NCBI GenBank assembly: GCA_021801225.1
Contig: JAJYYF010000011.1
Span: 6,113 to 70,112 of the forward strand
Direction of reading: 5' to 3'
Length of the DNA: 64,000 nt
Origin: Candidatus Micrarchaeota archaeon
Lineage (GTDB): Archaea; Micrarchaeota; Micrarchaeia; Micrarchaeales; CABMGC01
A program made the position numbers and the translations under genes. This document shows, piece after piece, positions 1 to 64,000 of the stretch. A model generated the notes under the pieces. That model ran no database searches, was not told the DNA's origin, and was given only the letters and a program-made list of their open reading frames with translations. Every line of letters starts with the position of its first letter. Position 1 is the first letter of the stretch.

Positions 1-401
1 TCACAAGCCTCTTCCTTGTTTAGAGAAGGTTTTCCTGTGAATTTTCCAAAGAGTATATGATCATACTCATTTTCAGTGAGACCCTTTTCAACATATGCCT
101 GATAAGGAAAGTTAAAGACCTCATGAAGCTCGCAATCGAATCCCATCTCCTCTTTTAAACGACGATGCGCAGCTTCTAATGTAGACTCTCCGACTCTTTG
201 ATGACTACAGCAAGCATTGGTCCATCTTCCAGGAGTATGATACTTTGTAAGTGCTCTTCTTTGAAGCATTGTTTCGTTATTTTCATTAAAAATAAATACT
301 GAAAATGCTCTATGCCACTTACCACCGTTCTGATGCGCAGCTAACTTCTCCATAGTTCCGATTTGATTATCATCTTTATCTACAAGTATTACTTCTTCCA
401 T
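1..401 (-). CDS. idi: Isopentenyl-diphosphate delta-isomerase, type 1 (Nudix fold); C-terminus runs off the left edge
   Basis: Not in the ORF track because it is truncated. My reverse-strand translation from ATG at 401-399 reads MEEVILVDKDDNQIGTMEKLAAHQNGGKWHRAFSVFIFNENNETMLQRRALTKYHTPGRWTNACCSHQRVGESTLEAAHRRLKEEMG... The HRAFS, PGxWTNxCCSH and RRLxEEMG blocks are the type-1 IDI signature. Confidence 0.8.
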   Translation of the reverse strand, partial: MEEVILVDKDDNQIGTMEKLAAHQNGGKWHRAFSVFIFNENNETMLQRRALTKYHTPGRWTNACCSHQRVGESTLEAAHRRLKEEMGFDCELHEVFNFPYQAYVEKGLTENEYDHILFGKFTGKPSLNKEEAC

Positions 402-538
402 TTCAATACCAATTAAGTAAATTATATTCCAATATAAATATATATCTGTAATTATAAGTATTACTTAACTATAGATATTTATAAAATATTTATATATAAG
501 TCAGATGTCTAACATCAATTAAAGTTTGTGAGTTATTT

Positions 539-1483
539 ATGAAAATACTTTTACAGTTCCCAGAAGGCCTTAAACAAAAGGCTCTAGAACACGCAGTAAT
601 GTTAGAGAAGGAAGGTAATGAGATATTTATCTCTGCTTCCCCAACATTCGGAGCATGCGATCTTGCTATAGATGAGGCTAAGAATATAGGAGCTGAGAAG
701 TTAATACACTTCGGGCATGCCGAGTTTCATAAAGTAGATTTTAATGTTGAGTATATAGATTACAGATACGATGCCCCTATGGATAAATTACCAGAATCAT
801 TGAGGTTTCTTGATAAATTCAAGACCATAGGATTAATGACGACCATTCAACATATACATCAATTAGATGATGTTAAGAAGTTTTATGAAGATAATGGTAA
901 AAAAGTAATTATAGGTAAACCTTATGGTTTTGCAAAGAAAACTGGACAGATACTAGGTTGCGACATTGGAAGCGCAGCAAGTATAGACAGAGAGGTTGAG
1001 GCTTTAGTTTACTTTGGAGGAGGTCTATTCCACCCATTAGGTGCTTTGCTACATACTAAAAAACCATTTCTATTAGTAGAACCTTTTAACAACACAGTAG
1101 AGTTCTTAGATAGGTATAGGGATATCTACGCTAGAAAAAGCAGGGGAAGAGTAATAGCTTCTCTAGATGTTAAGAAGGTAGGTATTCTAGTTAGCACTAA
1201 GAACGGACAGCACAACATGAGCTTAGCAAAGGTGCTTAAGAGCAAGCTAGAAAAGGAGGGCATAAGTACAGGAATACTAGTTGCAAACACATTTGACTTT
1301 GAGTCTATAAACAACATGATGGAGTTCGATGCTTTTGTAAACACAGCTTGCCCTAGAATAGCCGTAGATGATACAGATAGAACTATAAAACCGCTTTTAA
1401 GTGCTAATGAAATAATGGAGGTCATTAAACTAAGAAATGAAAGAAAAGAGCTTAGAAAGATAACCTCAAATCACAACCAATAA
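539..1483 (+). CDS. dph2: Diphthamide synthesis protein Dph2 (2-(3-amino-3-carboxypropyl)histidine synthase)
   Basis: 314 aa. QFPEGL, GACD, LIHFGHA, TTIQHIHQL, GQILGCD, GGGLFHPLG and ACPR blocks are collinear with archaeal Dph2 as I remember it. Confidence 0.8.
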   Translation: MKILLQFPEGLKQKALEHAVMLEKEGNEIFISASPTFGACDLAIDEAKNIGAEKLIHFGHAEFHKVDFNVEYIDYRYDAPMDKLPESLRFLDKFKTIGLMTTIQHIHQLDDVKKFYEDNGKKVIIGKPYGFAKKTGQILGCDIGSAASIDREVEALVYFGGGLFHPLGALLHTKKPFLLVEPFNNTVEFLDRYRDIYARKSRGRVIASLDVKKVGILVSTKNGQHNMSLAKVLKSKLEKEGISTGILVANTFDFESINNMMEFDAFVNTACPRIAVDDTDRTIKPLLSANEIMEVIKLRNERKELRKITSNHNQ

Positions 1484-1500
1484 CTTTGAATTTTTATTTT

Positions 1501-2145
1501 TCAAATCGATTGAGAATAAAACTTAGCTATCTCAGAGATATAAGTTGTATTACTACCTTTTAAACGGAAAAGAGCCCATATATTTCCAGATATCTCTACT
1601 CCACTTGGTAACTTTGGTTTTATCGCAGGGACAGTGACTGTTACCTGCTCACTATTTGATATATTTATTAAGTTTACCGAATCTGTAAGATTTACTATTC
1701 CTTTTTTAGGTGAAGGCGCGGTTGTTTGATTAAGAAGAAATATCTCAACTGATGCCCAGTTAGCGTACTGTGTTTCGCTAAATGTAAATGTAAGATTTCC
1801 CGTAGTACTGGATAAAAACAGGTTTGAACAGGTAAAACCACCGAACGGAGTACATTTTGAGAATGTTACATTTGTTTGAGAGGTATTTTCTTGACAATTA
1901 CCCGGAATAAGAAGCGTTTCGGAGCTTGAACATGAGACAGTTGTATAGTAACCGGTATTGACAGTTGTCGTAGCTATCAAATAACTTGAGTTACCTTTGA
2001 TGGCAGTTAAGTTCGATGCAGTAGTATTACTTTGTTGTGTTGTTGTAGTTACGCTTAATTTCGATAATGTATTTTGTATATAAAAATACATTATAATTAT
2101 GAAAAGAAGAAGTACAAAGTATGTAATTATTGCTTTCTTGTTCAT
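1501..2145 (-). CDS. Membrane-anchored or secreted hypothetical protein rich in N-x-S/T sequons
   Basis: 214 aa. N-terminal hydrophobic anchor (IITYFVLLLFIIIMYFYI) followed by a T/S/N-rich region. Lies directly downstream of the pilin-like gene on the same strand. Confidence 0.5.
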   Translation of the reverse strand: MNKKAIITYFVLLLFIIIMYFYIQNTLSKLSVTTTTQQSNTTASNLTAIKGNSSYLIATTTVNTGYYTTVSCSSSETLLIPGNCQENTSQTNVTFSKCTPFGGFTCSNLFLSSTTGNLTFTFSETQYANWASVEIFLLNQTTAPSPKKGIVNLTDSVNLINISNSEQVTVTVPAIKPKLPSGVEISGNIWALFRLKGSNTTYISEIAKFYSQSI

Positions 2146-2273
2146 TTTATCAGTATGAAATAAGCACTTAAGATATATAAAAATAACTGAATACTAGTAA
2201 TTAAAAAATTAATTAAATATAAAAAGAAGAGGGCTTAATGCCCTCCTAAAAAATTATAAAGTTGCTACTTTGA

Positions 2274-2777
2274 TTATGTTGCCTTTCCTGTAAACGTTCC
2301 GACTTCTGCAAAGTTTGTTGCAGTACCTCCAGAGGATGTTGCGTAGGAAATCCAGATTTGACCTGATATTCCAGTTGCTATTGGTGCAGAGCCAGAAATC
2401 TGCGTTGGTATTGATGCTGAGTATGTAGCTCCAGGAATCATTGATGTAGCTATAGTATTTTGAGGTGGAGCTGAAGGAAATGATCGACTTGATGTGAATG
2501 AAGCTAATTGTGTTGAGTTAAGAAATATGGCATTTACGCTATAATAAGTAGAACCAGAGTTCTGACCTAGTGTGACTAGTATATCTCCTCCATTGTATGT
2601 TGGGCTACTACAAACAAAGCCCGACTGTGCAACACATGTTGTTGGAAGCGTTGACCCATTAAAAATTCCAAGTTCGAAAAGCGCCACTAAAACTATTGCT
2701 ATGATCAATATGGCCCAACCATATGTCATAAGATATTCCATAGCGCTTTGTCCTTTAAATGATTTCATATCTACCAC
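2274..2777 (-). CDS. Archaeal type IV pilin-like protein with class III signal peptide
   Basis: N-terminus MVDMKSFKG|QSAMEYLMTYGWAILIIAIVLVALF: short basic leader, Q at +1, E at +5, then a hydrophobic helix. This is the prepilin-peptidase (PibD/EppA-type) substrate pattern. Confidence 0.75.
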   Translation of the reverse strand: MVDMKSFKGQSAMEYLMTYGWAILIIAIVLVALFELGIFNGSTLPTTCVAQSGFVCSSPTYNGGDILVTLGQNSGSTYYSVNAIFLNSTQLASFTSSRSFPSAPPQNTIATSMIPGATYSASIPTQISGSAPIATGISGQIWISYATSSGGTATNFAEVGTFTGKAT

Positions 2778-2870
2778 TTTAAATACATTGAAAATATAAC
2801 GATAGCAAGATATTTAAATATTACTATTAAATTTGTGTTTTAAAAAAACTGTAAATTATCAAGTATCAAC

Positions 2871-4409
2871 TTAGAGAATAAATAACCATGGTAAAGCTAA
2901 AATTACAAATATTATTATTGTGAGTATTGAGAGATATCGTAATCTTTTTTCATTTTTAATTAAATTTTTATAAACTCTCCAACCATCAAACGAAGGTAAT
3001 GGAAGTAGATTTACTGTGGCAACTAAAAAGTTAAGAGTTAATGATAGAACTATGAATTGATATAAAAATGCTAAGATTGATGCAAATATCCCCTTGTTTT
3101 GTATATAAGATTGTGTTACTAAAACTCCTATTTTACCAGTTGCGTTTGTATGTAATTTGTAAGTTGAGTTGTTTGAAACTATAGTGACAATACTATTTGG
3201 TTTATCATTTGAAGCTACATTAATTAAGGTAGATATGTTGTTAATTGGAACATTATCCCAAGATTTAATTATAGTCCCTGGTATTATAACATTGTAAGCT
3301 GATGAATTTGGAACTACTTGATAAATATAAACACTATTTACGTAGATATGTGAAACTATAAAAAGTAAAAAAATGACTGTCAATATGAAAAATACAAATG
3401 TAAGAAGGAAGTTTGCTGAAACACCAGCTATGAATATATTATTTTGTTTATAAGTTTCTGAGGACATTACTTTTTTTTCATCAGGTTCTACAAAAGCACC
3501 CATTGGAATAACTCCGAAAAGTACAAGACCAACCCTTTTTATTGATATTTTATATATTTTTGAGAGTATACCATGAGAAAACTCATGCACTACTAAAATT
3601 ACAGCTAATGAAAGAATTCCTGCGAATAAAGGTATATCTATTCCTGGAATTATTGGCGCGAGTGCAGGTATTGAGGTTGATAAAGGTGTGTAGTTAGGTG
3701 TTGATGAAGCTATTGAAGAAGCTACTGTAAATACATTAAGTAATGTTGAACCAGATGCTATCAAAAGTTCAGAAAATAAAAATAATGAAAATCCTCCAAA
3801 AAGTGTAATTATAAGAAGTACTAATCCAGTAGTGTTTAAGGTTAAAGAACTTATGAGATTTTGAGAGGATATTACATTTAATGAAGGTAAGTTAGGAAGG
3901 GAAATAAACTGTAAAGACAATAAAAAGTATGGAAGTATTACAAATATTATTGCGAATATTGATAACAGACCAATAACTAAAGCTTTCTTTGATATTCTAT
4001 TTTTAAAAATAAAGTAGGACAGTGCCCCGAAACTGAGAACTAGACCCCACTCAGATAAAAATATCCAAAAGCCTTTTCTCCAGTTAGATAGACACTCTAT
4101 TGTTTTTATCCCCCTAGTTCCGCTTAGTAGGTATATTCCATGATCTCCATCAAAAGCATTTATTCTATTTATTGCAACTCCAGAGATAAATAGAGTTAAT
4201 ATAGCAAAAAGCAATCTAACAGGTATTGAGTAGTTTACGACATAAAATAAGTATAACAACAAAAATGATAATACAAATATTCCTATTGTTAATGCTGTCC
4301 TTTTATTTTTTGAATACATTGGTTTTCTTTTTTGAGTTTGTGAAGATGTACTATTATTTTTAATTTTTTTTACAGTAGAGTTAGGACTCTGAAGATTATT
4401 TTTTACCAT
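2871..4409 (-). CDS. Site-2 protease family (M50) zinc metalloprotease, polytopic membrane protein
   Basis: 512 aa, multiple TM segments. HEFSHG (HExxH) motif and a distal NLLPLPSFDGWRVY (NxxPxxxxDG) motif. Confidence 0.8.
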   Translation of the reverse strand: MVKNNLQSPNSTVKKIKNNSTSSQTQKRKPMYSKNKRTALTIGIFVLSFLLLYLFYVVNYSIPVRLLFAILTLFISGVAINRINAFDGDHGIYLLSGTRGIKTIECLSNWRKGFWIFLSEWGLVLSFGALSYFIFKNRISKKALVIGLLSIFAIIFVILPYFLLSLQFISLPNLPSLNVISSQNLISSLTLNTTGLVLLIITLFGGFSLFLFSELLIASGSTLLNVFTVASSIASSTPNYTPLSTSIPALAPIIPGIDIPLFAGILSLAVILVVHEFSHGILSKIYKISIKRVGLVLFGVIPMGAFVEPDEKKVMSSETYKQNNIFIAGVSANFLLTFVFFILTVIFLLFIVSHIYVNSVYIYQVVPNSSAYNVIIPGTIIKSWDNVPINNISTLINVASNDKPNSIVTIVSNNSTYKLHTNATGKIGVLVTQSYIQNKGIFASILAFLYQFIVLSLTLNFLVATVNLLPLPSFDGWRVYKNLIKNEKRLRYLSILTIIIFVILALPWLFIL

Positions 4410-4470
4410 GAATATGTTTCACTACAAATATATTTATAGATTAACTGCTGATTATAGGCTGGGTCTTTGA

Positions 4471-4929
4471 ATGTATGATTGCGAGATTTGTGGTAAAAAA
4501 ACTGAGTCCTTGTATATAATAGATGTAGAAGGAGCAGAGTTAACTACATGCAGAGCATGTGCAGAAGGAAAAAATGTAATAGAAGTCATGGATGAAAACA
4601 CTAAAAATAAAAAAAATCAAAAAAGAAAAGATGAGGAACAGACAGGAGAGACAACGGAGGTAGTGGAGAATTATGGTTTGATTATTAGAACTGCACGAGA
4701 AAAGATAGGAATTCCTGTCAAGGTTCTAGCTGAAATGATAAATGAAAAAGAGAGTATGTTGAATAGGATAGAACACCAGCGTTTGTTGCCTAGCGATAAA
4801 GTTATAGATAAACTTGAAAAAAATCTTGGAATAAAATTAAAAACAGGTGTTGTTGAAAAAACAAGTAAAGGAAATAAAGATCCTGATTCTCCAATAACAT
4901 TGGGAGATGCTGCCGGTTTTAAGAAATAA
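4471..4929 (+). CDS. Archaeal multiprotein bridging factor 1 (aMBF1): zinc ribbon plus XRE-type HTH
   Basis: N-terminal CEICG...CRAC zinc ribbon, acidic/basic linker, and C-terminal HTH (IRTAREKIGIPVKVLAEMINEKESMLNRIE). Confidence 0.8.
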   Translation: MYDCEICGKKTESLYIIDVEGAELTTCRACAEGKNVIEVMDENTKNKKNQKRKDEEQTGETTEVVENYGLIIRTAREKIGIPVKVLAEMINEKESMLNRIEHQRLLPSDKVIDKLEKNLGIKLKTGVVEKTSKGNKDPDSPITLGDAAGFKK

Positions 4930-5090
4930 AATTTGGTGAGTAAGTAGCAGTTGATATTGGTAAACTTATAAATGAGATAAAAAGAGCTGTTTCGCTTGAT
5001 GAACTTTCAGGCAAGGTAGTTGCAATAGATGCTTACAATACAATATATCAATTTTTATCTATAATAAGACAACCTGATGGAACTCCTTTA

Positions 5091-6002
5091 ATGGACTCTA
5101 AAAATAGAGTAACTAGCCATTTATCAGGATTATTTTATAGGACATTAAATTTAATTGAGAATAACATACAGCCTGTTTATGTTTTTGATGGAATTCCATC
5201 TATTCTTAAACAAAGAACAATCTCAGCTAGAATTAAAAAAAGAGAAGAAGCTTTAGAAGCATGGAACAAAGCTAAAGAGGAAGGCATGATTGACAACGCA
5301 AGAGCTTATGCTGTTGCTAGCACTAGAATAAATAAAGAGATTGTAGAGTCATCTAAAGAACTATTAAAGTATATGGGCATACCTTTCATACAAGCACCAG
5401 GGGAAGGCGAGGCTCAAAGTGCAGTTATGACTAAAACAGGAGTTGCTTATGCATCTGCTTCTCAAGATTATGACTCATTTCTTTTTGGAGCTGTTAATGT
5501 AATTAGAAATCTTACTATTACCGGAAGAAGAAAACTGCCTAGAAAAAATGTATTCATAAATGTAGAGCCAGAGTTATCTCGTACTGAAGATCTTCTTAAA
5601 AAATTTGAGATTAATCAGACTCAATTAATAATGCTGGGTGCATTAATCGGAACTGATTTCAACACAGGAATCGAAAAGGTCGGGCCTAAAACTGCACTTA
5701 AATTAGTTAAGGAAAATCCTACTCAAAAAGAAATAGAAAGAGTAGTGAAAGAAAAATATAAAATTGAGTTTGACGTTCCGCTAGAAGATATAATAAATGT
5801 TTTCAAGGAACCAGATGTGAAAGAGATAACAACTGAAGATTTTGAGGAGTTACTTAAAAAAACAAAACCCGATTCTGAAAGGCTTTTGAGGTTTCTTTCT
5901 GATGAGCATGAGTTCTCACATGAAAGAATAAGTTTAGGGATAAAAAAACTTTTAGAAAGCAGAAATTTAGGAAATCAAAAAGGTATAAATAATTGGATGT
6001 AG
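5091..6002 (+). CDS. fen: Flap endonuclease 1 (FEN-1). Coordinates are the ATG-delimited ORF; homology continues upstream to 4944.
   Basis: SHLSGLFYRTLNLIENNIQPVYVFDG, PGEGEAQ, SQDYDS and GTDFN are FEN-1 motifs. The in-frame upstream codons 4944-5090 encode VAVDIGKLI...GKVVAIDAYNTIYQFLSIIRQPDGTPL, the conserved FEN-1 N-terminus. They have no ATG/GTG/TTG (see findings). Confidence 0.85.
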   Translation: MDSKNRVTSHLSGLFYRTLNLIENNIQPVYVFDGIPSILKQRTISARIKKREEALEAWNKAKEEGMIDNARAYAVASTRINKEIVESSKELLKYMGIPFIQAPGEGEAQSAVMTKTGVAYASASQDYDSFLFGAVNVIRNLTITGRRKLPRKNVFINVEPELSRTEDLLKKFEINQTQLIMLGALIGTDFNTGIEKVGPKTALKLVKENPTQKEIERVVKEKYKIEFDVPLEDIINVFKEPDVKEITTEDFEELLKKTKPDSERLLRFLSDEHEFSHERISLGIKKLLESRNLGNQKGINNWM

Positions 6003-6020
6003 AAAGAAATACTGATTCAT

Positions 6021-6140
6021 ATGCAAAAAACTGTAAAGAAAAAGACAAGAAAAGTTGGTAAGAGATATAGAAAAACAAACTCTATCTCAAAGTTAAAGAA
6101 AAGAAGTAGAAAACTTATGAAGAGGACAAGGGCAAGGTAA
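6021..6140 (+). CDS. Possible 39-aa extremely basic small protein (untracked ORF)
   Basis: ATG 6021 to TAA 6138-6140 gives MQKTVKKKTRKVGKRYRKTNSISKLKKRSRKLMKRTRAR. About half the residues are K/R. Overlaps the 3' end of the opposite-strand ORF by 26 nt. No homology recognised. Confidence 0.25.
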   Translation: MQKTVKKKTRKVGKRYRKTNSISKLKKRSRKLMKRTRAR

Positions 6141-6654
6141 TATCTCTGTAAATTTTATCGTTAAATTCATAAGCAATTGTTTCTGTTTTGATATTTTCTA
6201 TTAAGTACTTAAAAAATAAATCCTTATTTTTAAATGATTTAGGTTCTGTGTTATTTTTAAATAGTAATATTTCGTTTTCATGTTCATAATAAACTACAAT
6301 TGTATTTTTACCATCAGAGTTTAATATGAAAATTTTACTCGTAACACAGCCTAATGCAATTAATGAGCTACATAATAAACTGTAATAATCTAACTCGTCA
6401 CCTATCTCATTTTTGAGAGTTTCAGATGGAGTTTGCCAAAACTGTATTGGCAATGAAGTAATTTTTATTCTTTTTTCTAGATTATTGAATAGATTAATTG
6501 AAGCCTCTTTTATATTTTTTTGTGAGAAGTTTTCAAAAGAAGATTTAATCTCAGAAGATAAAGATATAATATCCTCAAGATCAGGATTTATTAATTTAGG
6601 TAAATCTGGAAGATATAAGCTTTCTACTTGCTCAATATGGTCTTTATAACGCAT
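6115..6654 (-). CDS. Hypothetical protein (possible transglutaminase-like fold lacking the catalytic Cys)
   Basis: 179 aa. The segment TPSETLKNEIGDELDYYSLLCSSLIALG resembles the GxCxDxxxL..ALLRAxG core of transglutaminase-like proteins, but E replaces C. Weak. Confidence 0.45.
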   Translation of the reverse strand: MRYKDHIEQVESLYLPDLPKLINPDLEDIISLSSEIKSSFENFSQKNIKEASINLFNNLEKRIKITSLPIQFWQTPSETLKNEIGDELDYYSLLCSSLIALGCVTSKIFILNSDGKNTIVVYYEHENEILLFKNNTEPKSFKNKDLFFKYLIENIKTETIAYEFNDKIYRDITLPLSSS

Positions 6655-6710
6655 GATAATAGTTAAGTAAAGAGAATTATATCTTTTAAGAAGCTCTTTG
6701 TCTTCTAAAA

Positions 6711-7142
6711 CTAACCTAAAACCACCATTGTTTTTGTATTTACGATTCCTGCTTTGGTGTGTATATAATCTTGTAATATCTCCTTGAAGTGTTGTGTATC
6801 CTTGGCTATGACTTTTATAATAAGATCAGCATCGCTTGTCACCATAAAGCCTTCTCTAACATAGACTATCTCCAATAATTCTTTTAATAAAGTGTCTTGT
6901 GATTTTTTAATATCTCTTAGAATATTTATGTCAACGTTTATTAGTACAAATGCGGTTATTGAAAATCCTGCCTTTTTCCAGTCTATCTCTCCTTTATAAT
7001 GCTTTATGATTTTTTCTTTCTCTAACTTTTTAATTCTAAAGTGTATCGTAGAAATAGGCGTATTTAATTTCTTTGCTAATGTAGTGTATTTTATAAGTCC
7101 TGAATCGATATTTGTTATTATATCCTCATCAAACTCATCCAT
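6711..7142 (-). CDS. Lrp/AsnC family transcriptional regulator
   Basis: 143 aa. N-terminal HTH (YTTLAKKLNTPISTIHFRIKKLEKEKIIK) followed by a RAM-like ligand domain (ITAFVLINVD...). Confidence 0.8.
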   Translation of the reverse strand: MDEFDEDIITNIDSGLIKYTTLAKKLNTPISTIHFRIKKLEKEKIIKHYKGEIDWKKAGFSITAFVLINVDINILRDIKKSQDTLLKELLEIVYVREGFMVTSDADLIIKVIAKDTQHFKEILQDYIHTKAGIVNTKTMVVLG

Positions 7143-7445
7143 AATTGATTTATGAAGGCAATGAATATATGTCTTGCGTAATAATACTAACGCAGATTAC
7201 AAAGTCAAATGTATGAAATTTTTTTTATAAGTAGGCCATTTTACCACATAAGACGACAAATAATATTTTGTATACGTAATACATATTTTTTATTGTAAAA
7301 AATACAACGTAGTATATATATAAGCATTAAAATTTTATAATTATTACATAAAAATAAGAAAAAAGTATATAAATAACTTAATATAATATGATATCAGTTA
7401 TTTCTAGCCTTTATGGTAAAGAGAAATGATTTAGGGGGTTGGGTC

Positions 7446-7472
7446 GCCCAAAAGGTTGGGTACCTTTTGGGC
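7446..7472. other. Perfect 10-bp stem / 7-nt loop hairpin in a locally G+C-enriched intergenic patch
   Basis: GCCCAAAAGG (7446-7455), TTGGGTA, CCTTTTGGGC (7463-7472). GGTTGGGT occurs twice (7437-7444, 7454-7461). Lies upstream of the 7528 ORF. Confidence 0.4.
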
Positions 7473-7527
7473 ATTATATTTAAGGTGGTTGTTTTTGTTT
7501 AATTAGCTGAGGCAATCGCGTTAATAT

Positions 7528-7809
7528 GTGGGGAAGATGAATAGAAAAAATATTGGAAAAAAGATTAGTAGATGTAATGGATATTCTTTATTTTTTATAG
7601 AGCCAAAAATTTTTGGTAATGTTGATTACATAGCTAATGAATTGATAGCATTGAACTCAGTAAAGGAGGTTGGAGTAACAAGTGGAAAGTATGGTTTTCT
7701 TGTTAAGTGTAAACCTTATGATAAAAGAGAAATGGAGGTATTAAAACATATTAAGAAAAAAGTAGGTAATGTTTCAAAATTAGAGTGCCATTATACATAT
7801 ATGAGATGA
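7528..7809 (+). CDS. Small hypothetical protein (possibly a stand-alone Lrp/AsnC-type ligand-binding (RAM) domain)
   Basis: 93 aa with a GTG start (ATG 9 nt downstream). The pattern of alternating beta/alpha segments (YSLFFIE...VKEVGVTSGKYGFLVKC) is RAM-like. Weak. Confidence 0.4.
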   Translation: MGKMNRKNIGKKISRCNGYSLFFIEPKIFGNVDYIANELIALNSVKEVGVTSGKYGFLVKCKPYDKREMEVLKHIKKKVGNVSKLECHYTYMR

Positions 7810-7812
7810 ACT

Positions 7813-8448
7813 TTACTTCAATTTGGAGATTAACTGAGAGTAATTAGAGGTTTTCTTTCCATATTTAGTTAATTTCCTTTTTTTGTTATTTATTATTTTT
7901 TGCATTAATTGTATCTCTCCTGATCTAAGGAACTTGAATATACCTTTATTCTTTTTATTTAACTCACGTGCAATTTGATTAAGTGCTTTTTCTTCTTTAC
8001 TCATTCGTGTATTATATGATCCTACCTTTCTTTCTATTCCTGAGATTAACAGTTCATGATACTTCTTAATTGAACGCAGATCTCTTGCTTTTGCAGTTAA
8101 GCCTATTAGAATTATATCTGTTATTTCAGGGGTAAAGATATTTTGATAGCCAACAGCTAGCTTCTCAATGAATGTAAGATAACTTTTCAACTCAGGAGTT
8201 GTCATGTGTTTTGCATTTGATATAACATTTTGCATACATATTGCTTCATAGTCTAGATTCTTTAAAAGAACCTCCATCTTTGCTACATGTTCATCTAATA
8301 ATTGCAATGAAATTACTGATTTAGGATCAGATGTTTCTAATAATTTACCTCTCCATGTTTCTTTTATAATACGTCTTAATGCAACACCTTCAAATGAACT
8401 TGTTGAAGAAATTTCCTGACGATTATCTTTTGTTTGAATATTTACCAT
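7813..8448 (-). CDS. Hypothetical protein, predicted helical
   Basis: 211-aa intact ORF with a K-rich C-terminus. No motif recognised. Confidence 0.45.
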   Translation of the reverse strand: MVNIQTKDNRQEISSTSSFEGVALRRIIKETWRGKLLETSDPKSVISLQLLDEHVAKMEVLLKNLDYEAICMQNVISNAKHMTTPELKSYLTFIEKLAVGYQNIFTPEITDIILIGLTAKARDLRSIKKYHELLISGIERKVGSYNTRMSKEEKALNQIARELNKKNKGIFKFLRSGEIQLMQKIINNKKRKLTKYGKKTSNYSQLISKLK

Positions 8449-8462
8449 TTACACAACACTTT

Positions 8463-10190
8463 TCATAACGATATAAAACTTGGAACTTCGCCTTTTTTAT
8501 CTAATTTGAAAAAACCTGTTTTTTCAAACTGAACAACTTCTCCTTCAGATAATAACTCAGCATAACTTTCAACGTAACCTTCTTTTATTAGTATACTTTC
8601 GTTATTAAATTCGTCGCCATTAAGCAAATTTCTTACCTCATACAACTTACATTGTAAGAGATTACCGTAATTTACCCATTGAATTTTAGGACCCGTAGAT
8701 GTTTTTTCGGTGTACTTTGCAGTTATAATGTCTTTAGTTATACTTTCAATTGTTACATCAAACAAATCCTTAAATCTCAAATCTCCATTTACAATTAGAT
8801 TATTTGCGTCATATGTATTTATAAAGAATATGTTGCTTAACGTGTAGTTTCTGTAACCTAAATCAGTACTAGGGTGTAACTTCAACTTTACAGATTTTTT
8901 ATTTTCAGGGATTCCTTTTACCTCTACTTTTAGAGGTGAACCGATATAAAAAAGTCTTTTTGAATGTGAATCTAAAAGTTTTTTATTTTCATTTAATAAC
9001 ATGCTTATATCTACTTTGCTTTCACTTTTGTTCATTCCAAACCTAAGCGAAAACTCTTTTATTGCCAAAGGTTTAATACCTCTTCTTCTTAAACCAGCTA
9101 TAGTTACTAGTCTTGGATCATCATAGCCCCATAGATAACCTTGTTTGACTAACTCGTTTATTTTTCTTTTTGATGTTAAATTATCCTTAATTTCTAACCT
9201 GCCTACTGTGTGTATACGTGGTTTTCTTAGATTTAATAAATCTAAAATATAAAAGTAAAGCTCGTCCATTAACTCGAACTCTTTGCTTCGGATAACATCC
9301 GTAATACCTTTTACCGAATCGATTATAGGAGTATTTATTGCATATGTAGGCCATACAGTATATTTATTTCCTTGACGATAGTGATTTGCTATTTTTATTC
9401 TAAAAAGAGTTGGATCCCTCATTACTGTATTCTGCGCTTTTAAGTCATAGTTCAGACGTATTATTATATCATTTTTATTTGTTCCTTTTAACATATCTCT
9501 CCATAAATCCATATTTTCATGGATAGCTTGTTTTTTATGTTTACATGGAACACCATCAAATCTGCTTTTTTTAACTTCATCTGGAGAACAGGTACATGCG
9601 TAGGCCTTTCCCAGTGAGATAAGTTTTTCTGCATTAGAGTAAATTAGCTCTATGTTATCACTTGCATAATACTCCAGATCATACTTTATGCCCAACCAAT
9701 GAAGATCATTTTTAATTGCATCCACATACTCTTGCTTTTCTTTCTCTGGATTTGTATCATCAAAATAAAGAGCAAGTTTGCCATTATAAACATCTGCAAA
9801 CTCTCTTTCAGTGAATACAACTTTAGCATGGCCTATTTGCATATAGCCATTTGGCTCGGGCGGAAATCTTGTCATGAATTTTCCAACTTCTGCGCCTTCA
9901 ATAGTGAAGTTATGTTTTGAACTTTTCTCTGCTTTCTCTTGAGCCTCTTTTTTAAATAAATCTAAAAACTCTGATGCCTCGTGTTCTAACTGTTTTTTAG
10001 ACAGCATGTTTATTTCTAATACCTGCTTGTCTAAGTATTCTGAAAGTGTTTTTATATCTAATTTTAGTTCAGGAAATTTATAGAAGATCTTACTTATTAC
10101 ATTTTCTTTTTTAGCTTTACCATAATCTAATGCATTTTTCAGGAGTAATTTGTGTATCTCTTTTTTTTGTACTTCATTCAACATTATCAA
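8463..10190 (-). CDS. gltX: Glutamyl-tRNA synthetase, archaeal type
   Basis: 575 aa. Class I HIGH-type motif PEPNGYMQIGHAK, a catalytic core collinear with archaeal/eukaryotic GluRS, and a KMSKS-like LTSKRK. Confidence 0.9.
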   Translation of the reverse strand: MIMLNEVQKKEIHKLLLKNALDYGKAKKENVISKIFYKFPELKLDIKTLSEYLDKQVLEINMLSKKQLEHEASEFLDLFKKEAQEKAEKSSKHNFTIEGAEVGKFMTRFPPEPNGYMQIGHAKVVFTEREFADVYNGKLALYFDDTNPEKEKQEYVDAIKNDLHWLGIKYDLEYYASDNIELIYSNAEKLISLGKAYACTCSPDEVKKSRFDGVPCKHKKQAIHENMDLWRDMLKGTNKNDIIIRLNYDLKAQNTVMRDPTLFRIKIANHYRQGNKYTVWPTYAINTPIIDSVKGITDVIRSKEFELMDELYFYILDLLNLRKPRIHTVGRLEIKDNLTSKRKINELVKQGYLWGYDDPRLVTIAGLRRRGIKPLAIKEFSLRFGMNKSESKVDISMLLNENKKLLDSHSKRLFYIGSPLKVEVKGIPENKKSVKLKLHPSTDLGYRNYTLSNIFFINTYDANNLIVNGDLRFKDLFDVTIESITKDIITAKYTEKTSTGPKIQWVNYGNLLQCKLYEVRNLLNGDEFNNESILIKEGYVESYAELLSEGEVVQFEKTGFFKLDKKGEVPSFISL

Positions 10191-10843
10191 CCACTTTTTG
10201 TCGTTATACTAGTTTGATAAACAGTTCCATTTTTATAAACAAGGACTGATATATCGACAGGTACAGTTAAAGAGTTCCTAGGTATAGATACATTTAAGTA
10301 AATTGTTCTAGTAGTGTTTGGAAGCAGTATAGGAAATGTTTGGGGTTTGGTCCCTGCAGTTGAGCTTAATGTAAAGTTCACATATTTTGGAATTGATAAC
10401 TGGGCTTCAGCATTCATATTGACACAGTTTATTTCATTAGATGGAACGGTTGTTTTTAAATAATTGTATAAAGTAATTGGAGTGTATGAACCTAAATCTA
10501 TAGAAAATACATTTTGTGTTGAGTAAAATGTTGAAACTGAGTTGTTGCCCTCTAGTTTTGTTAATATTGTACTAACATTTGTAGATGTAAAGTTATAAGT
10601 AGGATTTTTGCATGTAAGAAATAAGTTAGCCGTTCCTGTATAATTTTCTATTACAGCATTTGAGTAGCTGTTCAAATAAATGGTTTGCGAAACAGGACCC
10701 GTAGTAGATGCATTTTGACTTGACGAACCGTTAGTATTTGTTTGTAATGAGGACAGTACGGCATAAGATGATATGAAAATTGCTCCTATGAAAAGAGAAA
10801 ATATAACTTCAATCTTTTTTTTGTTATCCATTGCATCACACAA
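10187..10843 (-). CDS. Membrane-anchored or secreted hypothetical protein rich in N-x-S/T sequons
   Basis: 218 aa. N-terminal anchor (VIFSLFIGAIFISSYAVL). Its stop overlaps the gltX start by 4 nt. Confidence 0.5.
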   Translation of the reverse strand: MCDAMDNKKKIEVIFSLFIGAIFISSYAVLSSLQTNTNGSSSQNASTTGPVSQTIYLNSYSNAVIENYTGTANLFLTCKNPTYNFTSTNVSTILTKLEGNNSVSTFYSTQNVFSIDLGSYTPITLYNYLKTTVPSNEINCVNMNAEAQLSIPKYVNFTLSSTAGTKPQTFPILLPNTTRTIYLNVSIPRNSLTVPVDISVLVYKNGTVYQTSITTKSG

Positions 10844-10948
10844 ACATTTTAATAATAAAGCTATATAATATATAGGCTAAATTAAAAGGCTTTCTGGAAC
10901 AAGTATGGTTTTGATTGCACTTTAAATTTAGAAAATTAAGGAGATTTT

Positions 10949-11635
10949 ATGGCTTTGAAAGAAGGAGATTTTGTAGAGATAGAGTATAGTATTTGGAGAG
11001 GTTCAGACAATAGTTTAGTATTGACAACTGAGAAAAAACTAGCTGAAGATAACAAAATATATGATAAAGAGTTTGTATACAAACCCAGATTAGTTATAAT
11101 TGGAAAGGATAATATGATAAAAGGAGTTACAGATGCACTTAAAGGAATGAACGTTGGAGAGAATAAAAAGCTTGAGATAACTCCAGAGAATGCTTTTGGG
11201 AATCGTATTCAAGAGTTAGTTCGTGTTTTACCTGTATCTGATTTTAGAAAGAGAGATATGGATCCATATCCTGGAATGCAGATAGAGATAGACGGATCTG
11301 TAGCTACTGTAATGAGTGTAAACTCAGGAAGGGTAATGGTAGATGCTAATCATCCATTAGCAGGAGAAAAGATAACTTGCGATTTAAAGGTATTGAAAAA
11401 ATTGGATAGTACTGAAGAAAAAGCAAAGAGCATACTCAACCAATATGGTTTAACACATGAAAAACTGCAGATAAATAACAAGGAATTGATCATAACTTTC
11501 GGAAGTGAGGTAAAAAAAGATGGAAAATACTTCATAGATAAGTCTTCAGCAGTAGATACAATAATTGCAAATGTTCCTGATGTAGAAAAAGTAGTTATAC
11601 AAGAAGAGTATAAAAAAGACTCTAAACAAAAGTAA
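10949..11635 (+). CDS. FKBP-type peptidyl-prolyl cis-trans isomerase (long archaeal SlyD-like type with insert-in-flap)
   Basis: 228 aa. EGDFVEIEY start, GENKKLEITPENAFG, and VMVDANHPLAGEKITCDLKVL. Confidence 0.85.
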   Translation: MALKEGDFVEIEYSIWRGSDNSLVLTTEKKLAEDNKIYDKEFVYKPRLVIIGKDNMIKGVTDALKGMNVGENKKLEITPENAFGNRIQELVRVLPVSDFRKRDMDPYPGMQIEIDGSVATVMSVNSGRVMVDANHPLAGEKITCDLKVLKKLDSTEEKAKSILNQYGLTHEKLQINNKELIITFGSEVKKDGKYFIDKSSAVDTIIANVPDVEKVVIQEEYKKDSKQK

Positions 11636-11675
11636 TAATTAATAATTAATTTTTGTTTTTTTTATTTTATTTTAA

Positions 11676-11873
11676 TTACTCGTTTATATTTAATGCATAA
11701 GTTCCGTTTACAGTAATACCTAATTTTTTAGCTATATCTGATTTTTCAACATTTAATATAACAACATATCCATTCCATTGCGTGGTCATATTGCTTTGAC
11801 CACAGATAGGACATTTTTCTCCTTGAGATATTATTACTTTGCAGTTACGACATGCTTTTTCCATATAACTCAC
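11676..11873 (-). CDS. spt4: Transcription elongation factor Spt4 (RNA polymerase subunit E'')
   Basis: 65 aa. CRNC...CPIC zinc ribbon followed by W.GYVVILNVEKSDIAKKLGI..GTYAL. Overlaps rpo7 by 4 nt, the conserved archaeal gene pair. Confidence 0.8.
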   Translation of the reverse strand: MSYMEKACRNCKVIISQGEKCPICGQSNMTTQWNGYVVILNVEKSDIAKKLGITVNGTYALNINE

Positions 11874-12463
11874 TTCTTTCCTGGGCGTGGTTTTGTATGT
11901 TTCTTGATTTGTTTTTTATCTTTTGTTTGAGGTTCTTTTAACCACTCTAGTTTACCTAGACCGTCAGGTCTCATTGTCAATGCTATTTTTGTATCTTTTA
12001 TATTGTTCTTAAGACTAATTGTTGATACTTTAGCGTATACCGTATCTCCTTTCTTTAGATTTTTTCCTGAAGTCCTTGATACAAATGCACTTGATTTTCT
12101 ATCATAATTTATGAAGTCGTTTGTTATTTGAGACATGTGAACTAAACCATCAATCGGACCTAATCTTACAAAACAACCGAAGTCTACTAATTCAGATACC
12201 TCCCCAGTAACTACTTCTCCGACATCTAAATTAAATGTAAGTAAATTAAATCGTACATTGTGATGTGTAGAGGGATCTCCTGGAAGAATAAATCCATCGC
12301 TTATATCTTTAACATCAAATAAAGCTAGTATTATGCCCAACTCTTTGTCTATAGTTCTTTCATATTTTGATCTTAATATTTGAGTTGCAGTAGTTTGTAT
12401 ATCCTCCCCAAAATTGCTAGGAGGTATGCTTATGGTATCTTTTATAGTATGTATGTAATACAA
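11870..12463 (-). CDS. rpo7: DNA-directed RNA polymerase subunit Rpo7 (E')
   Basis: 197 aa. N-terminal Rpb7-like domain plus an S1 fold (GEVVTGEVSELVDFGCFVRLGPIDGLVHMSQI). Confidence 0.85.
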   Translation of the reverse strand: MYYIHTIKDTISIPPSNFGEDIQTTATQILRSKYERTIDKELGIILALFDVKDISDGFILPGDPSTHHNVRFNLLTFNLDVGEVVTGEVSELVDFGCFVRLGPIDGLVHMSQITNDFINYDRKSSAFVSRTSGKNLKKGDTVYAKVSTISLKNNIKDTKIALTMRPDGLGKLEWLKEPQTKDKKQIKKHTKPRPGKK

Positions 12464-12525
12464 AATCTCACCTAAGGGTTAAAAATTATATTAATATTTA
12501 AGAGTAAATTAATTTAAGCTTATCG

Positions 12526-12936
12526 TTATCTTAGTTTCCCAGAGTTAGTTATGCTAATTACAGCAACTCCCATTGATTTTAGCTTTTTCCTTAATTTTAT
12601 ATCATTTGTGCATATTATATACTTCCCAGAGCTTGATTCTGAAAGTATCCATGAATCGACATATATATTTGAATCAACAACAGTTATGTTTCTATTTTTA
12701 TTTTTAATAGTATTCAATGCGATGTTTGCTTGAAGCTTTAATTTTTTTGAAGAATTAGAGAATTTCTTTAACTCACGAATAACTCCTTTTGAGATTAGTA
12801 TTTTTAAGTGAGAGTAGTTGTCGTTTTCTAATATTATGTCAAAGATATTTTTATTGTATTTTAAACCGAATAATATTGAACTCGTATCTATAATAAGTTC
12901 TTTGCTTTCCATGCAAAAATATTTATAACAAACCAT
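12526..12936 (-). CDS. PIN-domain protein (Fcf1/Utp24-like), conserved neighbour of rpo7-spt4
   Basis: LIIDTSSILF (N-terminal acidic residue) and CTNDIKLRKKLKSMGVAVI (C-terminal PIN motif). The real start is probably the internal MESKE (about 12912). Confidence 0.7.
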   Translation of the reverse strand: MVCYKYFCMESKELIIDTSSILFGLKYNKNIFDIILENDNYSHLKILISKGVIRELKKFSNSSKKLKLQANIALNTIKNKNRNITVVDSNIYVDSWILSESSSGKYIICTNDIKLRKKLKSMGVAVISITNSGKLR

Positions 12937-12964
12937 AATAAAATACTATCTAAAGGCTTGTTTT

Positions 12965-13369
12965 ATGGAATTAGATATGTATGCAGAGGGTCTTTTACAA
13001 AGTTACGAACATCCTTTAAACAAAGGAAGGATAGAGAAACCTCAGATTGAGAAGCATGAAGAGAACATTTCATGTGGAGATAAGATAACTGTTTATTTAA
13101 AGATAGAAAACAATATAATAAAAGATATTAAGTTTGACGGTACTGGCTGTGTTATATCGATGGGCTCTGCAGAGATACTTCTAAATGAACTAAAGGGCAA
13201 AAATATTGAGGAGCTTGAAAACTTTAAAAAGGAGAATCTTCTTGAAACAATAGGAATCGACCCAGGACCTGTAAGAATGCACTGTGCTACTCTTTCTTTA
13301 AGAGCCGTTAAAAAAGGTATCTTTGAGTACCTTAAAAAAGAACCAGATCAATCTACAAAAGAGTTGTAA
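12965..13369 (+). CDS. IscU/SufU-type Fe-S cluster scaffold (NifU N-terminal domain)
   Basis: 134 aa. The three scaffold cysteines sit in SCGD, GTGCVIS and MHCATL contexts. Confidence 0.8.
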   Translation: MELDMYAEGLLQSYEHPLNKGRIEKPQIEKHEENISCGDKITVYLKIENNIIKDIKFDGTGCVISMGSAEILLNELKGKNIEELENFKKENLLETIGIDPGPVRMHCATLSLRAVKKGIFEYLKKEPDQSTKEL

Positions 13370-13533
13370 ATTGTATATAAAAGTATATCAGATAAAATAT
13401 TTCATCACTAATCAGAAATACCTCGTTTCATCACAGTTATTGTTCGTATTTTAAAAATATATAACTTTCCTTTATAAAAATAGAAAAAAACGCTAATAGT
13501 GGAACATTTTGGAAAGATTATTATATCTTAATT

Positions 13534-15846
13534 TTGAATAAAATATTGGGATATTGGATGGATACTGGGTCTAAACTCAGGCCTAGTTTAGCTTCAGTAG
13601 AAGGCGAAGCTAGAGCTCTAGAAAAAGAGATAAATGGCAATAAGTTATCTGAGAGTTTATCTAAGATAAAACGAGCTTCTGCAATAATCACAACCTTTGC
13701 TTTGACTGCCCTAGGCGCAACAAATATATTTAACAATAGGGTAGATGCTGCTCCGTTTACTAGTTATTATTATACTATTCCTACAGTAAAAAGAGACGAG
13801 ATTAAAGTAAAAAAAGATGATGTAGTCATAGGAGGTAAAGAATTTAAACTCTTTAAAGGAAAGTTGCATTACTTCCCAGAAGGAACTAAAAAAAGACCCT
13901 TTGCAACTCAAGAGATAGGTGTATTGAATAAAGATTACGGAGCACCTTCAGAGGGTTTGACTGCCATAAATGTCACTTTAATTGGAACCGCTAATACTAT
14001 CTGGAGGATGAATACAGCCAATTACGCGAATTATTTACAAAATAATGTAGCTAATTATAAAGGATTAGGGTACTACTGCTTTCAAGTAGGTGTACCTTTA
14101 CCTTTTCAAAAAACACAGTATAACCTTGGAGAGGGATTACTTTATCTTGAAACACCTAAAAAAGTTACATATAAAGAGTTCTTATCTGATATAAACACGC
14201 TTTATAAAATAACTAAAAATAATGCCGAGTTTTTCGGTGATTCTAATAAACAATTCATTAAACAGTTTATTTATGATAATGATTATATTCACGGTATGAT
14301 AAATCCTAGAAACCATATAAGAACTAATTTATCTTATGTTGGTGGTAAAACAGCAAGGTACTTTCTAGCCGGAGCATATACGAACGTGAACTTACCTGGA
14401 TTAAAGGTAATTAAGTTTTCAAAAGATGAAAAAAATCATATTAGAGGCTTATTTAAGTTATATTGTGGAGTTCCATTAAAAAAACAAATAAATTATATAC
14501 CAGGGTATGGTGACGGAACATCTTCTTTTCCATTTAAAGTAACAAACAAAGGCTTAAAGTGGAGAGGCCCAGGTTATTATTACTTCAAAGATGCGAATGG
14601 ATCATTTAGATACTCACAATTTATGATATTTAATAAAGTTTATAGTAAATCTTATTTGAAAAAGATCTATAGTATTTTATATTCTAGAATAAATAAGAAA
14701 AAATTGTTAAATATTGACAATTTTATTTACTCTGGAGTAAAAATAAAAGGTAAATTATTTTTTTATGCTCAGACTCCTATACATTTAAGGGATAGAGTTT
14801 CAGTTGGAATGTATCAGGATGGAAGTATTGAACGTCCATACCTATTCCAAAAGTTTTTCAAAAAAGGAAGGTACTTGATGATGGGGGCATTTATAACACC
14901 CGTAATAAACTCTAAGAAGGATTATGAAAAAATATATACTTTACTTAAAAATAGCAAAAGAGCAAAGACTATTATTAAATGGATAGGTCCAGATAGTTTT
15001 TTTACAGTACCTCCAAATATAATAATGGATTATAAAAATACCTATATGCTAAATTTACCTAATAATACACAGTGGGAAAAAATAGCTAATAGAAACAGAA
15101 AAGAGATGTATCAAGGAGAGATTAGATTAGTCCCAGTTAAAGCTAGAAAACACAATTCGGAGGATATATTTTTAGATCCGTCTACATATAAAAATGTTAA
15201 AAAGAATCAAAACGAAAGTTTAGATAATACTCAAAAACAAGACCCTAAAACAAACAATGTAAATCAAGTTATTGGGATTTATAAACAAGATCCTATATTT
15301 TATAAAAAGATAAATGATATAGAATTTGATACGACAAATGATAATAAATACGCATATCAAAGAACTGGAACGAAGGATAACCCATTTCTAAGCAATGAGG
15401 GACCAAGAGGCATTGGTTATTATCAAATAAGTGGCACTGACTTCATGACATCTATGCCCGTAGATGGTACACAGTTAGAAAAGTGGTTTAGAGCATTACA
15501 TAGAAGAGAGGGTTCTGAGTTTGATCTTTCAAAAAGTCTTTATACTGAACAAGAAAAACCAATTGAAAAAAAAATAAATGGATATGTAGTATATGAATAC
15601 AAAAAACAATATACAGAAAATTTTGGCACAGTTACAGAACCATACTTCTTCAATAGATATGCTGCACCAAATTTTGTTGCTGGAACTCCCTCTTACTTCT
15701 TATTAAGGTATAAAGGCAATAAATATGTAAATGTAAAACCAATTGAAAGCATTGAGGGTTTAGAAAAGTTCTATAGTCAGATAACTGGAAAAAGTTTGGC
15801 TGCAAGATTTAAAACAAGAGATAAAATATATAACTTTAAAGAGTAA
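13534..15846 (+). CDS. Large orphan protein, K/Y/F-rich, single hydrophobic segment near the N-terminus
   Basis: 770-aa intact ORF. Hydrophobic AIITTFALTALGA at about residues 50-62. Three (K/R)GxGYY motifs. Its composition is unlike the N/S/T-rich surface proteins around it. No family recognised. Confidence 0.55.
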   Translation: MNKILGYWMDTGSKLRPSLASVEGEARALEKEINGNKLSESLSKIKRASAIITTFALTALGATNIFNNRVDAAPFTSYYYTIPTVKRDEIKVKKDDVVIGGKEFKLFKGKLHYFPEGTKKRPFATQEIGVLNKDYGAPSEGLTAINVTLIGTANTIWRMNTANYANYLQNNVANYKGLGYYCFQVGVPLPFQKTQYNLGEGLLYLETPKKVTYKEFLSDINTLYKITKNNAEFFGDSNKQFIKQFIYDNDYIHGMINPRNHIRTNLSYVGGKTARYFLAGAYTNVNLPGLKVIKFSKDEKNHIRGLFKLYCGVPLKKQINYIPGYGDGTSSFPFKVTNKGLKWRGPGYYYFKDANGSFRYSQFMIFNKVYSKSYLKKIYSILYSRINKKKLLNIDNFIYSGVKIKGKLFFYAQTPIHLRDRVSVGMYQDGSIERPYLFQKFFKKGRYLMMGAFITPVINSKKDYEKIYTLLKNSKRAKTIIKWIGPDSFFTVPPNIIMDYKNTYMLNLPNNTQWEKIANRNRKEMYQGEIRLVPVKARKHNSEDIFLDPSTYKNVKKNQNESLDNTQKQDPKTNNVNQVIGIYKQDPIFYKKINDIEFDTTNDNKYAYQRTGTKDNPFLSNEGPRGIGYYQISGTDFMTSMPVDGTQLEKWFRALHRREGSEFDLSKSLYTEQEKPIEKKINGYVVYEYKKQYTENFGTVTEPYFFNRYAAPNFVAGTPSYFLLRYKGNKYVNVKPIESIEGLEKFYSQITGKSLAARFKTRDKIYNFKE

Positions 15847-15885
15847 ATTTTTATATTAAATCTACATATTTTGAAAACTCAATAA

Positions 15886-16755
15886 TCAAGAAGAATAAAC
15901 TAATTTTAAAGCCAGATTACCATCATAATAAGTATTTGGAAGTTGAATCGCGATATGGAGTGTTTTTCCTACATTACCAGTAAAGTTTAGTGGTAAGTTC
16001 GGAGTTACATTCTCAACATAAAAACCAGATGTTAAGGATGAGACATTCTCTAATGTAAGATTTATTGGAACCTGAAATGTTCCCGAGTAAGAGAATAAAG
16101 AATTTGAAGGTTTAGTTAAATTTATAGCATAAGTATAATTAAATGGAGTGTTGTCGTTATATGGAACTGCTATTGTTTGAAAACTTCCGGTTAAATAATT
16201 AATATTTGTATTATTGCAAGATTTATAGCAATAACTAATTTCAAAGTTTCTACTTATTGACATCTTTGGAAGTATATTATTATTTTTTAAGATTACAGTA
16301 CAATTAAAATCATTTGAAGGGTTTATAATTAAAGGACCACAACCAGTAAAGTTTTCTGGATTTGGATCAAGTAATTCTATTACGTTATTATTTAGGTATA
16401 ATGATGTGTTTAATGTATTTTTAAAGAATAATGTTAATTTGATACTTGAGGTGTTAATCAAGGAGGTTACTTTATAACACGATATAGATTTTTGATAAAC
16501 AGTATTAAAAAAAGTACAACTTGAGTTTGAGTATTTTGACCAATTAACGTTTTTGAAGTATATAGAGTAAGTGAAGTTTTTAATAGTTAGATAACTTATT
16601 GTAGTTGTCGTACTATTATTTGTAAAGCTAGTTGTGGTTGTAGAGTTTGTTTGTACATTTTTTACTTGATTTTTTAGGTTGGTAAGGTAGAAAATACTAA
16701 CTAATAATATAATTACTATCAGACCTGTTAAAATATAATTTATTTTTATTTTCAT
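15886..16755 (-). CDS. Membrane-anchored or secreted hypothetical protein rich in N-x-S/T sequons
   Basis: 289 aa. N-terminal anchor (ILTGLIVIILLVSIFYL) and a T-rich linker. Immediately downstream of the 707-aa pilin-like gene. Confidence 0.5.
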   Translation of the reverse strand: MKIKINYILTGLIVIILLVSIFYLTNLKNQVKNVQTNSTTTTSFTNNSTTTTISYLTIKNFTYSIYFKNVNWSKYSNSSCTFFNTVYQKSISCYKVTSLINTSSIKLTLFFKNTLNTSLYLNNNVIELLDPNPENFTGCGPLIINPSNDFNCTVILKNNNILPKMSISRNFEISYCYKSCNNTNINYLTGSFQTIAVPYNDNTPFNYTYAINLTKPSNSLFSYSGTFQVPINLTLENVSSLTSGFYVENVTPNLPLNFTGNVGKTLHIAIQLPNTYYDGNLALKLVYSS

Positions 16756-16767
16756 TTGATCACTTAG

Positions 16768-18891
16768 TTATGGAGGTGGAGTAAACTGATATAATGAGTA
16801 AATAGGCATTGTATTTGGAGATGGAGGTTGTGATGACCCACATGAACCGGGAGCATAACCCGGAGGACCACTATCCTGAGCGGGATTTGTAATAGGATAC
16901 TGCGAGTAACCATCAGCAGTTATAGTAAGAGTCACTTGTGATGCTACGACTGTTGCAGTACTTGATGGTGAACAATCATAAGGAGTACTAGTAGTATAAT
17001 AGTTATTATACATAACGGCATCTCCAAGACCAAGACCACCATAATAAGCATAAACTTCGCATTGATCAGGAACAGAACCAGTAAGTGAGGTTCCTATCTG
17101 AAACCAACCGTATTGATCAGTTTGAGTATATGGAAGAGGTGGGTTTGGAGCCTGTGTACCTAATGAATCTTGAATAAAATTACAACTATTATAACTCTGA
17201 ATTTCATTTACCCAGACATATATATTGCCCCATTTTGCAGTTTCAACAACGTTGTTCTTTAAGTCATTTAATATGAAGTTAGAATTACTACCAGAGTAAG
17301 AACCTGTGCCTGAACCACTCCAACCAGTAAATGGTATTGCTTCGTTACCATTTATGCACCAAAATGTATAAGGATCTGGAGTATTTTGAAAACTTGAAAA
17401 TGATGTGCCACTTGAAGTATAACCATTTGTTTGAGTTGTTGATAGGTAATTTGAAGAAAATGTGCCAAATCCGTACTCGTTATTTTCTGCTGAGAGGGTT
17501 CCTTGACTTACCTCTCCGCCATTATAATTAGCACCGTATGGAGTTGACACTGCATTTGCAGAACCAGAATATGGACCACACCAATACCACCCATAAGGTG
17601 CTGTATTTTGATAAGTAACTGTAGGATCTTGTCTTGTATAAAATGCTACTGCTAATGTATCTAAACCACCATAAGAGCCTGGAAGTGTAAATGAGGTAAC
17701 TGTATTTGAAGTTGAAGGGCCAGCTGGTGGATTCGACTGGGAAGTACTAAAGCCCCATCCTTCAAAAATAAAGTTTGTGCCTCCAGCTGCAGAACATGTT
17801 GATTGAGCTGATACGGATTGTGGAATTACGGTAGCTGGTGAAGCAAAGAAATCAATAAAAGGATTCTTTTCTGCTGGAGAGGCAGGACCTATATTTACAC
17901 ATGAAGCAACTGCCTTTGAGTATTGAGCATTAAAACCGCCACCTAAAGGAGCATAATTAGTAAAGGTAGTACCGGTTCCAGCATCAGACGAAGGATCTGC
18001 CAAAGCCCCAGCACCTACCCAGTAATTACTAGTAGAAGTTGTTGGTAGTGTTGATTGTGATATTGATGTTAATGGAGTGGTTGTTGAAGTAGTTGTTGAT
18101 GTTGTTGATGTAGTGGTTGAGGAAGTAGTTGATTGGGTTGTTGGAGTTGTTGTTGGAGTTGTTGTTGGATTTGTGGTCGGTGTTGTTGTCGGTGTTGTAG
18201 ATTGAGTTGTTGTGGTTGTTGTTGATGTCGTGGTTGAGGTTGATGTAGTGGTTGAGGTTGATGATTGGGTTGTTGGTTGAGTCGATGGTGATGTTTGAGG
18301 AGTACCTCCACCGGGTGGAGTTATTATTTGTGGGATTCCGGTAGGAGGTATTACTATTATTGATTCTTCAATAAGTATATTTGCTGGATATGCATAACTT
18401 ACTGAAGAACCTGAAGTAGATAATTTAGTCAATACTGGATTGTTTTTACAATTTACACTTACACATTCAGAGTAATTAAAAAAGAATTGAGGTTCTAGCT
18501 GGGAACCGGTATTTGGAAAGAAGTTAGCTAGAAATGCAGTGCAGGTTACCTTTCCACCTTGAGCTATACTAGATGGAGTACAGATACCAGACGCAATGTT
18601 TGAAGCAGCACTTAGCTTTACAAAAAATGATGGATTATTATTAAAATAGATAGGTTTTCCAATATTATTAGTAAATGCTATTATTGCTGTTGAACCGAGA
18701 GTATTAGTACTTATTATTAATTGATAACATGGAAAACCACTGGAAATATAACAATAAGAAGGACTAAATGTGCTTGATGAAGTTGATGAGGTAAGTATAA
18801 AATAAACTGAAATCACTATAGCTATGAGTATTATTGCCCAAGAATATGTTACTAAATACTCCATTGCCGACTGAAGTTTCATAACTTTCAT
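16768..18891 (-). CDS. Very large pilin-like surface protein: class III signal peptide, Thr/Pro-rich stalk, and a G/S/Y/W-rich C-terminal region
   Basis: N-terminus MKVMKLQSAMEYLVTYSWAIILIAIV, the same QSAMEYL core as the 167-aa pilin. About 80 aa of T/S/P repeats. The C-terminal ~430 aa carry FxGW motifs (FIFEGWG, PFTGWSG) and paired cysteines. Confidence 0.7.
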   Translation of the reverse strand: MKVMKLQSAMEYLVTYSWAIILIAIVISVYFILTSSTSSSTFSPSYCYISSGFPCYQLIISTNTLGSTAIIAFTNNIGKPIYFNNNPSFFVKLSAASNIASGICTPSSIAQGGKVTCTAFLANFFPNTGSQLEPQFFFNYSECVSVNCKNNPVLTKLSTSGSSVSYAYPANILIEESIIVIPPTGIPQIITPPGGGTPQTSPSTQPTTQSSTSTTTSTSTTTSTTTTTTQSTTPTTTPTTNPTTTPTTTPTTQSTTSSTTTSTTSTTTSTTTPLTSISQSTLPTTSTSNYWVGAGALADPSSDAGTGTTFTNYAPLGGGFNAQYSKAVASCVNIGPASPAEKNPFIDFFASPATVIPQSVSAQSTCSAAGGTNFIFEGWGFSTSQSNPPAGPSTSNTVTSFTLPGSYGGLDTLAVAFYTRQDPTVTYQNTAPYGWYWCGPYSGSANAVSTPYGANYNGGEVSQGTLSAENNEYGFGTFSSNYLSTTQTNGYTSSGTSFSSFQNTPDPYTFWCINGNEAIPFTGWSGSGTGSYSGSNSNFILNDLKNNVVETAKWGNIYVWVNEIQSYNSCNFIQDSLGTQAPNPPLPYTQTDQYGWFQIGTSLTGSVPDQCEVYAYYGGLGLGDAVMYNNYYTTSTPYDCSPSSTATVVASQVTLTITADGYSQYPITNPAQDSGPPGYAPGSCGSSQPPSPNTMPIYSLYQFTPPP
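18060..18300. repeat. Low-complexity coding repeat (Thr/Ser/Pro stalk of the 707-aa protein)
   Basis: Reiterated GTTGTTG/GTGGTTG/GGAGTTG units on the + strand, translating on the - strand to TTTSTSTTTSTTTTTTQSTTPTTTPTTNPTTTPTTTPTTQ. Confidence 0.8.
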
Positions 18892-18970
18892 TTGAACGCT
18901 TAAATATAAAAATATATGTTTTGTAGTTAATAAATTAATTTAAAATAGAAATAATACCTAAAATAAAGTT

Positions 18971-19043
18971 TAGCCCCTACCGGATTCGAACCGATGTTCG
19001 TGGGTCCAAAGCCCACTGTCCTTGGCCACTAGACGAAAGGGCT
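18971..19043 (-). tRNA. tRNA-Gln (anticodon UUG), no intron
   Basis: Hand-folded, 73 nt. Acceptor AGCCCTT/AGGGGCT (A1-U72, as typical for archaeal tRNA-Gln); D arm GTCT-AGTGGCCAA-GGAC; anticodon arm GTGGG-CTTTGGA-CCCAC; T arm ATCGG-TTCGAAT-CCGGT. Confidence 0.9.
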
Positions 19044-19089
19044 AGGTTATTCTTAATTATATGTATAATTTAATATTTAAATATTAAGT

Positions 19090-20406
19090 TTAGTAAGACC
19101 TTGCAAAGTAAACAGTTATTTCTGAAGGTTTGTTACAATAAATACAGTTGCCTTTTTTACTTTCTTTGAATGGTATTGCTCTTGATGTTGCAGTAGTATC
19201 TGCTTTTATCTTTTCTTCGCATTCTGGACTTCCACACCATAAAACCTTAACAAAGCCTTTTGCTACCTTTTCCTTAAACTCGTCATAATTTTTCGCAGTG
19301 AATATTAATGAGGACATTAGCTCTTTATTTTTTTTAAAGATATTTTTTTGTATTTTTTTAAGCAAGGTTTTACAAATTTTTAATACCTCTTCTTGTTTTA
19401 CAGTTATCTTTTCTCCTGTATCTCTCCTAACAATTACAACATTATTTTCTTTTAAATCTCTTGGACCTATCTCAATTCTTATTGGGACTCCTTTTAACTC
19501 CCAATAATTAAATTTATATCCAGGGGATCTTCCTTCTCTATCATCAAATTTTGTAGTTATATCTTTTTTATTTAGCAGTTTAGATAATTTTGAAGCGACC
19601 TCGGATACATTTGCTTTATCTTCTTCAGAATAAAATATAGGCACTATTACTGCTTGTATCGGAGCTATTTTAGGAGGAAGCATTAAACCTTTATCATCAC
19701 TATTCAACATTATTAGAGCGCCTAAGAGTCTTGTAGATATGCCCCATGAAGTAGTGTGTACATTTTTATTATTGCCATCTTTATCGGCATAGCTAACATC
19801 AAAATGCCTTGAGAAGTTTTCTCCTAGATAATGAGAGGTTCCTGATTGAAGTGCCTTCCCATCTGGCATTATTGCTTCTATTGTTGTAGTATAAACTGCT
19901 CCGGCAAATTTTTCTGATTCTGTTTTAGTCCCTAGTATTACGGGGATTGCTAAATACTTTTCAGCAAGCTCTTTATAGAACTCTAATGCCATAATTACCT
20001 CTTTTTCTGCTTCTTCTTTAGTTGCGTGAGCGGTATGACCTTCTTGCCATAAGAACTCGCTGGATCTCAAGAAAGGCCTAGTTGCTTTTATCTCAGCCCT
20101 AGCAACATTGCACCACTGATTTAATAACATAGGTAAATCTCTCCAGCTTCGTATCCACTTTGACATGAAGTGATAAACCATAGTTTCTGAAGTAGGTCGA
20201 ATAGCTACTTTTTCGCCTAGTTCTCTGTCGCCGCTTTTCGTTACCCAGAAAAGTTCTGGAGCAAAGCCCTTGAGGTGTTCTGACTCTTTTAAAAAGAAGC
20301 TTTCTGGAATAAATAATGGAAAGTATGCATTTAAGTGGTTTGTTTCTTTAATCATATGATTAAATTTTTCCTGTATGTTTTCCCATATTGAGTACATGTA
20401 AGGCAT
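19090..20406 (-). CDS. proS: Prolyl-tRNA synthetase, archaeal/eukaryotic type. Coordinates are the ATG-delimited ORF; homology continues upstream.
   Basis: 438 aa with a class II core and the C-terminal zinc-binding domain ending in Y. The upstream in-frame codons (to 20583) encode ...GITVKKSENLSEWYTQIVTKAELADYGPVQGTVAI, the conserved ProRS N-terminus. They have no ATG/GTG/TTG (see findings). Confidence 0.85.
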   Translation of the reverse strand: MPYMYSIWENIQEKFNHMIKETNHLNAYFPLFIPESFFLKESEHLKGFAPELFWVTKSGDRELGEKVAIRPTSETMVYHFMSKWIRSWRDLPMLLNQWCNVARAEIKATRPFLRSSEFLWQEGHTAHATKEEAEKEVIMALEFYKELAEKYLAIPVILGTKTESEKFAGAVYTTTIEAIMPDGKALQSGTSHYLGENFSRHFDVSYADKDGNNKNVHTTSWGISTRLLGALIMLNSDDKGLMLPPKIAPIQAVIVPIFYSEEDKANVSEVASKLSKLLNKKDITTKFDDREGRSPGYKFNYWELKGVPIRIEIGPRDLKENNVVIVRRDTGEKITVKQEEVLKICKTLLKKIQKNIFKKNKELMSSLIFTAKNYDEFKEKVAKGFVKVLWCGSPECEEKIKADTTATSRAIPFKESKKGNCIYCNKPSEITVYFARSY

Positions 20407-20616
20407 TATTGCTACCGTACCTTGTACAGGCCCATAATCCGCAAGTTCAGCTTTGGTTACAATTTGTGTATACCATTCTGAAAGATTTTCACTTTTTTTT
20501 ACAGTTATTCCTTTCTCATCTTCTGATTTTTTAAAGTCCAGATAAACACCTATTATATCATAGAATAATGAATTAATTAGTATTTATATTTATTCTATAT
20601 GTAGTTTATGGGTAAT

Positions 20617-21213
20617 TTACAGTTTATATTTATATAAAGCAATGTCTAATTTTCTCCTATTTTTAAAATGGATTCCTATTAGACCGGCTTTATTTGCACC
20701 TTTTATATTTTCTATTTTATCATCAATAAAAATTGCTTCTTTTTGTTTTAATTTCAGTTTTTTCATTACTTTTTTATATATCAATAAATCAGGTTTTCTT
20801 GATCTTAAATAACAAGAAGTAAATCTAAAATCAAATAAATTCATATCGAGTATTTTCATTGTAAAGGAGTATCTGGATTTGTCTATATTCGATAAAAATG
20901 CTATAGTATAATCTTTATGAAGGATGTTTATCAACTCAATTATATCATAATTGAACTTCACTGTTTCCTTGTAAAATTTTAACCAATTTACCTTTTCTTT
21001 GTTTACGTGAAGATCCTTTGATATTATCTTTTCAAATTGTTTTAAAGTTATCCTCCCACTTTCTAAATCAGGAAGTGTCTTTTGTTCAATTATTTTTTTA
21101 ACTTTAGAGTACTTAATTTTACTTACTTTTACTAGGTACTTGTAATAATTAGTGTTATCGTAGTTTATTACAACGCCGCCCAAATCAAATATGATTGCTT
21201 TTATCATTGTCAT
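20617..21213 (-). CDS. HAD-superfamily hydrolase (subfamily IA-like)
   Basis: IIFDLGGVV (motif I DxD-type), LSN (motif II) and FIDDKIENIKGANKAG (motifs III/IV). Confidence 0.75.
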   Translation of the reverse strand: MTMIKAIIFDLGGVVINYDNTNYYKYLVKVSKIKYSKVKKIIEQKTLPDLESGRITLKQFEKIISKDLHVNKEKVNWLKFYKETVKFNYDIIELINILHKDYTIAFLSNIDKSRYSFTMKILDMNLFDFRFTSCYLRSRKPDLLIYKKVMKKLKLKQKEAIFIDDKIENIKGANKAGLIGIHFKNRRKLDIALYKYKL

Positions 21214-21267
21214 TAAATCAACAAAAGGAATATTAATATACTTGCATAGAAAAATATAATATTACTA

Positions 21268-21405
21268 GGGGTTGTGGCGTAATTTGGCAGCGCGGCAGGC
21301 TCCAGATGTTTAAAAAATCTTTGAGCTATAAGCTGTGATGAAGATCTGGAAATTTGAAAAATATGAAGTAACCTGCACGTCCGGGTTCAAATCCCGGCAA
21401 CCCCA
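21268..21405 (+). tRNA. tRNA-Trp (anticodon CCA) with a ~65-nt intron at the canonical 37/38 position
   Basis: Hand-folded. Acceptor GGGGTTG/CAACCCC; D arm GCGT-AATTTGGCA-GCGC; anticodon stem GCAGG (21295-21299) / CCTGC (21372-21376); loop CTCCAGA with CCA at 21302-21304; T arm CCGGG-TTCAAAT-CCCGG. Intron about 21306-21370; mature length 73. Confidence 0.85.
21335..21357 (+). ncRNA. C/D-box-like guide module inside the tRNA-Trp intron
   Basis: GUGAUGA (21335-21341), a 12-nt spacer AGAUCUGGAAAU, then UUGA (21354-21357). The spacer's AUCUGGA pairs with 21301-21307 (UCCAGAU), placing C34 opposite the 5th nt upstream of the D-like box. Confidence 0.45.
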
Positions 21406-21421
21406 AAACCAATTTAAATTT

Positions 21422-22069
21422 TTATTTGGTTTTTGATCTTGATTTTTTATTTGAGTTTAAAGTACGTTTACGCTTAGATTGTTTTATTTTGCTTTGAAAC
21501 TTTGGTTTTTTAACTTTTTTAATTATAAAGTAATATAACAATCCCAAAATAATTATTATTGCCAATATAATTAGTACTATGTATATTATAGGCAGTCCTA
21601 CTGGTTTTAATGCAGTTACTCCTACTATCTTAGCAACGCCCTGTTGTAGAATAGCTCCGCTTCCAGATATAGTATTATTTGATAGTTCTATTGCTTGTAG
21701 TATGCCGCTCCAATGCATTCCAGGTTTATTTTTATTTGATGGCATATACACAGTAACATTTAATGTTAACTGACCGCCAGAAGGGATTGTACCATTCATT
21801 TGTGAAATAGAAAATGTTGGAGTAGTTGAGTTAGGTATAGTATTTAGTGTAGGTAGTATTATTTTAAAACTTAAAGGTTTAGAGCCACCGTTTATTAATG
21901 TAAAAGGTAATGAAGCACTCCCACCTATACTTGCATTGAAATTTAACTGCCCTGCAACTTCTCCGAATTGAGCATAATTAAGATTAATAAAAAGAAAGGA
22001 AAGAAGAGAAAAAATAAAAAATAAACTAATTAAATGGATACGATTAAAGTTCATATGACCATTTAGCAA
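21422..22069 (-). CDS. Secreted single beta-sandwich-like domain protein with a C-terminal TM anchor and K-rich tail (last gene of the surface operon)
   Basis: 215 aa. Signal-like N-terminus. The domain shows the pattern GGSASLPFTLINGGSKPLSFKIILP...GGQLTLNVTVYMP, then TM PIIYIVLIILAIIIILGLLYYFII and a KKVKKPKFQSKIKQSKRKR tail. Its start overlaps the upstream gene's stop by 7 nt. Confidence 0.55.
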   Translation of the reverse strand: MLNGHMNFNRIHLISLFFIFSLLSFLFINLNYAQFGEVAGQLNFNASIGGSASLPFTLINGGSKPLSFKIILPTLNTIPNSTTPTFSISQMNGTIPSGGQLTLNVTVYMPSNKNKPGMHWSGILQAIELSNNTISGSGAILQQGVAKIVGVTALKPVGLPIIYIVLIILAIIIILGLLYYFIIKKVKKPKFQSKIKQSKRKRTLNSNKKSRSKTK

Positions 22070-22578
22070 GAGTTTTCAAATGTTATTGTTTGAGTGTATG
22101 TACCAGGAGTTGTTCCGCCAGGAACTTCCAATCCGAAGTACACTGTATTTGATGTAGAAGGTGATAAAACTGTTGGTGCAGGTATTTGTATAGCTGTATC
22201 TACTAATGAAGTTGTTAAAGAAACACCTAAGTATGAAGACTGTGACAAACCATTATAATTTGTTTGGCCTACGGCAAATGTATTTGAACCTGAAGCCCAA
22301 GTAGTACCTTCTAAAAGAATATTTGCAGCTACATTTCCGCCATTATCAGTATCTGTTACTAAAACGTTTGTATCATATGCGGAAGTTGGTGCCATATTTC
22401 CAAATGTTATTGAGTTAGGAGAGATTCCTATAAAACAAGCTGATGAAACCACTACATTTGCATTGACGTTTGAGCTTCCTGATGAAGGGTATATGAGTGG
22501 AAATGATAAATAACTCATAACTCCTATTACTCCAAAGAAAATGCCTAATAACAAACTTAAATTCTTTTTTTGCAACAT
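22063..22578 (-). CDS. Small secreted protein consisting of the Cys-bracketed module shared with the 1510-aa adhesin (candidate filament subunit)
   Basis: 171 aa. Signal peptide, then ...NVNANVVVSSACFIGISPNSITFG...NTVYFGLEVPGGTTPGTYTQTITFENSC. It ends with the same FGLxVPGGTxxGTYxQxITFENSC as the giant protein. Confidence 0.6.
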   Translation of the reverse strand: MLQKKNLSLLLGIFFGVIGVMSYLSFPLIYPSSGSSNVNANVVVSSACFIGISPNSITFGNMAPTSAYDTNVLVTDTDNGGNVAANILLEGTTWASGSNTFAVGQTNYNGLSQSSYLGVSLTTSLVDTAIQIPAPTVLSPSTSNTVYFGLEVPGGTTPGTYTQTITFENSC

Positions 22579-22701
22579 ATTAATACCAAGTAAATATCAA
22601 ACTAAAACATTTATATAGTTATCTGTAATTATTTGAACCGCCAAAGATAAAACTTTATTTTGTTCAGATTAAAACTAAATTTATTAAAGCTAAATTTTTA
22701 T

Positions 22702-25700
22702 TTAACATGAGTTCTCAAAGGTTATGATTTGTTGATATGTCCCAGAGTTAGTACCACCTGGAACTCTCAGACCGAAGTATATTGAGTTGCTTCCAGTAGA
22801 AGGTATGCTAATCAAGGTATTTGATAAAACAGATGTAAGTTTTGATGCAGTAGAAAATGCAATGTTGTTTGTTGCTGCCCATGTAGTATTACTCACACCA
22901 AACTGTGTAGGTCCAATCCAATTTCCTCCAAAAATATACATGTATGCGCCAGTATTCCCAGTATTTGTATCGATTATAGAGTTTATAGTGTTTATACTTG
23001 AAGAGGGATTTAAAGTACCAAAAGTTATTGAGTTTTGATTTAATGATATAGTACAAGTAGATTGTGAGGATACAGGAAAAACACTTCCCTGAAAAACGTA
23101 AGGCATAACTCCATTAGGAGGATATGCTCGTATAATTAACCCATTCATATACTGGGTTGAGGTACCACTTCCAGCGTCTCCTACAAATCCAAGATAATCT
23201 CCTTTGTTTGTTACACTATAATTATTAGAAGGATTTTTTCCTATTTCAGTTCCATAAGTTCCAGGAGTGGTCGATAAGAACAGTTGAGCATTACCATTAG
23301 TTATTGTTAGACCCATTAGTAGCCATTCATTTGACCATGTTCCTGTGTCAGGAGGTGCATACCACAATATCCATGATGCTGAAGGAGCAATACCGTACCA
23401 TCCAGCACCATTTCCAACCCTAGCAATTTGACCTGCTCCTGTAGAGTTTGCTAAAAAGAATAAATCATCCAAATTTTGCGTATACGTATAATACTCTATT
23501 ATTGAGTTTTCAGATTGATTATTTGCAATAGTATAAAGATAATCGCCATTAGCGCCATTCGCATAAAATGCATTTAGACCAAATGGAGAACCAGAAGGAG
23601 CTGAGGTAGTATCACCAGCAGTACCTGCAACTGTCCAACCGTTTAATGAGCCTCCGTTAAAATAATTGTTAAAAACATAATTACCATTATCATACTGTGC
23701 ATATGTTGAAGTTGCTGTTGGAAACTCTCCTATGCCGTTAATACCGCCGTTAGAAAGTAAGTTTAATGTATTACTTCCAAAACCAATATATAGAGGATAA
23801 ATAGAGTTTGATGATATACCATAGGGTAGTTTTACCCATATAGTGAGGTTACCTGTATTATTATTCTCTATCCATGAAGGAATAACATCGCCACTAATGT
23901 TAAATATCTCGAAATTAGCATCGTTTCCATTATACTGAAGATAATTTTTATAAGTGCTTTCATTTATGCTAATTAATTGCTGAAAAGCACCCTGTACCGA
24001 AGCAGTTTGATTATTAAGAATACATAAAGGTGCATAAAATAATGTATTATAAGGTGTACTGCTAGGTGTATTAACTACACATACATCTTGTTTAACGCTG
24101 TTTGATAAATAATTGCCGTTTCCAGAACTTGATAATGTAATATTGTATAAATTATTACCAGTAGGAGGATAAAAATCATAAATATTATTAGAGTTTGAAC
24201 TTGATACAGATGAACCATCTATATATAAAACAGATTGAATCTGATTCCCAGGTGTTGAAATTGAATAATTAATTGGGAAGTAACTTCCACTGTTCAATAT
24301 TACTTTGGGTAAATTTAATTTTAAAGAAGGGTATGCCTGTATTACATCCAATAATGTATTTGTACTTACTCCGGAGGTTATATCATTTACAGATATAGTG
24401 TAACTTCCAGGAGATATGCAGTCGCTAATAGATGGAGTCGCTCCACATATGGTGTATGTTACTACATTTGCAGTAGGACCAGCAAGTAAAACTCCGTCAT
24501 TAAATAACTCCAACATATCTTGACTTTTTGGGCTTATTCCGTTAATTATATCTGAACTTCCATATGCAACCGGATTATTTTGTATTTGGATTACAGGCAT
24601 ACTTGAAGATTGAGGAGTGCCGAATGATGCAGAAGGCATAACACCATTTGGAGGATAGTTACGTATTATAAAGCCATTCCAATATGTTATATGAGATGAA
24701 CCTAAACCGTCGCCTACTAATCCAATATAATCACCATTATTTTTTATAGAAAATTGAGATGTTGCAAGAGTACCTAATGTTGAGATATAATTTGAAACAC
24801 TACCAATATACGCATTTGCAGTAGTACTTGATATAACAACATCGTATTTATACCAAATATTTTCTGAAGTATCTATTCCGGGAGATGGAGCCGCCCACGA
24901 TGTCCAGGAACTGGTTGTTGCAATTCCAGAATAATCACCACCGCCTCTGCCGTCAAGTCTTGCCATCTGTCCTGAACCAGCAGAGTTTGTAAGAAAAAAG
25001 AGGTTACCAAGACCAGTAGTGTATACATCAAAAGTTATGATAGAATTTTGAGACAGACCACTTATAGGTAAGTACATATAATCACCGTTTGCAGAGTTCG
25101 CATATAACGCGTTTGGACTAGAATAATAACTTCCTGATGGAGCCGTTTTTTCTCCAGCAGTACCGTGGATTGTCCAACCAGATGAAGAACTTGGATTTAC
25201 GTTGTAATATGTAAATACAGTTGATCCATCATCATACTCGGCATAAATTGGACTTAGTTGTGGTGCCTCCCCGATATCAACATTATTAAATAAATTCTGT
25301 GAAGTTAATGAAAAACCCATGTATATTGTAATACCATTATCTGGCATAATAGTATTGGAAAGTTTTAACCAGTAAATAGTGTTTGTAGAGGTGTAAAAAT
25401 AAATTGAGTTTGTTGGATTATTTAATAAGTTATTGCTTGTACTGCCTTCCATCCAGCTCGGAATTATGCTTCCATTATAATAAAAAAATTCTATGTTACT
25501 CAGATTTTTAGACTCGTAACTTTTAAATTCTAAACTGTTTACTGGAAGCATATATTGAAAAGGTACAGGAGTAGGTTCATTTTGCAAATTAGATAAAGTG
25601 ATTGGTACATAAGAGAGTATTCCAGACGGTATTACTATCAAGGTAGGATCTACGGAAGAGTAATTATTATTTCCATAAGTATCAAAAGTAATGATAGCAT

Positions 25701-27234
25701 TAGTTGTATAGGGCAAGTTATAAAGAAAAGTTTTATTTACCGAGTTATAATTGCCACTCCCTGTAACTGTTGTTCCATTGTTAAATTTTATAGAATATGA
25801 AAACTCTGCATAATTATTATTACCAAGAACACTTTTTAAAGATATAGATAAGTTGTAATTTTTTTTATTTTCTAATACTGGAACATAAATTTTACCAGTT
25901 GAGTTTGTTTTATTAAATGATACTCCATCAACTGCTATAGACATATTAGGAGCAGCCTTTACAACTGAAATATTGTAATATGAAACAGTAGATTGATTAT
26001 TGTAAGTGAGTAGATTTATACTCTTCCCAGCAGGAATAAATTTTCCATCTTGTTTTATTAAACCATAACTCAGATTGAATGTTTGATTATATTGAGTTAT
26101 AGGAATCCTTTTTGTTTTTATATAATTTTTGAAATTTAAAAGTTGTTGATTGCTTAAAGATGTAAGATTATTGATAATTGAATAATTTAGATATATGCTA
26201 CTATTACTCGATGTATTTATGCTATTTATAGAAGTATTATAATTTGTATTAAGATTTTGATTTGATAATTTAGGGTTTATTTCGCTTTTTATATTTGCGA
26301 TATCTGCTGTCGAGTTTAGAGATTCTTTAATTTTTGAAGAAATTAATAATGGTTTAATAAATACTCCCTTGGACATGTTGAAATTATTAAATAATGGGAT
26401 TATTATTTTTGAGATGTTGCTCGAGCTAGAAAATGTTGAGTTAGATATGGAATAATTATACTGAATAGCCATTGCAGTTATGTTTTTTACTTTTATAGAG
26501 TTGTTTTTATTAGTGATATTTGTATTTTTATTGAGTAACGAGATATTTAATAATGAAAAATTAATAGTTGTATTATAAGCATATGATAAATTTTCTTCGT
26601 TTTTATTTGGAAAGTATAAAATATTTCCATCTGTAATATTTTTTATTATAAAGGTATTATTTGTTCCAGAATACTTAAAGATTATTAGATTTGAATTAGA
26701 AGATTTTTCTATTCCGCCATATGATAAATTCCAACTCGTATTGAGGGGTAAGCCTTTCTCATAAAACTCAATAATCTTCAATACTGTATAATTTATTAAT
26801 ATTTTGTTTGAAGAGTTAAATTTGCTTATATTTATATCTTTTATTGAAGGAATAAAGACTTCGTTTCCATAAGATATATTAGAAATAAGTAATATGTTAC
26901 TATAATTTTGCTCATTATTTTGAATAGATATGGAGTTTGGAGTAATAGAATTAAATGCATCTGAAAAATTATTTATATATACACTCCATGATATATTTTT
27001 TGGTAAGCCATTTTCTATAATGCTAATATTTTTGTAATTTGTTTTTGTATATGATGTGTTTATTAGAGTAGTATTAACCTGAGAGTAGGATTGATTAGAA
27101 ATAATTGAGTTACTTATAAAATTATTAGAGTTTATTGTGTTATTAGAAATAACAGTATTTGAAACATTTGCTAATGTTAAAAGTAATAATACTGGAGGTA
27201 ATAGAATAATAAATAAACCAGAGTAACGAAACAT
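22702..27234 (-). CDS. Giant secreted adhesin-like protein (1510 aa)
   Basis: Signal peptide (LFIILLPPVLLLLTLA). The N-terminal region carries two E(N/K)GLPxNxSW beta-sandwich-type repeats. Two ~320-aa duplicated units carry patterns I associate with DUF2341 (NIEFFYYNGSIIPSWMEG / NFEIFNISGDVIPSWIEN ...IWVKL) followed by concanavalin/LamG-like regions; each unit ends in IIR(N/A)YPPNGVMP. The C-terminal module matches the 171-aa protein. Confidence 0.7.
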   Translation of the reverse strand: MFRYSGLFIILLPPVLLLLTLANVSNTVISNNTINSNNFISNSIISNQSYSQVNTTLINTSYTKTNYKNISIIENGLPKNISWSVYINNFSDAFNSITPNSISIQNNEQNYSNILLISNISYGNEVFIPSIKDINISKFNSSNKILINYTVLKIIEFYEKGLPLNTSWNLSYGGIEKSSNSNLIIFKYSGTNNTFIIKNITDGNILYFPNKNEENLSYAYNTTINFSLLNISLLNKNTNITNKNNSIKVKNITAMAIQYNYSISNSTFSSSSNISKIIIPLFNNFNMSKGVFIKPLLISSKIKESLNSTADIANIKSEINPKLSNQNLNTNYNTSINSINTSSNSSIYLNYSIINNLTSLSNQQLLNFKNYIKTKRIPITQYNQTFNLSYGLIKQDGKFIPAGKSINLLTYNNQSTVSYYNISVVKAAPNMSIAVDGVSFNKTNSTGKIYVPVLENKKNYNLSISLKSVLGNNNYAEFSYSIKFNNGTTVTGSGNYNSVNKTFLYNLPYTTNAIITFDTYGNNNYSSVDPTLIVIPSGILSYVPITLSNLQNEPTPVPFQYMLPVNSLEFKSYESKNLSNIEFFYYNGSIIPSWMEGSTSNNLLNNPTNSIYFYTSTNTIYWLKLSNTIMPDNGITIYMGFSLTSQNLFNNVDIGEAPQLSPIYAEYDDGSTVFTYYNVNPSSSSGWTIHGTAGEKTAPSGSYYSSPNALYANSANGDYMYLPISGLSQNSIITFDVYTTGLGNLFFLTNSAGSGQMARLDGRGGGDYSGIATTSSWTSWAAPSPGIDTSENIWYKYDVVISSTTANAYIGSVSNYISTLGTLATSQFSIKNNGDYIGLVGDGLGSSHITYWNGFIIRNYPPNGVMPSASFGTPQSSSMPVIQIQNNPVAYGSSDIINGISPKSQDMLELFNDGVLLAGPTANVVTYTICGATPSISDCISPGSYTISVNDITSGVSTNTLLDVIQAYPSLKLNLPKVILNSGSYFPINYSISTPGNQIQSVLYIDGSSVSSSNSNNIYDFYPPTGNNLYNITLSSSGNGNYLSNSVKQDVCVVNTPSSTPYNTLFYAPLCILNNQTASVQGAFQQLISINESTYKNYLQYNGNDANFEIFNISGDVIPSWIENNNTGNLTIWVKLPYGISSNSIYPLYIGFGSNTLNLLSNGGINGIGEFPTATSTYAQYDNGNYVFNNYFNGGSLNGWTVAGTAGDTTSAPSGSPFGLNAFYANGANGDYLYTIANNQSENSIIEYYTYTQNLDDLFFLANSTGAGQIARVGNGAGWYGIAPSASWILWYAPPDTGTWSNEWLLMGLTITNGNAQLFLSTTPGTYGTEIGKNPSNNYSVTNKGDYLGFVGDAGSGTSTQYMNGLIIRAYPPNGVMPYVFQGSVFPVSSQSTCTISLNQNSITFGTLNPSSSINTINSIIDTNTGNTGAYMYIFGGNWIGPTQFGVSNTTWAATNNIAFSTASKLTSVLSNTLISIPSTGSNSIYFGLRVPGGTNSGTYQQIITFENSC
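23090..24040 (-). repeat. Intragenic duplicated unit 2 (DUF2341/LamG-like) of the 1510-aa protein
   Basis: Protein-level repeat: FEIFNISGDVIPSWIENNNTGNLTIWVKLP...GWTVAGTAGDTTSAPSG...GDYLGFVGDAGSG...LIIRAYPPNGVMP. It parallels unit 1 residue block by residue block. Confidence 0.7.
24620..25612 (-). repeat. Intragenic duplicated unit 1 (DUF2341/LamG-like) of the 1510-aa protein
   Basis: IEFFYYNGSIIPSWMEG...IYWLKLS...GWTIHGTAGEKTAPSG...GDYIGLVGDGLGS...FIIRNYPPNGVMP. Confidence 0.7.
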
Positions 27235-27270
27235 TCAATCAATTACATTTGAATAAAAAATATAAAATAC

Positions 27271-28047
27271 TTATCTTTCTTTTTTAAATAAGCCAATTAT
27301 AAATGAGATAATACCTCTTTTGTAGTAATTTTGAGTGTTTGTTGATTTTGATGGGAAAAAGTTCGCTGTTTCAAGTATTGCTTTTGAAAATAAAGAACGT
27401 TTCTCTAAAAGAATTGCTGGTATATGCATAGCTATACTTTTTGGTACAACCTCTGACTCAGGCAAAACGCCTAATGCCTTTGAACCAAACATCTCCTCTA
27501 TCTCCTTTACATGAATCTCATATCGTTTGTTTTTAACTCTGTTTATAACCATATTTGATTTAAGTCCGAATTTTTTGTAGTTATTTGATAGCCTTACACA
27601 ACTTGTACAGGAGCTTAATTCTGGAGTAGTGATTATAATACCTTCATCACACATAGATGAAAACTCTGGAACTAGATAACCAGGAGCTGTATCAAATATT
27701 ATATAATCGTATCTTGACTTTTTGAGCTCATTTATAAATTTTTGTATTTGGAGTATGGATGGCTCTTTCTGATGACCAACAATACTTCCAGGAATTACTT
27801 TTAACCCTGTAGGAATGTGTGGTACCTCAACATCGCTGATTTTTGCATTTTTGAGTAGTATATCAGAAACTCCTAGATTTTGATTTTCTATACCTAAATG
27901 AAAACCGACACTTGGATTTGCAATATCAAAATCCACTAATAATACAGTATTGCCCATTTCTTGAAGAGATGTTGCTAAATTTACAGAAAATGTGGTCTTA
28001 CCTACACCTCCTTTTTGGGATGATACTTTTATTAGATATGGAGTCAT
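27271..28047 (-). CDS. MinD/ParA-family P-loop ATPase embedded in the surface operon
   Basis: 258 aa. Deviant Walker A SQKGGVGKTT, Walker B IIFDTAPG, and a C-terminal amphipathic segment GIISFIIGLFKKER. Its start codon directly abuts the stop of the upstream 682-aa gene. Confidence 0.85.
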   Translation of the reverse strand: MTPYLIKVSSQKGGVGKTTFSVNLATSLQEMGNTVLLVDFDIANPSVGFHLGIENQNLGVSDILLKNAKISDVEVPHIPTGLKVIPGSIVGHQKEPSILQIQKFINELKKSRYDYIIFDTAPGYLVPEFSSMCDEGIIITTPELSSCTSCVRLSNNYKKFGLKSNMVINRVKNKRYEIHVKEIEEMFGSKALGVLPESEVVPKSIAMHIPAILLEKRSLFSKAILETANFFPSKSTNTQNYYKRGIISFIIGLFKKER

Positions 28048-30096
28048 TTAATCACTATTTTTATCATAACTTCGTTCAACTTGATCCTTTATTCTTCTAA
28101 GTTCTTGACTTCTTTCTTTATTATATCTTGATTTATTCATCTTTACAACTAAATAGATTATTAATAAGGATAAAAATAATAAAGTAACGCTTATATAGGT
28201 CATTTTGGAGTTAATCAGATATTCAAATGGAGAGACACTGGAGTTTGTAGTGTTTTGAGTGTTTTTACTAGGCAACTGAGTAGTGTTTACCTTATTTGTA
28301 ACTAGTATAGGTATAGAATAAGAATAATTAACGTTTGTGCTTTTTATTAAAAGGGATATTAACATTGTTCCGGTGCTTGAGTTAGTTGAAATGTTAAAAT
28401 TAGTATAAAACAATTTATTTGGGGATACATTAAATGTTTGTATTGGATTTTGTATGCTTAAAGACCCATAGTTAGATAACATGAATGATACCTTATTATC
28501 AGTAACCCCAGTATACAAGGAGGTTATGGTTATGTGATTAGTTGAGTTAACATAAAATGTAGGTATATTTATTTTTAATATGTCAAGATTACTTTGAGTA
28601 TTTAAATTTGACTGAACAGCAAATATATTCTGTGTATTTTGTAAAAATGATTGATCAGATATATTTTTTATTTGATAATATGCGTAGGTGCTTTGGCCTT
28701 TTTGTAGATAGGGAATATACCAGTTTATATCGTAATATCCCTCAGAAGTGGTTAGATTATTTTGAACACCGTAAGCTGAGATCTGGGAGATGTTTTTTGC
28801 TGATGATAAAGGAAGTTTTGTGATTAAAGTTATGTTAGATAGTGATTTATTCAAAGGTGCAGAGATATAAATTGTACCGAATGCATCTGCAGTGTTATTT
28901 GTTAATATTACCTGTGAGTTTATAATAGGTTTTAATTGTGTATTATTATAGATATTTAAGGTTACAAACTCTTCTTGAGTCTCGGTCGTACCGTTTAATA
29001 TATGAGTAGTTATGTTTATAGGTATTGTATAAAAACCTGGTGATGCGGTATTATTGCCGATAAAATTCAATGATATTGAAAGAGAAGAGTCAGGGTTTAT
29101 ATAAATATTTTTTGATGAAAAAGAGATAATTTTTGAAAATTTCTCTGGTACTGACATATTTAAAATCTCTGGAACAGACCCAGTATTAAATATTTTTAAT
29201 GATGATGTGGTCTCTGTTCCTTGTCCAGTAGAGACGTATATTGGAATGTTTAGTATTGAAAGCTGTGGGAATGAGGTTATAAAGGTTTTATGTTGTGGAG
29301 GACTTGGAGAGGATGTACTATACTGATTTTGTATTACATTATAAAATATTTTTTTTTCTGAGTAGCCTTTAATATTTGGATATTCTGAAGTATTGAATAG
29401 TATTAATGCAGTTACATTATATCTTCCTGGAATAGACGTTAAATTTTCAGGTTCTATTATTGTAATATTTTTACTTTCTCCTGGAGACAGACCTGTTTCG
29501 TTATATTTAGTATTAATTGAAACTGGACCTGAAATTGAGAAGTTTATAGTTATTTCATTTGAAGCAAGATTTCCAGTGTTTGATAGGTTTATATTAAAAA
29601 CTATTTGTGAGTTTATGTTTGTTTGATTTGGAATAGCTACAAAATTAGATACTGCAATGTTAGCCGGCAATATCAACGAAAGTGATTTTTTACTTGTATT
29701 GTAAAAATTTTCTCCGGAAAATGAAAGATTGATTATAGAGTTAACTGGAAAGGAAGATGTATTTAGTGTTATTATAGAGTTGTATTCATTTTTTAAATTA
29801 GATAAAGTTATAGATTTTTGATACAATATTGAATTTGAGTTCTTAGGAGTTACGTTCACATAACCAGAGATACTTCCTATGTTACAGCTATATTGTGAAG
29901 TTATAGAGTAACTAAGGGATATTTGAGAGTATTTTATATATATTGGAAGGGAGTTTAACACTAATTTAAAAGGACATATTACATTTACATTTGCCGATAA
30001 AGAACTACTTGAAAATGATAATGGAAGCAATAAATACAATAAAATTAATGTAAGACTAAATGTAGTAATAATTAATCTTTTGGGCTCTTTATACAA
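28048..30096 (-). CDS. Secreted multi-domain protein (CARDB/NEW3-like beta-sandwich repeats) with a C-terminal TM anchor and charged cytoplasmic tail
   Basis: 682 aa with a signal peptide. Repeats have the form ...VFNINLSNTGNLASNEITINFSISGP...GESKNITI...PGRYNVTALI and ...LKIFNTGSVPEILNMSVP...PGFYTIPINIT. C-terminal TM VTLLFLSLLIIYLVV, then KMNKSRYNKERSQELRRIKDQ. Confidence 0.6.
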   Translation of the reverse strand: MYKEPKRLIITTFSLTLILLYLLLPLSFSSSSLSANVNVICPFKLVLNSLPIYIKYSQISLSYSITSQYSCNIGSISGYVNVTPKNSNSILYQKSITLSNLKNEYNSIITLNTSSFPVNSIINLSFSGENFYNTSKKSLSLILPANIAVSNFVAIPNQTNINSQIVFNINLSNTGNLASNEITINFSISGPVSINTKYNETGLSPGESKNITIIEPENLTSIPGRYNVTALILFNTSEYPNIKGYSEKKIFYNVIQNQYSTSSPSPPQHKTFITSFPQLSILNIPIYVSTGQGTETTSSLKIFNTGSVPEILNMSVPEKFSKIISFSSKNIYINPDSSLSISLNFIGNNTASPGFYTIPINITTHILNGTTETQEEFVTLNIYNNTQLKPIINSQVILTNNTADAFGTIYISAPLNKSLSNITLITKLPLSSAKNISQISAYGVQNNLTTSEGYYDINWYIPYLQKGQSTYAYYQIKNISDQSFLQNTQNIFAVQSNLNTQSNLDILKINIPTFYVNSTNHITITSLYTGVTDNKVSFMLSNYGSLSIQNPIQTFNVSPNKLFYTNFNISTNSSTGTMLISLLIKSTNVNYSYSIPILVTNKVNTTQLPSKNTQNTTNSSVSPFEYLINSKMTYISVTLLFLSLLIIYLVVKMNKSRYNKERSQELRRIKDQVERSYDKNSD

Positions 30097-30189
30097 ACAA
30101 TAACCAATAGTTATAGAAAAGAAAAATATAAATTATATCCTAATTTAACAATTAAAAAAATTAAAAGTTTAAAATAAATATTGAATAAC

Positions 30190-30816
30190 TTATATTTTAA
30201 GTGATATGAACTTTTGGTATTTTTCATTAGCTTTTTTCCAATCTATATTTGCAATAAGCGAGTTTAAGTAAGATGCCCTGTCAGGACCATATTTATGATA
30301 GTAAGCATGCTCAAAGATATCTACCGCTATAATAGGTATTGAACCGGCTATACCACCTTGATTGTGAAAATCATACATTACACACCTTAACTTACCGTCA
30401 CTTAAAAGATCATATACTAAAACAGCCCAACCTCTTCCTGACTTACCAACTGCTGTGAACTCAGATTTGAAGTTCTCTATAGAGCCAAAATCTTCTTTTA
30501 ATTTTTTTATTATAGGCAATGATTCATCAATGCTTCCGTCTCCACCCATAGTTGCCCAGTATACCTCATGAAGTATCTGACCATTTGCATTCCATGTTTC
30601 TTCTAATTTTAATGAACGTACTTGACTGTAATTTACATTTGCTTTTGATAAATCGACATTGCTTAACTCTTTTTCTATCTCGTTTCTTTTATTTACATAA
30701 CCTGCGTAGTGTGTATCGTGGTGCCATTTGTAAGTTTCTTGATCCATCAAAGTACTTACACTTTCATATGATACTGGCATATCTATAATCTTATGTTTAG
30801 CTTCTTTATTACTCAT
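30190..30816 (-). CDS. sod: Fe/Mn superoxide dismutase
   Basis: 208 aa. HHDTHYAGYVN, WNANGQILHEVYW and AVDIFEHAYYHKYGPDRASY contain the four metal ligands (H, H, D, H). Confidence 0.9.
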   Translation of the reverse strand: MSNKEAKHKIIDMPVSYESVSTLMDQETYKWHHDTHYAGYVNKRNEIEKELSNVDLSKANVNYSQVRSLKLEETWNANGQILHEVYWATMGGDGSIDESLPIIKKLKEDFGSIENFKSEFTAVGKSGRGWAVLVYDLLSDGKLRCVMYDFHNQGGIAGSIPIIAVDIFEHAYYHKYGPDRASYLNSLIANIDWKKANEKYQKFISLKI

Positions 30817-30929
30817 TTAATCACAAAGTTAATACACTGAATAAAATTAAATAAGTATATAAAAATTTAGTTAATTAAAGTAAAAATAGAAAAAATAAAG
30901 AAAAGAAAAAGAAAATCTTAATTATATGT

Positions 30930-31448
30930 TTATGCTTTTTTTGGCTTCTTCATCAAAAGATATGCAGCTACTATTATAATGATTATTACAATTATTGCCA
31001 CAACTGTACCTAGATTGTTTGAGCCTGAAGATGTAGAAGCACTTGTGTTTTCTGACGCAGATGTATTTGAAGATGAATTTGTATTTGATTTTGTTGGTAA
31101 TGTATTGCTTGATGTACTATTATTTGTTTTTGTAGTGTTAGATGTTGTTTTGCTTGATATTGTGTTGCTTGATGTACTATTATTTGTTTTTGTAACGTTA
31201 GATGTTGTAGATGTTGTGTTGTTTGATATAGTGTTGCTTGAAATGGTATTGCTTGATATGGTGTTCGATGTAGTAGTGTTTGTAGTTGTTACATGAGTTG
31301 TTGATGTCGAGTTTGTAGAGTTAGTTATTGGCGGTATTACAAAGAATGAAAGACCGACTGGATTAAATCCTGATGCTCCGACAAATGCAAATGATGTGAA
31401 GATCAACAACATTGCAACTATTATCTTATTTTCTAGTTTATTTCTCAT
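30930..31448 (-). CDS. S/T/N-rich repeat surface protein with a C-terminal TM anchor
   Basis: 172 aa. Signal-like N-terminus, reiterated SNTIS / TKTNNSTSSNT units, and C-terminal VVAIIVIIIIIVAAYLLM followed by KKPKKA. Confidence 0.55.
   Translation of the reverse strand: MRNKLENKIIVAMLLIFTSFAFVGASGFNPVGLSFFVIPPITNSTNSTSTTHVTTTNTTTSNTISSNTISSNTISNNTTSTTSNVTKTNNSTSSNTISSKTTSNTTKTNNSTSSNTLPTKSNTNSSSNTSASENTSASTSSGSNNLGTVVAIIVIIIIIVAAYLLMKKPKKA
31101..31265. repeat. Coding tandem repeat (two ~60-bp units plus 15-bp sub-repeats)
   Basis: 31101-31148 versus 31161-31208 are identical at 45 of 48 positions by eye. This is followed by reiterated TTGCTTGA(T/A)AT units encoding SNTIS. Confidence 0.8.
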
Positions 31449-31502
31449 TTATATCACATTTATTTTAGAATAGTATTAAGTAAGATATCAATAAAAAGGT
31501 TG

Positions 31503-32951
31503 CTATGAAGCTACTACAGTGCCTGATGCTGAGGCGCCCTCCTCTCCACCTACCTTTATTGTATAATTACTACCTGGTGAAACTTGAGCTGATATAGCGC
31601 TATTTTGATCTCCAAATATTATAGCCCCATTAAATTGTAGCGTTTCTGTTGCACCTGGCTGTATGGTATAACCCATATTTTCGAAATCAGCATATGCTCT
31701 AGGAAGTGTTAGATTTCCATTCTCGGATATTAAAAAGTTCAGAACCTTGAATTTTACTAAATTAATTCCTAGGTGTTCTTCTATGCTTAATGAATTGTCA
31801 AAAGTGTTGTTCAGTCCTCCTTTTGATGAGATTGAAGAATTTTGCTTTTCTGAAACAGAGGTTTCATTTATTTTTGTTGTGCCATTTGAGCTATCGCTTG
31901 ATCCCATATTTGAGTTATCTTTTGAGTTTGATTTATTTACACTTATAGATAAGCTAGAGTTTACTACTAAATTTGAGTTTGAACTTGGAGGTGATGGAGG
32001 AGCATTTGTTTGTACATTTAACTTTCCAGTAATACTTGCTTTTGATGATATGTTTATATTAGAGATATTAACTCCTTCTTTTCCATCTATTGAGCTGTTT
32101 ATCTGTATTATAGGAGTTTGATTTATTGAGATCCTTGAATTTATATTACCATAAAGTAGAATATGGTTAATTACAACACTTTGATTTCCATTATTTTTGA
32201 GTGTAACTGAAAAGGATGTAGATGCATTATTTTGTGATAAAGATGATGAAAGTATTGTTAGATTAGGTACTGAGTTTTCTAGATTTGCACGATCTGAAGA
32301 GTTAAGCTTAAACCTTGCGCCTATTGTCAAGTTATGAGGATTTGAACTTACTGAATTGCTGCCTATAATTACTGCTTTTAAAGAAGGTACAAGTACGAAT
32401 AAAGTAGAGTTCGATGTCATTATTGTGGCAATAGTTGGCGATAAATCTAATAATACACTTGAGTTTGATGTGGCTTTAGCGCTTGAATGAATATTTGTAG
32501 ATATCTGTCCACTAGGTACTGTAACCGAATAGTTGGTGTTGTTGATTTCTATAGAAGCGGAGGTTACATTGAATTTTATCTGATTTATAGTTGCATTAAC
32601 TGGAACATAAACATTGCCTATAACTTGTGTAAGATTAATTATTGACATAAGATTTATCTGGCCGTTACCACTTCCATAAACCCATGAGGATGAACCGTTA
32701 GCGTTGTTTACTTTGATTGCTAATGAAGAATATGAGATAAGTATTGCTTGTGTGCCATTTGGTGCATGTGGAGGATCAGTTAATTGAATTGGCATAATTA
32801 CAGTATTAGAAGATACAAAAGATGAGGATTGTGTTGAGTTTTTATTCGTATTTACAGGTAAAGAGTTGACTCCAGAAGTATAAGTAAGTACTATATAAAG
32901 CACAGCTATTATCAATATTGCTACTATTATATATGAAAAATTTTTATTCAT
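31503..32951 (-). CDS. Secreted or membrane-anchored hypothetical protein (N-terminal region DUF4382-like)
   Basis: 482 aa. N-terminal anchor. PIQLTDPPHAPNGTQAILISYSSLAIKV resembles the LTDAP start of DUF4382 as I recall it. S/N-rich middle region. Confidence 0.45.
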   Translation of the reverse strand: MNKNFSYIIVAILIIAVLYIVLTYTSGVNSLPVNTNKNSTQSSSFVSSNTVIMPIQLTDPPHAPNGTQAILISYSSLAIKVNNANGSSSWVYGSGNGQINLMSIINLTQVIGNVYVPVNATINQIKFNVTSASIEINNTNYSVTVPSGQISTNIHSSAKATSNSSVLLDLSPTIATIMTSNSTLFVLVPSLKAVIIGSNSVSSNPHNLTIGARFKLNSSDRANLENSVPNLTILSSSLSQNNASTSFSVTLKNNGNQSVVINHILLYGNINSRISINQTPIIQINSSIDGKEGVNISNINISSKASITGKLNVQTNAPPSPPSSNSNLVVNSSLSISVNKSNSKDNSNMGSSDSSNGTTKINETSVSEKQNSSISSKGGLNNTFDNSLSIEEHLGINLVKFKVLNFLISENGNLTLPRAYADFENMGYTIQPGATETLQFNGAIIFGDQNSAISAQVSPGSNYTIKVGGEEGASASGTVVAS

Positions 32952-33037
32952 TAAAGCACCTTATTTTATGAAAACGTAAATATATAAAAAGGTATTGCAA
33001 AAATTTGGTATAAACGTAAGGATAATTATAATTTATT

Positions 33038-33143
33038 TGCCGTTGGTCGGATTTGAACCGACGACATTTCGGTGTCTGAATTACTCAAACTTTTCATAAG
33101 TTTGTCTTCAGCCGAACGCTCTCCCGGACTGAGCTACAACGGC
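33038..33143 (-). tRNA. tRNA-Phe (anticodon GAA) with a 32-nt intron at 37/38
   Basis: Hand-folded. Acceptor GCCGTTG/CAACGGC; D arm GCTC-AGTCCGGGA-GAGC; anticodon stem TTCGG/CCGAA; loop CTGAAGA; T arm GTCGG-TTCAAAT-CCGAC. The intron (about 33105-33074) has a CAAACTT/AAGTTTG hairpin, and TTCAG pairs with the anticodon loop (relaxed BHB). Confidence 0.85.
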
Positions 33144-33214
33144 ACGATTAAAGATCATTTATCTAATTAAATAATTTTGTTTAAATAATATAAAGATATA
33201 CTTATAAATATTAT

Positions 33215-34777
33215 ATGGAGAGGAATGAGCCCTTGGATGAATTTGATGAGCTTAAAGCGTTTATTAATTTAGGAGATATCACTGTAAGGACTTATCAGAA
33301 GAGTATTATAGACTCAATAAAAAGAAATGGAAATACACTTGTTGTGTTACCAACAGGATTAGGAAAAACAATGATTGGAATAATAATTATTGCAGAAAGT
33401 CTAAGTAAAAATAAAAAAGGTATTTTTCTTGCTCCTACAAAGCCATTAGCAGAACAACATTACGATAATTTCAAAAAGATTTTTAATTTAAATGAAAGTG
33501 AGTTAGCTTTAATAATAGGCTCTGTCCAAAAGAAAAAACGTTCTGAGATAGAGAAAAATGCAAAAGTTATTGTAGCTACTCCACAAACAATTGCTAATGA
33601 TTTAAAAGATGCTGTTTTTTCAATGGATAATGTAGGAGTTGTAATTTTTGATGAATGTCACAAAGCTGTAGGAAAGTATGCTTATACATATATTGCCAAT
33701 GAATGCAACATAAGAGATATTAGGATTTTGGGTCTTACTGCATCACCCGGAAGTAAAAAAGAGAGAGTTAATGCAATAGTTGAATCACTAAATATCAAAA
33801 ATATTGAAGCTCGAGTAACGACTGATCCGGATGTTGCAATGTATGTGAAGCAAAAACATCTGCATAATGTTTTTGTAGATAAAACAGATACAATAAAACG
33901 GATAGGAAATTTAATGGCACCAGAAGCAGAAAACACTTTGAGAACATTGAACAAGATGGGTTTTCTAAGATTTAAAAGATTTGATAGAATACCAAAAGGT
34001 ATTCTAATAGATGCAGGGAATCAGATAAGTAGAATAAAGGCTTCTAATTATAGAATGGGCGCGATGTTTAGTTATGTGAAGTTGTTGAATTTATCGCATG
34101 CGTATGAGTTATTGACCACGGAAGGGATATATCCATTTTTGGTTTATATGAGAAATATGCAAAATAAAGAGAATAAAAGCAGAGGTGTTGAAAGTTTATT
34201 AGCTAATAAAAATATACAAAATGCAGTTACAGAAGCTGAAGCCGCTTTGAAGAGAGGAGAGGAACACGGAAAAATTATTGCTTTGATAGATATAATAATA
34301 CATTATAGAAAAAGAAGCATAATTATTTTTGCGCAATATCGATCAACAATAAAGATGATTGTTGAGTATTTAACAAATAATGATATACCTGCAAAGGCAT
34401 TTGTAGGTAAGAAAGAGGGGATTACTCAAGAAATGCAGAAAAATATAATACAAGATTTCAGAAATAGGGTTTTTGATGTGTTAGTTGCCAGTTCAATAGC
34501 TGAAGAGGGATTAGATATACCCACAGTTGATGCAGTAATCTTCTATGAACCCATACCTAGTGAGATAAGAAATATACAGAGAAAGGGAAGAACTGGTAGA
34601 TTCAAGGATGGTGATATTTATATTTTAGTAGCGAGAGATACAAAGGATGAGGTTTATACATATATATCATTACAAAGGGAAAAGAAGATGATGGATGTAG
34701 TTAGAAAGATAAACACTGAGTTAGCAAAAAAGGTCAAGGTACCGAAAGGACAAAGTCTATTGGGTGCAGTTAAATGA
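33215..34777 (+). CDS. hef: Hef/FANCM-type SF2 helicase (helicase domains only, no ERCC4 nuclease domain)
   Basis: 520 aa. TYQKSI, LPTGLGKT (motif I), FDECH (motif II), LTASPG (motif III) and QRKGRTGR (motif VI). Confidence 0.8.
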   Translation: MERNEPLDEFDELKAFINLGDITVRTYQKSIIDSIKRNGNTLVVLPTGLGKTMIGIIIIAESLSKNKKGIFLAPTKPLAEQHYDNFKKIFNLNESELALIIGSVQKKKRSEIEKNAKVIVATPQTIANDLKDAVFSMDNVGVVIFDECHKAVGKYAYTYIANECNIRDIRILGLTASPGSKKERVNAIVESLNIKNIEARVTTDPDVAMYVKQKHLHNVFVDKTDTIKRIGNLMAPEAENTLRTLNKMGFLRFKRFDRIPKGILIDAGNQISRIKASNYRMGAMFSYVKLLNLSHAYELLTTEGIYPFLVYMRNMQNKENKSRGVESLLANKNIQNAVTEAEAALKRGEEHGKIIALIDIIIHYRKRSIIIFAQYRSTIKMIVEYLTNNDIPAKAFVGKKEGITQEMQKNIIQDFRNRVFDVLVASSIAEEGLDIPTVDAVIFYEPIPSEIRNIQRKGRTGRFKDGDIYILVARDTKDEVYTYISLQREKKMMDVVRKINTELAKKVKVPKGQSLLGAVK

Positions 34778-36051
34778 TAAATGTAACGTATCTTTTCTTG
34801 ATATTTTCAGGTATTGTTTTCCTAGGATATATACTTAATGAATTATTTTACAGAATCAAGATACTAATCACACTGCCGTTGATGATAATAGGTATATTGA
34901 TAGGGCCAATATTTCATTTAATAGTGCCACAAGGAAGTGCTACACTTTTAGATTTAGCGGCATTAGTAAGTTCTATTGCTATTGCATTTATACTTTTTGA
35001 TGTCGGATTAAGGATTAATATAGATGAATTGGAGTTATTTAAAGCAACTAGATTCTTCTTGCCTTTAGCAATAGCTACAGGAATAGTACTAGGGATAGTA
35101 ATTGGGCTTTTGACAGGATGGAATCCGATACTATCATTCATAATAGGATTTTCATTAGCTGGACCAAGCTCCGCTGTTTTTCCAACATTAAGCAGAATTG
35201 CAAAGATAAACCCTAGATTAAATAACATACTTGTTTTTGAAAGTGTTGCTTCTGACTCAGTGCAACTTATAATACCTTTAATACTTATTAGTCTTTTACA
35301 GACCGGTTCTTTTTCTTTTAGCTCAATAGCAACAAGTATATTTTACTTCTTTATTCTATCTAGTATTTTAGGAGTAATATCTGCTTTTGTATGGACATTT
35401 CTTTTACAGACATTCCATGAGTATAGTAAAGAGTATTCTTGGATGTTAACTATTACATTAGTTATAGCAAATTATGGAGTTGCGAGCATATTGGGACTTA
35501 ATGGAGCCGTAACTGTATTTGTATTTGCAATAATATTTTCTAATTTACCGAGATTATTTAATAGCTTTGATAAGTACTTTTACAATGTTAAACCAGAATT
35601 TAATCATATAATGGAGTATCAGAAAGAGATTACATTTTTTATAAGCACATTCTTTTTTGTATATATAGGAGCTATACTTAGTTTCAATACAGGATCACTT
35701 TCATTATTGTATATAATTATTATAAGCATAATACTGAGCTTCGTAATAGTAGTAATGAGGATGACCTCAATACCTGTTCTACAAGAATTTTTTGTAAATA
35801 AAGATAAGAAAAGTAGTGAACGTATACTTTCAACTTTTGATGTTGCAAGAGGTTTATCGCCAATAATTATAGGTCTTTTACTTATTGACACACCAATACC
35901 AATACCTATTGATATTGAGGCCGTTCTTGGTTTAATATTTATGACTGTATTTATAACAAATGTAATCGAATCCTTGGGTATATTTTTCTATGCAGGAGCA
36001 GCTAATAGAGAGAAAAAAGATATGCAAGAAAATGCAGTAGTAAATGCTTGA
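34774..36051 (+). CDS. Cation:proton antiporter family membrane protein
   Basis: 425 aa, about 11-12 TM segments. ILFDVGLRIN is a typical Na+/H+ exchanger block. Overlaps the hef stop by 4 nt. Confidence 0.7.
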   Translation: MINVTYLFLIFSGIVFLGYILNELFYRIKILITLPLMIIGILIGPIFHLIVPQGSATLLDLAALVSSIAIAFILFDVGLRINIDELELFKATRFFLPLAIATGIVLGIVIGLLTGWNPILSFIIGFSLAGPSSAVFPTLSRIAKINPRLNNILVFESVASDSVQLIIPLILISLLQTGSFSFSSIATSIFYFFILSSILGVISAFVWTFLLQTFHEYSKEYSWMLTITLVIANYGVASILGLNGAVTVFVFAIIFSNLPRLFNSFDKYFYNVKPEFNHIMEYQKEITFFISTFFFVYIGAILSFNTGSLSLLYIIIISIILSFVIVVMRMTSIPVLQEFFVNKDKKSSERILSTFDVARGLSPIIIGLLLIDTPIPIPIDIEAVLGLIFMTVFITNVIESLGIFFYAGAANREKKDMQENAVVNA

Positions 36052-36068
36052 ATATTATTTAGCATTAT

Positions 36069-36551
36069 TTATTTAGTATTATTAATAGTTAGTTTTGTTT
36101 CTCTTCTGTAAAGGTATATTGATAGTACTAGAAGTATTACAACTATTATATGTACAGAGGTGCAATACTCGCAGATATTTCCAACCATATACTCTGCATA
36201 AAGAAAGTATATGACAAATGATAACCCTACTGTATTTACAAAGATCTTTGCGAATGGATCTTTTATCAAAAATAAAACGCCTAATTCTATTAAAAAGAAT
36301 GCAACACCAAAATCAGAAACAGGTATTCCAAAAATAAATCCATATGGACTATTTATGACGTTATTACAGTTTATCAGACCAGATGTGGAACAGAATAAAG
36401 GAACGCCTAAAAAATGATAAATAGATAAATAAATAGATACAATTAAACCTATTATTGATAAAAGTACCATTACTCCTTTTATGCTCTTTAACTTTATATT
36501 TTGCAAAATCATGATAATCTTTCTATTTGTTTTACATAACTTTGTGAACAT
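36069..36551 (-). CDS. Vitamin K epoxide reductase (VKOR) family membrane oxidoreductase
   Basis: Loop cysteines in [27 protein letters not shown] and an active-site CEYC in a TM helix. The likely real start is the internal ATG at 36512-36510, which forms an ATGA overlap with the upstream gene's stop. Confidence 0.7.
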
Positions 36552-37318
36552 ACGTTGCTTGGTGTGTTGTTATCCATTTGACATATCTTAGTAGTTATGA
36601 GATTAGCAGAACCTATTATTGATTGTGCCTGAACCGTAGAGCCATTGTGTAAAAGGTTAGCTACTGCAGACCAGTTATAACTATCCAATACAGAAAGTGG
36701 ATCATAAGTTGCACCGACTAAAACACTTTTATTGCCAAATAGTACAAAAGGTATACTTCCGCGACTATCATACTGTGCCATTAAATTATATTCAGATGTA
36801 TTTGGAGTTTGTAATGTTGCATAACCACCTCCTGAAGGTTGATTTGTTGTTTGTTCAACACTTACAAATGAAATGTAATTACTTGTGTAAGTTGAGTTGT
36901 AAAATGTAAAGGTTGGTGTCGAAGGTGGGTAATCAGTAGCTGAAGATGTCATAAAATGTAAATTTGAAAATGTTCCAAAACGTGATAATGCTATTACCAA
37001 TGCCCATCTTTCTGCAGCACAAAATGGACAGTACTCTGCTCCCATGTAAAGTACCTCTGGCTTGTTGTTTAATGTTAATAAATTACCATTAATATTTGAA
37101 ATCACACTGTAAGAAGCTGTGCCTATTCCTATATTATTACTTAATGATGCAGAGATATTAAGCTCTGAAAGTAATGATGATGGAACTAATACATTATCAA
37201 AACTAACTCTGCTCTGTGAAGGTGATGGTCTGCTGAATAAAAACAAAATTGCAAGGACAATTACAACAACTCCCGCTAAACCTGCCCAAACTAACTCATT
37301 TGCCATAATAATTACCAA
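36509..37318 (-). CDS. Secreted thioredoxin-fold protein (DUF929-like) with a CPFC motif
   Basis: 269 aa. N-terminal TM/signal. [27 protein letters not shown] matches the DUF929 signature as I remember it. Confidence 0.65.
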
Positions 37319-37371
37319 ATAATAAATAGAATTACAAGATAACCTATTTATTACTTTTGCGTATTTAAGGT

Positions 37372-38778
37372 TTACTCTAACTGCTTCTTTATTTTTTCTA
37401 TAATTAATTTTATATACGCTTTTTTATCTGTAGACTCGTATAATTTTATACTAGCTGCTGAGGAGTGTCCTCCGCCTGAATCAACATCTTCTGAATTACC
37501 TTTGAACTCTTCAATTATTTTTAATATTTGTACTTTTTCAGATAGTTCTTTAGGAATACGAAATGAGATATAAACTCCAAAATGGAGTATTAGAATTGAG
37601 TTCCTTGATTCTTCCATCAATACATCAAGTAACTTTGATGAAAACCTTCCTGGAAGAGGATACTTACTTTCTTTGTTTTTTACATTAGAAAAATCACAGA
37701 CATAGATTATTGTTTCATTTACTTTATATTTTTTAATATTATTCTTTGCTTTTTCTATAGCCTCTTCCATCTTCATTTTTGCAGTATTTATAAATGATAA
37801 ATACTTCTCTTTGTCAGTTATTATATTATAAAGTTCATAAGGTGTTATGTTTTTAGAGTTATAACTTCCAAGTGCAGATGGATCGCTAGTTGCCATATCT
37901 AAAAATAAAGCAAGATCATTTCCAGGTTTTTTAGGATCTGCATACTTGCTGTAATCGCCTATGAAAGAAGCATTAATTATTTCAGCACTAATTTTGCCAG
38001 AAATAACATACCCAAATAAAGAGGATAGAAAACCAGCAGTGATTTCTGAGTCAAAGCCAAGACTCCATGGATTTAGATAACCATTAAAATTTTCTCCAAA
38101 AAAACCTTTTTCGATAGGATGATGATCCAACCAGATTACATCGAATGTTTCAGTTATTTTTTCTGCGCCTTTATTACTTTGTATTGATGTTCCAAAATCA
38201 GTTATGTATAATAATGGTTTCTCAATAGTCATGAAATAATTTTCTAAATTTTTGTCAAAGATTGCATCCCCTAATTCATAAATTACATTTTTTTGCATCA
38301 GCCAGGTTATATTTGGTTTAATCTGAATATTAAATTTTGAGAGTATTTCTAAAATTGAGAGATAAACAGAATAAGCACCAGTAGAACCATCTGCATCGTT
38401 ATGATAGCGTATTATTATAGGAGCTCCAAAAAATAATTTTAATAAAAATGTCTTTGCGTGCTTTTTCATAAAAGGAGTTAATTTTCTGATTCCTTGATTG
38501 AGTTCATCTATATCAGAAACATAATCTGGCCTGTCTAGTTCTTTATCTATTATTAAGTTTATATTTTCTTTTAGTGTAGATAAAACTTTGTTTGATGATT
38601 TTTTAGATTCAGTGATCTTATCCTCTGTATCAATCTTTACAAAATTACCTAATGGTATATCCTCTTTTAATATAATTTCCTCTAAAATAAGAGTATCTTT
38701 TTTTAAAGAAATTAGTGTGTACTTTTTAGAATTACCTAAAATTTTAATACTTGTTATTATTCCTTCCATTTGTATCAA
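37372..38778 (-). CDS. DHH/DHHA1 phosphoesterase, RecJ/Cdc45(GAN)-like
   Basis: 468 aa. HNDADGSTG (motifs I/II), WLDHHP (DHH) and GGGHSSAAS (DHHA1 GGGH). Confidence 0.75.
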
Positions 38779-39968
38779 CTTGATGAAATATTATTTGTTA
38801 ATGTTTGATAACAAGCATTATTTTGAGTAGCATTTAATATATAAGAGCAGTACTTTGTTTGATTTAAAGTTTTTGCAAGAAGATAATAGCATTGATATGC
38901 ATAAGTGGTGTTTGAAGGACAATAACTAACATTTTCAGAACTGACTGCATGTATTATTGAAACTGTATAGTTACAGGTTGATGGATTTGAACCTGAAAGG
39001 GCACTGTAATTTAAGCAAGTGTCAAATATTGAAGAATAATTGAATTTTTTTGAAAATTGTTTTGATATATTTAATTGAGATACATTAAGATTAGAGGTAT
39101 TTGCAGTTGTATTTTTGTTTGTTGAATAATAAGATGAAGAAGAACATAACGAGTATAGTGTTTGATTTTTAATAGCGTTGCAGTAAGAAGAGTTTTCAGA
39201 AGCAAAAGAAACAGTAATATAACACATATCTTTTGGGCTATAAGAAATGTTTTGTAATGATTGTATATAACTCAAAGGAGATACAAAAAATATGCTTGAG
39301 TTATAACTCGATGTTAACGATAAAACTCCAGAGTATGATAAAATTTCATTAGAGAATGTGTTGTTTTTTACAACGCTCATTGAGTTACAATAAGATGTGG
39401 TTTTAAATTTATATGCTAAGGACAAATTTAATGATGAATAACATAGAAGTTTTTCTGAGGAGTTACTTATGTAATTACATAAAGAGGAGTTATTGTCCAA
39501 TATTGCTAAATTAGTTGTACATAAAGTATTGTTATTCTCATTAAGTTGTGAACATAAAGAGATATTATTGGTTTTTGTTGAAACATAATCAATACAACTT
39601 TGTAAGTATTCACTGCCTGAGTTAGAACATAAAGTACCGTTTAATGTGTTTTCTGCTATATAAAAATAACATTGATTTCCAAGATTTGCAGGTAATTGTT
39701 TACATAGATAAGGAGCACTTTGATTTTCTGCTAAATTCATAATGCATGAATCTTTATATGAAGAGATTAGTATACCTGAACAACTACTATTGGTTACATT
39801 ATTGTTTGAGTAGGATATAGGATGTACAAAAATAGAATAGATAATTATTGCTATAAATAAAAGAATAACTATTATAAAGTAGGGTCCCAGAGACCTATGT
39901 TTTTCTATAAAATTTTCTAATGAAAAAATATTGAAGGATTTATTAACTTTATTTTTGTTGTCCAACAA
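38775..39968 (-). CDS. Secreted Cys-rich repeat protein
   Basis: 397 aa. N-terminal anchor. About 30 cysteines in reiterated C-x(8-12)-(L/Y)C spacing (DSCIMNLAENQSAPYLC, NQCYFYIAENTLNGTLC, ...). Overlaps the upstream gene by 4 nt. Confidence 0.5.
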   Translation of the reverse strand: MLDNKNKVNKSFNIFSLENFIEKHRSLGPYFIIVILLFIAIIIYSIFVHPISYSNNNVTNSSCSGILISSYKDSCIMNLAENQSAPYLCKQLPANLGNQCYFYIAENTLNGTLCSNSGSEYLQSCIDYVSTKTNNISLCSQLNENNNTLCTTNLAILDNNSSLCNYISNSSEKLLCYSSLNLSLAYKFKTTSYCNSMSVVKNNTFSNEILSYSGVLSLTSSYNSSIFFVSPLSYIQSLQNISYSPKDMCYITVSFASENSSYCNAIKNQTLYSLCSSSSYYSTNKNTTANTSNLNVSQLNISKQFSKKFNYSSIFDTCLNYSALSGSNPSTCNYTVSIIHAVSSENVSYCPSNTTYAYQCYYLLAKTLNQTKYCSYILNATQNNACYQTLTNNISSS

Positions 39969-40039
39969 AAAATTACCTAATACATTTATCCGTAGGTTAT
40001 ATTTATATTCTTTCCTTACTAACTTTAAATGGTGTTCTT

Positions 40040-40819
40040 TTGGATAAAAGACTTGTGATAATAGGAGTTATATTATTAATAATTAGTTTCTTTATAGCAG
40101 GTTCGGTAGTCGGACCGAGTATAACCTCAAATATAAATTACAACAATACGCAGATAAATACAATAATAGTAAAACCAAATACAACAGTTACAGGCACTGT
40201 ACAGATGTATAACTCGAGTTTCTTTGTTTTAAGTTATACTTCTTCAGTTCCAATAGATTTTTACTTTTTAAATCAAACAGGTAAAGGGATATTTAACTCT
40301 TTTAATACATTAAAAAATAACTCAATAAATTCTACGCAGTTAAAATCACTGGAAGGAAATGGCCTTTATCTATTTATATATAATGGAACAAAAGGGACAA
40401 CATATCCATATAGTTCAAATTTGTCAGTATATGGTTACCAGAAACCAAGTTATTTTTACAACGGCAGTTTATTGGGACCTAGTACAGCGCAGTATAAAAA
40501 TGGTACTTATTTCTTAGAGTTTGAAAATAAAAACAGCAGCTATGCAAATGTTACTTATAAATATAATGAGTATCCACTTAGTTCCATAAATCAAAGTAGC
40601 TATTATGGAAACATTTTTGTTCCTGGAAGTCTTGCTTCATCAATAATGTTTATTTTAGGGATAATACTAATTGTTTTTGGAGTATTAAGGAAAAATTACT
40701 CTAAAACAGAGATTCAAAACTATGAAACAAAGGTTAATGAAATCTACAAAGGTATTAATAAAAAATCTAATAAAATGACTAAAAATAAAAAAAGTAATAA
40801 GAAAAAAGTTAGAAAGTAA
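40040..40819 (+). CDS. Bitopic surface protein (N- and C-terminal TM segments, K-rich tail)
   Basis: 259 aa with a TTG start. N-x-S/T-rich ectodomain, C-terminal TM SIMFILGIILIVFGVL, and a KKSNKKKVRK tail. Confidence 0.5.
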   Translation: MDKRLVIIGVILLIISFFIAGSVVGPSITSNINYNNTQINTIIVKPNTTVTGTVQMYNSSFFVLSYTSSVPIDFYFLNQTGKGIFNSFNTLKNNSINSTQLKSLEGNGLYLFIYNGTKGTTYPYSSNLSVYGYQKPSYFYNGSLLGPSTAQYKNGTYFLEFENKNSSYANVTYKYNEYPLSSINQSSYYGNIFVPGSLASSIMFILGIILIVFGVLRKNYSKTEIQNYETKVNEIYKGINKKSNKMTKNKKSNKKKVRK

Positions 40820-40937
40820 TCAATACGCATATAATTTGTTATGAGGGTATATCTCATATTTAGAGAAATTAGTTTTATGCTTCCAAATAACTAAAAATAT
40901 AACAAGTAATAAAGAACTTATTACATATAATATAAAC

Positions 40938-41636
40938 ATGGATAGTTTACAGGAGAGAATTGCAGGGGAGATAGCATTATCTGACACTCCTGGAAGCACA
41001 ATGAAAAAGTGGAGAGAGTTGTTCGGGATATCGCAGGTTGAGCTAGCACATTATCTTAAAATTTCTACATCAACAATAAGTGATTATGAAGGAAATAGAA
41101 GAGCAAGCCCAGGAGTAGGAATAATAAAGAGATTTATCCAGGCTTTAGTAACAATAGATAACCAAAGAGGCGGAGAGGTAATAAGAAATCTAGAAAAGTT
41201 CAGCAAAGGAATTAAAAATAATGATGAGGGATCTTTTTACTTTATTCATGATTTTTCTGCTCCAATAACAGGTACAGACATAGTAAGATTAATTGATGCG
41301 AAGGTAGTCACTAATCCAAATTACCTAGATTCAATGAAGTTATTTGGTTATACCTTATTAGATAGTCTAAGAGTCATACTTGAGATTTCGCCTTCAGAGT
41401 ACCCTAGATTGTTTGGAGCTACAAATGAACGTGCGTTTATCTTTGATCAGGTAAGTACTGGAAGGTCACCAATGGTAGTTGTACGAGTAGCACCAATAAA
41501 ACCTAAATTGGTAGTAATACAAAATCTCGATACAGTAGATAAGTTAGCGATTAAAATTTCACAAATAGAAAAAATACCGTTGCTTACTACAAAACTAAAC
41601 GCTGAAGAAATTAAAATGAGATTAAATAATATTTAA
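40938..41636 (+). CDS. Archaeal HTH (XRE-type) transcriptional regulator with a C-terminal uncharacterised domain
   Basis: MKKWRELFGISQVELAHYLKISTSTISDYEGNRRASPG is an XRE HTH. The architecture resembles the conserved archaeal COG1395-type regulators. Confidence 0.7.
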   Translation: MDSLQERIAGEIALSDTPGSTMKKWRELFGISQVELAHYLKISTSTISDYEGNRRASPGVGIIKRFIQALVTIDNQRGGEVIRNLEKFSKGIKNNDEGSFYFIHDFSAPITGTDIVRLIDAKVVTNPNYLDSMKLFGYTLLDSLRVILEISPSEYPRLFGATNERAFIFDQVSTGRSPMVVVRVAPIKPKLVVIQNLDTVDKLAIKISQIEKIPLLTTKLNAEEIKMRLNNI

Positions 41637-41667
41637 ATTTTTTAACATGAAATTTTTAGTTTTTATT

Positions 41668-42444
41668 TTATTTGTCGTTAATTTCAAATTTATTTAAAAG
41701 AAGTAAGTTGAAACCGTTATCTGTTATCTCAAAAGGAACACCAGAATACATATGTTCTGTTCCTCTCATCTTGATTATTTCTATAGTAGGAACTCTGTTT
41801 TCTGAGTTATTTCCAGTAAAAAATAAAGATATAAAACCATCATAAATATATGATTCTGGTTGATAAAAAACATTTGGTTTTTCGTAGTTATTTTCCTCTA
41901 TAAGTAATAAAGATGTTATATTATTTCTTTTTAAAACTGAGGATAAACTTATTGATAAAGATCTATAGTCTAACAACTCAGGGATAAATAATCTTATCAC
42001 AGAGATTGAGTCAATAACTATTCTTTTTGCTTCATGTGATCGTATCATTGACTCTATTTCAGATATGAAGCTACCAAATGTATATGCATTTCCATCTCTG
42101 TTTCTTTGTATATATTGTTTTGTATCTTGTGAGTCTAAGATGGTTATTTTTCCTTTTTCTATGAACGAATCTATATTGGTAAAGGAACTAAAAGCAGATT
42201 TCGCATTCTGGACTATATCTTCATTGTCTTCTTCAAAAGAAAATAGAATACCGTTTTCGCCTTTTTCTGCTCCTCTATAAAGAAACTCAAAACCTAGTAA
42301 TGTTTTACCGACACCAGGACCTCCTTGAAGTATTATTTGGTTACCTGAAGGTACTCCGCCTTTCAACATTAGATCAAGACCAGGTATACCGGTAGGTTTT
42401 TTAATTCTCATTATAGACACGATTGCAAACGCGCTACATAACAA
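41668..42444 (-). CDS. KaiC/RecA-superfamily ATPase
   Basis: TGIPGLDLMLKGGVPSGNQIILQGGPGVGKT (Walker A) and RIVIDSIS (Walker B). The likely start is the internal MRIKKP. Confidence 0.75.
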   Translation of the reverse strand: MLCSAFAIVSIMRIKKPTGIPGLDLMLKGGVPSGNQIILQGGPGVGKTLLGFEFLYRGAEKGENGILFSFEEDNEDIVQNAKSAFSSFTNIDSFIEKGKITILDSQDTKQYIQRNRDGNAYTFGSFISEIESMIRSHEAKRIVIDSISVIRLFIPELLDYRSLSISLSSVLKRNNITSLLLIEENNYEKPNVFYQPESYIYDGFISLFFTGNNSENRVPTIEIIKMRGTEHMYSGVPFEITDNGFNLLLLNKFEINDK

Positions 42445-42549
42445 TAGGTAAATACATTTTTATATGTTCTTACTTTTGATTAGTATAAAAATAAAATAGA
42501 TATGTTATTTAAAGTATTTTAATCAATGAATTAATAATAATGTGATTCC

Positions 42550-43257
42550 ATGACAGAATTATTTAACTCAGCAATGGGAGTTATAGAAAAAAACATTGTA
42601 AATTTTTTAATAATGATTGTAGCTTTCTTGGTAATATCATTAGTAGTAGCTGGAGTATTTTCAGTTATAATCAACTTGATTTTTGTAGGTTTTTTAAGTT
42701 ATTTAATTAATGGAATAGAGTTTGCAGTGGTATTAGTAATCCTTGCATGGTATATAGCATCTTTAGCTGAAATATCTAAAGAAATGATAAATAATAATTC
42801 AATTGATTATGTAAAATCTATTAAGACCGGATTAAACAATATTAAAAAGAACTCCTCTGCTTTGATTGTAATAGCTGCTTTGGGATTTGTTGGAGGTTTT
42901 ATAGTCCAGTCTGTTTTTGGATATGGATTTATTAATCCTTATAATTTTGGAGGCAGCGTAATAGAAGGTATTTTTTATGCCCTTGCAGTAGGAATTGCAT
43001 TATCAGAGTTTGTAGGGAAAAGCAATGGACTTAATTTTACAAAGTTATTTGATAAGATAAATAGAGTTTCTCCTAATTCAGGAATAACTCTTTATATAAT
43101 TACTATAATTTCAATAATACCAGGAATAGTAATATTGCAATTTTTATTAGTTGGTTTGCCAGTAGTAATAATAGTTCTATTTAATTCTGGAACACATACA
43201 AATACAACTACTCATAAAAAAGAAACTGAAAATAAAAATAATAAGACGCAAAAATGA
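42550..43257 (+). CDS. Polytopic membrane protein, unknown function
   Basis: 235 aa, about 5-6 TM segments, with a T/N/K-rich tail. Confidence 0.5.
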   Translation: MTELFNSAMGVIEKNIVNFLIMIVAFLVISLVVAGVFSVIINLIFVGFLSYLINGIEFAVVLVILAWYIASLAEISKEMINNNSIDYVKSIKTGLNNIKKNSSALIVIAALGFVGGFIVQSVFGYGFINPYNFGGSVIEGIFYALAVGIALSEFVGKSNGLNFTKLFDKINRVSPNSGITLYIITIISIIPGIVILQFLLVGLPVVIIVLFNSGTHTNTTTHKKETENKNNKTQK

Positions 43258-43263
43258 GTTTTC

Positions 43264-44325
43264 ATGGAATACAAATTAAGATGTCTTACTTGCAATAAAG
43301 TTTATGAGAGCACTTATGATTCGCAGCTATGTGATAAGTGTCATGGAGTCTTGGAGGTAGAGTATAACTTTATAAGTGAGTCTTTCATTAACATACCTGA
43401 TTCATTTTGGGGTTACTCTAATATTTTACCTGACTCTAAATCGTATAAGAAATACTCAGTAGGTTTAACTAAGTTATTAAGAAGTAATTTAAATGAAAAC
43501 TTATTTTTTAAACTTGAATTTCAAAATCCGACAGGTTCATTTAAGGATCGGGGTTCAGTAATTGAGCTAGCCAAAGCAAATGATTATGGGTATAAAAGAG
43601 TAGTTTGTGCTTCAACAGGCAATATGGCTTACTCAATAGCATATTATGCAAAACTTTATGGAATAAAGGCAACTGTTTATGTAAGCAAAGATGCAAATAA
43701 AGACAAGCTTTATAACATAGGTAAAACTAGCAATGCTACAATAGTCAAGGTAAACGGGGATTTTACTGCAGCGCAGAAGCTTGCTGAAAAACATGCTTTC
43801 AGGAAAAGAGAGTTTCTTACAGGAGATTATTGTTATAGAAAAGAGGGACAAAAAACAATAATATATGAGATATTAGCACAGTTAAGGAACACCAGAAATA
43901 TAATAGTTCCGATAGGAAATGCCACTTTGTTTTCAGGTATGTTAAAGTCATTAAAAGAAATTAAGGATAACTATCCAAAAACCCATTTACCAAAAATAAT
44001 TGGTGTACAGTCTGCTGTTTGTAAGCCGTTGTATGAAGCGTATAAAAAAGAATCAATAATTAGGTATGAAAAACCAAAGACAAAGGCAGATGCAATTGCA
44101 GTAGGATATCCAACATTTGGACCACAAGCTTTGAAGTATATGAAAGATTTGGACTCAACAATAGTAACAGTGACTGAAACTGAGATGAAGAATGAACAAA
44201 AAAGATTCTATGATAATTATGGTTTAATAGTAGAGTTAGCAAGTGTTGCACCTGTTGCAGCTTATAAAAAACTTAAGTTACAGAATAGTGAAACAGTTGC
44301 GGTTATAACAGGTAAGAATGTTTAA
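43264..44325 (+). CDS. thrC: Threonine synthase-like PLP enzyme with an N-terminal zinc ribbon
   Basis: CLTC...CDKCHG ribbon, NPTGSFKDRGS (PLP lysine) and ASTGN. Confidence 0.7.
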   Translation: MEYKLRCLTCNKVYESTYDSQLCDKCHGVLEVEYNFISESFINIPDSFWGYSNILPDSKSYKKYSVGLTKLLRSNLNENLFFKLEFQNPTGSFKDRGSVIELAKANDYGYKRVVCASTGNMAYSIAYYAKLYGIKATVYVSKDANKDKLYNIGKTSNATIVKVNGDFTAAQKLAEKHAFRKREFLTGDYCYRKEGQKTIIYEILAQLRNTRNIIVPIGNATLFSGMLKSLKEIKDNYPKTHLPKIIGVQSAVCKPLYEAYKKESIIRYEKPKTKADAIAVGYPTFGPQALKYMKDLDSTIVTVTETEMKNEQKRFYDNYGLIVELASVAPVAAYKKLKLQNSETVAVITGKNV

Positions 44326-44774
44326 ACTGCCTTTTTAATCTTTTCAGCTGTTTTTATTAACTCTTCTACAGATTTTTGAGGACCTAACTGAGTTGTTATA
44401 TATCCAGGATATTTTTCAAAGTATACTTTATCTTTTGAGTCTATTTCTTCAAAAGTTTCAGTTAAACCATGTATTGGATATAACTTAACATGTAAGTGAT
44501 TTATCCCTAAACCTTCAGTTACCATGGCTGTTCTTTTTACGTCTAAACCTTTGTCCAAAAGTTTGCCAATCTTTTTAGCAGTTAAAAGTATCTCTATATA
44601 TTCTGAATCTTTAAGATCAAAGGCATATGAATCTAAATGTTTTTTTGGTATGACAATACTCATTCCTTCAGTATTAGGATTTATGTCAAGAACTGCCAAA
44701 TGATTTTCATCCTCATATATTTTTACAGAAGGAATTTCTCCAGATATTATCTTACAAAATATGCAATTTTCCAT
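44322..44774 (-). CDS. HIT-family (histidine triad) nucleotide hydrolase
   Basis: CIFCKII start and the histidine triad NHLHVKLYP. Confidence 0.8.
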   Translation of the reverse strand: MENCIFCKIISGEIPSVKIYEDENHLAVLDINPNTEGMSIVIPKKHLDSYAFDLKDSEYIEILLTAKKIGKLLDKGLDVKRTAMVTEGLGINHLHVKLYPIHGLTETFEEIDSKDKVYFEKYPGYITTQLGPQKSVEELIKTAEKIKKAV

Positions 44775-44839
44775 TAGCTCACAATTATATAATATTAAAT
44801 AGTATATTATAAATTAAGTTTTAATGAATATGTGTTCTT

Positions 44840-45286
44840 ATGCGATTATGGTCACTCAAATTATCATATTTAGATACAATGGGATTACTTGCAGTATGGA
44901 GAGAAGGATTATTAGCAAAAAAGGTACTAGAAGGTAAAACTAAAGGTTATAAAAATCATCCGCAGTTGGAGCGATTTAAAGCATTAGATGATCCATTAAT
45001 TGGAATTAATACATACTTAAATCAGGTTTATTTAGAGTCTCTTTCGAGGGATTATGCGTTTTCTAAAGATAAAGTAAATCCTTCTCTAATAGATAAAAAT
45101 GTAAAAATACCATTAAATGATAAACAGTTAAGTTATGAGTTTGAGTTATTAAAAACAAAACTTAAAATTAGAGATAATAAAAGTTATCAAAAGATAAAAG
45201 ATATAGAAATACCGGAACATGTCTCTATTTTTTCAATAAGAAAAGGCCCAATAGAAAATTGGGAAAAAATTAAAAAACTTAATTAA
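44840..45286 (+). CDS. Pyrimidine-dimer DNA glycosylase (T4 endonuclease V-like) family protein
   Basis: MRLWSLKLSYLDTMGLLAVWREGLLAKKVLEGKTKGYKNHPQLERF matches the family N-terminus as I recall it. Confidence 0.6.
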   Translation: MRLWSLKLSYLDTMGLLAVWREGLLAKKVLEGKTKGYKNHPQLERFKALDDPLIGINTYLNQVYLESLSRDYAFSKDKVNPSLIDKNVKIPLNDKQLSYEFELLKTKLKIRDNKSYQKIKDIEIPEHVSIFSIRKGPIENWEKIKKLN

Positions 45287-47984
45287 TAACAGTTACATTG
45301 TGAGATTTAATGTAATCTGGATTGCTGACATTTACTGCTACTTTCGCACCCATTATTGTTGTATTGTATAATGAAAATCCTTTTCCAGAGTCAATTATTG
45401 GATATGTAAAGCCAACGAGATAACAGTTTGATATTGTTACTCCAGTAGTATTTATGTTAGCAAATGTTCCTCCATTTGTTGCATATATTGTATGACCACG
45501 GCAGTTTATCACTGTGTTGTTTGTTATTTTTCCATTTTCATTGTTTATAACATAACAAGTATTTCCATAAGAGTAAACCATATCGCTTTGGAAGCTAACA
45601 AATCCAGAGTTTGCAAAATTAAAGCAGGATTCGGTAGAATCAGGATTGATTGAAACTAACCAAGGACAACCTGATTTTTTAATACCAGTGTTTATGTTCA
45701 TTTTATTAGAAATTAGATTTTCTCCTGCTCCGCAATAATAATCTTGTTGGAAGTTGCTTAGCGCTTTATTTCCAGATACATTGTCATTTGATGAATTAGA
45801 AATACTGAAACCATAAACAGGATTACTGTTTCCAACATTTCCTACTACTTTACTTTCGGTAACATTATTCAATGCAAAACCAGTTGCATTGAAAAGACCG
45901 CTGCTTGCAACATCATTTTCAATTGAGATCTGTTTTCCATTTGTTATTGAAATTCCATATAATCTAAATGCGGATATCTTTACATTTCCAATTGAGCTAT
46001 CAGTTACATTTTTATAAACTGATCCTTGTGATACTTCAGATATTGTAGTATTTTGTAGATCTAGATTATTGAGATTTGATGCGTAAATTCCGTAATCATA
46101 ACTTTGAATTTGACAGTCTGAAATACTAACATTGCTGTTGCCATTATCAATTATACCATATCCATTATTTGTCCCGCTAATCAATTTATTATTACAATTT
46201 AATTTTACATCTGGAGCTTTTATTGATATACAACTTCCACTTGATGTTAAGTTTTGATTTATTTGGTATGTTCCAGGAATTGATATTGTTTGACATAATG
46301 TTATTGGGATAGTTTGAAGTGGGGGTGGAAGTTGTTTAGTACAAGTATTAAATGCGAATTGACACTCAGTACTTACGCAACTTGAGTTATAAATACTAGC
46401 AACTGATGAAGAGTTGTAGGTACTAGCTGGACAGTATATATCTCCTGCAAGATTATTTTTAGTATTAATTTTATTGTAAACATTTGAGTTACCTTTGTCT
46501 AAATATTGGCCATATAGATTACCAGATGTTGTTACATTTTGTATAACAAAGCCTATGCTTTGATTTTCATAAACTCCGAATTGATTATTGTTTGATATAG
46601 AGTTGCTCAACAAACCAGAGGTAGAGTTCTTAATATAAACACCGTAATTACCTTGAGTTGCGGTTATATTGAATAAGTTCGTGTTTATAGAGCCATTTAC
46701 AAATAAACCATATGTATTGTATTTAAGATCACAGTTTTCTACAGTTGTATTGTAAAGATCTTTTAAGTATATTCCATAATAAGAACTGACTATTGTTTTA
46801 CCGTTACAATTAAGTTTAACATTAGGCGCAGTTATTGTTATGCAAGGATAACTAGATGCACCTTTAGTATAATCACTTAAGTTGAGATTTTGCAAAATTG
46901 TGTAAGTACCATAGCTATCTATTGCACCACAAGTGTTAATGTCCTTTGATAACTTTACATTTTCTATACTATAATAATTATTTGAGCTACAAGTTGCAAA
47001 GTTACAGAGTTGATTATTTTGACATGTTGTTTTTGAGAAGTTATTTGTGTTCTTTGTATTAGCATTTGAACCACAGATCAAATCAGTAGGATTTTGCAAA
47101 AATGTATCTCCATAAAAGTTATTGCCAGTACTGTTTACATACAAGCCATAATATGCATTATTTATAAATGAAGTTCCAGAGAACAAATTACTTGTTCCAC
47201 TGTTGATATTAACGCCTCCGGAATTACTTTGAGAACCATATATTGTATTGTTTATTATTTTATTGTGAGAAGAGTTGTTCAAAAACATGTTAGATAATGT
47301 AGAATTTGATAAATACAAATCAGTTAAGTTGTTGTTATTTGAGTTCTTTAAATACAAGGAGTAAGAAAATCTTGAAACATTAAGCTTATTTATTGAAACA
47401 TTTGAAACTCCGGAAAGTAATATCCCATAAGTGAATGGTGCAACATCTATGTATGGACCACTTCCTTTTAAGTGATAGTTGTTTCCATTTATTATGACAT
47501 CACTTGAAAGTACTTCTATACAGCTTCCACTTTTAATTGATGTAGTTATATTACCAGTTACTGTGTAAATACCAGGTTGATTTATTACAGTACATGAGCT
47601 TAAATCCTTTGATTGAAAACTAGCAACTGTTGTCGTAGAGTTCGATGAAGTTTGAGTTGTTGTAGTGGATTGATTTGAAGTAATTGAGTGTAAATAAGGG
47701 AAAGAAAATACAAACGCAACAAGTATTATCCCTATTATTGGTATAATATAAAATTTTTTTCGTATTTTTTTATTATTGTTTTGTTGTGGTTGTTGTGCTT
47801 GAGTTTTATTATTAGCATTGTTATTTTTATTTGGATTATTATTAGTAGGAGCAACAGTAGAAGTGGTAATATTGCCTGAGTCACTAACATTGTTATTACC
47901 CGTATTATTACTATTATTAAACTGAGATTTATTTTGGTTATTAATAGTTGATTTTTGATTACTATTTGTGGGATTGTCTGCCAT
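45279..47984 (-). CDS. Surface protein with right-handed parallel beta-helix repeats, an N/Q-rich N-terminal tail and a signal anchor
   Basis: 901 aa. About 75 aa of N/Q/T low complexity, TM IIPIIGIILVAFVF, then repeated units of the NosD/PbH1 type (CxxIxxxGxYxLxxNL...CIxIxAPxVxLNCNG, seen twice) with many cysteines. Confidence 0.6.
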   Translation of the reverse strand: MADNPTNSNQKSTINNQNKSQFNNSNNTGNNNVSDSGNITTSTVAPTNNNPNKNNNANNKTQAQQPQQNNNKKIRKKFYIIPIIGIILVAFVFSFPYLHSITSNQSTTTTQTSSNSTTTVASFQSKDLSSCTVINQPGIYTVTGNITTSIKSGSCIEVLSSDVIINGNNYHLKGSGPYIDVAPFTYGILLSGVSNVSINKLNVSRFSYSLYLKNSNNNNLTDLYLSNSTLSNMFLNNSSHNKIINNTIYGSQSNSGGVNINSGTSNLFSGTSFINNAYYGLYVNSTGNNFYGDTFLQNPTDLICGSNANTKNTNNFSKTTCQNNQLCNFATCSSNNYYSIENVKLSKDINTCGAIDSYGTYTILQNLNLSDYTKGASSYPCITITAPNVKLNCNGKTIVSSYYGIYLKDLYNTTVENCDLKYNTYGLFVNGSINTNLFNITATQGNYGVYIKNSTSGLLSNSISNNNQFGVYENQSIGFVIQNVTTSGNLYGQYLDKGNSNVYNKINTKNNLAGDIYCPASTYNSSSVASIYNSSCVSTECQFAFNTCTKQLPPPLQTIPITLCQTISIPGTYQINQNLTSSGSCISIKAPDVKLNCNNKLISGTNNGYGIIDNGNSNVSISDCQIQSYDYGIYASNLNNLDLQNTTISEVSQGSVYKNVTDSSIGNVKISAFRLYGISITNGKQISIENDVASSGLFNATGFALNNVTESKVVGNVGNSNPVYGFSISNSSNDNVSGNKALSNFQQDYYCGAGENLISNKMNINTGIKKSGCPWLVSINPDSTESCFNFANSGFVSFQSDMVYSYGNTCYVINNENGKITNNTVINCRGHTIYATNGGTFANINTTGVTISNCYLVGFTYPIIDSGKGFSLYNTTIMGAKVAVNVSNPDYIKSHNVTVIN

Positions 47985-48080
47985 AAAACTACCGATATTT
48001 CAAAGATTATTTATATTGTATAATTTAAATATGTTTATATATGAAAGCAATAATTATATTCTAGGAGATAAACGATAAAT

Positions 48081-48191
48081 GCTCCGGTAGCTCAGTAGTA
48101 GAGCGCTTGTCTCGTAAAAACTTTTAATAAAAGTTTTATAAAAAATAATCGAGAGAACAAGAGGTCGAGGGTGCGATTCCCTCTCGGGGCT
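48081..48191 (+). tRNA. tRNA-Thr (anticodon CGU) with a 39-nt intron at 37/38; serves as the integration target
   Basis: Hand-folded. Acceptor GCTCCGG/TCGGGGC; D arm GCTC-AGTAGTA-GAGC; anticodon stem CTTGT/ACAAG; loop CTCGTAA; T arm GAGGG-TGCGATT-CCCTC. The intron (about 48117-48155) gives a clean BHB: CTCG/CGAG 4-bp helix plus an AAAACTTTT/AAAGTTTT hairpin. Confidence 0.8.
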
Positions 48192-48194
48192 AAT
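48179..48194 (+). repeat. attL core (direct repeat CCCTCTCGGGGCTAAT)
   Basis: Covers the T-stem 3' strand, the acceptor 3' strand, the discriminator and 3 nt beyond. Identical copy at 58324-58339. Confidence 0.8.
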
Positions 48195-48258
48195 AACTTA
48201 TTGTAGTAATACCCCCTTCAGTAAAGGTTTAAATATCTTTACTTTTATATACTTAACG

Positions 48259-49512
48259 GTGCTTTCAATGTCGAGTGAAACCGCTTTTACGAAGAAGAAG
48301 CAGAGAGGCATGAAGCCTCTTGAAGTTATTATTGGAAGGAAACAGCAGATGATATTAGATGGGTTCTATGCCTACCTCAAGGCTAATGGTAGAGGAGAGA
48401 GGACAATGTTCAGGCATGTTTACTGCCAGAGGAGGTGGCTTACCTATGCTGGTGAAGACTTTGATTATGAAACAGCCACTAAACAGCAGATTGAGAGCAT
48501 AGTGGGTAAGGTAAGGTCTGATAGTAAATTAGCTCCAGCGACAAAGAATAAGATACTGATAAGCATAAAACTGCTCTATAAGTGGCTTCTCGGTGATGGA
48601 GAAGAGTATCCCAAGCAGGTTAGATGGATTAAGGCTAATATTGGTAAGGAAAAGAAGATTACATCAGCAGAGATTTTAACGGAGAATGAAGTTATTAAGA
48701 TGATTAAAAGCACAAAAAAGGCTAATCTTAGAGATCGTGTAATAATTGCTTTGCTTTGGGATACTGGAATGAGGATAGGAGAGTTGCAGAACCTACGGAT
48801 AAGGGATATTGATATAACTTCTGACCAGAATGGTGTTTCACATGTTACAATCCCATTAGAAGGAAAGACAGGAACAAGGCAAGTACCTATCTTTATGTCA
48901 GTGCCTTACATCCTTGATTATCTGCAAGAGATGGGTGATATGGGTAGAGATGCTTATTTACTCAATTATTATGAAGGCAGATGGGCAGATATGAAGATGA
49001 AAGGAGTGCTTGATGGTAATGCAATCCGTAAAATGTTAAGGGTAACAGCCAAACGTGCTGGTATAGAAAAGAGAATATATCCTCACTTATTTAGGCATTC
49101 TCGTGCAACTTACTACGCCAATAGGATGACTGAACAGCAATTAAAATCCTTCTTTGGCTGGACTCCGACTTCAGGCATGGCAGGACATTATACACATCTA
49201 TCAGGTAGGGACATTGATTCTGCTGTTGCTAAAGCTAACAATCAGGAAGTAGAAGAGAAGATTGCTCCTGCCCTTGTCAATAAGGTTTGCCAAAGATGCC
49301 ACACAAAAAACGCAATAACCGCAATATACTGTAATGTATGTACTTTGCCTCTTGACATAAGCCAATTAGAAAAGGTTAGACAAGAACAACAGAAAGAATT
49401 AGCTCGTAGTTTGGTATTAGAGATTACACAAAATCCTGATGCTTTGAAGAATTTATTGGGGAATGTAAAGTTAAGTAAGGCAGATAAAAAGCGACTTCTT
49501 GAAACATTGTAA
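48259..49512 (+). CDS. Tyrosine recombinase/integrase with a C-terminal zinc ribbon
   Basis: 417 aa. TGMRIGELQNLRIRDI (Arg I), HLFRHSRATY (HxxR), GHYTHL (catalytic Tyr region) and CQRCH...CNVC. Confidence 0.85.
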   Translation: MLSMSSETAFTKKKQRGMKPLEVIIGRKQQMILDGFYAYLKANGRGERTMFRHVYCQRRWLTYAGEDFDYETATKQQIESIVGKVRSDSKLAPATKNKILISIKLLYKWLLGDGEEYPKQVRWIKANIGKEKKITSAEILTENEVIKMIKSTKKANLRDRVIIALLWDTGMRIGELQNLRIRDIDITSDQNGVSHVTIPLEGKTGTRQVPIFMSVPYILDYLQEMGDMGRDAYLLNYYEGRWADMKMKGVLDGNAIRKMLRVTAKRAGIEKRIYPHLFRHSRATYYANRMTEQQLKSFFGWTPTSGMAGHYTHLSGRDIDSAVAKANNQEVEEKIAPALVNKVCQRCHTKNAITAIYCNVCTLPLDISQLEKVRQEQQKELARSLVLEITQNPDALKNLLGNVKLSKADKKRLLETL

Positions 49513-49557
49513 TCATAACCCATAAATGCTTTAAAGACACTATAATTTAGTGATTTT

Positions 49558-50010
49558 ATGACGACAAATACAAAACAGATAGCGGAGCAGAGGAAAAGAG
49601 TACCTACAGAGAGTGAGTTAAACAAGATGATGGGCTGGAAACCTAAACTGCCAGAGTTTCCTGAGAATATACAGATAGCAGTACATAGTGCGAAAAATTT
49701 TGCTACCAATATGATTGGATACTCCAAGCTACTTCGTATTGGTGAATATGGTAAACTAAGTAAAAAGCAGAGGGATACACTGGGAATTGTAGTCGAAGAA
49801 GGAGATTATTTGATAGCAAGTCTAACAGAACTGTCCGATTTGGTGTATAAATATAAGAGGCAAAATAAAAATAAAGAGATAAAGGAGCACATGATAGACA
49901 TAGGCATTATCTGTGAATGGTTCTTGAGGTATGAAAAGTTATCAAAGAAGGAGAAAGATATGATGAGGTCTATAAAGAAAAATGCTGATGATGCAAGGAA
50001 GTTGATATGA
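49558..50010 (+). CDS. Element-encoded hypothetical protein
   Basis: 150-aa intact ORF 45 nt after int. Helical. Only a faint resemblance to a HisKA-like dimerisation helix pair (HSAKNFATNMIGYSKLL...LTELSDL). Confidence 0.4.
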   Translation: MTTNTKQIAEQRKRVPTESELNKMMGWKPKLPEFPENIQIAVHSAKNFATNMIGYSKLLRIGEYGKLSKKQRDTLGIVVEEGDYLIASLTELSDLVYKYKRQNKNKEIKEHMIDIGIICEWFLRYEKLSKKEKDMMRSIKKNADDARKLI

Positions 50011-50259
50011 TGACAAAAATAACCACTATTTTACTCAGTATTATAGACAAGACCTCTTATTTTACAGAGAGTAAAAACCAAAATCTTTGGTCTAGACACT
50101 TATTTCTTGAAGGGTATAAATGTCGGGTTGAGATATGATAACACGTTTTAGCCCCATTTGCAAGCGTCCTAAGAGGGTATCCAGAGCCTCAAAAGAGGTC
50201 TTCCAAGCCTGAGAGGATACCTCAAACAGTTATAGAAGGGGTTAAAGGGGGGATTAAGC

Positions 50260-50526
50260 CTATATCTTCTCTAGCTTCTTAACGATCTCCTTTCCCTTCT
50301 TTGAGATTATGTAGGCATTCATGTATCTCCTCTCAGTCTTAAGAGGTACAATCTCAATAAGTCCATACTTTAGTAGTCTTGATAGCTTAGAGGATAAAGT
50401 CATCTCACTTCTCACATACTTCTTAAGCTCCACAAATCGCTTAGGCTCATTTTCTAAGGCATGAAGTATATCCAAGACATAAGGTTGTAGGACTATTCTT
50501 ATTATGTCCAGCTTACTCTCTACCAT
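50260..50526 (-). CDS. Winged-helix transcriptional regulator (small, ArsR/HxlR-like)
   Basis: 88 aa. ILHALENEPKRFVELKKYVRSEMTLSSKLSRLLKYGLIE is a wHTH pattern. Confidence 0.6.
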   Translation of the reverse strand: MVESKLDIIRIVLQPYVLDILHALENEPKRFVELKKYVRSEMTLSSKLSRLLKYGLIEIVPLKTERRYMNAYIISKKGKEIVKKLEKI

Positions 50527-50660
50527 AATAGTTTGATAGGAAATACTTATATTCTACTTATTGGAACTAGGAGTAAGCTATTGATAACTGGAGTATGCTC
50601 TTTAGCCATATAGCAAGTAATAAAATACTTAGTGTGTTAGACATAGTTAGAGGTTTATAG

Positions 50661-51167
50661 GTGGCAGGAGATGCAGCAGAGGATATTGTAAATGTTTGGT
50701 TAAATGAAAAAGGTTACTTTACTAGACGAAACATAAAAGTTGGTAGAAAAGAGATAGATTTATTAGGCATCAATAAGGAAGGTAAAGGAGTCCATGCTGA
50801 AGTTACAGTTTCAATAAATCCTTTTACCAAAAACATAGCTAAAGAAAGAAAACAGACAAGAGATTTTTATACAAAAAAATTCAAGGACAAAGAAATTACA
50901 GACAAAATTCATGAATTACTCGGACGACATAAGAAATATCAAAAATGGATCATTCTTGGTATCAAAGAAAGTAAAAGAAAGACTGAGAAGGAGAAGAAGA
51001 AGAATAGAGAAAAATGGAGAAAAGTTTGGAAAAATCGAGGTAAAGTTAAGGAAGTTCGTTTTATGGATGAGGTATTAGAAGAGATAGATTTCAAAGAAGT
51101 ACCACAGGATTATGCGAGTAACTTTATTATGATACTTAAGAAATATGATAAGAAGGCTACTACTTGA
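50661..51167 (+). CDS. Putative PD-(D/E)xK-fold nuclease (Hjc/YraN-like core) with a K/E-rich C-terminal extension
   Basis: 168 aa with a GTG start. GDAAEDIVNVWLNEKGYFTRRNIKVGRKEIDLLGI...VHAEVTVS follows the G..aE..v..yL...G......g..EIDli....VEVK layout. Confidence 0.45.
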   Translation: MAGDAAEDIVNVWLNEKGYFTRRNIKVGRKEIDLLGINKEGKGVHAEVTVSINPFTKNIAKERKQTRDFYTKKFKDKEITDKIHELLGRHKKYQKWIILGIKESKRKTEKEKKKNREKWRKVWKNRGKVKEVRFMDEVLEEIDFKEVPQDYASNFIMILKKYDKKATT

Positions 51168-51852
51168 CTAACTCTATCAATCCATCAAGCCTACTGCAAT
51201 CTTTACAGCCATCTACTCCATCAGGTATCTTTACACTAGAGTATATCTTCTCAGCTTTCTCAAGCAGCTTTTCAACCTCAGCAGTATCTTTCTTTATCTT
51301 GTGTATTTTAGGCAAGAAAGGCATCTCAAAACCCCCATCAGTAGTATGCTTGCTGGATAACTCATCAAATCTCTCCTTATATGGAGGCTCAAAATAGATT
51401 AAGAAAAGGTCTTTTACTGGCTTATTGCCCATAGCTTCTGAAATGTAAGCATATCCATTAAGCTGGATTTGGTATATTGGCATGAACTCTCCTTGACTTC
51501 CTGTATATTTGGCGGTCTTATAATCGGCTATAACGAAGCTATCGTCAGGTCTCTGAAAAAGCAGGTCTGGGATGCCTGTAAGCATCATGTCTCCTTTTAC
51601 CACCTTAAACTCAGAAGGCTTGATGCTTACGATTCTCCTTACCTCTCCTATCTCTTCTAGCCATGCTGGTAGCTCTCCATTCCTCTCAAAGTATTTCTCA
51701 ACAATATGTTTAGTATAGGTGTCAATAGAGGAGAAAATGCCGGGAAAACCCATCTGATAAGGGAGGCCTTTGGCGTGCCTCTCTATCCAGAAGCATCTAG
51801 GACAGAAGCTAGACTCTTTAAGCCATCCTAAGTCCTTTGCTGAGATACGCAT
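51160..51852 (-). CDS. Cas4/RecB-like PD-(D/E)xK nuclease with flanking Cys pairs
   Basis: 230 aa. GIPDLLF...FVIADYKTAKY (D...D/ExK), QLNGYAYI (QxxxY), CPRC near the N-terminus and CKDC near the C-terminus. Its 3' end overlaps the convergent 168-aa gene by 8 nt. Confidence 0.7.
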   Translation of the reverse strand: MRISAKDLGWLKESSFCPRCFWIERHAKGLPYQMGFPGIFSSIDTYTKHIVEKYFERNGELPAWLEEIGEVRRIVSIKPSEFKVVKGDMMLTGIPDLLFQRPDDSFVIADYKTAKYTGSQGEFMPIYQIQLNGYAYISEAMGNKPVKDLFLIYFEPPYKERFDELSSKHTTDGGFEMPFLPKIHKIKKDTAEVEKLLEKAEKIYSSVKIPDGVDGCKDCSRLDGLIELVK

Positions 51853-51972
51853 ATAAACAAAGTTAATCTAGGCACTAAGATATATAAAATTGTAGGAACA
51901 TATACAGTACACAAAATGCGTAAGGCAACGCTATACAAATAGCCAACTATTTCTGGGTGGAATTTATAAGAT

Positions 51973-52974
51973 TTGCGGTTCTATCTGTTAGCGTATGCTT
52001 TAAATAGTTTAGAATGGTGTTTATTTATGGGAAAACAAGTGGTTGATACATCAATGTCAAACTTAACACATCAATTCACAAATCTTGCAGGAAAAGATGG
52101 TGTGACTATGAAAGATATATTATTGCAAAGTATAAAAAATACAAAAAAGGAATTAATTGGGAATAATAATGGATATCATTTTTTGATAACTGGCAATTCT
52201 ACTGACATATTAAAAAAACTGCCAGATGATAGCATAGATTTGATAGTTACAGATCCGCCCTATAACAAAGGCTTGGATTACGGTTCGTATTATAATGATA
52301 ATAAAGCATGGAAAGACTATTTTGTAGAAATGAAAATGTGGCTAATCGAAGCCAATCGAGTTCTTAGAAAAACAGGCACATTGTATCTAATAAGCTATCC
52401 TGAGATTAATGCTCGCCTATTGCCATTTATAGAAGATGAATTAGCTCTTAAATTTAGGAGATGGATTACATGGCATTATCCAACAAATATAGGGCATTCA
52501 AAGAAAAATTTTACAAGAAGTCAGAGATCAATATTATTTTTCACCAAAAGTAATAACTATGTATTCAACGAGGAAAACATAATTCAACCTTACAAGAACC
52601 CAACAGTTGCTAAAATAAAGGAAAGAATTAGGCTTGGATCGAAAGGTAGGCATTCCTATGATCTATTAAATCTTTTAGATATGATTGAGCTAAATAAAGA
52701 TATGATAGATGTTATAGATATAAATTTATTAAAAAACGTGTCTAAAGATAGATTCAATAAAAAACACCCTTGTCAATTACCTTTGTCTCTTTTAAGAATA
52801 TTAGTTAAAGTGAGTAGCAATAAAAATGATGTTTTATTAGATCCATTTGCAGGAACATTTACTCTTTCTGCAGTTGCAAAAGAACTGGGAAGAAATTCTA
52901 TAGGGATAGACTTAAATCCTCAGTATGTTAAATTAGGATTGAAGCGACTGAAAACAAACCAGGTACTTCTATGA
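51973..52974 (+). CDS. DNA amino-methyltransferase (N6-adenine or N4-cytosine), beta-class motif order
   Basis: LIVTDPPYNKG (motif IV) precedes LDPFAGTFT (motif I). The likely real start is the ATG at about 52027 (MGKQVV). Confidence 0.85.
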   Translation: MRFYLLAYALNSLEWCLFMGKQVVDTSMSNLTHQFTNLAGKDGVTMKDILLQSIKNTKKELIGNNNGYHFLITGNSTDILKKLPDDSIDLIVTDPPYNKGLDYGSYYNDNKAWKDYFVEMKMWLIEANRVLRKTGTLYLISYPEINARLLPFIEDELALKFRRWITWHYPTNIGHSKKNFTRSQRSILFFTKSNNYVFNEENIIQPYKNPTVAKIKERIRLGSKGRHSYDLLNLLDMIELNKDMIDVIDINLLKNVSKDRFNKKHPCQLPLSLLRILVKVSSNKNDVLLDPFAGTFTLSAVAKELGRNSIGIDLNPQYVKLGLKRLKTNQVLL

Positions 52975-53144
52975 ACACAATTAAAGAATACATAACAAAT
53001 AGCAAGGAGCTTACTCAGAAGGAGAAATCTCTAATTCAAAAAATGTATGAGAATACACTTATACATGAAAGTGATGCTGATCTGGAAAGTATATTAGACC
53101 AACTTCTAGAAAAAAATATTAAGGAAGATGATAGTAATGAGTAG
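52971..53144 (+). CDS. Untracked 57-aa ORF bridging the methyltransferase and the ATPase
   Basis: MNTIKEYITNSKELTQKEKSLIQKMYENTLIHESDADLESILDQLLEKNIKEDDSNE. Its ATG overlaps the MTase TGA (ATGA), and its end overlaps the ATPase start by 17 nt. Confidence 0.4.
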   Translation: MNTIKEYITNSKELTQKEKSLIQKMYENTLIHESDADLESILDQLLEKNIKEDDSNE

Positions 53145-55038
53145 AGAAATTGTGGCAATGGAAATTAAAAATTTCAGGCCATTTCACGATGTAAAATTAG
53201 AATTTAAAGAGGGAAAGAAAAACAAGTTAATTTCATTTGTTGGAACTAATAGATTTGGAAAATCAAATTTACTTAATGCAATATTGTGGTGTTTATATGG
53301 AGATGAAGCAATAAAATATAGTGCAGATTCAGATAAGCACGTTCTCAAAAATGAACGTTATGTAAATGAAAGGACAGAAGTATCTTTAACGTTTAATGAT
53401 AGTCATATAGTGAAAAGAGCTGAAAATAGTTTTACTGTTCTTAAAAAGGAATCAGGAAATAAATACCAGAGTGTTGATAGCCCAGAGATCTATATAAGAA
53501 ATAATCTTCTACCACAAGATATTAGCAAGTTCTTTTTGTTTAAAGGCGAATTTCTTGATTCGTTTTTTGAAAAACAAAACGGGCAAGCACTTAAAGAAAC
53601 AATCCTTAATGTATCTGGTATAGACACTTTAGAAAGAATGAGTAAAACGCTAGAGGATCTTAAAGAAAGATACAGACAGGACATTTCAAAAGTTGATAGA
53701 AATAATCAAGATTTAGAATACTTACAAAAACAGATAGATATCTATTCACAAAGTACTGCTGTATTAGATTCAGATATTAAGCGTATTGATGGTATCCTAA
53801 CCTATGACACTCAACGATTAAATGAAATAGCTAAACAATTGAGAAGTAGAAATATTGATAAGATAACAGAGATTATTGAGCAAGAACAAATGTATAAGAA
53901 AGATGTAGAAAGTCTGAATGACGATATAAAAGAACTTCGAAATAAGATATTTATAAGATTTTTTGGGGAACTATCTCCATGGTTTATATATAATGCAAAT
54001 AAGAAGTTTAAGAAGCACTTACAGCATTTAGTTGAAACAGGAAGAATCCCATTACCCGCAGAACCTAATTTAATTGAGAAAATATTTGAGGACAACAGAT
54101 GTATCTGTGGTTGTAAAATGAACTCAGCTATGAAAGCACAATTAACTAACCTGCTAAAAAAACTAAAAGAAGACAGTCCCAAAGCCAACCAACTACATAG
54201 AATTAATGTACTTTTATCTGTTGATACTTCTAAGTTTAATAATGCAAATAAAGAGCTTAAGAAGTTACTAAGTGACAAAACTGAGAAGGAGAAAAGAATA
54301 AAAGAAGTAAATGAAAAATTAAAAGTTGCCTCTGAAAGTATAAAAGGTCTAAATAAAGCAGATGTAACTAAGCTACAGGCTGAAAAGGAAACTTTAAATG
54401 AAGATATTGGAAAACAAAATGCATTAAGAGATCAGAAAATTAGTGATTTGACCAGAGCAAAGGATATGAAGGCTAAATTTGAATCTGATTTTAGTAAGAT
54501 GGCTACTAAGTCGTCAAAAAGTAAATCTTTAGCAGAAAAACTTCAAAGAGTAGTGCTGTTAAATGAAAAGATGATTAAACTAATAAGTGAAATATCTGAA
54601 GATATATTAAGAAAGTTAAATAATAATACTCAAAAATACTTCAAAGACATCTTCTGGAATAACTACAAGTACATGAATTATAATGTCAAAATAGATAAAG
54701 AATTTAATGTTACTCTCATGTCGCCTGAAGGGAATAATATGTTAGCTTTAGCTTCGACAGGAGAAACTAAAGTTCTAGCATTATCATTTATGTCAGCCCT
54801 ATCTGCTTATTATGGTTTTGATTTCCCTTTGATTATTGATGCCCCATTTTCTGCACTTGATCCAGATGTTATTTTAAAGGTTTTAGAGGCATTAAAAGAA
54901 CTATCTAAAGATAGTCAGATATTGGTATTGACAACTCGTCATGATGTAAATGTAATGCGGGAGCTAAAGAAAGTATCCTTAGATAACTTTATGTTAGATA
55001 AAGATGCTAAGGATAATACTATAATTAAAAAGATATGA
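53128..55038 (+). CDS. SMC/DndD-like ABC-type ATPase with a long coiled coil and a central Cys cluster
   Basis: 636 aa. IKNFRPF...GTNRFGKSNLLNAILWCLYG (Walker A), FLFKGEFLDSFF, about 400 aa of K/E/L-rich heptad-like sequence, CICGC at residues 325-329, STGETKVLALSFMSAL (signature-like) and PLIIDAPFSALD (Walker B). Confidence 0.75.
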   Translation: MIVMSREIVAMEIKNFRPFHDVKLEFKEGKKNKLISFVGTNRFGKSNLLNAILWCLYGDEAIKYSADSDKHVLKNERYVNERTEVSLTFNDSHIVKRAENSFTVLKKESGNKYQSVDSPEIYIRNNLLPQDISKFFLFKGEFLDSFFEKQNGQALKETILNVSGIDTLERMSKTLEDLKERYRQDISKVDRNNQDLEYLQKQIDIYSQSTAVLDSDIKRIDGILTYDTQRLNEIAKQLRSRNIDKITEIIEQEQMYKKDVESLNDDIKELRNKIFIRFFGELSPWFIYNANKKFKKHLQHLVETGRIPLPAEPNLIEKIFEDNRCICGCKMNSAMKAQLTNLLKKLKEDSPKANQLHRINVLLSVDTSKFNNANKELKKLLSDKTEKEKRIKEVNEKLKVASESIKGLNKADVTKLQAEKETLNEDIGKQNALRDQKISDLTRAKDMKAKFESDFSKMATKSSKSKSLAEKLQRVVLLNEKMIKLISEISEDILRKLNNNTQKYFKDIFWNNYKYMNYNVKIDKEFNVTLMSPEGNNMLALASTGETKVLALSFMSALSAYYGFDFPLIIDAPFSALDPDVILKVLEALKELSKDSQILVLTTRHDVNVMRELKKVSLDNFMLDKDAKDNTIIKKI

Positions 55039-55042
55039 TTTT

Positions 55043-55444
55043 ATGGAACTTGATAAGCCACCTAGAGATATAACAGTATCTGAAGGAGATAGAGAGAAAT
55101 ACTCATGGCTGAGCACAAAATTTAATTTAGAAGTAAAGCAGATATTTTTGCTAGCAGTTAAAGTTGGGTTTTTTTATGGTCTAAGAGACAAAGTAAAAAA
55201 TCACAGATCAATTGCTCAATTTTCAACTTTTTCAGATGATGATATTAAAGATATGATCACTATAGCTTATGCAGAATTAGAGAGTGATAGTGCGATATTC
55301 GATGGTAAAAAAGTTGTTGGAATATGTGAAGAATATGCTACTGGCGGAATTTCAAAGTTATACAAACAATTTGCAGGAGCAAATAAAGAGGATGTGAAAA
55401 TAATTGAAGATATGGTAGACGAATTAGCAAATGAAGTTAAGTAA
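55043..55444 (+). CDS. 133-aa partner protein of the ATPase (unknown; possibly a dnd-associated small-protein family)
   Basis: Starts 4 nt after the ATPase stop. IFLLAVKVGFFYG...ICEEYATGGISKL resembles a small protein family I recall near dnd/DndD-like genes. Unverified. Confidence 0.45.
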   Translation: MELDKPPRDITVSEGDREKYSWLSTKFNLEVKQIFLLAVKVGFFYGLRDKVKNHRSIAQFSTFSDDDIKDMITIAYAELESDSAIFDGKKVVGICEEYATGGISKLYKQFAGANKEDVKIIEDMVDELANEVK

Positions 55445-55445
55445 T

Positions 55446-57581
55446 TTACTTAAGTAGGTTATAAACATCACTTATATTGTAAAAACTAATGAGTTTTTGT
55501 AAATTATCATCACGAAAAATATCTCTTTTATTACTTGAATATTTTACAAATTCAAATGCTCTATTCAGTTCTTTTTTAAGAAGCTTTTGTTCTATCTCAA
55601 AAATACTAGCTTCTTTCTTTATTGCTGATAAACTAGCTACTGTAACAAAATCAAATATTTCAGCAACTTTAGTATCATCTGTTTTCCTAAGAACTCGTCC
55701 TCGTCTTTGTATATATTCTCTTGGATTAGCAGAACTCGCTAAAATTATTGCATTTTTTGCTTCTTTTATGTTTATCCCTTCATCCAGAACCTTTATTGAA
55801 AGTAGAATGTCAATATTCCCACTTCTAAAATCTTTAAGTATCTTGATCCTTTCTTCTCTACTTTCTTCACCTGTGATCTGAGAGTGAATAAATCTTAGGT
55901 CGTCTAATATCTCTTTGACGTCATTAAGTTGGTTCTTATCTATACAAAAGATAAGAGTATATTTTAACTTCTTTTCTTGATTTAGTAAATTAAGTACCTC
56001 TCTTAGACGATCTAGTTTATTCTCTGACGACTTTGTTATTTTTGACCTTTCAGTTAGAAGAAGTTTCAAGTAATCTTCATCCTCTTTACTTCTAAGGTAA
56101 TGAGATTTTTTATTTAACTTCTTAGTCAATTTTATATATTCATCAAACTCTATTGATGATAATTCTGTCAGTTTTATATAATAATTATAAGGGCATAGTA
56201 CATTGTCTTTTATCGCATCTCCTATACTATATCTAAAGACAATATTACCAAAAAATTCTTTTATAGCGTCCGTACCGCCAGCGTCAAATAATCTATCTGG
56301 AGTTGCACTTAAACCCAACCTATAGCTAAATAGTGTTTTTATTGATTCGTCCTTTAATATATCCTTACCTGTTTCGGATCCGAATGTGTGAACTTCATCA
56401 GCAATAACTAGTGCATTAGTTACTTTATAATTTTTAATATATTCAATCATATTAGCTAAACTATCGTACGTGCTGACTAAGACTATCCTTTTTGATCTGC
56501 CCTTTTTATGCTCATGCAATAAATTTTCAATATTTTTTCTCCATTGCTCCTTACTGCTTACTGACAAAAGATCGTCATAATCTTCATATGACTTTACATC
56601 GCTTATCCACTGGTCGCAAATCTCTTGTGTAGGTGCTAATATAACAGCAGTGCCAACTTTCGCTATATCAAAAAATGTATGAAGTGCCTTTAGCCCTACC
56701 CAAGTTTTACCTGTCCCTGTAGCCATTTCTATTATACCATTGAACTTTGCCTGACTCCAATTCTCTATAGACTTTTCTTGATATTTTCTTAGATTTAATT
56801 CGGCTTTTTGAATTATCTTAGATCCAACTTGTCTAGTTTCTACATTCCCTTCTAAAACATCAAAGTTTATCTCTTGCGAATCTTCCGGAGCTAATTTTAT
56901 AATTTTGGTTTTAATAGCTTCGTCCAATGCTACTACTGAAACTTTATCATATTTGTTCTCCCATAATCTAAAGAAATGTTCATTATCTGTATCAAAATAT
57001 TTCTTTTCTCTAGAATCCCATGCTTTAAAAACCTTAAATTCTTCTATATTGTGTAACCAACCTGCACCTGTTTCATTTATAGATCCACTAAAGGAGATAG
57101 CATTACCTTCAGTATCTTTTACTATACCTACCTTCTGATGAAATAATGCAGAAAACTCTTTGCCAGATTCTTTCTTAGGAAAGGCGACTTTTATCTCTAA
57201 AAGGTTATTTGCTAACATCCAAGCGAATGCTTTTATTGACTCCTTAATAAACAAGCTCTCAATTTTTTCATACTCGGCTAGGAGTTTATCAACTTCGTTC
57301 ATAATCAAATCAGGATACATTATAGCTTGTTCTGCTGCAGATATGTCTTCATTTTTAACAAAACAACCAGTTATTAGTTTTATTTTACCATCACTTTTAA
57401 TTAGTTCACTTACACCCTTCGCAGCTACGGCAAAAGAATCTGAAGAGAAGAAGCCAGTTATTCTGTAATACTCCTTGGCCACAGATAGAGTAGGTACATA
57501 GAATTCTTGTAAAACATTACTGTCCTCAGAAGAATATGCTGTTTTAAGAGATATATCTTTTAAAGATTTTGAAATAACCAT
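55446..57581 (-). CDS. Fusion of a PLD-family (single HKD) nuclease domain and an SF2 (ResIII/DEAD-like) helicase
   Basis: 711 aa. YRITGFFSS, HQKVGIVKD...FSGSINETGAGW (HxK..D...GSxN), MATGTGKT (motif I), VIADEVH (motif II), LSATP (motif III) and QRRGRVLR (motif VI). Confidence 0.8.
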   Translation of the reverse strand: MVISKSLKDISLKTAYSSEDSNVLQEFYVPTLSVAKEYYRITGFFSSDSFAVAAKGVSELIKSDGKIKLITGCFVKNEDISAAEQAIMYPDLIMNEVDKLLAEYEKIESLFIKESIKAFAWMLANNLLEIKVAFPKKESGKEFSALFHQKVGIVKDTEGNAISFSGSINETGAGWLHNIEEFKVFKAWDSREKKYFDTDNEHFFRLWENKYDKVSVVALDEAIKTKIIKLAPEDSQEINFDVLEGNVETRQVGSKIIQKAELNLRKYQEKSIENWSQAKFNGIIEMATGTGKTWVGLKALHTFFDIAKVGTAVILAPTQEICDQWISDVKSYEDYDDLLSVSSKEQWRKNIENLLHEHKKGRSKRIVLVSTYDSLANMIEYIKNYKVTNALVIADEVHTFGSETGKDILKDESIKTLFSYRLGLSATPDRLFDAGGTDAIKEFFGNIVFRYSIGDAIKDNVLCPYNYYIKLTELSSIEFDEYIKLTKKLNKKSHYLRSKEDEDYLKLLLTERSKITKSSENKLDRLREVLNLLNQEKKLKYTLIFCIDKNQLNDVKEILDDLRFIHSQITGEESREERIKILKDFRSGNIDILLSIKVLDEGINIKEAKNAIILASSANPREYIQRRGRVLRKTDDTKVAEIFDFVTVASLSAIKKEASIFEIEQKLLKKELNRAFEFVKYSSNKRDIFRDDNLQKLISFYNISDVYNLLK

Positions 57582-57632
57582 ATTAGTCCTCCATAATAAG
57601 ATAGGACTGAGAATCTTTAAATAATCGTCCGT

Positions 57633-58250
57633 TTAGGCAACAGTCGGCTTACTCTCTGGCTTTATTAGGGTATCAGAAGAGGGGGTTTGATTTGACCACC
57701 TAACAAACTTATTACACTCATCACGTATTGGTTTAATGTCGCCATTATGCACTTTTCCATTCTCTAGGCGAATGCCACAGCCACAATTAACAGGGTGCCT
57801 GCCTCCTATCTTACCTTGTGCCTTTGCTCTTTTAAGTCCAAGCATAGTCCTTTCATGGATTATATCCCTTTCAAAATTAGCCAGTAGTGCTAGGATATTA
57901 GCCATAAACCTGCCCATTGAAGTGCTTAAATCAATTCCTTCCTGTATAGAGAATAGGCTCTTGCCGTTTTTATTAAATTCTTCAAGTTCAAGGATCAGTT
58001 CGGATAAATTCCTGCCCCATCTATCAAGTTTCCATACTGCAACACCATCAATTTCGCCAAGCCTTAACTTCTTTAGGACTTCCTCTTTTCGAGGCCTTGT
58101 ATCCTTACTACTTACCTCATCAACATATTCTCCTTCAATTTCTACACCTGCCTTCTTTGACCATTCACGCAGGGCTATAAGCTGGTTCTCAGGGTTCTGT
58201 TCTAATGCCTTTGAAACTCTGGCATATAAAGCGACTCGCATGTAATCCAC
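57633..58250 (-). CDS. Serine recombinase (resolvase/invertase catalytic domain) with a Cys-containing C-terminal tail
   Basis: MRVALYARVSKALEQNPENQ (catalytic Ser), VWKLDRWGRN, and the E-helix ERTMLGLKRAKAQGK. The C-terminus NCGCG...C has no obvious HTH. Confidence 0.85.
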   Translation of the reverse strand: MDYMRVALYARVSKALEQNPENQLIALREWSKKAGVEIEGEYVDEVSSKDTRPRKEEVLKKLRLGEIDGVAVWKLDRWGRNLSELILELEEFNKNGKSLFSIQEGIDLSTSMGRFMANILALLANFERDIIHERTMLGLKRAKAQGKIGGRHPVNCGCGIRLENGKVHNGDIKPIRDECNKFVRWSNQTPSSDTLIKPESKPTVA

Positions 58251-58323
58251 TCAGTGTTATGTTCAAGACTTCTTGTAAAACCGATGTCAAAAACAGAGGC
58301 AAAGGTAACCGCTACTACGACTG

Positions 58324-58339
58324 CCCTCTCGGGGCTAAT
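58324..58339 (+). repeat. attR core (direct repeat CCCTCTCGGGGCTAAT)
   Basis: Identical to 48179-48194. The flanking bases differ on both sides. Confidence 0.8.
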
Positions 58340-58348
58340 TTAATAAAA

Positions 58349-58690
58349 TCAAATATTTACTTCGTTTATTTTTCTTATTGTTATAGGACCTGCTTTCATT
58401 TTGTAAGAAGGAGATTGTTTTGCTATCTCAATTGCTTCGTCCATATCGTTAGCAGTTATAATCATATATCCACCAAAATCGATTTTTTGTGGTTGGTAAT
58501 CTTCAACGCCAGTTTCAGTTAACATCTTCCCTTCCCATGAAACAGGATTTGCAGATACAAAAGTACCTTTTGCTTCTAACGGATATATATAATCACGCCA
58601 TGGCTTAGTCCCATTCTCAATTTGTTCAGGAGTAGGGTTATTAGGCATCTCCATCTTTTCATTATACATCAAAAATAAATATTTAGGCAT
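58349..58690 (-). CDS. YCII-related domain protein
   Basis: 113 aa. MPKYLFLMY start and GGYMIITANDMDEAIEIAKQSP, typical of YciI-like proteins. Confidence 0.55.
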   Translation of the reverse strand: MPKYLFLMYNEKMEMPNNPTPEQIENGTKPWRDYIYPLEAKGTFVSANPVSWEGKMLTETGVEDYQPQKIDFGGYMIITANDMDEAIEIAKQSPSYKMKAGPITIRKINEVNI

Positions 58691-58791
58691 GAAAATAATA
58701 ACCCTTATAAATTTAATAGATTGGTATGTAAATTCTTAGTGGATGTGTAAAACTTATAGTTCTTTTGAAATAATATTAATATGAGGTCAAT

Positions 58792-59262
58792 ATGAAGGTA
58801 TTATTTGTTTGTCGTTCTAATGCAGAAAGAAGTCAGGTTGCACAACTTTTATTTAATAAAACTTCAAAGAAAAATAATGCAAATAGTGCAGGTTTAGCAT
58901 TAGTGGATTTTGAAAAAGGACTAGCGCCAGGTAGGATAATGACAGAACTTATGCTTAGTCAGGGTTACAATGATTTTACAAAACAACATAGAAAACAATT
59001 AACTGAAGAAATGGCAAACGGCTCTGATAAAGTAATAGTAATTATGACAAGAGGACAAATTAGAGCTCTGTTGCCCCAATTTGTTAAAAAATCGGATAAA
59101 GTAGTTTACTGGGATAGGGTAAAAGACCCTAAAAATGATAAAGACAGAATAACGGCAAGAAATAAAATTAAAAAATTGGTAAACGCTCTTGTTAAAAATC
59201 TTGATAAAAAAATAAAAGTATACTTATTTTTGCAAAATATAAATATTTATATCTATAAATAA
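58792..59262 (+). CDS. Low-molecular-weight phosphotyrosine phosphatase / ArsC-like protein
   Basis: VLFVCRSNAERS matches the CX5R(S/T) P-loop. Confidence 0.7.
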   Translation: MKVLFVCRSNAERSQVAQLLFNKTSKKNNANSAGLALVDFEKGLAPGRIMTELMLSQGYNDFTKQHRKQLTEEMANGSDKVIVIMTRGQIRALLPQFVKKSDKVVYWDRVKDPKNDKDRITARNKIKKLVNALVKNLDKKIKVYLFLQNINIYIYK

Positions 59263-59291
59263 TAAGTAATAATGAAAGTTCTGGTAGTTAT

Positions 59292-59588
59292 ATGGTAAAG
59301 ATAAATGATGTTATTGAATCGCTTAAAAAAACAGTAGATCCAGAGATAGGATTAAACATAGTTGACCTTGGATTAATTTATGGAATAAATGTTACACAAC
59401 AAAATGATCTTGATATAAAAATAACTATGACAAGTCCTATGTGTCCCGTAACAAGCATAATACTTGCAGACGTACAGTTAAGAGCTGAGAGTATCGAAGG
59501 AATAGGAAAGGTAAATATAGACCTTGTTTGGGATCCCGCTTGGTCTCCTGAAATGATAACAGAAGAAGCAAGATTAGGTTTGCAATAA
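59292..59588 (+). CDS. DUF59/MIP18-family Fe-S assembly protein (SufT/PaaD-like)
   Basis: 98 aa. VDPEIGLNIVDLGLIY and MTSPMCPV. Confidence 0.75.
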   Translation: MVKINDVIESLKKTVDPEIGLNIVDLGLIYGINVTQQNDLDIKITMTSPMCPVTSIILADVQLRAESIEGIGKVNIDLVWDPAWSPEMITEEARLGLQ

Positions 59589-59628
59589 GTAAAATAAGAA
59601 TAAATTAAAAAAATAAATTAATTAATAA

Positions 59629-60189
59629 TCAAGAAAGTATTGATTCGTCGCATCTTTTGTATTTTTGTATTTCTGATTCAGTAAACCAAACAGTAATTTC
59701 TCTGTTTGCTGCTTCTTTATTTTCAGATACGTGAACTATATTTCTTATAGGTCTTTTTCCGGAGTCAGCTGCTCCGTATGTGTCATTTGAAAGAGATCCC
59801 CTAATTGTTGAAGGATCTGCTTTTCTAGGCTCTGTTGCACCCGCAAGCTTTCTTGCTACATCATTAGCAGCATTGCCTTCAAGAACCATTGCAACTATTG
59901 GACTTCGAGTTAATTCTTTGATTAAATGAGAACGTATTCTCATACCTATATCAATATCTTTTTCAGTTACAGGAAGTCCTTTCTCAATGTTTGATTGGTT
60001 TGCTTTTTTACCAACACTTATGAGCCATTCTTGATCCTCTGCATAATGAGTACCTGCTTGCTTTTCATTAGCTAGTATCATCTTTAATGCGACTACCTTA
60101 AGTCCTGCTCCTTCAAAACGAGATATGACCTTTCCTATCAAAGCTCTTTCTACTCCGTCTGGTTTTATTAAAACTAGTGCTCTTTCCAT
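59629..60189 (-). CDS. ndk: Nucleoside diphosphate kinase (with an internal insertion)
   Basis: ERALVLIKPDGV, GTIRGS-like TIRGSL and NIVHVSE (active-site His). At 186 aa it is longer than the usual ~150 aa. Confidence 0.85.
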   Translation of the reverse strand: MERALVLIKPDGVERALIGKVISRFEGAGLKVVALKMILANEKQAGTHYAEDQEWLISVGKKANQSNIEKGLPVTEKDIDIGMRIRSHLIKELTRSPIVAMVLEGNAANDVARKLAGATEPRKADPSTIRGSLSNDTYGAADSGKRPIRNIVHVSENKEAANREITVWFTESEIQKYKRCDESILS

Positions 60190-60258
60190 TATTTCACCAA
60201 GAGATTATTATTTATATTTTTATTCGGTAAATTATATAAGCATATTCTTGATGAGTTC

Positions 60259-62031
60259 ATGATAAGACAACCTATAATAGTAGTAATGGGTCACGTAGAC
60301 CATGGTAAAACCTCTCTTTTAGATAGAATAAGGAATACTGCAATAACAAATAAAGAAGCTGGAGGAATTACACAACATATAGGAGCTAGTGAGGTGCCAA
60401 TAGATGTTATTAAAAAGAGTTCAGGCGAGTTATTCAAAAAGATGAACATTGGTCTTACAATACCTGGTTTGTTGTTTATAGACACACCTGGACACGAAGC
60501 CTTTACAAACTTAAGAAAGCGCGGTGGTTCTGTGGCTGATCTTGCAATACTAGTTGTTGATGTTACTAAAAGTTTTGAACCTCAGACATATGAAGCGCTT
60601 GAGATACTTAAAGAGTATAAGACTCCATTTATAATTGCTGCGAATAAAGTCGATTTGATAACAGGTTGGAGAAATCAAAATACAGAAAGCATAACTTCAT
60701 CTCTTGAAAAGCAAAACAGAAATGTTACTGAAGATTTAGAAGCAAGGATTTATGGATTAATTGGAAAGTTAAGCGAGCTTGGCTTCAATGCAGAAAGATT
60801 CGATAGAGTCAAAGATTTTAAGAAGGAGTTAGTGATAATACCGCTTAGTGCTAAAACAGGCGAAGGCATTGCGGAGCTTCTTATGTATACGACAGGATTG
60901 GCTCAGCGCTTTCTTGAGATGCGCTTGAATATAGAGGTTAACGGAGCCGGAGTTGGAAGTATACTTGAAAGAAAAGAAGAGAAGGGATTAGGCTCGACAA
61001 TAGATGTAATACTTTATAATGGAACATTAAAAGTAAATGATACTATTGCTTTTGCAACTGAGGCCGGAATAAAAACTTCTAAGATAAAGGCTCTGCTAAA
61101 GCCTAAACCTCTTCAGGAGCTTCGCGAGTCCTCAAGTAAGTTTTATAATGTAAACTCAGTAAGTGCTGCTTCTGGGATAAAAATAAGCGGAAGCGGACTT
61201 GAAGAAGCACTTCCAGGATCTCTTGTTATATCAACTGAAAAAGAAGGATATGAAGATGACTTAAAATCTGAGATGCAAGAAGTATTTAAGGTAGAAAAAG
61301 AAGGTGTGATACTCAAGGCAGATTCAATAGGAGGTATTGAAGCTATATCAAAACTTCTTGAAGGAATAAATGTAAAGATCAGTAAAAAGGAGATAGGAAA
61401 GGTAAATAAAAGAGATATACATAATGCCTTTTCAATGCGTGCAGCTCAACCTGATTACGCAGTTATTCTTGCTTTTAACGTTGATGTTGAAGAAGAAGCT
61501 GAAGAGGAAGCATACGCAACAGGAATAAACATAATAAAAGGACAGATAATTTACAGAATAATAGATGAGTACAGAGAGTGGTTGGAAAAAGAAAAGAAAA
61601 AAGGTAAAGAGCTTCTTGAAAAAGCGCTTACATTCCCAGGAAGTATATATTTGTTGCCAAATCATTGTTTTAGAGTTTCACACCCTGCTGTTTTTGGAGC
61701 TGATGTTAAGAGAGGTAGAATAAAGCCAGGAGCGCAGTTAATTAATGAGTTGGGGGATATTGTCGGTAGAATTAAGGAGATACAGAATAATGGAGCAAGC
61801 ATTCAAGAGGCAAAGGCAGGGGATAGTGTAGCAATTTCAGTCGAAGGTGCAACTTACGGAAGACAAATAAACCAAAATGACACATTGTATGTTTTTCTAA
61901 ATGACGATGAAGTACGCGCATTAAAATATAAGTTCAACAATCTTTTGAATGATGATGAAATGGATCTGCTTAATGAATTAATAAAAGTAAAGGAAAAGAG
62001 AAAGGACAAACAAAATAATGATACGTCATAA
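60259..62031 (+). CDS. infB: Translation initiation factor aIF5B (IF-2 homologue)
   Basis: 590 aa. RQPIIVVMGHVDHGKTSLLD (G1), DTPGHEAF (G3) and NKVD (G4), followed by domains II-IV. Confidence 0.9.
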   Translation: MIRQPIIVVMGHVDHGKTSLLDRIRNTAITNKEAGGITQHIGASEVPIDVIKKSSGELFKKMNIGLTIPGLLFIDTPGHEAFTNLRKRGGSVADLAILVVDVTKSFEPQTYEALEILKEYKTPFIIAANKVDLITGWRNQNTESITSSLEKQNRNVTEDLEARIYGLIGKLSELGFNAERFDRVKDFKKELVIIPLSAKTGEGIAELLMYTTGLAQRFLEMRLNIEVNGAGVGSILERKEEKGLGSTIDVILYNGTLKVNDTIAFATEAGIKTSKIKALLKPKPLQELRESSSKFYNVNSVSAASGIKISGSGLEEALPGSLVISTEKEGYEDDLKSEMQEVFKVEKEGVILKADSIGGIEAISKLLEGINVKISKKEIGKVNKRDIHNAFSMRAAQPDYAVILAFNVDVEEEAEEEAYATGINIIKGQIIYRIIDEYREWLEKEKKKGKELLEKALTFPGSIYLLPNHCFRVSHPAVFGADVKRGRIKPGAQLINELGDIVGRIKEIQNNGASIQEAKAGDSVAISVEGATYGRQINQNDTLYVFLNDDEVRALKYKFNNLLNDDEMDLLNELIKVKEKRKDKQNNDTS

Positions 62032-62144
62032 AAGATATAACTTTACACGACATGAGTAATTATTTATTAATTTAATAATCTTCAAAAAGTTATACAGATT
62101 TTTGATTATAAAAAAGTTTAAGTTATGGTTATTTTAAAATAAGA

Positions 62145-62215
62145 TGGAGGTACAGAGAATCGAACTCTGGCTTGCAGAATGTCAATCTGCCGTCCTGCCA
62201 CTAGACGATACCTCC
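62145..62215 (-). tRNA. tRNA-Val (anticodon GAC), no intron
   Basis: Hand-folded, 71 nt. Acceptor GGAGGTA/TACCTCC; D arm GTCT-AGTGGCA-GGAC; anticodon arm GCAGA-TTGACAT-TCTGC; T arm CAGAG-TTCGATT-CTCTG. Its 5' end lies 1 nt after the rnz stop codon. Confidence 0.85.
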
Positions 62216-62216
62216 A

Positions 62217-63107
62217 TTATAAAGTTACTTTATAACCATCCTTTCCAATCACAGTATTTTCGAATACCGCTTTTGCTTCATTTATTAATTCGTAATCATC
62301 TTTATATCTTGCGCTGAAATGTGTAAGTATAAGTTGCTTGACTTTTGCCTTTTTTGCAAGCTCTGCGGCTTCAGAAACTGTAGAATGTTTTCTTGATTTT
62401 GCTAGTTCTAAATACTTTGATGTATATGAAGATTCATGTATAAGTATATCTGCGTTTTTAGAATTTTTAAGTGTTTCTGCACAAGGTCGCGTATCAGAGG
62501 AGTATACTATTTTTCTTCCAATTTTTTTGAATGACACTTGTTTAAGTAAGATTTTTTTGTTGTTTATTATTATATGATTTTTTAGTTCAAGATGTTTAAA
62601 CATCTCTCCTTTTATCCCTAATTTTTTGCACATCTTTAAATCAAACTTTACCTTGTCATTTTCCTTAAATACAAAACCAAAAGTTTCTACAGTATGATTC
62701 AATTTAAATGAAGATATAGTATAGTCCTTTCCTTTAAAGATAACGCCTCTTTGTATTGGAAGTATTTTTATTGGGTAGTTAATTATTGCTTTGTCAAATT
62801 TTATAAGAGAAACTACTGCTTTTTCATAGCCTTTTGGTATAAATATTTTGAGTTCTTCAGTCCTATTATTAAGAGCAAGTGTACGAACAAGACCTGCAAC
62901 TCCTATTACATGATCACCATGTATATGACTAAGGAATATTGCACGTATTTTATGCGGAGATAGACCAAACTTTAAAAGCTGCATTTGAGTACCTTCCCCA
63001 CAATCAAATAGAAATGAATCGCCTTCGTAAGATAAATACAAAGAAGGCAACGCTCTTGTTTTTGTAGGTGCAGAGCCCGCAGTCCCTAAAAGAGTTATTT
63101 CGAACAT
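62217..63107 (-). CDS. rnz: Ribonuclease Z (tRNA 3' endonuclease, metallo-beta-lactamase fold)
   Basis: 296 aa. LGTAGSAPT and SHIHGDHVIG (HxHxDH). The C-terminal THFS histidine motif is also present. Confidence 0.85.
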   Translation of the reverse strand: MFEITLLGTAGSAPTKTRALPSLYLSYEGDSFLFDCGEGTQMQLLKFGLSPHKIRAIFLSHIHGDHVIGVAGLVRTLALNNRTEELKIFIPKGYEKAVVSLIKFDKAIINYPIKILPIQRGVIFKGKDYTISSFKLNHTVETFGFVFKENDKVKFDLKMCKKLGIKGEMFKHLELKNHIIINNKKILLKQVSFKKIGRKIVYSSDTRPCAETLKNSKNADILIHESSYTSKYLELAKSRKHSTVSEAAELAKKAKVKQLILTHFSARYKDDYELINEAKAVFENTVIGKDGYKVTL

Positions 63108-64000
63108 TTAATCATCTATTTCAATTGTGAATGTTTTATTTTTTAAATCTAATTTTGTAATTTTTATTTCAGGGAACTTCCTTTTAAACTCTTCTAAAGT
63201 TATACGTTTATTTTCATTTAAGAAGTTTATTGCTTCGTTTATTTGATACATTCTTTCCATTAAAATTTTACCTATTTTTGAGTATTTTTTTGAATCTTCA
63301 AATAATGATACTGCAAGATGTTCTTGTTTTGAGATGTTTATTTTTAATTCATTTATCTTTTGTTGTTTTGAGTCATCTTTTATATAAGATCTTTCTGAAA
63401 AATAAATGTAGTCTAAAGCCTCGCTTATACCTTCAAACTCCTTCTTTTCTAGTCCAGAATACTTTAAAATTTCACACAGAGAGTAATTTATTACTTTTCC
63501 ATTTTCAAAATATACACGTGGTTTTTCGTTCTTTAGTCTTTCAGAAAATAGTTTTAATTGATTGATTATAGCTTGCTTATCTTTTTCTGATAGTGAGTTA
63601 TTTTTAGGGTCTATATTTGCTCTTTTCAGTATATCCTCAACATACAAAGGACCTAGATTAACTGATTTGGAAAGTCTAGAAACTGCTTTTTCAGTATCTT
63701 CAATTGAAAATATAGATGTACCTAACGCTATTGCCTCTTCTAATGAATGTGAGTCATTTTTAGGAAGTATATATATGTTGTTTGGACGTATGGTCCTATC
63801 TGAAAAATCAAGTGATTTATAGCATATTTCTATGTTATTTGTTTCGTTTACAAGAATTATATTTCCTTTTCCTAACATCTCTATTGTTAAAAGATATTTT
63901 TCTTTTCCTACACTGAACTGAAGTATTCTATCATAATTTATCTGAGAGATTGAGTTGACTATTCTATTTTCAAGCCTTTTTCTAAGACCCATTACAAAGT
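63108..64000 (-). CDS. NFACT-family (FbpA/RqcH-Rqc2-like) protein; the N-terminus runs off the right edge and the protein appears short
   Basis: RILQFSVGKEKYLLTIEMLGKGNIILVNETNNI is the NFACT-N pattern, followed by an HhH-like region and a coiled-coil segment. The ORF stops at 63108, directly abutting the rnz start, without an obvious NFACT-R/C region. Confidence 0.6.
   Translation of the reverse strand, partial: FVMGLRKRLENRIVNSISQINYDRILQFSVGKEKYLLTIEMLGKGNIILVNETNNIEICYKSLDFSDRTIRPNNIYILPKNDSHSLEEAIALGTSIFSIEDTEKAVSRLSKSVNLGPLYVEDILKRANIDPKNNSLSEKDKQAIINQLKLFSERLKNEKPRVYFENGKVINYSLCEILKYSGLEKKEFEGISEALDYIYFSERSYIKDDSKQQKINELKINISKQEHLAVSLFEDSKKYSKIGKILMERMYQINEAINFLNENKRITLEEFKRKFPEIKITKLDLKNKTFTIEIDD

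Follow-up and report, generated by a model that had tools for sequence, protein, structure and literature searches.

CxC ABC-ATPase-DndE-anchored systems that carry DNA methylases were reportedly described by Krishnan et al. in 2020. The sole experimental test of PbeABCD itself was made in a haloarchaeon, and only with phosphorothioation (PT), alongside which the system is antiviral (Xiong 2019, PMC6459918). In this PT-coupled system, each of the four pbe genes is required, the host must carry the modification to be protected, and virus that carries it evades the system; viral replication is halted, with no DNA cleavage detected (PMC6459918). Of 320 solitary pbeAC loci, 155 have methyltransferase (MTase) genes in their vicinity, and by the counts of the same study approximately 165 of 553 pbeAC loci lie near neither dnd nor MTase genes (Xiong 2019, PMC6459918). 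CxC systems that include cytosine methylases and MTaX1 were reported by Rakesh et al. (2024, PMC10853773), and for the published methylase-linked versions cytosine methylation is the predicted mark. The same authors argued that the HKD nuclease cuts and raised a suicide-effector, or abortive-infection, alternative. The mechanism of Pbe is a matter of dispute: DNA cleavage was not observed by Xiong et al., whereas according to Rakesh et al. the HKD nuclease must cut.

In the 64-kb window (the whole stretch of DNA analysed here, from a Micrarchaeaceae-like DPANN archaeon), five tightly packed ORFs were found within positions 51973–57581, both in the ORF list and by direct reading of the letters. 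They encode a DNA MTase, a 57-aa protein, an ATPase, a 133-aa protein, and a 711-aa nuclease-helicase. The initial annotation had presented these genes as an unassigned combination that matches no named system; Pbe was absent from the list of systems with which it compared them. That claim fails: the PADLOC models for PbeA (E 5.6e-198) and PbeC (E 3.1e-66) match the 711-aa protein and the ATPase, the 133-aa protein falls in the dnd_assoc_4/PbeD family, and methylase-linked PbeABCD or CxC systems have already been published (PMC6459918, PMC10853773). It is probable that the five genes form one unit, a methyltransferase-linked PbeABCD (also called a "CxC ABC-ATPase-DndE-anchored counter-invader system"), which is the cargo of a 10.1-kb tRNA-integrated element. 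The same core recurs in unrelated contigs, so the five-gene arrangement is not due to chance, and the early description of a single defence cassette built on modification and nuclease/helicase logic is borne out.

The gene junctions are close. The stop codon TGA of the MTase and the ATG of the 57-aa ORF overlap as ATGA at 52971–52974, and the end of this ORF shares 17 nt with the start of the ATPase gene (8 nt if the ATPase begins at the alternative ATG 53137, the choice of public gene callers). The ATPase stop and the start of the 133-aa gene are spaced 4 nt apart, and the 133-aa and 711-aa genes converge, with stops 1 nt apart. Re-reading of the sequence placed all five ORFs, overlaps, and gaps where they had first been reported.

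The DndCDEA-PbeABCD system of Haloterrigena (Natrinema) jeotgali A29 contains the same module, with an HKD+SF2 PbeA and a DndD-like PbeC; its host is likewise an archaeon, and modification is likewise combined with restriction logic. PbeA of the window is ~32% identical to haloarchaeal PbeA, and PbeB and PbeD comprise 66 and 152 aa in A29 versus 57 and 133 aa here. The two systems differ in their mark: in A29 it is a phosphorothioate introduced by DndCDEA, whereas here sulfur genes are absent and a beta-class MTase is translationally coupled to pbeB. Moreover, the A29 genes are co-directional in the order A-B-C-D, whereas here B-C-D converge on A. The cassette corresponds to the class of methylase-linked CxC systems, in which a CxC ATPase, a cognate DndE, an HKD-SF2 protein, and a small protein are joined by a methylase in place of the PT genes (PMC10853773). 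The published methylase-linked form, with two SPPY N6_N4 methylases and MTaX1, is the one seen in viral contigs L022–L028. However, whereas cytosine C5 or permuted N4 methylases are found in the published form, the window encodes one MTase of the permuted (beta) N6_N4 family, with a DPPY motif and N6A enzymes as its nearest relatives, and is without MTaX1.

Canonical DndABCDE-DndFGH is related in that PbeC and DndD form sister clades and PbeD is a cognate of DndE; here, however, DndA, DndB, DndC, and DndFGH are absent, and PbeC has a CxC hook that is missing from DndD. Canonical Dnd was rejected as an identity for the cassette: no genes for PAPS-reductase-like DndC or DndA/IscS are present across the element and the 10 kb flanking it at each end, and the ATPase scores 100 bits with the DndD model TIGR03185, under the cut-off of 245.85. 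A tblastn search with SspA-D gave no match in the 64-kb window. These results agree with the early observation that sulfur-incorporation genes are missing and that a MTase stands in their position.

The MTase gene (52027–52974, + strand) encodes a beta-class enzyme of the N6_N4 family (Pfam N6_N4_Mtase, E 9.7e-46; PADLOC MTase_II, E 5.2e-55). Its maximal ORF extends over 51973–52974 (+ strand; 333 aa from TTG), but the start is most likely the ATG at 52027 (315 aa), as in the public annotation of the same contig, and probably not the TTG at 51973. Motif IV is N-terminal to motif I (FAGTFT): TDPPY, at residue 76 of the ATG-started protein, precedes DPFAGTFT, at residue 274, which is the beta-class order recognized at first. 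The nearest solved relatives are the N6-adenine enzymes M.MboIIA (1e-28) and M.RsrI; these and the DPPY motif suggest that the product is likely N6-methyladenine. The gene is co-oriented with pbeB and overlaps it, so that a DNA-modification module is linked to the core, and dependence of the core on the mark is putative. MTaX1 (PF20296) gave no match in any island protein scanned; it was detected in viral contig L022 (E 1.1e-22).

PbeC (636 aa; 53128–55038, + strand) is a CxC-clade ABC ATPase whose Rad50/SMC-like head is interrupted by a ~350-aa coiled coil, and it carries the Walker A motif GTNRFGKS reported at first. The suggestion that it is DndD-like was sound, since PADLOC also matches it to DndD (E 3e-40), though less strongly than to PbeC. 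The AF2 model (pLDDT 83.5) shows a head, helices 165–303, a break, helices 333–509, and a head. The CxC motif (C325-I-C327; 54100–54108, + strand) falls within the sole non-helical break (304–332), which separates the two long helical arms, and may form a zinc hook at the predicted apex of the coiled coil. A CICGC cluster had been noted at 54100–54114 and likened to the zinc hook of Rad50. The cluster is present and the comparison apt, as this is the defining CxC feature of the ATPase clade; however, its third cysteine is not conserved, and only C325 and C327 are invariant across 17 PbeC homologues, down to 15% identity.

The best Foldseek matches of the PbeC model are Rad50, SMC, LmuB, and JetC. 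PbeC thus shares with Rad50-Mre11, Lamassu (LmuB), and Wadjet (JetC) a coiled-coil ABC ATPase that guards or processes DNA, and with Rad50 a Cys hook at the apex, but its coiled coil is much shorter, its partners are a ribbon-helix-helix (RHH) reader and an HKD helicase, and a MTase is linked to it. Given the resemblance of its fold, N-terminal sequence, and apical Cys motif to Rad50, the ATPase and the small proteins might be read as ordinary Rad50/SMC-type repair paralogues with no role in defence. This reading is extremely improbable. PbeC scores 56.9 bits with the Rad50 model (cut-off 700) and 26 bits with the SMC model (cut-off 567), there is neither an adjacent Mre11 gene nor a nuclease or kleisin partner, PbeC is carried by a mobile element that a sister genome lacks, and in the loci examined it is always found together with PbeA, PbeB, and PbeD. 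The empty site and the conserved Pbe context effectively refute a repair paralogue.

PbeD (133 aa; 55043–55444, + strand) is a DndE-cognate, putative DNA-binding protein encoded beside the ATPase. It matches TIGR04062 dnd_assoc_4 (E 1.4e-3) and, weakly, PF27807 in precomputed Pfam assignments; it also aligns with an annotated "DNA phosphorothioation-associated protein 4", with which it shares an EEYANGG motif, and a profile search retrieved 1271 homologues, mostly of PF27807. Its early assignment as a dnd-associated component is therefore upheld. The AF2 model (pLDDT 92.7) predicts two consecutive strand-helix-helix units, consistent with two RHH domains. In the PDB, where PbeD has no sequence-level match, the top 15 Foldseek hits are all DndE (4lrv, 5wtu, 7x4e), with TM 0.57/0.70 and a probability of ~1, but a weak E of 0.06.

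The 57-aa ORF (52971–53144, + strand) encodes a PbeB-like small acidic protein (pI 4.5), recognized by conservation and by its position upstream of PbeC. No family in the libraries scanned matches it; PbeB is described as mostly disordered. A small ORF stands directly upstream of PbeC in all loci examined, with a length of 50–58 aa in the related loci and 50–83 aa overall, and the protein is, as expected of PbeB, small and rapidly evolving: identity to the counterparts in L016, L012, L013, and L015 (tblastn E 1e-18 to 1.6e-7) is 74, 39, 36, and 34%, compared with 73, 52, 52, and 50% for PbeA. With pN of 0.13–0.15 against pS of 0.49–0.80, PbeB is under purifying selection.

PbeA (711 aa; 55446–57581, − strand) joins an HKD nuclease domain of the PLD family, at its N-terminus, to an SF2 helicase of XPB/ResIII-like type. 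The PADLOC PbeA match spans residues 6–686, Pfam detects ResIII, Helicase_C, and a weak PLDc_2, and the closest solved helicases are XPB/Rad25; PDB searches found no structure of any Pbe protein. The single HKD motif (H148-x-K150-x5-D156; 57114–57140, − strand; translation HQKVGIVKD), followed by G166-S-x-N169, and the SF2 motifs GxGKT, DEVH, SAT, and QRRGR were confirmed. The catalytic motifs are intact: H148, K150, D156, G166, S167, N169, and the SF2 motifs are invariant in eight PbeA homologues of 31–73% identity. The match to TIGR04095 dnd_restrict_1 (358 bits over the helicase part, below the cut-off of 600) and the PADLOC assignment sustain the view of PbeA as a dnd-associated component. 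The combination of an ATP-dependent SF2 translocase-nuclease with a DNA MTase recalls Type I and Type III restriction-modification (R-M), and PbeA matches ResIII. In those systems, however, the nuclease is PD-(D/E)XK rather than HKD and the target is read by HsdS or Mod, whereas here a Type II-like MTase of the beta class stands alone and the target is presumably read by a separate ABC-ATPase/RHH pair.

Profile searches and a comparison of gene order had been proposed as checks; the former assigned families to the MTase, PbeC, PbeD, and PbeA, with none for the 57-aa ORF, and the latter found the B-C-D / A core beside a MTase in other loci. In four independent relatives (PbeC identity 38–76%), the same four-gene core adjoins a DNA MTase, and no dnd or ssp sulfur genes occur at any of them. 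L016 has the identical layout, MTase-B-C-D / A, with a MTase orthologue in the same position. L012, L013, L014, and L015 combine the B-C-D / A core with a different MTase of 611–620 aa, located beside PbeA or 3 kb upstream. In viral contigs L022–L028, two SPPY N6_N4 MTases are followed by MTaX1 and PbeA-B-C-D. Neither near L012–L016 and L022–L028 nor in the window were PAPS-reductase or cysteine-desulfurase genes found. The MTases are non-orthologous among relatives that keep the core, which argues for functional coupling.

The cassette is carried by a mobile element of 10,145 bp, integrated at a tRNA gene and bounded by a perfect 16-bp repeat. The target is an intron-containing tRNA gene of 111 nt (48081–48191, + strand; Rfam tRNA, 51.1 bits), whose 3' end forms the left repeat copy, attL (CCCTCTCGGGGCTAAT; 48179–48194). 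The right copy, attR (58324–58339), was placed by the repeat match and by alignment with a related genome (L020), which aligns with the window up to 48194 and again from 58324. L020 holds the empty site: after the tRNA end, its sequence runs on as the window does past 58339. A tyrosine integrase (48259–49512, + strand; Pfam Phage_integrase, E 9e-19; NCBIfam XerA-like; PHROG integrase, E 3e-29) is encoded on the element, and a serine recombinase of the resolvase/invertase type (57633–58250, − strand; Pfam Resolvase, E 3.2e-37; PHROG, E 2.5e-42) lies at its right end. In a sister genome, the same tRNA-linked hot spot is occupied by Gabija and a Type IIG-like enzyme.

The element also encodes a Cas4-like PD-(D/E)XK nuclease of 230 aa (51160–51852, − strand; Pfam PDDEXK_1, E 1.6e-9; PADLOC Cas4, E 5.6e-8), divergent from the MTase. 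PD-(D/E)XK is the commonest restriction-enzyme fold. As the two genes are neighbours 175 bp apart and PADLOC labels the MTase as Type II, they might constitute an ordinary Type II R-M pair, with PbeABCD a second, merely adjacent system. Such a pairing is very unlikely: the matches of the nuclease are to Cas4/RecB-type exonucleases that have a Cys cluster, not to a restriction-enzyme family, and the MTase overlaps and runs with PbeB, not with the nuclease. Moreover, no nuclease homologue was found in L012–L015 or beside the MTase orthologue of L016, where 487 nt upstream were covered. The Type II pair was rejected on this lack of conservation, and the Cas4-like nuclease belongs to the element backbone rather than to the conserved Pbe core.

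The proposed mechanism begins with the beta-class MTase, which would mark host DNA at a short motif, likely as N6-methyladenine. The CxC zinc hook would dimerise PbeC, which together with PbeD, as a tandem RHH sequence reader cognate to DndE, would form an ATP-driven DNA-scanning complex. On unmarked DNA, this complex would recruit or activate PbeA, an XPB-like dsDNA translocase whose intact single HKD domain would require another copy as its partner, and PbeA would then block replication of the invader or cut it. PbeB, small and acidic, may have a regulatory role, as an inhibitor or as a sensor of the trigger. Methylation as the self mark, this division of labour, and possible cleavage by PbeA are what we infer for the locus. 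Tentatively, and with less than even confidence, we propose that the CxC-ATPase/DndE-like scanner is indifferent to the chemistry of the mark and here reads N6-methyladenine, a mark that would license an HKD-helicase to stop invaders from replicating.

Alternatively, PbeABCD may be self-contained and need no modification; it would function as a nuclease of the trigger-activated or suicide type, with release of the inhibitor PbeB, and the MTase, an orphan or anti-restriction methylase belonging to the element, would be unrelated and lie upstream by chance. Orphan MTases are common on mobile elements, and MTaX1, a frequent companion of methylase-linked versions, is missing here. The many pbeAC loci with neither dnd nor MTase nearby (PMC6459918) and a Lactiplantibacillus (L. 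plantarum) plasmid on which PbeABCD occurs alone, in duplicate, suggest that the core may work without a linked mark, e.g., in abortive infection, as in the suicide-effector model of Rakesh et al. (PMC10853773). However, the MTase is translationally coupled to PbeB (ATGA) and MTases, though non-orthologous, are found again next to the core in five related archaeal-type loci and in six viral contigs; in the tested system, moreover, protection required host modification (PMC6459918). We therefore regard a self-contained system as unlikely.

Methylase-linked Pbe was already known computationally (Xiong 2019; Rakesh 2024), and current understanding is not overturned. One MTase and four further genes, with every catalytic motif intact and no MTaX1 or Dnd, make up a simple construct that bears on whether methylation can replace phosphorothioate as the self mark and on the roles of the ATPase-reader pair and the small protein. 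If the scanner is indifferent to the mark, the cassette would represent a distinct type of methylation-based restriction, in which an SMC-like complex takes over target recognition. Owing to its five genes, clean element context, and natural empty-site comparator, it would then offer the simplest setting for testing the need of Pbe for a mark and cutting by PbeA. The locus documents Pbe in a DPANN genome at a tRNA-linked hot spot and helps in understanding the exchange of defence cargo among very small archaeal genomes.

The cassette at 51973-57581, which the initial annotation could match to no named system, is a further example of a published antiviral module, PbeABCD (also named the CxC ABC-ATPase-DndE system), and is not unassigned; Pbe was missing from the list of systems considered there. 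The view that it is a defence system was correct, and the system is real. ORF calling found all five predicted genes in place: a methyltransferase (MTase) gene (52027-52974, plus strand), a 57-aa ORF (PbeB-like), an ATPase gene (PbeC), a 133-aa gene (PbeD) and, on the minus strand, a 711-aa gene (PbeA). An ATGA at 52971-52974 holds both the MTase stop and the start of the 57-aa ORF, which in turn overlaps the ATPase start; the 133-aa gene begins after a gap of 4 nt from the ATPase stop and converges with the 711-aa gene, with 1 nt between their stops. The MTase likely starts at ATG 52027 and has 315 aa, as it does where this contig is annotated publicly (DAHWOC010000002.1, GCA_027340785.1). 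The motifs claimed earlier were also recovered, namely TDPPY followed by DPFAGTFT in the MTase, Walker A and CICGC (54100-54114) in the ATPase, and the SF2 motifs and an HKD motif (HQKVGIVKD, 57114-57140, minus strand) in the 711-aa protein.

The module name comes from Xiong et al. (2019, PMC6459918), who described PbeA, a 66-aa PbeB, a DndD/SMC-like PbeC and a 152-aa PbeD. In that work, haloarchaeal PbeABCD protects against virus SNJ1 only jointly with DndCDEA phosphorothioation (PT), all four pbe genes are required for this protection, and PT-modified virus evades the module, which stops viral DNA replication; cleavage was not detected. The same study counted 320 of 553 pbeAC loci without dnd genes, 155 of the 320 lying near MTase genes. 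The component re-annotation in Rakesh et al. (2024, PMC10853773), presented there as building on Krishnan et al. (2020), describes PbeA as an HKD and SF2 protein, PbeB as a small disordered protein, PbeC as an ABC ATPase of the CxC clade that bears a Zn hook, and PbeD as a cognate of DndE that contains two RHH domains. It also reports versions in which an MTaX1 gene accompanies methylases of the cytosine C5 or permuted N4 type, and argues that the HKD domain implies cleavage, with a suicide mechanism as the alternative. The parts of the cassette match these published components and thus identify it; membership in the Pbe family is secure, close to certain.

Profile-HMM searches, which had been proposed as a check on all five proteins, assigned PbeA and PbeC and gave PbeD a weak match, and left the 57-aa protein without any library family. 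PbeA is matched over its full length by PADLOC (E 5.6e-198), its helicase part falls into NCBIfam dnd_restrict_1, and XPB/Rad25 are the nearest relatives of that part. In an alignment of eight PbeA homologues, H148, K150, D156, G166, S167, N169 and all SF2 motifs are invariant. For PbeC, the PADLOC PbeC model (E 3.1e-66) outranks DndD (3e-40). Because the DndD match is sub-threshold in NCBIfam and PAPS-reductase and desulfurase genes are absent from the 64-kb window (tblastn), as the initial annotation had also noted for sulfur genes, canonical Dnd membership was rejected. Type I/III restriction-modification (R-M), Lamassu and Wadjet membership of the cassette were likewise rejected. In an AlphaFold model of PbeC (pLDDT 83.5), a split ABC head carries two long helical arms (residues 165-303 and 333-509) with the CxC at the sole break separating them; its cysteines, C325 and C327, do not vary among 17 aligned homologues with identity down to 15%. 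Structural neighbours of the model include Rad50, SMC, LmuB and JetC. The possibility that the ATPase is a Rad50/SMC repair paralogue, raised at the outset as a refuting outcome, was rejected because the Rad50 and SMC models of NCBIfam are far from passing.

PbeD matches dnd_assoc_4 (NCBIfam) weakly and can be aligned with proteins annotated as 'DNA phosphorothioation-associated protein 4', with which it has an EEYANGG motif in common. With the 133-aa protein as single query, a word-based search for homologues returned only 4 close relatives; a profile built from 9 PbeD sequences returned 1271 homologues, nearly all PF27807. The PbeD model (pLDDT 92.7) consists of two strand-helix-helix units and a C-terminal helix. 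In a fold search against the PDB, the best 15 matches are all DndE (4lrv, 5wtu, 7x4e), at a weak Foldseek E of 0.06, followed by tandem-RHH relaxosome proteins. The sequence-profile search of the PDB gave no match, so the link between PbeD and DndE comes from fold comparison only; PDB searches found no Pbe protein structure. The acidic 57-aa protein has no match in Pfam, PADLOC, NCBIfam or PHROGs. All loci examined have an ORF of 50-83 aa at this position; the copy in the window shares 74, 39, 36 and 34% identity with those of its relatives, and pN (0.13-0.15) is well below pS (0.49-0.80). On these sequence measures, the ORF is therefore a genuine, fast-evolving gene.

Pbe contexts were gathered by way of homologous proteins and their encoding contigs, together with plasmid and viral collections; a search of genome contigs with PbeC as the single protein gave one weak, irrelevant match (Treponema, residues 568-624). 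The Pbe core recurs in related metagenomic loci, plasmids and viral contigs. Locus L016 (PbeC identity 73-76%) has the same MTase-B-C-D / A layout as the window. In L012, L013 and L014 (about 40%), B-C-D again converge on A, and a different, 611-aa MTase stands immediately downstream of pbeA; in L015 (38%) this larger type of MTase is located 3 kb upstream. In the PbeA-MTase operon of two of these loci (L012:14235-14384 and L013:11764-11925), the 611-aa MTase gene is directly preceded by a 49-53 aa DUF6364-like ORF, perhaps a further small component of the subtype with about 40% PbeC identity. In viral contigs L022-L028, two SPPY N6_N4 MTases, MTaX1 (PF20296, E 1.1e-22) and PbeA-B-C-D follow one another in one direction, an arrangement corresponding to the published methylase subtype. 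PAPS-reductase and desulfurase genes are absent from L012-L016 and from the viral loci.

The window-type MTase, a beta-class enzyme with TDPPY, is kept only in L016 among the related loci. The MTases of L012-L015 have motif I followed by NSPPY, and the two types are not orthologous. M.MboIIA and M.RsrI, both N6-adenine enzymes, are nearest to the window MTase, with full-length similarity, and N4-cytosine enzymes resemble it only at motif I; by established motif rules, these relatives and the DPPY motif suggest an m6A product. The main argument for a functional link is that non-orthologous MTases recur beside the core, together with the ATGA coupling; the MTase thus seems functionally linked to Pbe, and coupling to methylation is probable.

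Two plasmids carry the core in other settings. On a Rhizobium indigoferae plasmid (NZ_CP140639.1; L008:10167-16410), PbeB-C-D-A abuts an SspABCD-like set (cysteine desulfurase, DUF4007, large ATPase, PAPS-reductase family), which suggests Ssp-type single-strand phosphorothioation as another possible partner of Pbe. An L. plantarum plasmid (NZ_CP040377.1; L009:415-5222 and 7980-12787) holds two tandem complete PbeA-B-C-D modules whose proteins share the same accessions; its listed features include no gene annotated for modification. Since the core occurs beside Ssp-like genes in Rhizobium and alone in L. plantarum, it is modular, and a linked mark may not always be needed.

The host can be placed as a Micrarchaeaceae-like DPANN archaeon, the name attached to a protein that clusters with its aIF5B at >=90% identity. 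The cassette travels on an integrated element of 10,145 bp (48195-58339), as indicated by a perfect 16-bp direct repeat, CCCTCTCGGGGCTAAT, at both ends (48179-48194 and 58324-58339) and by the empty site of a sister genome, L020 (ERZ27237454). The left copy forms the 3' end of an intron-containing tRNA (48081-48191). Alignment of L020 to the window runs to 48194 and picks up again at 58324; its site is uninterrupted, the tRNA end joining the sequence found after the second repeat copy. The repeat was found through this alignment and was not among the top families of a generic repeat finder. Besides the cassette, the element encodes a tyrosine integrase at the tRNA end (48259-49512, plus strand), a small serine recombinase at the opposite end (57633-58250, minus strand), an HxlR-type regulator, three small unknowns and a Cas4-like PD-(D/E)XK nuclease with Cys pairs at its N- and C-terminus (51160-51852, minus strand). 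Although the nuclease gene is divergent from that of the MTase, the two were rejected as a Type II R-M pair because the nuclease is not conserved: in related Pbe loci, neither it nor the small unknowns have a counterpart, and only the four Pbe genes are kept, joined in L016 by the MTase. The nuclease and unknowns therefore probably belong to the element backbone, the former perhaps acting in recombination or replication. Element ORFs of 150, 43 and 168 aa (49558-50010, 50007-50138 and 50661-51167, all plus strand) have no match in Pfam, PADLOC, NCBIfam or PHROGs. On visual inspection, the 168-aa sequence shows a D...E-V-T pattern recalling a restriction-endonuclease-like fold, then a Lys/Glu-rich tail.

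The integration site is a defence hot spot, since the equivalent position beside the tRNA is occupied by other defence cargo in a closely related genome (L017:895-8558; ena:ERZ27237460 k141_673746): an 830-aa Type IIG-like MTase fusion, Gabija (GajA E 2.1e-150, GajB E 6.2e-204) and what remains of an integrase (44 aa). Beside the hot spot, and kept in sister genomes, is a probable surface protein of 901 aa, rich in Asn, Ser and Thr (45279-47984, minus strand); it contains NosD-like beta-helix repeats, and its N-terminal part has a low-complexity region and a transmembrane segment. A ParE-toxin/DUF7557 pair inserted beside aIF5B (L020:11766-12247) is missing from the window and is a further small strain difference in mobile or defence-type genes.

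In the best-supported model, self DNA would be marked by the MTase and DNA would be scanned by the PbeC-PbeD ATPase/RHH pair. PbeA, an XPB-like translocase whose single HKD domain would have to pair with that of a second copy, would then be sent to unmarked DNA, leading to a replication block or cutting, and PbeB would regulate the process. The cassette offers a compact test case for questions about Pbe, namely whether it depends on a mark, whether it cleaves DNA and what PbeB does.
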